DNA of 32,918 bases, from positions 1 to 32,918 of the forward strand of contig MEDY01000393.1 in assembly GCA_001724265.1 (NCBI GenBank). The letters run 5' to 3'. Positions 1 to 32,918 of the stretch are shown here, piece by piece; within the stretch, counting starts at the first letter, position 1; every line of letters begins with the position of its first letter. The notes beneath the pieces are model-generated. The model was not told where the DNA came from. It made no database searches and saw nothing but the letters and a program-made list of their open reading frames with translations. The stretch is from Rhizaria sp. SCN 62-66 (lineage: Eukaryota). The position numbers and the translations under genes are program-made.

Positions 1-954
1 CTCAACGTTGCAGTCCTTCAGCCCCGCCACGAGCACAGTCTTGTTATCGAACCGCAGCTTGGGGTGTCCCGCAGCAACTAGCGTCTTGACTCCGTTCTTC
101 TGCCCAGGCACCAGGGGAATTAGCGGGTTACGCAGCGGCATGGGCACGGGCGAGCCTCGCCAGAGAACATCGCTATAGTAGAAATCGATGAGAATCATGT
201 TGTCGTCCAGCTGCCGCTCCGACAGCCAGGTGGAGACATCTTCGTTGGCGGTCTTAATCGCTTCTTCCTATTTCACACCAGCGCCCATCAAGTTGTCGCG
301 ATGATTGTTGAACTCGTTGCGCGCATCCTCCGCAAACGCGTAGGCCAGCTTCAGCGCCTTAAAGCGGATGTGGCGCGTGGCGTTCGCGTCCATGCATACG
401 TAGTTCTGCTCCACTTCCGCGTTTTTGCTGCCGTCCACCTCGAACGCGGCCGCAGGAGTGCGCGAGCTGTTGGCGAACCAGCTGCGGATGTCCTCGCGGT
501 TCGCGCCCTCGGCATACCGTGCGCGGGCGCCGCTGACTTGCTGGGAGTCAGAGGACGTGCCTGAGGCAGCCTCAGCCTCAGTCTTAGCCTCCGCATCAGC
601 AGCAGCCTCCGCATCAGCAGCAGCCTCCGCATCAGCAGCAGCAGCCTTCTCAGCAGCAGCCTTCTCAGCAGCAGCCTCCGCCTCAGCAGCAGCAGCCTTC
701 TCAGCAGCAGCCTTCTCAGCAGCAGCCTCCGCCTAAGCAGAAGTCTTCGCCTCAGCAGCAGCCTTCGCCTCAGCAGCAGCCTTAGCCTTGGCCTTAGCAC
801 CAACCTTGGCCTGAGCCTCTGCAGCAGCCTTGGCCTCAGCCTCGATGAAGGCCGACAGCGGCTTGCGTTGGGACGGCGCGTTGAGCGGCACGTACAGCAC
901 CCAGAGCGCGAGGATGCCGATGACGCCAAACGCGACGAGGAGCTGGTCTAACAT
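1..954 (-). CDS. Putative chimeric gene, 3' end outside the window: duplicated hydrophobic N-terminus + Ala/Glu/Lys repeat + unknown globular region, with two in-frame TAG codons (recoded gene or pseudogene)
   Basis: From ATG 954-952 (MLDQLLVAFGVIGILALWVLY...) the frame runs 318 codons to the window edge. Its only stops are TAG at 735-733 and 270-268. Downstream translation is protein-like: ...REDIRSWFANSSRTPAAAFEVDGSKNAEVEQNYVCMDANATRHIRFKALKLAYAFAEDARNEFNNHRDNLMGAGVK*EEAIKTANEDVSTWLSERQLDDNMILIDFYYSDVLWRGSPVPMPLRNPLIP... Confidence 0.55.
565..840 (-). repeat. Coding imperfect tandem repeat (GCT GCT GCT GAG AAG / GCT GCT GCT GAT GCG GAG), encoding AAAEK / AAAEAK / AAADAE units
   Basis: Repeated cagcagcagccttct and cagcagcagcctccgc(a/c)t units on the + strand. 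Confidence 0.9.
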
Positions 955-1662
955 CAGAGCGATGAAGAACTGGGCGGCAGAGACAGTCACGGCGTGGGGG
1001 ACGAACGAGAAGGTGGGAAGCGAAGGTGAGAAAGGGGAGTCCAGTTAAAGGGGAGTCCAGTTTATGGTGTGAATCGGAAACGCATTTACTTTGGTAAAAT
1101 TTTTGTAATCGGCTGAGAAAATAATCGTTAAAGATAAAAATAATAAAATTAACTTGTGGCATTCATGTGACAGAGTCGATCAAGTCGCATTAGATGCAGA
1201 AATCTCGACAGAAAGAAGTGAAACGCCGACCTGGATGAGTAAGCAGCGTTCGAGATTAAAAAATGCCTCGTTTATCGCAGAATCCGTGGGTCTTCGAAGT
1301 ATGATTAAAAATACATATATTAAATCTGGTAAGACAACGTGTTTTCAGGTGTTTATACCTTTGAAACGAGCTGGTTACGAGTATACACTGATATTGACAG
1401 CTATCACCGAAGTGAACCACAAACGGATCCGTTATAGAAAGTGGGAGGAACATCCGTCAGAAGTAATTCTATGGCTAGTTGAGAGCCGCGATTGCGCTTT
1501 CTTTATTATATTGAAATTATTTGCCTCAATAACATGTGTGTGACTTGGAAAACCTGTTTTCGTCACAAGCCCTGGAGGCTACGTCCGGCTGGCTGGCCGC
1601 GCAGTGAAGACGCAGTTGCACACCGCCGCCCCGGTTCCCGCCCCGCCCTGCCCCCGCGCTGT

Positions 1663-1732
1663 CCGTCCCCGGCAGCCCGCTCGCGGCCCCTGCGCTCCCG
1701 TCCCCGGCAGCCCGCTCGCGGCCCCTGCGCTC
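1663..1732 (+). repeat. Perfect 35-nt tandem duplication (ccgtccccggcagcccgctcgcggcccctgcgctc x2)
   Basis: Units at 1663-1697 and 1698-1732. Copy B of the segmental duplication has a single unit (~5025-5059). Confidence 0.9.
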
Positions 1733-1735
1733 GAG

Positions 1736-1786
1736 ATGGGCCTCGTTTACACCTCTTTCGTGGCCTCCGTCAGCGCCATGGCCAAA
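1736..1786 (+). pseudogene. Orphan first exon of the PILS/AEC transporter (MGLVYTSFVASVSAMAK)
   Basis: Homologous to 5060-5094 but retains an upstream ATG. The GT donor present in copy B (aag|gttcgc) is missing, and no downstream PILS exons follow. Confidence 0.7.
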
Positions 1787-1964
1787 GCATTAAAGTTGCT
1801 GTCTCATTCTCCCTGCTGCATGTTGCACCACTCACGCACTTACTCGCTCACTCAGTCTTGCAGGGGCAAGGCACCTTCCCAACTCTTCCTCGTGCTTACA
1901 GTCATTTCAACAGATCCTGTCGTTTTTCTTTCCCGCCTATGAAAGAGCGTCGGTATGAAATGTC

Positions 1965-2840
1965 ATGACTGAATGGTTCTTGATACAAAGCTTGTCTAAG
2001 TCACTAGATGTGACTTTTTATTTATTGGCAGTGCTGCTGTCTGCAAGGAGACTTCACCCGAACGCAGCGTATGATATTGTTGACGCCGCATGCTTTTTTG
2101 CTTTCCCGACTGCAAGTTCCGAGCTGAGCAAACGACTTGAACCACGCCATCATCTCGCCGTCAAACGGCGGCATCTCATCGTAGGAGTGTTCGCCAGCGT
2201 CATCATCGCTCGCAACCTCGCGTGCTCGCGCGCATTCGCGCACGCGGCTTACTGGCACAGCGCCCCGCAGCAGTGCCGCAGCGCAGGGCTTAAACGCGAT
2301 GTCATAGGGAATGGCCGAGCACGAAAGCGGGGACTGCTTGCTGCGGCGACCGGGGCGGCGGCTGGGCTGACTGCCGCGGCGGCCGGGCCGACCGCCGCGG
2401 CGCTGGCGCTACTACAGTGCCGCGCGCGAGAGAGTATCCTGGCGAGCCAGCACGTAAAGAAGCTGGAGCGGCAGGTCGCGATGCACGCCGAGCTGTACAA
2501 CGCCAGGACGCGCGACCGCGTCGAGCGGACTTTTCTGATCCGGTTCGCCGCGGGCGTGCTGCCGTGCCACGCGGCGCACTTCGCCGTCGCGGCTAAGAAG
2601 TCGGCGTTGGGAAGCCACGTGCACGCGTGCTTTGCGCCTGCTCACTGCGCGACGCCGCGCACGCAGCTGCCGTTTGTCACCGTGTACTCTGGCAGCGAGG
2701 CGATTCCGTGCGTGTCGATGCCGATCTCGCTACCACTGCGGGACACGCTCTACGGCGAGTACACCGTGCGGCCGCAGGACGATGCCGCCGCGGCTACCCG
2801 CCCGGCACGGTGCTGTTTGTGCCGCGCACATGTTTCTTGA
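1965..2840 (+). CDS. Hypothetical ORF or degenerate gene fragment, start uncertain
   Basis: 291-codon open frame. Only the 3' half (~2330-2790) shows the GC3-rich codon style of the real genes (SQHVKKLERQVAMHAELYNARTRDRVERTFLIRF). No motif recognised. Confidence 0.25.
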   Translation: MTEWFLIQSLSKSLDVTFYLLAVLLSARRLHPNAAYDIVDAACFFAFPTASSELSKRLEPRHHLAVKRRHLIVGVFASVIIARNLACSRAFAHAAYWHSAPQQCRSAGLKRDVIGNGRARKRGLLAAATGAAAGLTAAAAGPTAAALALLQCRARESILASQHVKKLERQVAMHAELYNARTRDRVERTFLIRFAAGVLPCHAAHFAVAAKKSALGSHVHACFAPAHCATPRTQLPFVTVYSGSEAIPCVSMPISLPLRDTLYGEYTVRPQDDAAAATRPARCCLCRAHVS

Positions 2841-3129
2841 CACGCAACGGAAATGAATCGTTTATTATTAGAAGTAATCAATGAAATCATACGCATCACA
2901 GATCATAGAACGCGATAGCAAAATGGAAAACGCTCAGGTAGCTCAGTCAGCTGGTTGCACTAAGAGTGCAGACACAGGGCAAACCAATGAGTCAGCACGG
3001 ATCTGTGCTGAATCTGCAAGAAGCAGAGAGACCGGCAACATCAAAGAAGGTACAGAGACACAAGACAAAGACAAGGATAGAAACAAGCGAGTGTGAGTTC
3101 AAGCGGAGTCGACGGCGTCACCAAGCAGC

Positions 3130-4125
3130 TTACTCGCGCTTGGTCTTGGCGGCGGCCTTCTCACCGTAGAAGGCCGTGTAGGTGGCCACGGCGGCGGTCG
3201 CGACCACGGTCTGCAGCAGCACGAGCGACGTCAGCCCGCCGGGCAGCAGCGGCAGCCAGCGCGCGAGCGCCGCATTGGTCGAGATGCCGTCGACGACAGC
3301 AGATGCGGCGCCGGGCATCGCGGCGAGCGCGGCGGCCGAGGCGGCGGCGCGGAGCAGCTCGTGCGCGAGCAGCAGGCGCGCCACGCGGCCCGCGCGCGCA
3401 AACGCGGGCACGCTCTCGTGGCTGCAGCTGCTGGAAGCGGCGGCGGAGGCAGAGGAAGCTGCGTTGGCGCGGGGAGGCGGGCAGGGGCAGAAAAGGTAGG
3501 CGGCATAGGCGAGGCAGCCGATGTACATCACGCGGAGCGCGGCGAGCGCGGCAGCAGCAAAGAGGTCACGCTGGGAGAGCAGCGGGACCGTGTCGAAGCC
3601 CAGGACGGCGGTGGACGCCAGCGCAGACAGCCCCGCGCCCGAGCCCGCAGAAACGCCGGCGGCGGTGAGGGCCGAGAGGAGCGGGTGCGCGGGGGCGGCG
3701 GGGGCGAGTGCGGCGGGCAGCAGCACGCGCACGTAGCTCATGCCGGTCTCCACGGTCACCCAGCCGGCGGCGAAGAGTCCCAGCGCGCGGCCCGTGGCTG
3801 CGATCGGGCAGCCCTTGGGCGCGGCGGCGGCGCGCTTGGCGGCGGCCACGGCGAGCTTGTGCGAGCCCAGGGCGACGAAGGCCACAGCGGCCGCGTCGCG
3901 CGCCAGGAAGAAGAGCGCGGGCGTGAGCCAACACGACGCCGCGAGCGCCGAGGCGGCAGCGAGCTTGAGCGCGAAGGTGGAGAGCACCCAGAGCTCGCAC
4001 ACGGCTGCGCCCTCGATGAAGGCCGACAGCGGCTTGCGCGGGGACAGCGCGTTGAGCGGCACGGACAGCGCCCAGAGCGCGAGGATGCCGATGGCGCCAA
4101 ACGCGACAAGGAGCTGGTCTAACAT
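3130..4125 (-). CDS. Multi-pass membrane protein (~331 aa), weak resemblance to the TMEM147 family
   Basis: ATG 4125-4123 to TAA 3132-3130, GC3-rich, with about 7 hydrophobic segments. WVLSTFALKL and FAAGWVTVETGMS recall TMEM147 motifs (from memory, unverified). The ORF-track extension to 4317 is AT-rich and probably non-coding. Confidence 0.7.
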   Translation of the reverse strand: MLDQLLVAFGAIGILALWALSVPLNALSPRKPLSAFIEGAAVCELWVLSTFALKLAAASALAASCWLTPALFFLARDAAAVAFVALGSHKLAVAAAKRAAAAPKGCPIAATGRALGLFAAGWVTVETGMSYVRVLLPAALAPAAPAHPLLSALTAAGVSAGSGAGLSALASTAVLGFDTVPLLSQRDLFAAAALAALRVMYIGCLAYAAYLFCPCPPPRANAASSASAAASSSCSHESVPAFARAGRVARLLLAHELLRAAASAAALAAMPGAASAVVDGISTNAALARWLPLLPGGLTSLVLLQTVVATAAVATYTAFYGEKAAAKTKRE

Positions 4126-5193
4126 CAGAGCGATGAAGGACTGGGCGGCAGAGACAGTCACGGCGTGGGGGACGAACGAGAAGGTGGGAAGCGAAGGTGA
4201 AAAAGGAGAGTTCAGTTTATGGTGTGAATCAGAAACGCATTTACTTTGGTAAAATTTTTGTAATCGGCTGAGAAAATAATTGTTAAAGATAAAAATAATA
4301 AAATTAACTTGTGGCATTCATGTGACATAGTCGATCAAGTCGCATTAGATGCAGAAATCTCGACAGAAAGAAGTGAAACGCCGACCTGGATGAGTAAGCA
4401 GCGTTCGAGGTCAAAAAATGCCTCGTTTATCACAGAATCCGTGGGTCATCGAAGTATGATTAAAAATACATATATTAAATCTGGTAAGACAACGTGTTTT
4501 CAGGTGTTTATACCTTTGAAACGAGCTGGTTACGAGTAGACACTGATATTGTCAGCTGTCACCGAAGCGGACCACAAACGGATCCTCCTCCAACTCGATG
4601 CAAATGCATTATAGAAAGTGGGATGAACATCCGTCAGAAGTAATTCTATGGCTAGTTGAGAGCCGCGATTGCGCTTTCTTTATTATATTGAAATTATTCG
4701 CCTCAATAACATGTGTGTGACGTGGAAAACCTGTTTTCGTCACAAGCCCTGGAGGCTACGTCGCACGCGCTCTGTTAACGTCGGCCTTTTCGTCCCAAGA
4801 GCTCAGATAATAGCTTTATCACTCACTGCTTAGCCCGTCACTACCTCGTGCACTATTGTTTTCCTCAGCTAGTCCGCAGCTCTGCTGCCCTCAACCCTAG
4901 CACTCCGCTACCCCGCTTTGTCGCTGAAGCCCGCGCTCCCTGACATCCGGCTGGCTGGCTGCGCAGTGAAGACGCAGTTGCACACCGCCGCCCCGGTTCC
5001 CGCCCCGCCCTGCCCCCGCGCTGTCCGTCCCCGGCAGCCCGCTCGCGGCCCCTGCGCTCCCTCTTTCGTGGCCTCCGTCAGCGCCATGGCCAAGGTTCGC
5101 CTCAAACATTAAAATTGCTGTCTCATTCAAGCACTAAAGTTGCTGTCTCATTCTCCCTGCCGCATGTTGCACCACTCACGCACTCACTCGCTC
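4011..5193. repeat. Segmental duplication, copy B; spans the head-to-head promoter between the membrane-protein gene and the PILS gene
   Basis: Matches 840-1849 and contains extra blocks (~4586-4608 and ~4763-4946) that copy A lacks. Confidence 0.95.
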
Positions 5194-7875
5194 TTGCACT
5201 CGCACTCTTGCCACTTTTTGTCTGCGCCCCGCAGGTGATCGGCGTGTTCCTGGTCGGCCTGCTGGCGGCGCGCTTCCCGCGCCCGCATGGCATGTTGGCG
5301 CCGGCCTTCCTGGCGCAGATCTCGATCCTGTCCTTCAACCTGCTCTCGCCGTGCCTGCTGTGCGCGAATCTCGCCAAGCAGCTCGGGCCCGACTCGATCG
5401 CGCTGCTCTGGCCGCTTGTGCTGTGGGGCGTCGTTGTCATCGCCATCATGATGGCGTTGTCCTATTTCATCTACTCGGCCATCGGCGTCAGGGACGAGTA
5501 CAAGTACGTCGAAACATCGCACATAAACTCTTGAAACAATGCATAGTTCTGTGGCGTGCTGTGTCGACTGCTATCTGTAGCAGACATCCTTATTTTGCGT
5601 TATATGTCAAAATCCTCTCTGTACAACGTTTTCTCACTCGCATAACCTGTTGTTCTCGAACGCGCACCACAGACGCATCCTGCAGTCGGCCGCCTCGCAT
5701 ACCAACGCGATTTCCTTCCCGCTGATTATGCTGGACGCGCTGGTGGCCTCGCCATTCTTCGCAGAGGATCCCACGGCGTACGAGCGCGCGGTCGCCATCC
5801 TGTTCGTGCACGCCATCGGCTGGAACATCGTATTCTATTCCTTCACGCTGCACTACATCACCGGCTCCAAGCGCGAGGAACCGGACCAGATCCTTACCTC
5901 CGCGCCGGCGCCCGCGCCCGTGCCCGCCGCGCCCGCTGTGTCTCCCTTGCCCGCGCCCGCGCTCGGACTGGCTCCGGCGCCTGCACCAGTGCATGTTCCG
6001 GTGGTGACCACGTCTGCGCTGCAGCCGCAGCCGCTCCTCCCCGAGGGCGGCGGCCGCGCGCGCGGGGGCTCGCTCGCGCTGGTGAGCTCGCCGTCGAGCA
6101 ACACGTTTGCCGTCGAGGCCGCGCTGGCCGCCGCGCAGCACGAGGCCGCCGCCGCCGCCGCCGCCGCGGGGTCCCTCGCACTGACCGGCCCCGCCTCGGC
6201 CACGGTCGTGGTCGCGCTCGTGGCCACGGCGCCCGCGCCTGCAGCGGACACGGACAGTGCGGGCGTGCGCGCGGCGCGGCTGGCGAGCCTGCGGCAGGCG
6301 CTGTGGACCATCTTCGTGAACCCGAACATGGTGGCCATCGCGGTCAGCCTGGTCATCGCGCTGTGGCCCGCGCTCAAAAGCCAGCTCTTCACGCAGGGCA
6401 CGGTGTTGCGGCCCGCCATGCAGGTCGTCGAGTTTCTCGGCGGCGGCGCCGTCCCGCTCGGCTCGCTCGTCATGGCCGGCAACGTCGCCGAGTCGCTCAA
6501 GCGCAACTTCGGCTTCGGCGGCCCCAAGGACCCGGAGGTCGTCCGCGAGCAGCGCAGAGAGGCCCGGCAGCGCAGGCGCAAGCAGCGCCAACAGCAGCGC
6601 GAGCGCGGCAACGCCTCCAGCAGCAGCAGCAGCAATTATAACAACGATGGCACTGGGAACGGCAACGTGTTCTACGGCGCCGCAGTCGAGCTGCGGGGGC
6701 TGGGCCGACGCATCGTGAGCCGCTTCTCGAGCAGCAACAACAACGCCAACATCGATAGCGCCCACGCTGACAGCGCGGGGACTGCGGCGCCCGCGGTCGT
6801 TGTGGCCGGCGCCGCCTCTGCCTCTGCGGCTGCGGACGCTGGGCGCTACGGCCAGTTCAGGGACGAAGACGATGTCCGCGGCGACGGCAACAACAGCGCT
6901 AATAACAGCGCGAACAGCGGCAGTAACAACACTAATAGCGGCGCTGCGCGCGCTAGCGCGTCATTTGACTACGATGGCGGCAGCTTCGGCTTCAATCCCC
7001 ACACCGGCAGCATCGCCAGCGGCGGCAGCGGCGGCCCCGGCACTGAGGCGGACGTTGATGCTGCGGGCATTGCGGACTTGGGCGGGGACGACGACTATGG
7101 GGTGGGTAACGACTACGCGGACCACAACCCCTTCGGCACCGGGCTCGGCCCGCACGGCAACGCCGCTAGCCACACCACAAGTCGCAATGATGCTCACGGT
7201 GCTGCTGCGGGGCTCTATTCCGTGCCCCTCGACTCGCACTCGCTGTCGCACTCGCTGTCGCCGTCGCAGCCTCACTACGGGCGGCCGACCGCCCTCATGA
7301 CCGGCGCCGCAGCGGCCTCCGCGGCTTCCGCGCTGTCGGGCGACGACACCGAGACCGAGTCTGCGCCCAGTACCACGACCGCGGCCGCGGCCGGGCTCGT
7401 CCACCGCGGCGGCCACGGCGCCCACGGTCACTCCGCTGCCCACAGTCGGGGTGCCATCGCCCACACGCACATTGAGGTCGACGACAGCGACAGCGAAGAT
7501 GACGCCGCCGACGACGACGACGACCACACGGACAGCAGCGGCGCGCCCCGCCTGCCCGCGCCGCGCCTGCCCGCGCTCCAGATCGCCGTCGCGCTGGCGG
7601 CCAAGCTGGTGCTGGCGCCCGCGATCGCGTTCGCGCTGGTGGGGCTGTGCGCGGCGCTGGAGCTGACGACGCTGCTGCCGGCCGACCCGCTGCTGCGCGT
7701 GCTGCTGCTGCTCATCAACCTCGCGCCGTCGGCCGAGCTCGTGCTCGTCGTCGTCAATAAGTCGGGCATGCGCCGCCCCGCCATCGCCGTCTCGCTGCTG
7801 TATCTGTACCAGATGGCCGCAGTCGTCGTCACCGCCACCGTCGGACTCACGCTCGCGCTTGCGCTCTTCTACTGA
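5086..7875 (+). CDS. PIN-LIKES / auxin efflux carrier (AEC, Mem_trans) family transporter; exons 5086-5094, 5235-5503, 5673-7875
   Basis: GT-AG introns 5095-5234 and 5504-5672 join the frames (MAK|VIGVFLVGLLAARFP; EYK|RILQSAA). Motifs: LSFNLLSPCLLCANL, NAISFPLIMLDAL, FVNPNMVAIAVSLVIALWPALK, LGGGAVPLGSLVMAGN, KLVLAP, DPLLRVLLLLINLAPSA. Ends TGA. Confidence 0.85.
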
Positions 7876-7904
7876 GCAGAACGCGCTCGCGCTCTTCTAC
7901 TGAG
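7861..7904 (+). repeat. 16-nt direct repeat gcgctcttctactgag that duplicates the PILS stop codon
   Basis: Copies at 7861-7876 and 7889-7904. Confidence 0.85.
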
Positions 7905-8447
7905 AGGCGCGCTCACTGCGCACGTACGGGCTCGCTTGCGGTGACCTGCTGTGCTGCATCGTGCTGCCTTGCTTTAAGTCGCAGACAACTCACCTCGTCC
8001 GGCATTGCATCATTAGTCGCGTTGTTGTGCTTGATGGGATGTGTTGAGATATGCGACATTGATCTAATTTATTTATTCTACCATTGTCTTCAAGAAGATG
8101 ATATTGAACTATTTGTGAACCTAGTTTTGACTGTTACCTATACCAATTTCTACTGATACCCACGACGACGACAACAACGATCGTCGTGTACCACTCACCT
8201 CGCCCTGCTATTCTGAAACACAACGCATACACTCCAAATATACCCTTACTGAACGTTACTCATTGAAACTGCTTTTATCACTCGCTTCGAAGCACAATAT
8301 GTCGTTTTACGCTTAGATATGAATGAAACCTGTCACTATTGTATTAATATAATGATGTTAAGTACAACATCAAATCACATTCTGGCCAGTATGCCAATTG
8401 GTGATGTGTCGCCACCCCCACGCACTCGCATCCGCACTGATGCAAAC

Positions 8448-9525
8448 TCACTCGTCCATGCTCTTGTGTAGCGCGCGCTCCTGCCGCGCCAGCACGCGCG
8501 CGAACGTCGCCAGCATCTCAGCGTCAGCACCCGGGGCTGCATCATCAGCAGCAGCGGCAGCAGCACCTGCAGGAACAGCAGTGGCTGTGCCAGTTGCAGC
8601 GCTGCCCTGGGCCCAAGCGGGTGCGGCGACGGACATGCCGGCCAGCGCCGCGCGCACCTGCGCCAGCGCCGCCGCGTTCGCCGCCGCGCTGGCCGCCGCA
8701 GTCGCTGCAGGCGCCTTCTTAGTCGCAATCTGAGCGGTCGAAATCTTCGCAGCAGCAGTGGCAGCGGCAGCGGCAGCAAAGCCGTCATTGGCAGCATCAG
8801 CGTCGGCGTCGGCGTCGGCGGTCGCGGAGCCAGAGCCGGCGCCGGAGCCGGTGCCGGCGATGAGGATGTCGGTGGTAAGAGAGGCCAGCGTCTCGGCGTC
8901 GTACGCCGCAAGTGCGCGTGCGCGGGACGCCGCCGCGGGGCCCTCGTCGTCGCCGCTCGAGTCCTCCTCGTTCTCGGCGTCGCCGTCGCCATCGGCGCTG
9001 GTCACGGTGAAGCCCGACGCCGCCGCCGGGGCGGGCGCAGCGGTGTCGTTGCCGTCGACGTCATCGTCGAAGGAAGCAGGGAAGAAGGCGTCGCTCTTGG
9101 CGGCGGCGGCGCGCTCCGAGGCAAAGGCGGCGGCCTAGTCGCGGAGGTTCTCGCGCACGGTCGGCGCCGAGGGGTCCATCTCGTGCTGTATGATCTCCGC
9201 GTACTCGCCCTCCAGCGCGTCCTGGGAGGCGCGGCGCGGGCAGATAGCGAAGAGTGACAACAACAGCAGACACAGGAGGGGGAGTGCGGAGTGAGCTGAA
9301 GCGGGGCAGGAACGAGATATCAAGCTTAGGCGCACGTTGGGTGGATAGAACAACAAAAGATAGGTGCATACAAAAACGTACCAGACGGCGCAGAAGCATG
9401 CGCTCGAGGAAGGCAGCCTGGAAGTCGGCGTTTACACCGCTGCCGCCGTCAGCCGCAGTGACTTGGGAGGTGACCGGCGCGGCGGCCTGGGCAGGGTTCG
9501 TTTCAGGAGTTTTCTGATCAGACAT
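8448..9525 (-). CDS. Acidic/Ala-rich protein with a possible MEA1-like C-terminal motif; exons 9525-9382 and 9221-8448; in-frame TAG at 9137-9135
   Basis: ATG at 9525, phase-0 intron gtacgt...cgcctcccag (9381-9222). Exon 2 reads DALEGEYAEIIQHEMDPSAPTVRENLRD*AAAFASER... and stays open to TGA at 8450-8448. AQVRAALAGMSVAAPAWA recalls the MEA1 motif (from memory). The TGA overlaps a possible gtgagt donor, so the 3' end is uncertain. Confidence 0.65.
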
Positions 9526-9908
9526 TAAATAGATACTAAAACTGTACTGGTTCGCGAGAAGAGCCCCTTGTTCTGGTTACAAAGAGAGGTATCCACGCGC
9601 AAGCCACGCGCAAGTTCGCGAAGAACGACTTGTGGTGGGCGTGCCTTGCTGACGTGGGGACGAGAAAGAATAGAAATAGTATGCTCAGAGTCAGAACATC
9701 ACTGTCTTGATTTCGAATTTAATATTTAAGCTTTTTAAGTTAACTTCAGTACTTCCTTTAAAAAATACTGCGTCATACGGAAGAATAGACCGATTTCGAA
9801 TTCACATTCAATTTCCACCACGTGAGGTCTTAAAGTCCGTACCAATTGCATTTCACTCTGCCTCACCCTCGCAACTCTTTGCAAACCCATATGTTCTTGA
9901 TTCCACAG

Positions 9909-11705
9909 ATGCCCGATCTCCCTGTATCGATATCATCAAGTCGCGCCGTCGCGCCGGCGCCTTCTGCGCCCGCGCGTGAGTGGCCCGTGATGCTGGCGGT
10001 GCTGCTGGTGGGAATGGGCGCCTGGATGAGCGTCAACGCGCTCTACTCGCACTCGCCCGTCTTCGTCGACACGCAGCCGGAGAAGCAGACCATCACGTCC
10101 TACTTTGTTGCCTTCCAGCAGGTTGGCAGCCTGCTTTTCCTCCTCTTTCACCGACTCACGCTGGCGCTGCTGCCGCCCGCGCAGTCGCCGCGCTTCCTCG
10201 TCGTTATCCTCGCCCTCGCCACGGCCGCGCTGCTGCTGCCCGCTGCCTCTTTCACCACCACCGCGCACATTGCGGGCGGGCCCAAGTCCATCGTGCTCTA
10301 CGTTGCCATGACGCTCGCCGGCTTCGCCAGCGCCGCCACCAACGTCTACTGCTACCCGGCGGTCTCGCTGTACCCGCGCCGCTACACCGTGGCCTACACG
10401 CTCGGGCTCAGCCTCAGCGCGACGGCCGTGGGCGTCGCCGCGCTCATCCAGGACGGGCCCGAGTCGCTCTACATCTCGCCCACGGCCTACTTCGTCTTCT
10501 TCACCGCGCTCACCGCCGCCTCGGCCGTCGCCGCCTGGTACCTGGCCTTCGGCGCCAACCCCGCTGCCGTGCGCGCCAGACTCGCCGCTGAGGCCGCCGC
10601 GGAGGCCGCCGCCGCCGCAGAGGCCGCGGAGGAGAAGGCGCTGGCGCAAACCGAGGGCCAGGGTTTAGATAAGACCGCAGTGGCGATGACGGCGCGCGTT
10701 AACGTCGTTGACGCTGCGGTCGAGGCCGAAGACGGCGCCGCGTCGCCGGTGTCGTCGTCCCTGAAGAAGACCGGCAGCGGCCAGGCGCTGTTGCCCGCCT
10801 CGGCCTCCTCCGCCAAAGCCACCGGCGGCTACAACAGCACAGCCGACGCTGACGCAGACTCGGAGGCTGAGACCACGACCTCGGTGGCTGTGGCGGCGGC
10901 GGCGATGACTGCGACCGGCGAGCCCACCATGTCGGGCGAGGCAGCGCTCGAGGCCGGCCTCGCGCACACCGCTGCGGATGCGGATGCGGATGCGACTGCG
11001 CCGTCGTTTAGCGTGAGCACTGCGCGCGTGCTGTGGTACTACGCGGTCCCGCTGCTGGCGCAGTTCGTGCTCTCGGGGCTGTCCTTCGGCGTCATCCCCT
11101 CGGTGCTTCCGTACGCCACGCTGTCCTACCACAAGGGCGCGCGCGTGTACCTCGTCGCCACCTCGGTCGCCTTCTGCCTCGACCCCTTCGCGCGCCTGCT
11201 CGTTGCCGCGCCTGTCACGCAGCGCCTCTTTGCCGCGCCCGCGCGCGTGCAGTTCCGCGCCATCGCGCTGCTGGGGTCGCTCGCCGCGCTGCTCATGTCG
11301 CTCGTCACGGCCATCGCCGCCGCGTCGCCCAAGCCCTGGGGCTGGCAATACGCGTCCATGGGCGCGCTGCCAATCGTGCTCTCCTCTCTCGCCAGCGCCG
11401 TCGTCGCCTTCACATTCACCGCTGCATTCTTCACCTTCCACGACGCCTCGGGCGCCGCCGACGCCGCCGTCACGGTGGCGAGCGCCGCAGACACCCTCCC
11501 GGGTCACGCCGGTGCGAATGCGAAGACGACAACGGGCGCGCTGTGCAAGGACAGCGCGGAGCGCGCGGCGGCCGAGGGGCAGGTGCGCGGCGTGGCCTAC
11601 CGCTGGGGCGGGCTGACGATGCAGTTCGGCGCCACCACGGGCGCCGTCTTCTCCTTCCTGCTCTTCGTCATCTTCCCCCAGATCGCCGACCCAGAGTTCC
11701 GGTAA
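9909..11705 (+). CDS. SLC52 (riboflavin transporter / GPR172)-like multi-pass transporter
   Basis: GMGAWMSVNALYSHSPVFVDTQPE..ITSY matches the SLC52 N-terminal pattern (GMGSWxxVNGxWxELPxxVxxLPExWxLPSY). GVIPSVLPYATLSY and GLTMQFGATTGAVFSF match the C-terminal half. About 11 TM segments. The ATG follows a possible cacag acceptor. Ends TAA. Confidence 0.75.
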   Translation: MPDLPVSISSSRAVAPAPSAPAREWPVMLAVLLVGMGAWMSVNALYSHSPVFVDTQPEKQTITSYFVAFQQVGSLLFLLFHRLTLALLPPAQSPRFLVVILALATAALLLPAASFTTTAHIAGGPKSIVLYVAMTLAGFASAATNVYCYPAVSLYPRRYTVAYTLGLSLSATAVGVAALIQDGPESLYISPTAYFVFFTALTAASAVAAWYLAFGANPAAVRARLAAEAAAEAAAAAEAAEEKALAQTEGQGLDKTAVAMTARVNVVDAAVEAEDGAASPVSSSLKKTGSGQALLPASASSAKATGGYNSTADADADSEAETTTSVAVAAAAMTATGEPTMSGEAALEAGLAHTAADADADATAPSFSVSTARVLWYYAVPLLAQFVLSGLSFGVIPSVLPYATLSYHKGARVYLVATSVAFCLDPFARLLVAAPVTQRLFAAPARVQFRAIALLGSLAALLMSLVTAIAAASPKPWGWQYASMGALPIVLSSLASAVVAFTFTAAFFTFHDASGAADAAVTVASAADTLPGHAGANAKTTTGALCKDSAERAAAEGQVRGVAYRWGGLTMQFGATTGAVFSFLLFVIFPQIADPEFR

Positions 11706-12611
11706 TCAGGTAATCAGCGGATACGCCCCGGGCAGACATCACGATCACGGGCACTGCCCACGGGTATCGCCATGGGTACCGTGCGTTCACCTTCTTTTAT
11801 TTTTGTTTTTTATATCAGTTATGCTGTTTTTTCACTTACTAATCCAGTCAGTCATTATGACTCTCGTGTTTTTTGTGTCGCTATCCAAAGACATTCATTG
11901 TCTTCGTCAGTGACACGTCTCGAGCTTTTTTCCAAAACAGTTTTTTTATTGTCATTATGTGTCCTGTCGTATTCCGTGCAGTGCACACACAAAGCACTCC
12001 GCGTTGCTGCTCTAGTGCGCGCAACGCCAGCAATCCGCGCTCAGTCTACTACAAAAGACAAATGACTGCGCGTGGTCTTGCGACCCTTACTTACCTTCTT
12101 TTCTTTTTCACATGTTTCAGTTGTTGTCGCATGTCTGTGTCATGTTAGATAGTTTGCCGTAGTTGTTGTTGTCGTGTTTGTTTGGTGCGAAGTAGTTTCT
12201 CTCTCGTTGTTGCTCATCATGAGTTGCAGATGAGTTAGTTTAAAACTATCCTCCAGTGTACGCTAAAGCTTTTCTTCATCATGATTCTCACATGATATTA
12301 CGTATCGACGAACTTTAACTCTTGTCACTGTTAATTATTCAATTTTGTTGTTGTGTTGGCATGGCTCATTCGAGTGCTATCCTCGAATTCAACTCTTGTC
12401 AAGACAAACAATACAAACGTTCATTTCCAATCCACGAGTAGTATTGACAAACAAATTTACATGTATATTGGTTACAATTGGAAGAAATTTATGAAGAAAT
12501 GAAAAAATAAGAAAAGAAAAGTAGAGGGATATATCAAAAGAGAAGAGAAACGCATGCTAAAAATACCACTACATCATCAGAAGCCAGAAGACGCTTCCGC
12601 ACTGCGACAAC

Positions 12612-15600
12612 TTAGACGAAGGAGAAGGTGGGGCGGCCGGGCGTGGCGGTGGAGATGGGCCCGTCCTCGGTGGGCACGAACTCCTCGATCGTGGTCGTCT
12701 CGACGGTCACGCCGTCGATGCCGCGCACCAGGTAGCCGATGTGCTCGCGCACCGTCTTGACCTCGTCGAAGGGCATCGCCAGCTCGAGCGCCTGCGCGCC
12801 CTCCTCGGCGAACTGCGCGCGCACCGTCGACGCGAAGGCCATGGCGTTGGTGAGAAGCTTCTTCGACGCCGGCACCGCGGGGTCGACGGGGAACAGCGCC
12901 TTGACGGCCGCGTTGACGGGCGCGGCATTGGCGAGCGCCTCCTTCTTGTCCTCGCCGGGGAAGGCGGCGACGAGCGCGGCCAGCTCCGAGATGACCTTGA
13001 CCTGCCAGATGGGGTAGCCGGTCGCGACGCGGACGACGGCGCCTGCATGCGCCACGGCCGTGCCCTTGGGCGCCTTCTTGGCCTTGACCGTCAGCGCGCG
13101 CGCAGCGGCGCCGCGCAGGTTGGAGCAGAAGACAGAGATGTAGGCGGCCTCGCGAAGCAGCGCAGTGTCGGGCGCGGCCAGCACGGGCCAGGCGGCGTCG
13201 CAGACGAGGTCCACAGCGGCCTGAGCGTCAGCGAAGGCGGGGCGGATGAGGTCCCACATGGTCTGCGACCAGAAGGGGCAGATGGGCGAGAGCGTGACGG
13301 CGAAGACGCGCAGCCACTGCAGCAGCACATCCTTGTTCATGGGCACGGCGCCGCCGGCCGCCTCGGCACAGGCCGTGCGGTAGGCGTCGCGCACGTTGCA
13401 GAGCTCGTGGCAGGCCAGGCGCGAGGCGTCCATGATGCGCATCTGCTCGTAGGCCGTCTTGGCCTCAGCCACGATGGCCGCCGTCTGAGCAGAGAACACG
13501 CGGTCCCAGAAGGTCATCTCGCCGGAGCGCAGGGACGCATCGGCCAGAGTCTCACGCGCGAAGACGAGCTCCTTGGACAGACGCAGGATGGCGGCGTTGG
13601 CGACGAGCGATGAGAAGTTGGCGTCGTCGAGCGAGTCGCCGGCCGAGGCGAGGCCGAAGCGCGCGGCGTCGGCGCCGTACATCTTGATGGCGTCGTGCAG
13701 AGTGATGAAGGTGCCGTTTGACTTAGACATCTTCTGCCCGTTAATGAGCAGCATGCCGTTGGCGTAGTAGGAGCGCGGGAGCTTGTCCGCGCCCAGCACG
13801 GCCTCGTGGTTGTACAGAGTCATGACCAGGTGGTTGTTGAGCAGGTCCTTGCCGGACACGCGCAGGTCGAACGGGTACCAGAACTCGAACTCAGCGCGCA
13901 TGCGGTCGAGCGTCTCGCGCGCGATGCCGCAGTCCGCGGGGAATTCGGCGCCGGGCAGGAAGACGTAGCTGAAGACGGCGTCGGTGAGCTGCTCGGCCTT
14001 GACGCCCGCGGGGCCCTTGCCCTCGGTCATGGAGCCGCCCTGGAGGAGCGCAACGATAGTATAGTAGGCCATGTAGATGGTCGAGTCCGAGAGCGACTCG
14101 ATGAGCGGGTGGGCGGGGTCGAACTCCATGCGCGTGCCCAGCCCGAAGGCGCGCGAGCAGCCCCACTGGTGCAGCCAGCCGATGGTGAAGAGCAGGCGCG
14201 CGCGCACCGAGCGGTTGTAGGTCTGGAAGGCGTCCGACTCGGCGTGCGCGCGGATGGCGGCCTGCCACTCGGGCTCGCCGTACTTGATGGCCCACTGGTC
14301 GATGAGACCGACGACGCACTCCTCCTCCGTGCGCGAGATCACAATCGACTCGGGCTCGGCGTAGGGGAAAGCCAGCCCGTCGGCGATCATCGACGCCTTG
14401 ACGGCCTCCTTGACGTCCTTAACGAGGCTGCCGGCGTGGGGACCGACGATCATGACGCCCTTGTCGAAGCCGTACTTGTACACCTCGTCCTTGATCTTGG
14501 CGAGCAGCACGGCGTCGTTCTGCGACTTGACGCCATACTTCTTGCACAGCATCGGCGCGGCCTGGTCGGTCCCGTCGAGCTCGTCGATGCGAATAATGGG
14601 CACCACCTCGAAGGGCAGCACCATCTCGTCCTTGATGCCGAACTTGGCGCGAAAATCGGGCTTGTTCTTCATGTCCATCAGCGCCGCGTAGTCGGCGGGC
14701 GCGTCCGAGGGCACCGAGGTCACGATGCCCGTGCCCTTGTCCATCAGAATCGTCAGCAGAGGCAGGATGTAGACCTTCTCGTAGGACGTCAGCGGCGCCT
14801 TGATGGCGCAGCCGAGGAGGTGCTGGCCCAGCAGGTTGCCGAGCTTGCGGTTCGCGCACTCGCCCCACGTGAACGCGCCGGCGGGACCCTCGAAGGGCTT
14901 GAAGACGGCGTCCTGGAAAGCCATGTTGAGCGCGGAGCGGTCGGTGCACACGAAGACCTCGTTCTTCTGCGTGCGGTAGACCTGGTACTCGCCCGTGGGC
15001 AGCACGAACGCGTTGGTCTGGCCGTACATGGTCTCGGGGCGCAGTGTCGCCGCGGGCAGCACCACCTCCACGGGCGTCAGCTCGCCGGCGGCAGCGGCGG
15101 CGTCGCCAGCAGCGGATTCGACGGGCGCGAGGCCAGCGGCGGCGAGGAGCTCGGTGAGCGCGGCGGGGAAGGGCGCCTGCAGACGGAGCTTGATAGCCGT
15201 GTATGCCTGCGGCATGACGCCCTCGCCGTCGCCCTTGCGGTCGTGGTCCGAGCACACCTGCTTGTTCGAGGGCGTCATGATCGACATGAGCTTGCCGTAG
15301 GACAGCTTGTCCTTGGCGCGCAGCTGGTTGAACTGCCAGCGCACGAACGCGTCAAAGAACGGGTTCGCGTCCGTGGTGATGAAGGTGCGGCGCCAGTCAA
15401 CTGCGACGCCAAAGTCGTTCATGTCCTTCTGCGCGATGGGCGGCCAGTACGTCAGCCAGTGCGCGGGGTCGCAGAACTTGGCGATCTCGGCCTCGGGCAC
15501 GCCCATCTCGCGCATGATCAGCCACTGGTACGCGTGCCCGGACTTCTTGCCAGCGAGCTTGCCCTTCTTCTTGCGCTTCTTGTCCGCGGGCGCGGCTGGC

Positions 15601-16121
15601 GCGGCGGCGCCGGCGGCCTCGGGAGCGGCGGCCTCAGCGGCGGGCGCGGCGGGGGTCTCGGGCTCGTCGGCCTCCTCCTCGGCCTCGGCGGCCTTCTCGA
15701 CCGGGAACACGGGCGGGTTGCCGAACGCCGCGATCTCCTTCTGCAGCTTCTGCGCGCACGCCAGGATGGGCATGCCGGTGCAGTGGAAACCGAAGGGGAA
15801 GAGCGCGCGCTTGCCCAGCAGGCGCTGGAAGCGGACCATGAACTCGGCCTTGGTCATCGAGAAGGCGTGGCCCAGGTGCAGCGCGCCGTTCATGTACGGA
15901 AACGGGAACGTCACCATGAACTTGTTCTTGGCGGCCAGCTCGGCCGGGTCCGTCGGCGCGTCGACCTCGTAGGCCTTGGCGGCGCCCCAGCGCGCCTTGA
16001 CGCCCGCCTCGGCGGCGATGAGCTCGTCGCGGCGCTTCGTCTCGGCCGCGACCAGCGGCGCGGGCGCGGCGGCGGCGGCGGCGGCGACGGCGGAGGCATC
16101 AGTGGCGTCCTTAGAAGACAT
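12612..16121 (-). CDS. LARS1: Cytosolic (eukaryote/archaeal-type) leucyl-tRNA synthetase, ~1169 aa, no introns in the CDS
   Basis: FPFPYMNGALHLGH (HIGH), FHCTGMPI, CSDHDR, editing-domain ATLRPETMYGQTN and GTGIVTSVPSD, ESLSDSTIYMAYY, DLRVSGKDL, KMSKS. Start taken as ATG 16121-16119. Ends TAA. Confidence 0.97.
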   Translation of the reverse strand: MSSKDATDASAVAAAAAAAPAPLVAAETKRRDELIAAEAGVKARWGAAKAYEVDAPTDPAELAAKNKFMVTFPFPYMNGALHLGHAFSMTKAEFMVRFQRLLGKRALFPFGFHCTGMPILACAQKLQKEIAAFGNPPVFPVEKAAEAEEEADEPETPAAPAAEAAAPEAAGAAAPAAPADKKRKKKGKLAGKKSGHAYQWLIMREMGVPEAEIAKFCDPAHWLTYWPPIAQKDMNDFGVAVDWRRTFITTDANPFFDAFVRWQFNQLRAKDKLSYGKLMSIMTPSNKQVCSDHDRKGDGEGVMPQAYTAIKLRLQAPFPAALTELLAAAGLAPVESAAGDAAAAAGELTPVEVVLPAATLRPETMYGQTNAFVLPTGEYQVYRTQKNEVFVCTDRSALNMAFQDAVFKPFEGPAGAFTWGECANRKLGNLLGQHLLGCAIKAPLTSYEKVYILPLLTILMDKGTGIVTSVPSDAPADYAALMDMKNKPDFRAKFGIKDEMVLPFEVVPIIRIDELDGTDQAAPMLCKKYGVKSQNDAVLLAKIKDEVYKYGFDKGVMIVGPHAGSLVKDVKEAVKASMIADGLAFPYAEPESIVISRTEEECVVGLIDQWAIKYGEPEWQAAIRAHAESDAFQTYNRSVRARLLFTIGWLHQWGCSRAFGLGTRMEFDPAHPLIESLSDSTIYMAYYTIVALLQGGSMTEGKGPAGVKAEQLTDAVFSYVFLPGAEFPADCGIARETLDRMRAEFEFWYPFDLRVSGKDLLNNHLVMTLYNHEAVLGADKLPRSYYANGMLLINGQKMSKSNGTFITLHDAIKMYGADAARFGLASAGDSLDDANFSSLVANAAILRLSKELVFARETLADASLRSGEMTFWDRVFSAQTAAIVAEAKTAYEQMRIMDASRLACHELCNVRDAYRTACAEAAGGAVPMNKDVLLQWLRVFAVTLSPICPFWSQTMWDLIRPAFADAQAAVDLVCDAAWPVLAAPDTALLREAAYISVFCSNLRGAAARALTVKAKKAPKGTAVAHAGAVVRVATGYPIWQVKVISELAALVAAFPGEDKKEALANAAPVNAAVKALFPVDPAVPASKKLLTNAMAFASTVRAQFAEEGAQALELAMPFDEVKTVREHIGYLVRGIDGVTVETTTIEEFVPTEDGPISTATPGRPTFSFV

Positions 16122-16788
16122 TAGATGCTGCGGGCAACGTAGGAGGGGAAATATGGAAAGCAGGGAAAGTCGAGGAGAGAGGAACAAGAGTGTGCGCGGC
16201 AAAGGATAGAACACAGATGAGCGCGGGTGTACGAAGGATTGCGGAGACACAATTTTGAAAGAATACATCGCATGTTAGCATGACAGAAAATAACAATGAT
16301 GTAGTAGAGCAACTATTGTGTCGTCAGATCTTATCAAAATATGATTATGAGACACATGAGCCCAGATATTCATCCCGCGAAACGTGCGTTTTGCGCTCTG
16401 CGAGGAGCGAGGAGGGTCACGATCACGAAAAAGAGTGGACAGACGAGCCACTAGTAGCTGTGCGCAAAAAATATAAAAAAACTACTTGTGGTGGACCCAA
16501 AAGTTAGGTCGGCTGTCTGGTCGGTTGGTGGCCGAACCAGGCGCCATCTTCGCCACTTTGTTCTGGCTGCTAAACGCGTTCAACGGGTTTTCGTCAATCG
16601 AATCGGACACTTTCTTTGTCTTAATTATTTCGTTTTGTTTGTAATCTCGAAAGAAGACTGCTAATGACCTCTGCATTGGTCTAGCGGAAAGATCCGGTTT
16701 CGCCCTCTCCACATCACACACACGTCGCTCACCTCCACAACTTGCTTCCTCACTTTCTCGCCCTCTGCATCTGCTGCTGCAGCAAGAG

Positions 16789-17313
16789 ATGTCCTTCCAG
16801 GTTCTTAAGGCCGACGGCACTGAGTACGTCACCGGCACCGGTGCCACCCCCAAGGTACGTCTTGTGATCTCTTGCAACCACTCTCTCATTTCCGGCTGTC
16901 AAACGGCTGACGTGCCATCCGGATCCGGACCTGATAACAGTCGACTTTTGTTGCTCTGCTGCTGCTGCTCTTTTGCTGTCTCTCACTCTATCGTTTTCTT
17001 ACTTTATGGTACAATAATGCTTGCTATTGCTTCCTCCTAGGCTGGCGACAAGGTCACCGTCCACTACACTGGCACCCTGACCAACGGCACTAAGTTCGAC
17101 TCCTCCCGCGACCGCGGCCAGCCCTTCGTCTTCACCATCGGCCGCGGCCAGGTCATCCGCGGCTGGGACGAGGGCGTCGCCAAGATCTGCGTTGGCGACC
17201 GCGTCAAGCTCGTCTGCCCCCCCGCCTACGCCTACGGCGCTGGCGGCATCCCCGGCGTCATCCCTGCCAACGCCACCCTCAACTTCGACGTCGAGCTCCT
17301 CAAGATCAACTAA
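16789..17313 (+). CDS. FKBP12: FKBP12-type peptidyl-prolyl isomerase (112 aa); exons 16789-16854 and 17041-17313
   Basis: Phase-0 intron gtacgt...tcctag (16855-17040). Exon 2 reads [46 protein letters not shown]...[29 protein letters not shown], then TAA. The ORF track does not recover this gene. Confidence 0.97.
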
Positions 17314-18050
17314 GCGCGCCAACCGACGCTAGGTCGACTTGTCTGTCGCGTGCACGAGCTGACCGCTGCTGAGTTGCTCTGTTTTCATCTTGTTCCTGAC
17401 ACGACGATGACAAAGTGATTGGTGCGGTCAGTGAGTAGGGAGAGAAAACGCCTTGGAACGCGAGTTCTGCGGAGTCTATGTACATAGTGATGCGGGGCTT
17501 TGATTCAAAGCCCTTATTGTCATTTCTGTTGCGTTGATATGCTTTGTGTCTGTCTGCGCTGCAGTGTAAAAATACACTCTCTTGTTGTTCGTTACTCTCA
17601 TTTTTATCTGACGTCGACACTCTTCTCTGTCGCTGCTCCTCTCTCTCCTCTGCACTGTTGCCTGTGCTGCTCTTGAATTTGATATCTCAAGCGTTATAAC
17701 GACCGTCACTCGACATAAAATGATGTTTATGACATAGAACCCTTATTTTCATATTCATTTCTTTTTTCGTTTTTGCTCTCTCTGCATTCTTTGACCGCTC
17801 ACGACGCCGTTTAATCCTCCTCGCTGCTCCCTTTCCCAGAGTGTCGGTTCTCGTCCTTTCTCTCGTGTTGTGACGCGACAGATCGAAAGACAGACCCACC
17901 CGTGTGAACAAAAAGAAAGAAGTCATCGTTGACTCCTCTTTTCTCTTCCGTTCTCTTCCTTTAAACCTCTTTTGTCCCGTCCAGACAGCAGACAGGACAC
18001 TTGAGACACCAAGGCTTAACACAGTCTACCTTTTGACGCCGACTCTTCCC

Positions 18051-18812
18051 ATGACTGTCCGCGCCCTGCTGCCGCTACTCGCGGCGCTGGCTCTCGCGCT
18101 CACCGCCCTGGCGCCCGCTTTGCGCGCGTCGGCGACGAGCTTCGCCTACGAGTGCACCATCTGCAACCGCGTTTGGGCGCGCCCCGGCGCGAACGTCGAC
18201 GCGGCCATCGCTGAACACTGTACCGCTGCGGCCGCGAGCTCTCCGCTGCTCTACTCCACCGACGCCGTTGCGAACGTGTGCGTGGTGCACGAGGACGGCC
18301 GCTGCAAGCGCCGCCTGTTTGACACCACGGGTGGCGGCTTCACGGACCGCTACCAGAACCCGCTCGACGTGCCGTTCCGCGTGACAGACAAAGCGCCTGT
18401 GACGTACACCTTCGGGCGCCCGCCCGGGTCGCCGCAGGTGCCCGCGCAGCGCGTGCGCGACGCGTGGTGCCCGCGCATCGTGCGCGACGTCTACAACGCG
18501 ACCAACTTCGCCGCGCTGCGGAGCTCGTGTCCGGCGTCGGACCCCGCGCTGTGCTGCGGTCGGCTCGTGCGGGCGAGCCACGCTGACGGGTTCTGCTCCA
18601 ACCCCAGCACGGGCGTGCCCAAGGCGGGCGGCGGCGCTGAACAGGACGCGCTGCAGACGCAGGCGGAGAAGAAGTTCAAGTCTCGCTCGGACAAGGACGA
18701 GAAGAAGAAGGACCCTGAGCTGGCCGACCTCCTGGACAAGGGCAAGGGCGCAGACGACAAAATGCGCAAGCACATCAACTCGCTCCTCAACGGCTTTGGA
18801 GACCCCGAATGA
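18051..18812 (+). CDS. Secreted/ER Cys-rich protein (253 aa), possibly saposin/Canopy-like
   Basis: Signal peptide MTVRALLPLLAALALALTALAPALRA, CxxC near the mature N-terminus, further Cys (WCPRIV, LCC, GFC) and a charged Lys/Asp-rich tail. Ends TGA. Confidence 0.7.
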   Translation: MTVRALLPLLAALALALTALAPALRASATSFAYECTICNRVWARPGANVDAAIAEHCTAAAASSPLLYSTDAVANVCVVHEDGRCKRRLFDTTGGGFTDRYQNPLDVPFRVTDKAPVTYTFGRPPGSPQVPAQRVRDAWCPRIVRDVYNATNFAALRSSCPASDPALCCGRLVRASHADGFCSNPSTGVPKAGGGAEQDALQTQAEKKFKSRSDKDEKKKDPELADLLDKGKGADDKMRKHINSLLNGFGDPE

Positions 18813-19278
18813 GCACGTGTGCGTGTGTGTATATTGCGAGGCGCAACGGTGGGAGGAAGTACGTGTGTATGTGTAGCGAAGAGCGCTGTTTAGGGCCAGA
18901 GCCAGGATACGGGCTGGATAATAAACTCATTATGTTTGATCAAAAGCCGTGATTTCGTATGTATCATCTCTATAAGTATACCATACTTTGATATAACCTG
19001 TATTGGCGACTATCTAGACTGTCAATATGCAACTAAGTGATATTTGACAGCTGCCTAGTCGAAGGCGAAGTGCAGTGCTCGGTCAGCATGCTGTCAGCGC
19101 ATCTTCGGCTTAAGATATCTGCGTGGAACATTCGTTGCTGTAAGTGTTGCTTGCACTCCCGATATTACTTATTGTGCATAAATATTTTTTATTTGAAATT
19201 TCTCTTAAATCTTCGTTCTAATCTTCATATGACTCTAAATCTTCACCTCGGCTTCTCCTGTTCAGAGCGGTCGACAAC

Positions 19279-21282
19279 ATGCCTCCCGCTGCCTCTGCTG
19301 CCCCCGCACCTGCGGCGCCGGGCCGCCCGCTGCGCATCGCGTTCCTGCACCCCGACTTGGGCATTGGCGGCGCGGAGCGGCTGGTGGTGGACGCTGCGCT
19401 GGCGCTGCAGGAGTGCGGGCACCTGGTGGACATCTTCACTTCCCACCACGACCCGGCGCACTGCTTCGAGGAGACGCGCAACGGCACGCTCCGCGTCTTC
19501 GTCTCGGGCGATCACCTCCCGCGCTCCTTCTTCGGCGCCGGCGCGATCCTCTGCGCCATCCTGCGCAATCTCTGGGCGGGCTGCTCGATCCTCTCCTCCT
19601 GGTGCGACGCCGGCCCCCAGCTCAACGCCGCAGGCACGGCCCCGCTGCCCGGCGTGCCGCTGGCCAACTACGACGTCTTCTTCGTTGACCAGCTCTCGAT
19701 CGCGCTCCCACTGCTCTGCGCCGCGCCCGCGACCGCGCGCTCCTTCTTCTACTGTCACTTCCCCGATCAACTACTGACCCGCCGCACGTCGCTGCTCAAG
19801 CGGCTCTACCGCCTGCCCTTTGACGTCGCCGAGGAGCTCACCACGGGCGCCGCCGACGCCATCGTTGTCAACTCGCGCTTCACGGCGCAGACCTACGCCG
19901 CCACGTTTGCCCGCCTCGCCGCGCGCGGCCCGCGCTGCCAGCCCGCAGTGCTGTACCCTTCGATCAACTTCGCGCGCTACGACGACAACCGGCGCTACGA
20001 CGTGGCGCTGGCCGCGCTGCTCGGCCGCTGGGCCGTCGAGACCGGTTCCGTCGAGACCGGCGCAGTCAAGACCGGCGACGCCGACGCGCTCGCTGCGTTC
20101 ATCGCCAGGCTCGAGGCCGTGCCAGCGCCCCTCCCGACCCCGCTCTCTAACAGCAACAACAACAACAATAACAAGACTGGGGATGTTGTTGCTGCTACTG
20201 TTGATCTGGACACTGCGTTCGAGACGCAGACGCCTCTGTCGGCGTTCGTCTTCCTGTCTATCAACCGCTACGAGCGCAAGAAGGACATTGGCGTCGCCGT
20301 GCGCGCCTTTGCCCTGGCCAAGGCCGCCGGCGCGCTGCCCTCCCGCGCCGCGCCCGCGGTGCTCCACACCAGCGACGGCTTCGTCAACGGCGGCAAGAAC
20401 AACATCGATAACATCAGCGGCGGCAGCGCGGGCGTCGGCGTGGTGCGCCGCGTGTTTACTTCCGCTCGGCTGGTCGTTGCGGGCGGCTTCGACCCGCGCG
20501 TGGAGGAGAACTTCTCCCACCACGCAGAGCTGCGCGCGCTTGCCACCAGCCTCGGGCTCACAGTCACGGACTACCCCTACTTGCCTCCCGGCACCAGCGC
20601 CGCCGCCGTCACTGACACCGCGGCCGCGTGGGACGCCGCTGCGGACGTAGTGTTCGTGCGGTCCTTCACGGAGCCGCAGCGGCAGTCGCTGCTGCGGCGC
20701 GCGCAGGCCGTGCTCTACACGCCCACGGGCGAGCACTTCGGCATCGTGCCCGTGGAGAGCATGTTCGCGCGCCGGCCCGTCGTCGCGTGCGCCTCGGGCG
20801 GGCCGCTCGAGAGCGTCGCCACGTCGCTCGGCACCGCCACCGGGGTGCTCTGCACGCCCGGCAGCGCCGAGTCCTTCGCAGAGGCCATGGGCCGACTCGC
20901 GCGCTCCACAACGGCGAGCAAGAGCGAGAGCGAGAGCAGTGATGTGAGCGGGAGTGTGAAGCAGCTGTCCGAGGTGGCCGCGATGGGCGACCGTGGGCCG
21001 GCGCACGTGCAGCGGCTCTTTTCCTTCGACACGTTCAAGCAGCAGCTCCAGGGCCACGTCCTTGCGCTGGCTGCCGACGGCGCCCGCGCCGCTGCCAAGG
21101 ACGTCGGTGCGGAGGAAAGCGGGTCGTATGGGCCCGCGCTGAGGCGCGCATGGGCGCGGCTGGGCAGCTCGCCGCGCGGCCGGCTAGCGGCCGTGGGCGT
21201 CGTGCTGGGCGCCGTGTTCGCGCTGCTCTTTCTGCTGTTCGCGGTGGTGCTCACCCTCGTGCTCAGCGCTCTGCTCAAGTGA
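19279..21282 (+). CDS. ALG2: Alpha-1,3/1,6-mannosyltransferase ALG2 (GT4)
   Basis: IAFLHPDLGIGGAERLVVDAA, FYCHFPDQLL, VNSRFT, FLSINRYERKKDI, EHFGIVPVESM and a C-terminal TM segment. Ends TGA. Confidence 0.95.
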   Translation: MPPAASAAPAPAAPGRPLRIAFLHPDLGIGGAERLVVDAALALQECGHLVDIFTSHHDPAHCFEETRNGTLRVFVSGDHLPRSFFGAGAILCAILRNLWAGCSILSSWCDAGPQLNAAGTAPLPGVPLANYDVFFVDQLSIALPLLCAAPATARSFFYCHFPDQLLTRRTSLLKRLYRLPFDVAEELTTGAADAIVVNSRFTAQTYAATFARLAARGPRCQPAVLYPSINFARYDDNRRYDVALAALLGRWAVETGSVETGAVKTGDADALAAFIARLEAVPAPLPTPLSNSNNNNNNKTGDVVAATVDLDTAFETQTPLSAFVFLSINRYERKKDIGVAVRAFALAKAAGALPSRAAPAVLHTSDGFVNGGKNNIDNISGGSAGVGVVRRVFTSARLVVAGGFDPRVEENFSHHAELRALATSLGLTVTDYPYLPPGTSAAAVTDTAAAWDAAADVVFVRSFTEPQRQSLLRRAQAVLYTPTGEHFGIVPVESMFARRPVVACASGGPLESVATSLGTATGVLCTPGSAESFAEAMGRLARSTTASKSESESSDVSGSVKQLSEVAAMGDRGPAHVQRLFSFDTFKQQLQGHVLALAADGARAAAKDVGAEESGSYGPALRRAWARLGSSPRGRLAAVGVVLGAVFALLFLLFAVVLTLVLSALLK

Positions 21283-21932
21283 ACGCTCTGATGCAAACTT
21301 GAAAGAAAAGTTGATTCGGGATTGTTTGCCAAAACACGCGTGCTTCTGTATGCGCAATATTTGTATGATAACTAGATTGGTCATGATTAATGTACAGCCA
21401 CTGCGGCACATGACCTGCAACATCATCTCACCGCTAATCGGCACGGTGTCCGACACAACCACCAGCTGTACGTATTAATGTGGTCAATGCAAGTTAGCTT
21501 TGGGCCCACGAAGTTCTATAGCATCATTGCATGTCATTACATGATGGTCATTGAAAGAATATACACTTGTGTATTGTTGATAGAATAGAGCAACTGGAAG
21601 ATCGTCACGTGAAAATAATATTAATGGTTATAAAGGCTAAATAGTCATGATAAGTATTAACGCATCTGCAAACAAAACAAAACCGTCTTCTGTTGCATTG
21701 CTTATGATGCTCTTTCTTGCTGCTGCAAGTCACTCGCATGTCATAGTTTGTTTGCGCCAACACGAAAGAGCGTGCTGTAAAAAGCTACATCGCACAGCAA
21801 CTTTCACGCACAGTTCGAAAAGCACTTGAACACAAACAAAAAGACTAGCATACTGAGACGGTAAAGAGAAGAACTCGTCGAAGTAAATAAGTTAACTCGC
21901 GCACGCCGCTTGTCAAAGCCACATTGCGCTGC

Positions 21933-24900
21933 TCAGGCCTTAAAGTTCTTGAGGAAGGGCTCCTCAAAGATGGCCAGCACGTCGGGCCGGTCGCTGGGCG
22001 CCAGAGACAGACACTTGCGGATGAAGTCCTTGGCGGCCTCGGACACGATGGGCTTGGCGGGGAACTCAACGGTCAGCTTCGCGGCGGCCGCGGCAGCCGT
22101 GGCGCCCGCGCCGGCCCCCGCGGCGCCGTGCGCCATCATGAGCTCGACGCCCGCCTGGCCGGGGCCGAAGGGGCGGCGGCCAAAGAGCATCTGGAAGAGG
22201 ATGACCCCGCAGGACCAGACGTCGACGGCGGCGGTGATGTGGGGCCGGTGCGCGGTGACGAAGCACTCGGGCGGCAGGTACGGCAGCGTGCCCGCGCCCT
22301 GCGACGTGAGCTCGATGCTCATCTCCTGCTCGTCGACCAGCTTCGACAGCCCGAAATCGGTGATCTTGACCTCACCCTTGTGGAACAAGATGTTGGCCGG
22401 CTTGAGGTCATAGTGAATCACCTTCTTGCGCTGCTCGTTGAGGTATTTGAGCGCGGAGAACACCTGCATGATGATGATGCGAGCCTCGCGCTCGGCCAGC
22501 GTGTCGTGCTCCTTGAGGTACGAGTCCAGGTCGCCGTCAGCGCACAGGTCCAGCACAGTCACCAGCGTCGACGAGTCGATTTTGAACACGTCCGTGAGAC
22601 GCACCACGCGCGGGTGTTGGAGCTCGCGCTGGATGGCGCTCTCGCGCATCACATGCTTCAGGTAGTTGCGCCGCCGGTCCTCGGACCACGATGCGTTGAG
22701 CTGGTGGATCTTGCAAGCCACGAAGCGCAGCTCTTGAAGGTCGTAGGCGCGGAAAACTTCGGAGAAGCCGCCCTTGCCGAGCATTTCGAGGAATAGGTAG
22801 CGCTGGTCGATGATGTGGTAGCCGGCAAACTTGCTCGCGGCCTCGTCCAGGAAGAGCCGCTCGGCCTTGATGAGCTTGCGCTTCTGCAGCTCCAGCTCCT
22901 CTAGCTGCACCTGCAGCGCGGCCGTGTCGCGCTTGTTGTTAGACAGCCGCTGACGGAAGACCTCGTCTAGTTCGGCCGCGTCGTGCGCGCTCATGCTCGC
23001 TGACACGACCACGCCGCCCGGGGACACGAAGCTGCCCGCCTCGTCCGCCGCCGTCGTCGACATAGCTGCGGCAGATGCAGTCGCCGCGGAGGCGGGGGCC
23101 GAGGGCGAGTCCGAGGTGGCGATGCCGGAGCCGCCGGAGACGAGGTCAAGCAGCTCACCGTCGGACATGAGCTCGCCCGCCGCCGCGGCCGCCGCGGCCG
23201 CCGCCGCCTGCTGCTGCTGCTTGTTGGTCTTCTTGGTTTGCAGCGCGCGCACCTTCTGCAGCCGCTTGCGCGCGGCCTCGACCTCGTTGCGCTCCTCGGT
23301 CAAGGCGCGTAGCCGCTGCGAGGCCTCCTTGAGCAGCTCGCCGTCCTCCCACGCCTCCATGCTGCCCATGCCGCCGCCGCCGCCCGCCGCGCCCGCCGCG
23401 CCCGCGCCCGCGCCGCCGTTGCCTGCGCCGGCGATGTGGACCGCGGCGGCGTCGTAGAGCACGACGAGGCGGCCGATGCTGGCGCGCTTGCTCTGCAGCG
23501 TGCGGTCCAACTCGCGTCGCGCCTTGCTGGCGAGCGCGCGCATCGTCTCCACCAGCGACGCCGTGGCCTCGCTAGCGCGCTCCTGCGCCTGCCGCACCTG
23601 CGCCTGCAGCGCGGTCGCCGCGTGCTCCTGCTGCATCTGCCGCAGCTCCCACTCGCGCGCGCGCGCCGCGGCCTCGGCCGCGGCCGCCGCGGCGGCGTCG
23701 GCTGCGCGCGCCGTTGCGGCGGCCTCGATGGCGGCCTCGCGCGCAGCGAGCCGCTCCGAGAGCAGCGCCTTGATGCGCGCCACCTCGTTCAGCAGCAGCG
23801 GCTTGAACTGGTCCGGCAGCGTCGTCAGGCCGGCTGCAGCGCCATTGCCGTTGTTGTTGGTATTGCTGCCGTTGGGGCTAGCTGCCGCTGAAGAGGCTGA
23901 GGAGGACGCGGACGCGGCGGCGGCGGCGGCCACGGCGGCGGCGGCGTTGGCAACCGACGCCGTCGCCGCCGAGGGGTAGAATGTGGGCCCCTCGTCCTCG
24001 ATCACCACAGCGGTGTTGTAGCTGCTGCCGCTGCTGCTGCTGGGGCCGTTGCCGTTGAACAGCGCAGTGCCAGTGCCAGCGCCAGCGCGCGAGCTGGAGC
24101 CGGACGCGAAGGCAGGCGCTGGCGCGGGCGCGGCGCGCTTGCCGGGGGTCACCGACGACGACGATGCAGACGCAGAGGTCGAGGACGACGAGTTGTGGCT
24201 GCGAGAGAAGTACTTGGTGATGGACGACTTGCTGCGACTCTCAACGCTGTTGGCGCCCCCACCGCCGCCGCTGCCGCCGCCAGCAGCAGCCGCGGCGGCG
24301 GCCGAGTTGGGGCTGGGGCTCGGGTTGGCGTTGGCGCCGGTGCTCGCTGCGTGGCCGCCGCCGCTGCCGGTGGCCGGGGGCGTGGAGTCAGTCCCGGCGC
24401 GCGGCTTAGAGGGGGACAGGTACGCGCTCTCAGTCGCGCTCGCAGTCGCCGCCACAGAATTCGCTCCAGTGCCTGCAGCGTTGGGGTTGACCAGCAGCAC
24501 GTCGTCGTCGTCCTCGTCCTCGCCGCCGCCGTTCGCATTGCTGCAGCCCGCAACAGCGTTGTGGATGATGCTGGGCATCGCGGGGACTGCGCTGGCGGTC
24601 TTGGAACGCTTGGGGGGCGCGCCGCCCTTGCGGCCGTCACTGCCGCCGCGCCCGTCGCTGCCCCCGCGCGCGCCACCGCCGGACGCCGGGGGCGCCGAGG
24701 GCGAGGCCGCAGTGGCCGCGGTGGCAACCACGGACGCTACTGCAGTGGGCGTGGTCGCAGCGGCAGCGCCGGCGGCCGAGGCAGCGGGGTTGGGGGAGGC
24801 GGCGTTGGTCGGCGACACGGCGGGAAAGAGCGCCACGGCGGGGTGCGCGGGCAACGCGGCCGTGGATGCCGCCGTCGAGGTCGAGGCCAGCAGCGGCAGC

Positions 24901-25319
24901 GGCGGGCGCTTGGCGGAGCCGTGGTGGCTGCCGCCGCTGAAGGCGCCGACGTCGACGCCCACCTGCGCCAGCGCGCCCGCCGCGCCGGAAACGCTGCGCG
25001 AGCGCAACAACATGTCGTCCTCGACGGCGAGGAGCTTGTGCTCGACGCCATTGACCTCGCCGCGGCCCGTTGCGGTGTCGAACCGGAACGCGGGACGCGG
25101 CAGCGTGCGGGGCGCGGCCGCCGAGGACGACGACGAGGCGTCGGCTGCGGCGGCAGAATTGCCGGCATTAACGGCGCTCGGTGCAGGACCGATGCCAAAG
25201 CCGATTTGTGAGTGTCCGTCGGTAGAGTCTCCGGCAAGACGCGCCTCGAGAAGGTGCATTTTAGCCGCGTTGCTCAGGAGTTCCGCTGCGTGCGAGGAGT
25301 GCTGTGAGTTGTCGCTCAT
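21933..25319 (-). CDS. TLK: Tousled-like Ser/Thr kinase
   Basis: N-terminal LLEARL motif, coiled coil, EAWEDG, and kinase domain LGKGGFSEVFRAYDL, VACKIHQLN, IHYDLKPANIL, KITDFGLSK, ELTSQGAGT. Start taken as ATG 25319-25317. Ends TGA. Confidence 0.95.
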   Translation of the reverse strand: MSDNSQHSSHAAELLSNAAKMHLLEARLAGDSTDGHSQIGFGIGPAPSAVNAGNSAAAADASSSSSAAAPRTLPRPAFRFDTATGRGEVNGVEHKLLAVEDDMLLRSRSVSGAAGALAQVGVDVGAFSGGSHHGSAKRPPLPLLASTSTAASTAALPAHPAVALFPAVSPTNAASPNPAASAAGAAAATTPTAVASVVATAATAASPSAPPASGGGARGGSDGRGGSDGRKGGAPPKRSKTASAVPAMPSIIHNAVAGCSNANGGGEDEDDDDVLLVNPNAAGTGANSVAATASATESAYLSPSKPRAGTDSTPPATGSGGGHAASTGANANPSPSPNSAAAAAAAGGGSGGGGGANSVESRSKSSITKYFSRSHNSSSSTSASASSSSVTPGKRAAPAPAPAFASGSSSRAGAGTGTALFNGNGPSSSSGSSYNTAVVIEDEGPTFYPSAATASVANAAAAVAAAAAASASSSASSAAASPNGSNTNNNGNGAAAGLTTLPDQFKPLLLNEVARIKALLSERLAAREAAIEAAATARAADAAAAAAAEAAARAREWELRQMQQEHAATALQAQVRQAQERASEATASLVETMRALASKARRELDRTLQSKRASIGRLVVLYDAAAVHIAGAGNGGAGAGAAGAAGGGGGMGSMEAWEDGELLKEASQRLRALTEERNEVEAARKRLQKVRALQTKKTNKQQQQAAAAAAAAAAGELMSDGELLDLVSGGSGIATSDSPSAPASAATASAAAMSTTAADEAGSFVSPGGVVVSASMSAHDAAELDEVFRQRLSNNKRDTAALQVQLEELELQKRKLIKAERLFLDEAASKFAGYHIIDQRYLFLEMLGKGGFSEVFRAYDLQELRFVACKIHQLNASWSEDRRRNYLKHVMRESAIQRELQHPRVVRLTDVFKIDSSTLVTVLDLCADGDLDSYLKEHDTLAEREARIIIMQVFSALKYLNEQRKKVIHYDLKPANILFHKGEVKITDFGLSKLVDEQEMSIELTSQGAGTLPYLPPECFVTAHRPHITAAVDVWSCGVILFQMLFGRRPFGPGQAGVELMMAHGAAGAGAGATAAAAAAKLTVEFPAKPIVSEAAKDFIRKCLSLAPSDRPDVLAIFEEPFLKNFKA

Positions 25320-25913
25320 GTTGCCCCCACACACCCCGTCCGGAGCTATACAAAGTCTGAAAAGGAGCTATAAAAACAAATTATACATTAAAAACACGTG
25401 TAAGTCGCCTTTGCAAAGTCAAACCGCTTTTTTAATGGGCTTTCACGGCATACAACCATGATTCAGTTTGGGCGCGAGAGTGGATCTGACGGCGCGCTCG
25501 GCGACCGCTCAGCACCGGTCGAACACCAGCTGATCGAGAGCCTGCTGGCAATCTGGCCCGTTGTGTGGTGATCTTGAGACATGCCGCAACCGGCCTCAGT
25601 GACCGTCTTTTTGTAAATCAGTGGTACTTTGACAAAGAATATCTTTCTGGATTTCTGTTCACTTTTCTTTCTTTTCTTTCTGTGCTCTGGAACAGCTTCT
25701 TTCCTCCACATCCGCAGGACACGAACGTTCCGTTAAAACGCGTTTGTCGCTTCCGTCCGTTTGTCTTGTAGCAGACGACAGTCCGGTCTGAGCCCGCTCC
25801 CACAGGCTTGCCCCGGTTTTCCACCGCCGCGTAAAGCGTCCCCTTTGCCACACTTGCATTCGCGTTGACCGCGCCCGCGTTGCCTCGCGCCGCCAGCAGC
25901 TCCGCCAGACACC

Positions 25914-28832
25914 ATGGTCCGCATCAGCCTTAAGGGTGGCGTGTGGAAGAATAATGAGGACGAGGTCCTCAAGGCGGGCGTCATGAAGTACGGCAAGAAC
26001 AACTGGTCGCGCGTCGCCTCGCTCATCAACGGCAAAACGCCCAAGGAATGCAAGGCGCGCTGGTTCGAGTGGCTGGACCCCTCGATCAAGAAAACTGAAT
26101 GGACGCGCGAAGAGGAAGAGAAGCTGCTGCAGCTCGCCAAGATCTTCCCCGCGCAGTGGCGCACCATCGCGCCCATGCTCTCGCGCACCGCGCACCAGTG
26201 CATTGACCACTTCCGCCTACTGCAGGACACGGCGCTCCAGCGCGAGCGCGCGGCCGCAGACCCGACGGGCGCGGCTGCCGCGCTAGCGGCCTCGGCCACG
26301 GGCGTGGGCGCGCGGCGCCTGCTGCCGGGCGAGATCGACCACGCGCCCGAGACGAAGCCCGCGCGGCCGGACCCCGTGGACATGGACGACGAGGACAAGG
26401 AGATGCTGCAGGAGGTGCGCGCGCGCCTGGCCAACACCAAGGGCAAGAAGGCGACGCGCAAGGCCCGCGAGAAGCACCTCGAGGAGGCGCAGCGGCTGGC
26501 GCAGCTGCAGAAGCTGCGCGAGCTCCGCGCCGCGGGCATCGACGCCAAGGCGCGCGTGAAGAAGAAGGGCAACGAGATCGACTACGCGGCTGAGATCCCG
26601 TTCCACCACGCCGCGCCCGCCGGTCCCTTCGACACGGCCGGTGACCGCGAGCGCGCCGAGGGGCTGCGCGCGGCCGCCGCGGCCGGGTTTATCGGCGCTG
26701 ACGTGGGGCAGCTCAACGGCGAGAGCGCGGCGCAGCGCGAGGCACGCGAGCGCGTCAAGGACGCCCAACGCGAGCGCGTGCACCGCGAAACGGCGTTGCC
26801 GGCGCTCATCCAGCGCCTCAACGCTGCCAACGACCCCGCGCAGATCAAGGCTCGCGCGCCGCTGGCGCTGCCCGCGCCCCAGGTCTCGGGCCAGGGACTG
26901 CAGGCGCTCGCCCGCGCGGGCGCGCTGGCGGCCGCGCTGGCCGACACGGCGCGCGCCGCCGCGGCGGGGGCGCTGGTCACTGGCGTGCGCGGCGGCGTCA
27001 GCGACGCAGACCACGTCATGCGCGAAGTGTTGACCATCACCAAGCTCCAGAAGGGCGGCGACGCCGCCGCTGATGATGCTGCGGCTGCGGCAGTCGACTC
27101 TGCACTCAAGACTGGCTTCACTGGCGTCGTCGCCGCCCGCACCAAGACGGCCGCGCACACCGCCGCGCCCCTCGCCGCCGCCGCCGCCGCCGCCGCCGCA
27201 TCTGCTGCGACTGGAGCAGCGCCCGGGCCGCGCCCCAAGGCCCTTGCGCCGCGCAGCGCCGCCGCGGCCGCGGCCGCCGCGGCGGAGCAGTCGCGCAAGC
27301 GTCTGCGCTCGCTGTTCGCTGCGCTGCCCGCGTCCGAGGGCGAGTACCAGCTGGTGTGGCCCGAGCTCCCGCGCCTCGACGCGCGCGACACCGCCGCCGC
27401 CGCCGCCGCCACTGCGGGCGCGGGCGCGGGCGTGACCCAGCTGCTGCACACGGCGAGCGCGGGCGCGCTCGCCGCCGCCGTGGCCGCCGCGGGCGACGAC
27501 GACGACGACGAGGACGCTGAGGCCAAGGCCGGCCGCGCTCTTGCCGCGCGCGCGCTGGCCGCCGACCGCGCCGTGCGCGGACTCCCCGCGCCGCTGCCGC
27601 GCGCGCTGCCGCGGCCCACGCGCGTCAACGCTGCCGCCGGCGCGGGCGTTAACGAGGCGCTCGCCGCCCTCGCCGCTAGCTCTGCCACTGTGACCCCGAC
27701 TGTGGACGCGGACGGCTGCCCGCCTGAGGTGGCCGCCGCCGTGGCCGCCGCCGCCGCGGCCGCCGCCGCCGCGCTGGCCGCCGCCGCTGACTCTGACGCG
27801 GCCAACCTGGCCCGCGCGCGCGCCGCCGTAGCCGCGGAGACGGTCGTGGTGCTGCGCCGCGCGGCCGCCGCCGTGCCCGCCGCGCTGACCGAGCCCGCGG
27901 CCGCCGCGCCGCCCGCCAGCACGACCGGCGCTGTGGCGCTGCCGCTGCCCGCCGCGGCGCCCGCGACGGCCGCGCTCAAGGCGCACGCGCTCTCCGTCGC
28001 CATGGCGGCCACCGCGGGCGCGCCGGCCGTGGTGCCGTTCGCGCCCGCAGCCGAGGACGCGGCGGCCGACGCCGCAGCGGGCGTGACGGCGGCCTCGCTG
28101 GCCCGCGCGCGCGCGCTGGTGGCGGCCGAGGTGGCCCGGGCGGGCGTCGCGGGCGCGCTGCCGCCCGTTGCCGCCGACCAGACCAGGGGGCTCTACATCC
28201 GCAGTGCCGACGCCGACGCCGACGCTGCAGCCGCTGCGGCTGCCGAGGCGGCGAGCGCGCGCGCGGACGCCGTGCTGCGCGCGGAGGTGGCCGCCGCGCA
28301 CCTGCTGTGCGAGGGCGACGCGCTGCTTTTCGTGCCCGCGACGAAGCGGTTCGCCGTGGCAGCAACGCTGGCGCCCGCGGCGCGCGCGGCGGCCGAGGCG
28401 CAGGCCGTGGCGCTGCTGCGCGCGCAGGAGGCGCGTCTGCGCGCCCGCGCCGACGCGCTGGAGCAGCGGCTGGGCGTCGTGCTGGGCGGTTACAGCGCCA
28501 AGATGGCCGCCGCGGACAAGGAGGCGCGCGCGGCGTGGGCGCAGCTGGGGCAGGCACGCACCAACGCGGCGTGCTACAGGCTCATGCTGGAGCAGGAAGC
28601 GAGCGTGACCGTGGGCGCGCGCGTCGCGCGGCTGCGCGCCATGGTCGACGCGCAAAAGGAGCTCGAGGCGGCGCTGCAAGCCGAGTACGTCAAGGGTGTG
28701 CGCGCGCTCGAGGACGCCGTTGACCGGGCCGCCGCTGCCGCTGCTGCTGGTTCTGCAGCTGCTGAAGCTAGCGCTGCGACGACCTCGGTCTCTGCGGACA
28801 GTGGGAGTGCTGTGGCGATGGCTGATCAGTGA
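25914..28832 (+). CDS. CDC5L: Pre-mRNA splicing factor CDC5L/Cef1 (Prp19/NTC complex)
   Basis: KGGVWKNNEDEVLKA and WFEWLDPSIKKTEWTREEEEKLL Myb repeats, PETKPARPDPVDMDDEDKEML, RARLANTKGKKA, IDYAAEIPF and a C-terminal coiled coil. Ends TGA. Confidence 0.96.
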   Translation: MVRISLKGGVWKNNEDEVLKAGVMKYGKNNWSRVASLINGKTPKECKARWFEWLDPSIKKTEWTREEEEKLLQLAKIFPAQWRTIAPMLSRTAHQCIDHFRLLQDTALQRERAAADPTGAAAALAASATGVGARRLLPGEIDHAPETKPARPDPVDMDDEDKEMLQEVRARLANTKGKKATRKAREKHLEEAQRLAQLQKLRELRAAGIDAKARVKKKGNEIDYAAEIPFHHAAPAGPFDTAGDRERAEGLRAAAAAGFIGADVGQLNGESAAQREARERVKDAQRERVHRETALPALIQRLNAANDPAQIKARAPLALPAPQVSGQGLQALARAGALAAALADTARAAAAGALVTGVRGGVSDADHVMREVLTITKLQKGGDAAADDAAAAAVDSALKTGFTGVVAARTKTAAHTAAPLAAAAAAAAASAATGAAPGPRPKALAPRSAAAAAAAAAEQSRKRLRSLFAALPASEGEYQLVWPELPRLDARDTAAAAAATAGAGAGVTQLLHTASAGALAAAVAAAGDDDDDEDAEAKAGRALAARALAADRAVRGLPAPLPRALPRPTRVNAAAGAGVNEALAALAASSATVTPTVDADGCPPEVAAAVAAAAAAAAAALAAAADSDAANLARARAAVAAETVVVLRRAAAAVPAALTEPAAAAPPASTTGAVALPLPAAAPATAALKAHALSVAMAATAGAPAVVPFAPAAEDAAADAAAGVTAASLARARALVAAEVARAGVAGALPPVAADQTRGLYIRSADADADAAAAAAAEAASARADAVLRAEVAAAHLLCEGDALLFVPATKRFAVAATLAPAARAAAEAQAVALLRAQEARLRARADALEQRLGVVLGGYSAKMAAADKEARAAWAQLGQARTNAACYRLMLEQEASVTVGARVARLRAMVDAQKELEAALQAEYVKGVRALEDAVDRAAAAAAAGSAAAEASAATTSVSADSGSAVAMADQ

Positions 28833-29391
28833 GTGAGTTGTGTAAGCAATGATGCCTTTTTGAGTGGTGTCAATTTGTTTGTTTGTTGTTGCGGCGCTGT
28901 ATCATCCGTTTATTGTATTAAGCTAATTCATAAATAATAACTGTTCACTCGACAAGATATGATCCTCCTGTTAAGCTTAGCTATTACTGTTCTGCTCGTC
29001 TGTCACCGACCAGTTTGTTGGAACATATGTGCGTGACAAACAGTCATCATGAGCGCAAAGAGTATATCATGAATCGAATACCCACTCATGAAAATACAAC
29101 GTGAGGTATTAAGCTCCTACTCGTCGTATCATAAAGTGAAATCGACATCGAATAATTGCGCAGTGACGCCAGTGTAACAGAAAGACTTTCGGAGACGTAA
29201 CAGCCCCCAAGGAGTTCGTTTCAGTTGAACATCAAAGAACTAATATAAAACATTGTTTTAATTAAGAAATTGATAGATTAGTAAAGTATAATGTGTAACC
29301 TATTCCAGAAACAGTCAAAGTATATATGAAAAAAGTACATGTTTATATATTAAATTTCGGCACCAAAATTCATCAACTATAGATCCTTTCC

Positions 29392-29472
29392 GGTGTCGTA
29401 ACAAAGTGGTTACTGTGGAAGACTAGAAATCTTCTGCCTTCGGGCGCGTGAGTTCGAATCTCATCGACATCG
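29392..29472 (+). tRNA. tRNA-Ser(AGA)
   Basis: Acceptor GGTGTCG/CGACATC, anticodon arm GAAGA-CTAGAAA-TCTTC, long variable arm, T loop TTCGAAT, G73, T-run downstream. Confidence 0.95.
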
Positions 29473-29702
29473 TTTTATTTTTGTCGCTTCGCGCGGCGGC
29501 AAGTACTTTTGTTTTGCTTATCCCCGCCACGCGCACCACCGCCGCAAACTGTGGCGGTGGCTTCATGTTTAATTTTTCGGCCGGCAGAGTCATATTTCTT
29601 CTAGTCTACGCAAAGAGTTTATGAGGCAGCGGTACTGTGTTGGAACTCTGTAAATAAACCAAATGTGTCTTCAAATGTCATCAGGTTGTCTTACCTCGCT
29701 AA

Positions 29703-29783
29703 GGTGTCTTACCAAAGTGGTTACTGGGACTGACTACTAATCAGTTGCCTTCGGGCACGTGTGTTCGAATCACACAGACATCG
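29703..29783 (+). tRNA. tRNA-Ser(ACT), unusual anticodon, copy 1
   Basis: Acceptor GGTGTCT/AGACATC, anticodon arm ACTGA-CTACTAA-TCAGT (ACT at 29736-29738), variable arm TGCCTTCGGGCAC, T arm GTGTG-TTCGAAT-CACAC, G73, long T-run terminator. Confidence 0.93.
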
Positions 29784-29873
29784 CTCTTTTTTTTTTTGTC
29801 CCCGCCACGGTACCGCAGCCCCCCGAATAGTCACTGGAGCGCAAACTTTCAAAGCAACATAACAGCTCGCAAA

Positions 29874-29954
29874 GGTGTCTTACCAAAGTGGTTACTGGGA
29901 CTGACTACTAATCAGTTGCCCTCGGGCGCGTGTGTTCGAATCACACAGACATCG
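29874..29954 (+). tRNA. tRNA-Ser(ACT), unusual anticodon, copy 2
   Basis: Same cloverleaf, ACT at 29907-29909, variable arm TGCCCTCGGGCGC, T5 downstream. Confidence 0.93.
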
Positions 29955-30329
29955 TGTTTGTCTTTTTGTTTGGGCTTACGTTGCCCGCGCACGCAATCCT
30001 TGCTGCGCTCATGTGCCTGGACCTGGAGCATTCCTGTACTAGTATCATCTTTTTTTGTCCCACCGACCGACGGCCAATAGCAGTCACGCTTCCTATTAAT
30101 GCTACCGTCACCGGCAGACGCCGCACAGCCACAGTACCGGTTGCTCGCGTGCCAGACAACAGTGCAGTATTAATAACAATGTTTTCAGTGACGTTTCAAG
30201 TTGCGGCCGACAGTACACAGTTGCTGTGACCCTCAACCTATTTGCCTCATGTGCCCTGACTGCGACAGCTTGCTCACAGACGCGCTCTTAATGTTGCTCT
30301 CACTCAAGCTGCAGCAACCGCTGTCTACT

Positions 30330-30351
30330 TACTAGTACTAGTACTAGTACT
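30330..30351. repeat. Self-complementary hexamer microsatellite (ACTAGT)3+
   Basis: tactagtactagtactagtact. Confidence 0.8.
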
Positions 30352-30540
30352 GTGAAATCTGCGATAAAGAGTTGGCAGTGTTACGACCGATGACAACAGT
30401 GACTGTTGCTGATTCATGTGGATGGATCTTGTAATCTGTGACGGCTCTGGGGGTCTGCGGGGATCCAAAAAAGAATGAGCGGTCGGATGAGCGCACTGAA
30501 GGTGGGCGGATTCGGATTGCGAAATCCGACAAAAAGAAAG

Positions 30541-30621
30541 CGATGTCGATGAGATTCGAACTCACGCGCCCGAAGGCAGAAGATTTCTAGTCTTCCACAG
30601 TAACCACTTTGTTACGACACC
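30541..30621 (-). tRNA. tRNA-Ser(AGA), second copy
   Basis: Reverse complement of 29392-29472, with a T-run downstream on the minus strand. Confidence 0.95.
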
Positions 30622-31528
30622 GTATATATCCTGTCGAAACACGTTGTAAGGATTGAAAGGAGATGTCTCGGCGCGCCAAATTTAATGTATATATTATTAT
30701 CTGACTAAAAGTTTGTATTGGCGATTTCTCTACAGGATATGGTTATTAATCTGATTTAAACACATAATAATTAATATCAGTATAGATTTAACATAATAGC
30801 ATGCTTAGATATAAAGATCAACTCATCAAGCGACAGATACGGTTGGTTACGGCTCCTGCCGAATGAACTGAAACTACGCTCAATTTCATTGTTCACGAAC
30901 AAAATTACACAGATTTGTATCACGTAGACTCTCTTAAAATCAACAGCCGAAAAAAACGGCATATGTCTTGTTATCATTGGTTTTCGCGTGGTCACGCTAC
31001 TCCATCAAACTCAATGTCAACGATTTGTGTGCGTCGTATTCCCAGAAAAGAAGCGAGATAAGACTTTTTCCTTCATGCCTAACGCACAGCACCTAACGCA
31101 CAGCATTGTTCGGCCAACAATCAACACAGGCACATGCAAATCATTACAATCCAAGAACGATCCTGATTCGATTTTCATCAACAAACAAACTCACTCATCG
31201 TTCGCCGTTGAGCTTGACCCCAATAGCGTCTCTGTTTCCCTTAAGATCCCGTTCTGAAACTTCAATTTAAAAACAATGATCGCGTTTTTCTTTAAACTTT
31301 TCGTGCTCATAATACCTTTGCCAACATTGTAAAATGTTTACAAATGCCAAAGAACTTTTCAAAGCTTGGTTACATCAATTTTTGTTAACTTGAATAATTT
31401 ATAGGTCTTAATAGCTTAAATCTTCGGCAGAATGATAAGAAGTCGCCTTATTGCGGCATTGCGAATCTCGCAGCAATCGCTTACTTTTTGATCGCAGTTC
31501 TGGCTCGAATCTAAGATGTAAGCAACAT

Positions 31529-31609
31529 GGTGTCTTACCAAAGTGGTTACTGGGACTGACTACTAATCAGTTGCCCTCGGGCGCGTGTGTTCGAATCACA
31601 CAGACATCG
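31529..31609 (+). tRNA. tRNA-Ser(ACT), unusual anticodon, copy 3
   Basis: Same sequence as copy 2, ACT at 31562-31564, long T-run terminator. Confidence 0.93.
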
Positions 31610-32177
31610 TTCTTTTTTTTTTTGTTCTGCCCTTCCGCGCGCGCAACGCACCTGGCGCATGCCAAGATGTTTTTTTTGTTGTTGATCAATCGCCATTTCG
31701 AGAAGTTACTGAAGCACTGCTGATTGTGATCATGCTCGTTAGATCGTGGACGGACATGAACGAAGCAGTGGAGCGCGCGCAGTGCCACTGACAGTCATGT
31801 GATGCAGTGACAGACGTCGTTTCTACTATTGTACTAGTACTAAAAAGTAGTAACATTACTGTACTACCAATAGTAAGCTTACTTAATAAGCTTAACTGTT
31901 TACTTGTCCAAAAAGTAAATAGTGCCGATTGAAGGGTTCGGATGAGGAAGTACTGTAATCGACCAGAGATCAAGGTGTGTGTCCTTGGTGCCCACTGTGG
32001 GCATGTATTAAAATTAATAGAGCCACATGCCGTCCGCGAGCTTGGGCCGTCGAGGGTGTCGACTGCGCTGTGGGGGGCGGAACGCACCAAATTGGGCGTG
32101 TGCAAGTGCGAACAGCCAAAATTTTTTATGAAAAGCAGTCGCTTTGAGCGGCGGCTTGGGAGCGGGCAAAAAAAAGG

Positions 32178-32249
32178 TGCGCTATCCGTGAATCGAACAC
32201 GGCTCTAATCGTTGGCAACGATCAATCATAACCACTAGACCAATAGCGC
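32178..32249 (-). tRNA. tRNA-Gly(GCC)
   Basis: Acceptor GCGCTAT/ATAGCGC, anticodon arm GATCG-TTGCCAA-CGATT, T arm CCGTG-TTCGATT-CACGG, A73, T-run terminator. Confidence 0.93.
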
Positions 32250-32607
32250 TTTCAAATCAATGAATTGATGAGATATTCAAGTAAATCTTAGTTATATTAA
32301 CCATAGTTAAAAAAGAATTTGTCGATATATATCTTCATGAATACTTGTTGTTAACACATCGATAATTCCAAATTGTAAAAAAGTCATTGAAATGTCTTTT
32401 ATTTATGTGCTGACTTCATTCACCCAAATGTTCGGAGCCTTTCGCGGAACACCAATCATGGCAACGACCATCAAAGGAAGAAAACACAACGAGATGTATT
32501 CAATTTACTGTGTCTTGTTGAGACTACTTATTCTAAATAAAAGCATGAATATGAACAAAAGGCTAAATAACTTAAATTAAGGGTTGTCACGAAATAGTAA
32601 AGTGTGT

Positions 32608-32918
32608 TTACGTTTTGCCAAAGGCGTCGCCGCTCTGCGCCCTGTTAAACTCGTTGCACAACGACTTGACCCAGTAGCACGCACTGGCCTTGCCACCAAC
32701 GAGGTTGCGCACAGTCACCTTGCCCGCATCCCCATCAAGGAGCACCGGGACCGCGGTAGCCGTCCCGGCGCCAGAGCCCGCGCCGCCGGCAGCCCACACG
32801 CCAGCCCCGGCCGCCGCGGCCGCCGCGGCAGCCACGGCCGCGGGCGTGGGCGCCGCCGCGGAGCCCGCCGCGGCCGCAGTGGCCGCTGCAGTGGCCGCCG
32901 CCGTGGCCGCGGCCGCGG
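32608..32918 (-). CDS. 3' end of an Ala-rich protein that starts outside the window
   Basis: GC-rich open frame from the window edge ending ...GKVTVRNLVGGKASACYWVKSLCNEFNRAQSGDAFGKT, then TAA. Composition switches abruptly to AT-rich after the stop. Confidence 0.65.
   Translation of the reverse strand, partial: AAAATAAATAAATAAAAGSAAAPTPAAVAAAAAAAAGAGVWAAGGAGSGAGTATAVPVLLDGDAGKVTVRNLVGGKASACYWVKSLCNEFNRAQSGDAFGKT

Follow-up and report, generated by a model that had tools for sequence, protein, structure and literature searches.

Three intact tRNA-Ser(ACT) genes in a GC-rich microbial eukaryote: a candidate inosine-34 decoder of AGC and AGU

Introduction

Can a tRNA whose gene encodes adenosine at the first anticodon position (A34) read AGC and AGU, serine codons that share a split box with arginine codons? 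To our knowledge, A34 tRNAs, and hence tRNAs with inosine at this position (I34), never occur in split codon boxes; few rules on tRNA gene sets are as general, and the usual explanation of this one is the miscoding that I34 would cause. The question is raised by a DNA stretch of 32,918 nucleotides (the window, always meant at its full length) from an uncultured GC-rich microbial eukaryote from wastewater, which carries three intact tRNA-Ser(ACT) genes. The prior against a functional tRNA of this kind is high, since a review, in its account of the AGN box, places ACT among eight anticodons that are universally missing (PMC8007984). A preliminary description of the locus offered three readings, namely that AGA is reassigned to, or ambiguously read as, Ser, that AGA is avoided so that the tRNA is tolerated, or that A34 is left unmodified or is modified differently; taken as a whole, this interpretation is partly supported by the analysis reported here.

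Results

Position, structure and integrity of the tRNA-Ser(ACT) genes

Three tRNA-Ser(act) genes were identified by ARAGORN, all on the forward strand and all within 2 kb (program bounds 29703-29784, 29874-29954 and 31528-31610), and are delimited as follows:

29703..29783, + strand: tRNA-Ser(ACT) copy 1, A34 at 29736 (ARAGORN; Rfam 51.6 bits; pair table)
29784..29797, + strand: trailer 3' of copy 1, with 11 consecutive T, Pol III terminator-like (sequence)
29874..29954, + strand: tRNA-Ser(ACT) copy 2, A34 at 29907; a run of five T starts 10 bases downstream (ARAGORN; Rfam 51.7 bits)
31529..31609, + strand: tRNA-Ser(ACT) copy 3, A34 at 31562; followed by TTC and 11 consecutive T (ARAGORN; Rfam 51.7 bits)

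Each gene is 81 nt long and specifies a class II tRNA whose long variable arm consists of a 3-bp stem and a YTCG loop of 4 nt and whose last base is a discriminator G; a long variable arm and discriminator G73 are the Ser identity elements of tRNA. All three copies have the anticodon loop CT-ACT-AA, a normal 7-nt loop, and a downstream T-run (11, 5 and 11 bases for copies 1, 2 and 3, respectively) at most 15 bases away. The D-loop AGTGGTT and T-loop GTTCGAATC motifs match those of the Ser(AGA) genes exactly, and probably represent the internal Pol III A and B boxes. Against Rfam RF00005 (gathering score 29), all three copies score above threshold, with 51.6, 51.7 and 51.7 bits versus 51.3 bits for the neighbouring canonical Ser(AGA). 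Over the whole window, a fast-filter Rfam run listed four of the six tRNAs; a focused run listed all six and no tRNA-like stretch beyond them.

All 23 cloverleaf pairs are standard in each of the five Ser genes (three ACT and two AGA), as read from a pairing table based on the covariance-model alignment and not on minimum free energy (MFE) folds. As a separate observation, MFE folds of single ACT copies form the acceptor, variable and T arms and do not form the D and anticodon arms. Copies 2 and 3 have one and the same sequence, from which copy 1 departs only in two unpaired bases of the variable region (raw positions 48 and 55, at 29750 and 29757), and no relatedness is seen between the three 5' flanks. 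With their pairs unbroken, their T-runs kept and the differences between copies confined to unpaired positions, the genes do not have the features of pseudogenes or of tRNA-derived repeats. The Ser-type cloverleaves with A34, the loop and T-run of each copy and the two-position difference of copy 1 had been noted in the preliminary description, and are confirmed.

Neighbouring tRNA genes and kinship to tRNA-Ser(AGA)

Three further tRNA genes lie in the same cluster (ARAGORN bounds 29391-29473 on the + strand and 30540-30621 on the - strand for Ser(aga), and 32176-32249 on the - strand for Gly(gcc)):

29392..29472, + strand: tRNA-Ser(AGA) copy 1, the canonical A34 isoacceptor (ARAGORN; Rfam 51.3 bits)
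30541..30621, - strand: tRNA-Ser(AGA) copy 2, identical in sequence to copy 1 (ARAGORN; Rfam 51.3 bits; pair table)
32178..32249, - strand: tRNA-Gly(GCC), with an ordinary G34, which closes the cluster (ARAGORN; Rfam 55.2 bits)

ARAGORN finds neither a tRNA-Ser(GCT), as had been stated, nor an Arg tRNA in the window. The ACT and AGA genes share 65 of their 81 bases, including A34, the variable arm, six of the seven acceptor pairs and the C32-U33-A34 and A37-A38 loop context. The 16 positions at which they differ comprise six fully compensatory pairs (12 positions), one change from G:U to G:C, two anticodon positions and one variable-loop position. The proposed relatedness to Ser(AGA), with compensatory stem changes, thus holds, and differences of this number and kind indicate that the ACT genes are an isoacceptor maintained separately, and not decaying copies, as far as can be judged from the sequences.

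A scan of metagenomes for the D-arm pattern common to the ACT and AGA genes gave 18 loci; by ARAGORN, 16 of them carry Ser(AGA), one carries Ser(TGA) and one (L009) only Leu and Tyr genes, and there was no ACT or GCT tRNA among them. A Ser(AGA) that matches the window's exactly is present only in L008 (2,918 bases), which has no other tRNA and is another locus from this organism or a closely related one. Scans of prokaryote genome contigs (two scans) and of viral contigs (one scan) with tRNA patterns gave 0 matches each. As for the affinity of the organism, its LeuRS has the best named match in a euglenid transcriptome (46% identity), and identities of about 41-46% are seen with algae, diatoms, animals and others; the matches of ALG2 lead towards early fungi and Amoebozoa, those of CDC5 towards plants and stramenopiles. 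Some relatives have LeuRS, CDC5, TLK and ALG2 with 57-72% identity.

A34 in independent DNA and copy number

The ACT genes were recovered in contigs of three DNA runs from three studies (X1, X2 and X4). Among the pieces listed, no other base reaches a share of at least 1% at any of the A34 places (29736, 29907 and 31562) in these runs, 1% being the share from which alternative letters are reported for read contigs, which themselves drop rare variants. An X4 contig spans ACT copy 1, with T>C at 29750 as the sole alternative letter listed; an 82-nt unitig of both X1 and X2 matches ACT copy 3 without a single difference, and an 81-nt unitig of both X1 and X4 does so for Ser(AGA) copy 2. The flanks of the ACT genes carry SNPs and indels across the assemblies of the three studies, and the 81-nt genes are constant. 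No G34 (GCT) variant with the same body was found among the pieces listed of the X1, X2 and X4 contigs. A34 is therefore genuine and not an assembly error, in agreement with the earlier view that a one-off error is unlikely.

The depth of the common 82-nt ACT unitig (95.1 in X1 versus 26-41 for unique flanks, and 24.6 in X2 versus about 7) suggests, as a rough figure, two to four copies in addition to copy 1, and that of the Ser(AGA) unitig (243.8 in X1) corresponds roughly to 6-8 copies, numbers that other organisms with the same tRNA sequence may inflate. The stretch 29805-29905 has zero depth in every run, a repeat effect of short unitigs. X5, the one run that might be of RNA but is judged to be probably DNA, does not cover the ACT genes.

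Codon usage and AGN codons in proteins

Of 6,055 codons counted in the window, 123 are AGC, 14 AGT, 8 AGG and 3 AGA, and two of the three AGA codons lie past the first ATG, so that AGA makes up about 0.03-0.05% of codons. AGR codons are as rare among those for Arg (11/333, 3.3%) as TTR codons are among those for Leu (26/577, 4.5%), and the scarcity of AGA is therefore due to GC bias and not to specific avoidance. Among the three readings offered earlier, the data are best matched by a form of the second, that AGA is avoided to tolerate the tRNA, in which cause and effect change places: AGA is nearly absent (3/6,055). AGC accounts for 90% of AGY (123/137), and the 10% share of AGT is like that of the T-ending codon in the other two-codon Y boxes (7-17%); codon usage thus bears no adaptation to a reader limited to the A:U pair. 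With Ser codon sums of 137 for AGY and 143 for TCT and TCC together, several ACT gene copies suit AGC plus AGT better than they suit AGT alone (14 codons).

Since AGC occupies conserved Ser columns, namely at residue 141 of a 440-residue TLK piece (S in 140/148) and at residue 512 of ALG2 (S in 77/119), AGY is Ser. A reassignment of AGC was considered when the first four AGC codons in conserved columns were found aligned with R, T or D; it was rejected in view of the two AGC codons in conserved Ser columns, and CGC, ACC and AAC are each one step from AGC. AGY codons are found at conserved Ser columns in 2/33 cases, versus 40/127 for the other Ser codons (Fisher p = 0.003; p = 0.09 when the comparison is with well-aligned non-Ser columns only). 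AGC is hence not a favoured codon, which is as compatible with a wobble reader as with a tRNA that is minor or expressed at a low level.

The two in-frame AGA codons fall in non-conserved loops, one of them within an Arg-rich run, and the four protein alignments contain no AGA codon. As neither codon sits in a conserved column, the suggested reassignment of AGA to Ser, or its ambiguous reading as Ser, finds no support. The AGG codon at ALG2 residue 622 aligns with R in four of the five homologues that have a residue there.

Discussion

A proposed inosine-34 decoder of AGC and AGU

We hypothesize that the ACT tRNA is deaminated to I34 and decodes AGC and AGU, being tolerated as GC bias has nearly removed AGA, an explanation to which we give an even chance of being correct. 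The three genes would give rise to a functional cytosolic tRNA-Ser with the genomic anticodon ACU, which SerRS would charge, given that the long variable arm and G73 confer Ser identity and the anticodon is irrelevant. The ADAT2/3 of the organism, needed already for the neighbouring Ser(AGA), would turn A34 into inosine, and the resulting ICU anticodon would pair with AGC and AGU, making this tRNA the main, perhaps the only, AGY decoder. We infer the expression, the charging and the I34 modification of the tRNA, together with the absence of a Ser(GCU) gene, and the presence of ADAT2/3 from the two Ser(AGA) genes only. The cost that I34 normally carries in a split box, the misreading of AGA (Arg) as Ser, would be negligible here because strong GC bias has pushed AGA to so small a share of codons; a candidate I34 tRNA is probably tolerated since the codon that it endangers is almost unused, and the code would remain effectively standard.

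Substrate choice by ADAT2/3 is described as depending on tRNA shape and A34, independently of sequence (PMC9643335), and at the gene level the ACT genes have an encoded A34, a 7-nt loop and a cloverleaf, in line with that rule. In E. coli, an unmodified ACU anticodon is described as reading AGU at 9.4%, with AGC below detection (PMC11066159), so that the ACT tRNA would need I34 to serve AGC. The earlier suggestion that A34 is left unmodified consequently fits poorly with a usage of 123 AGC versus 14 AGT.

Alternative explanations

The ACT tRNA might instead be a minor or redundant isoacceptor, expressed with A34 unmodified or partly modified and adding slightly to the capacity for AGU at virtually no cost, while a Ser(GCU) encoded elsewhere reads AGC and AGU. 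We regard this as unlikely, although it agrees with the AGU-only reading of unmodified ACU (PMC11066159), with the depletion of AGC at conserved Ser columns, with the sporadic occurrence of Ser-ACT beside normal sets described for human and Schmidtea (PMC6779403, PMC2770079), and with bacterial two-codon boxes, in which A-starting tRNAs are described as always standing beside a G-starting tRNA (bioRxiv 10.64898/2026.05.15.725136). At least three gene copies would then serve a codon used 14 times in 6,055, a G34 variant with the same body is absent among the pieces listed from the three metagenome runs, and dodging the sequence-independent ADAT2/3 would take a special antideterminant, since Ser(AGA) must be modified.

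That the copies are neutral or silent, a G34A or anticodon-shifted variant that was duplicated locally and is untranscribed or harmless, with canonical genes doing the decoding, seems to us decidedly unlikely. The three copies do lie inside the same 2 kb, and tRNA genes are described as mutating fast, with anticodon variants common in eukaryotic genomes (PMC3923123); yet every copy keeps its 23 pairs and its T-run, the only two differences between copies are unpaired, and the 81 nt have been kept while the flanks diverged fully, a contrast repeated in the assemblies of the three studies, where the flanks vary and the gene does not.

A true change of the code, with AGA reassigned to Ser or made ambiguous through an I34 tRNA-Ser and with tRNA-Arg(UCU) missing or reduced in effect, is very improbable. 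ICU could pair with AGA, a nearly unused AGA is the state expected just before or after codon capture, and the scarcity of AGY at conserved sites is a hint that the AGN box has had an unsettled past. The GC bias seen equally in AGR and TTR explains that rarity, however, Arg suits the Arg-rich run better than Ser, both in-frame AGA codons being in non-conserved loops, and the AGG at ALG2 residue 622 aligns mostly with R. We know of no nuclear reassignment of AGA on record. A related version, in which ICU is the sole AGY decoder, a member of the Ser(AGA) family whose anticodon shifted once Ser(GCU) had been lost, with AGA being Ser or unassigned, has in our view a low probability; the features shared with Ser(AGA), the AGY depletion and the near-vanished AGA are weak hints towards it. 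If true, the nuclear code would have its first case of a changed AGN box, and 2+2 split boxes their first I34 tRNA.

An artefact of assembly or sequencing at position 34 is next to inconceivable, with the same base at three loci of the window and in the contigs of three independent studies.

Significance

With several intact Ser(ACT) genes retained in one lineage, nature would have put the miscoding explanation of the split-box rule to the test, and the rule would be shown to relax once the endangered codon, AGA, was nearly gone by GC bias. The near-loss of AGA is also the step towards reassignment that the codon-capture model predicts, and Ser(ACT) would offer a naturally occurring substrate with which to learn whether ADAT2/3 acts on any A34 tRNA. 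Should the genome contain a normal set of Ser(GCT) genes at other loci, what is left is an extra isoacceptor, unusual but harmless.

Comparison with known systems

Like the eukaryotic cytosolic tRNA-Ser(GCU), the normal reader of AGY, the ACT genes are class II, with a long variable arm and G73, and their U36-A37, as in tRNA-Ser(GCU), suits a reader of codons starting with A, both being for AGY. They differ at the wobble position, G34 in tRNA-Ser(GCU) and A34 here, and a G34 gene with the same body was seen neither in the window nor among the pieces listed from the three runs. With the eight ADAT2/3 substrates (Thr, Ala, Pro, Ser-UCN, Leu, Ile, Val and Arg-CGN) they share a gene-encoded A34; the loop context of tRNA-Ser(AGA) (C32-U33-A34, A37-A38) equals that of the ACT tRNA, and tRNA-Arg(ACG) has C35 in common with it. 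Unlike these substrates, which serve four-codon boxes or the three-codon Ile box, the ACT tRNA belongs to a 2+2 split box, where I34 would touch an Arg codon.

A lineage-fixed change from G34 to A34, possibly with inosine, is described for Leu-AAG and Thr-AGT of Lactobacillales and Mollicutes; these bacterial cases concern four-codon boxes in AT-rich genomes, whereas the ACT genes belong to a split box in a GC-rich eukaryote (bioRxiv 10.64898/2026.05.15.725136). In the literature searched, we found no nuclear Ser(ACU) described as functional or as present in several copies; the supplements of two sources (the charts of PMC8007984 and S10-S12 of bioRxiv 10.64898/2026.05.15.725136) may hold exceptions. 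The same anticodon on a Ser-type tRNA is described for human tRNA-Ser-ACT-1-1, at a single locus with its variant marked 'No' in the final column of a table (PMC6779403), and for Schmidtea, in one line of a tRNAscan survey (PMC2770079). In contrast to these sporadic animal predictions, the locus described here holds three intact copies that score equal to the canonical Ser(AGA).

The tRNA gene cluster

ARAGORN placed six tRNA genes in the final 3.5 kb of the window:

29391-29473, +, tRNA-Ser(AGA)
29703-29784, +, tRNA-Ser(ACT), copy 1
29874-29954, +, tRNA-Ser(ACT), copy 2
30540-30621, -, tRNA-Ser(AGA)
31528-31610, +, tRNA-Ser(ACT), copy 3
32176-32249, -, tRNA-Gly(GCC)

A focused Rfam search of 28800-32918 recovered the identical six tRNAs and no further tRNA-like stretch in that region, with scores of 51.6, 51.7 and 51.7 bits for the ACT genes and 51.3 for both Ser(AGA) genes (the gathering score of the tRNA family is 29); a whole-window Rfam run with fast filters listed four of the six. 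As noted in the preliminary description, a Ser(GCT) gene is absent from the window.

The ACT genes have the anticodon loop CT-ACT-AA (first anticodon base, A34, at 29736, 29907 and 31562), a variable arm in which three pairs close a YTCG loop, and a discriminator G as last base; downstream, copies 1, 2 and 3 have T-runs of 11, 5 and 11, respectively. The second and third copies have the same sequence, from which copy 1 departs at two unpaired variable-region positions, and the upstream 60 bases are unrelated among the three, in agreement with what had been described. A 23-pair cloverleaf was fitted to the five Ser genes, with the D and anticodon arms taken from the covariance-model alignment (from single sequences, MFE folding yielded just the acceptor, variable and T arms), and each pair is standard in each gene, so that the three Ser-type genes with ACT are indeed intact. 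Between the ACT and AGA types, 16 of 81 positions are different: positions 35 and 36 of the anticodon, a single one inside the variable loop, one stem change (G:U to G:C) and six double changes that compensate fully (raw pairs 7:74, 10:25, 27:43, 28:42, 29:41 and 60:70). Standard pairs and compensatory changes are what two isoacceptor lineages maintained by structural constraint would show, and not what a decaying copy would.

Constancy of A34 and gene dosage

Metagenome runs that sampled bioreactors, wastewater and activated sludge contain the region 29300-32300. Contigs of three DNA runs from three studies (X1, X2 and X4) and of a fourth run (X5, judged probably DNA and without cover of the ACT genes) were compared with it, requiring 90% likeness and reporting other letters down to a 1% share; contigs lose rare variants, and the results hold among the pieces listed. 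Both X1 and X2 contain, with 0 differences, an 82-nt unitig equal to ACT copies 2/3, and an X4 contig spans copy 1, within which a variable-loop T>C at 29750 is the sole other letter listed. No other letter was found at the three A34 sites in any run (1% threshold, among the pieces listed), nor a G34 variant of the ACT body in the X1, X2 and X4 contigs, among the pieces listed; a Ser(GCT) gene of unlike body would escape this comparison. Since A34 is constant across runs despite flanks that carry SNPs and indels, it is no assembly error, as had been supposed from the three copies, and an artefact at this base is hardly credible.

Unitig depths, which are not copy numbers and may include the same tRNA sequence from other organisms, suggest that the copy-2/3 ACT sequence is present roughly two to four times in the genome, in addition to copy 1 (depth 95.1 in X1 vs 26-41 for unique flanks; 24.6 in X2 vs about 7), and that Ser(AGA) genes number about six to eight (243.8 in X1, where Gly(GCC) reached 336.7).

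An X2 contig of 1,246 bases at single-copy depth carries, at 31529-31617, a Ser tRNA whose loop letters read as anticodon CGA. Its 3' half is ACT-like, with 11 other letters vs the ACT gene, and thus the organism's Ser(CGA) gene has the ACT body in common. A short ACTAGT-type tandem repeat at 30329-30352, where X1 and X4 contigs stop or diverge (loose ends 30327 and 30351) and by which X5 lacks 10 bases at 30326, is a microsatellite varying between strains.

Source organism and protein-coding genes

The window contains long uninterrupted GC-rich ORFs on both strands, including three membrane proteins and:

12612-16268, -, leucyl-tRNA synthetase (LeuRS)
19279-21282, +, ALG2 mannosyltransferase
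21933-25334, -, tousled-like kinase (TLK)
25914-28832, +, CDC5

All large genes in 1-29000 have unbroken reading frames and contain long insertions rich in Ala, Ser and Gly, and the source is a compact and apparently intron-poor eukaryote. The GC-rich composition also yields long spurious antisense ORFs, and the stop codons of eight ORFs are TGA (5), TAA (3) and TAG (0). No named close relative was found by the window's proteins: LeuRS shares about 41-46% identity with algae, diatoms, animals and others, its best named match being a euglenid transcriptome in EukProt (46%), and metagenomic proteins reach 57-72% identity to window proteins.

A metagenome scan with the D-arm pattern common to ACT and AGA genes gave 18 loci, of which, by ARAGORN, 16 carry Ser(AGA), one carries Ser(TGA) and one has Leu and Tyr genes only; prokaryote and viral contig scans gave no matches. 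Only L008, among the 18, has a Ser(AGA) identical to the window's (526-608 of a 2,918-base contig, GC 0.62, flanks different from the window's), and it represents another locus of this organism or of a very close one; next to the tRNA lies a 598-aa Ala/Ser-rich ORF. L014, another GC-rich eukaryote-like contig, carries a tRNA of unknown type with the four-letter anticodon gtta (2351-2439, -; ARAGORN), clustered with Leu(TAA), Gln(CTG) and Ser(AGA), which may have an eight-base loop or be a mis-call.

Usage and meaning of AGN codons

Codons were counted in eight ORFs of the window (6,055 codons: AGC 123, AGT 14, AGG 8, AGA 3, CGC 258, TCG 145, TCC 94, TCT 49 and TCA 13). One AGA and two AGG codons precede the first ATG of the ORFs they are in; the other two AGA codons are in non-conserved loops of membrane proteins, one within an Arg-rich run. 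The suggestion that AGA is avoided to tolerate the tRNA holds in that AGA is rare (3/6,055), but AGR makes up 11/333 Arg codons (3.3%), similar to TTR among Leu codons (26/577, 4.5%), so that GC bias accounts for the scarcity and special avoidance is unnecessary.

Four window proteins (LeuRS, ALG2, TLK and CDC5) were aligned with 119-150 homologues each. AGC occupies conserved Ser columns at residue 141 of a 440-residue TLK piece (S in 140/148) and at ALG2 residue 512 (S in 77/119), and therefore means Ser. AGG at ALG2 residue 622 stands opposite R in four of the five homologues with a residue there, and no AGA codon falls within the four alignments. AGY is depleted in conserved Ser columns (2/33 vs 40/127 other Ser codons, Fisher p = 0.003; vs 15/77 in well-aligned non-Ser columns only, p = 0.09), and the whole LeuRS ORF has two AGC vs 55 TCN. 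AGC has the look of a non-preferred codon whose occurrences fall mostly in low-complexity sequence that evolves fast. Another meaning of AGC was rejected, as its early alignment with R, T and D is explained by the one-step neighbours CGC, ACC and AAC.

Proposed decoding by tRNA-Ser(ACT)

SerRS ignores the anticodon, so a Ser body with ACU would be charged with serine. Ser(AGA) is a standard eukaryotic A34 tRNA, in which deamination is needed to read TCC, and the ACT tRNA has 65/81 bases and the loop context in common with it. Eukaryotic ADAT2/3 is described as recognising its substrates through A34 and the shape of the tRNA, with no contacts to particular bases (PMC9643335), and thus A34 of the ACT tRNA is likely deaminated to inosine (I34). 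In E. coli, an unmodified ACU anticodon read AGU at 9.4%, with AGC and AGA below detection (PMC11066159); reading AGU only, it would serve just 14/137 AGY codons of the window. AGT is 10% of AGY, inside the range of other two-codon Y boxes (7-17%), so that usage is not adapted to a U-only reader. With ICU as its anticodon, the tRNA would read AGC and AGU, and AGA weakly; the cost of misreading AGA (0.03-0.05% of codons) would be negligible. We favour, at about even confidence, a functional ICU tRNA-Ser that decodes AGY in an effectively standard code, tolerated since GC bias removed the at-risk codon.

A minor isoacceptor alongside a normal Ser(GCU) appears rather unlikely. That the ACT genes are neutral or silent copies is somewhat less probable still. 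A true change of the AGA code is improbable. Of what was first proposed, part is borne out: the tRNA is real and unusual, no evidence speaks for reassignment, and composition accounts for the scarcity of AGA.

Comparison with known tRNAs

A review counts ACT among eight universally absent anticodons (PMC8007984), and in bacteria A-starting tRNAs of two-codon boxes are only sporadic and always beside a G-starting tRNA, while all known fixed A-for-G replacements concern four-codon boxes of AT-rich genomes (bioRxiv 10.64898/2026.05.15.725136). Literature searches gave no account of an intact nuclear Ser(ACU) present in several copies, to which supplementary material may hold exceptions. Ser-ACT predictions in human (one locus, listed in a table of variants; PMC6779403) and Schmidtea (PMC2770079) are sporadic, whereas the window holds three intact copies.
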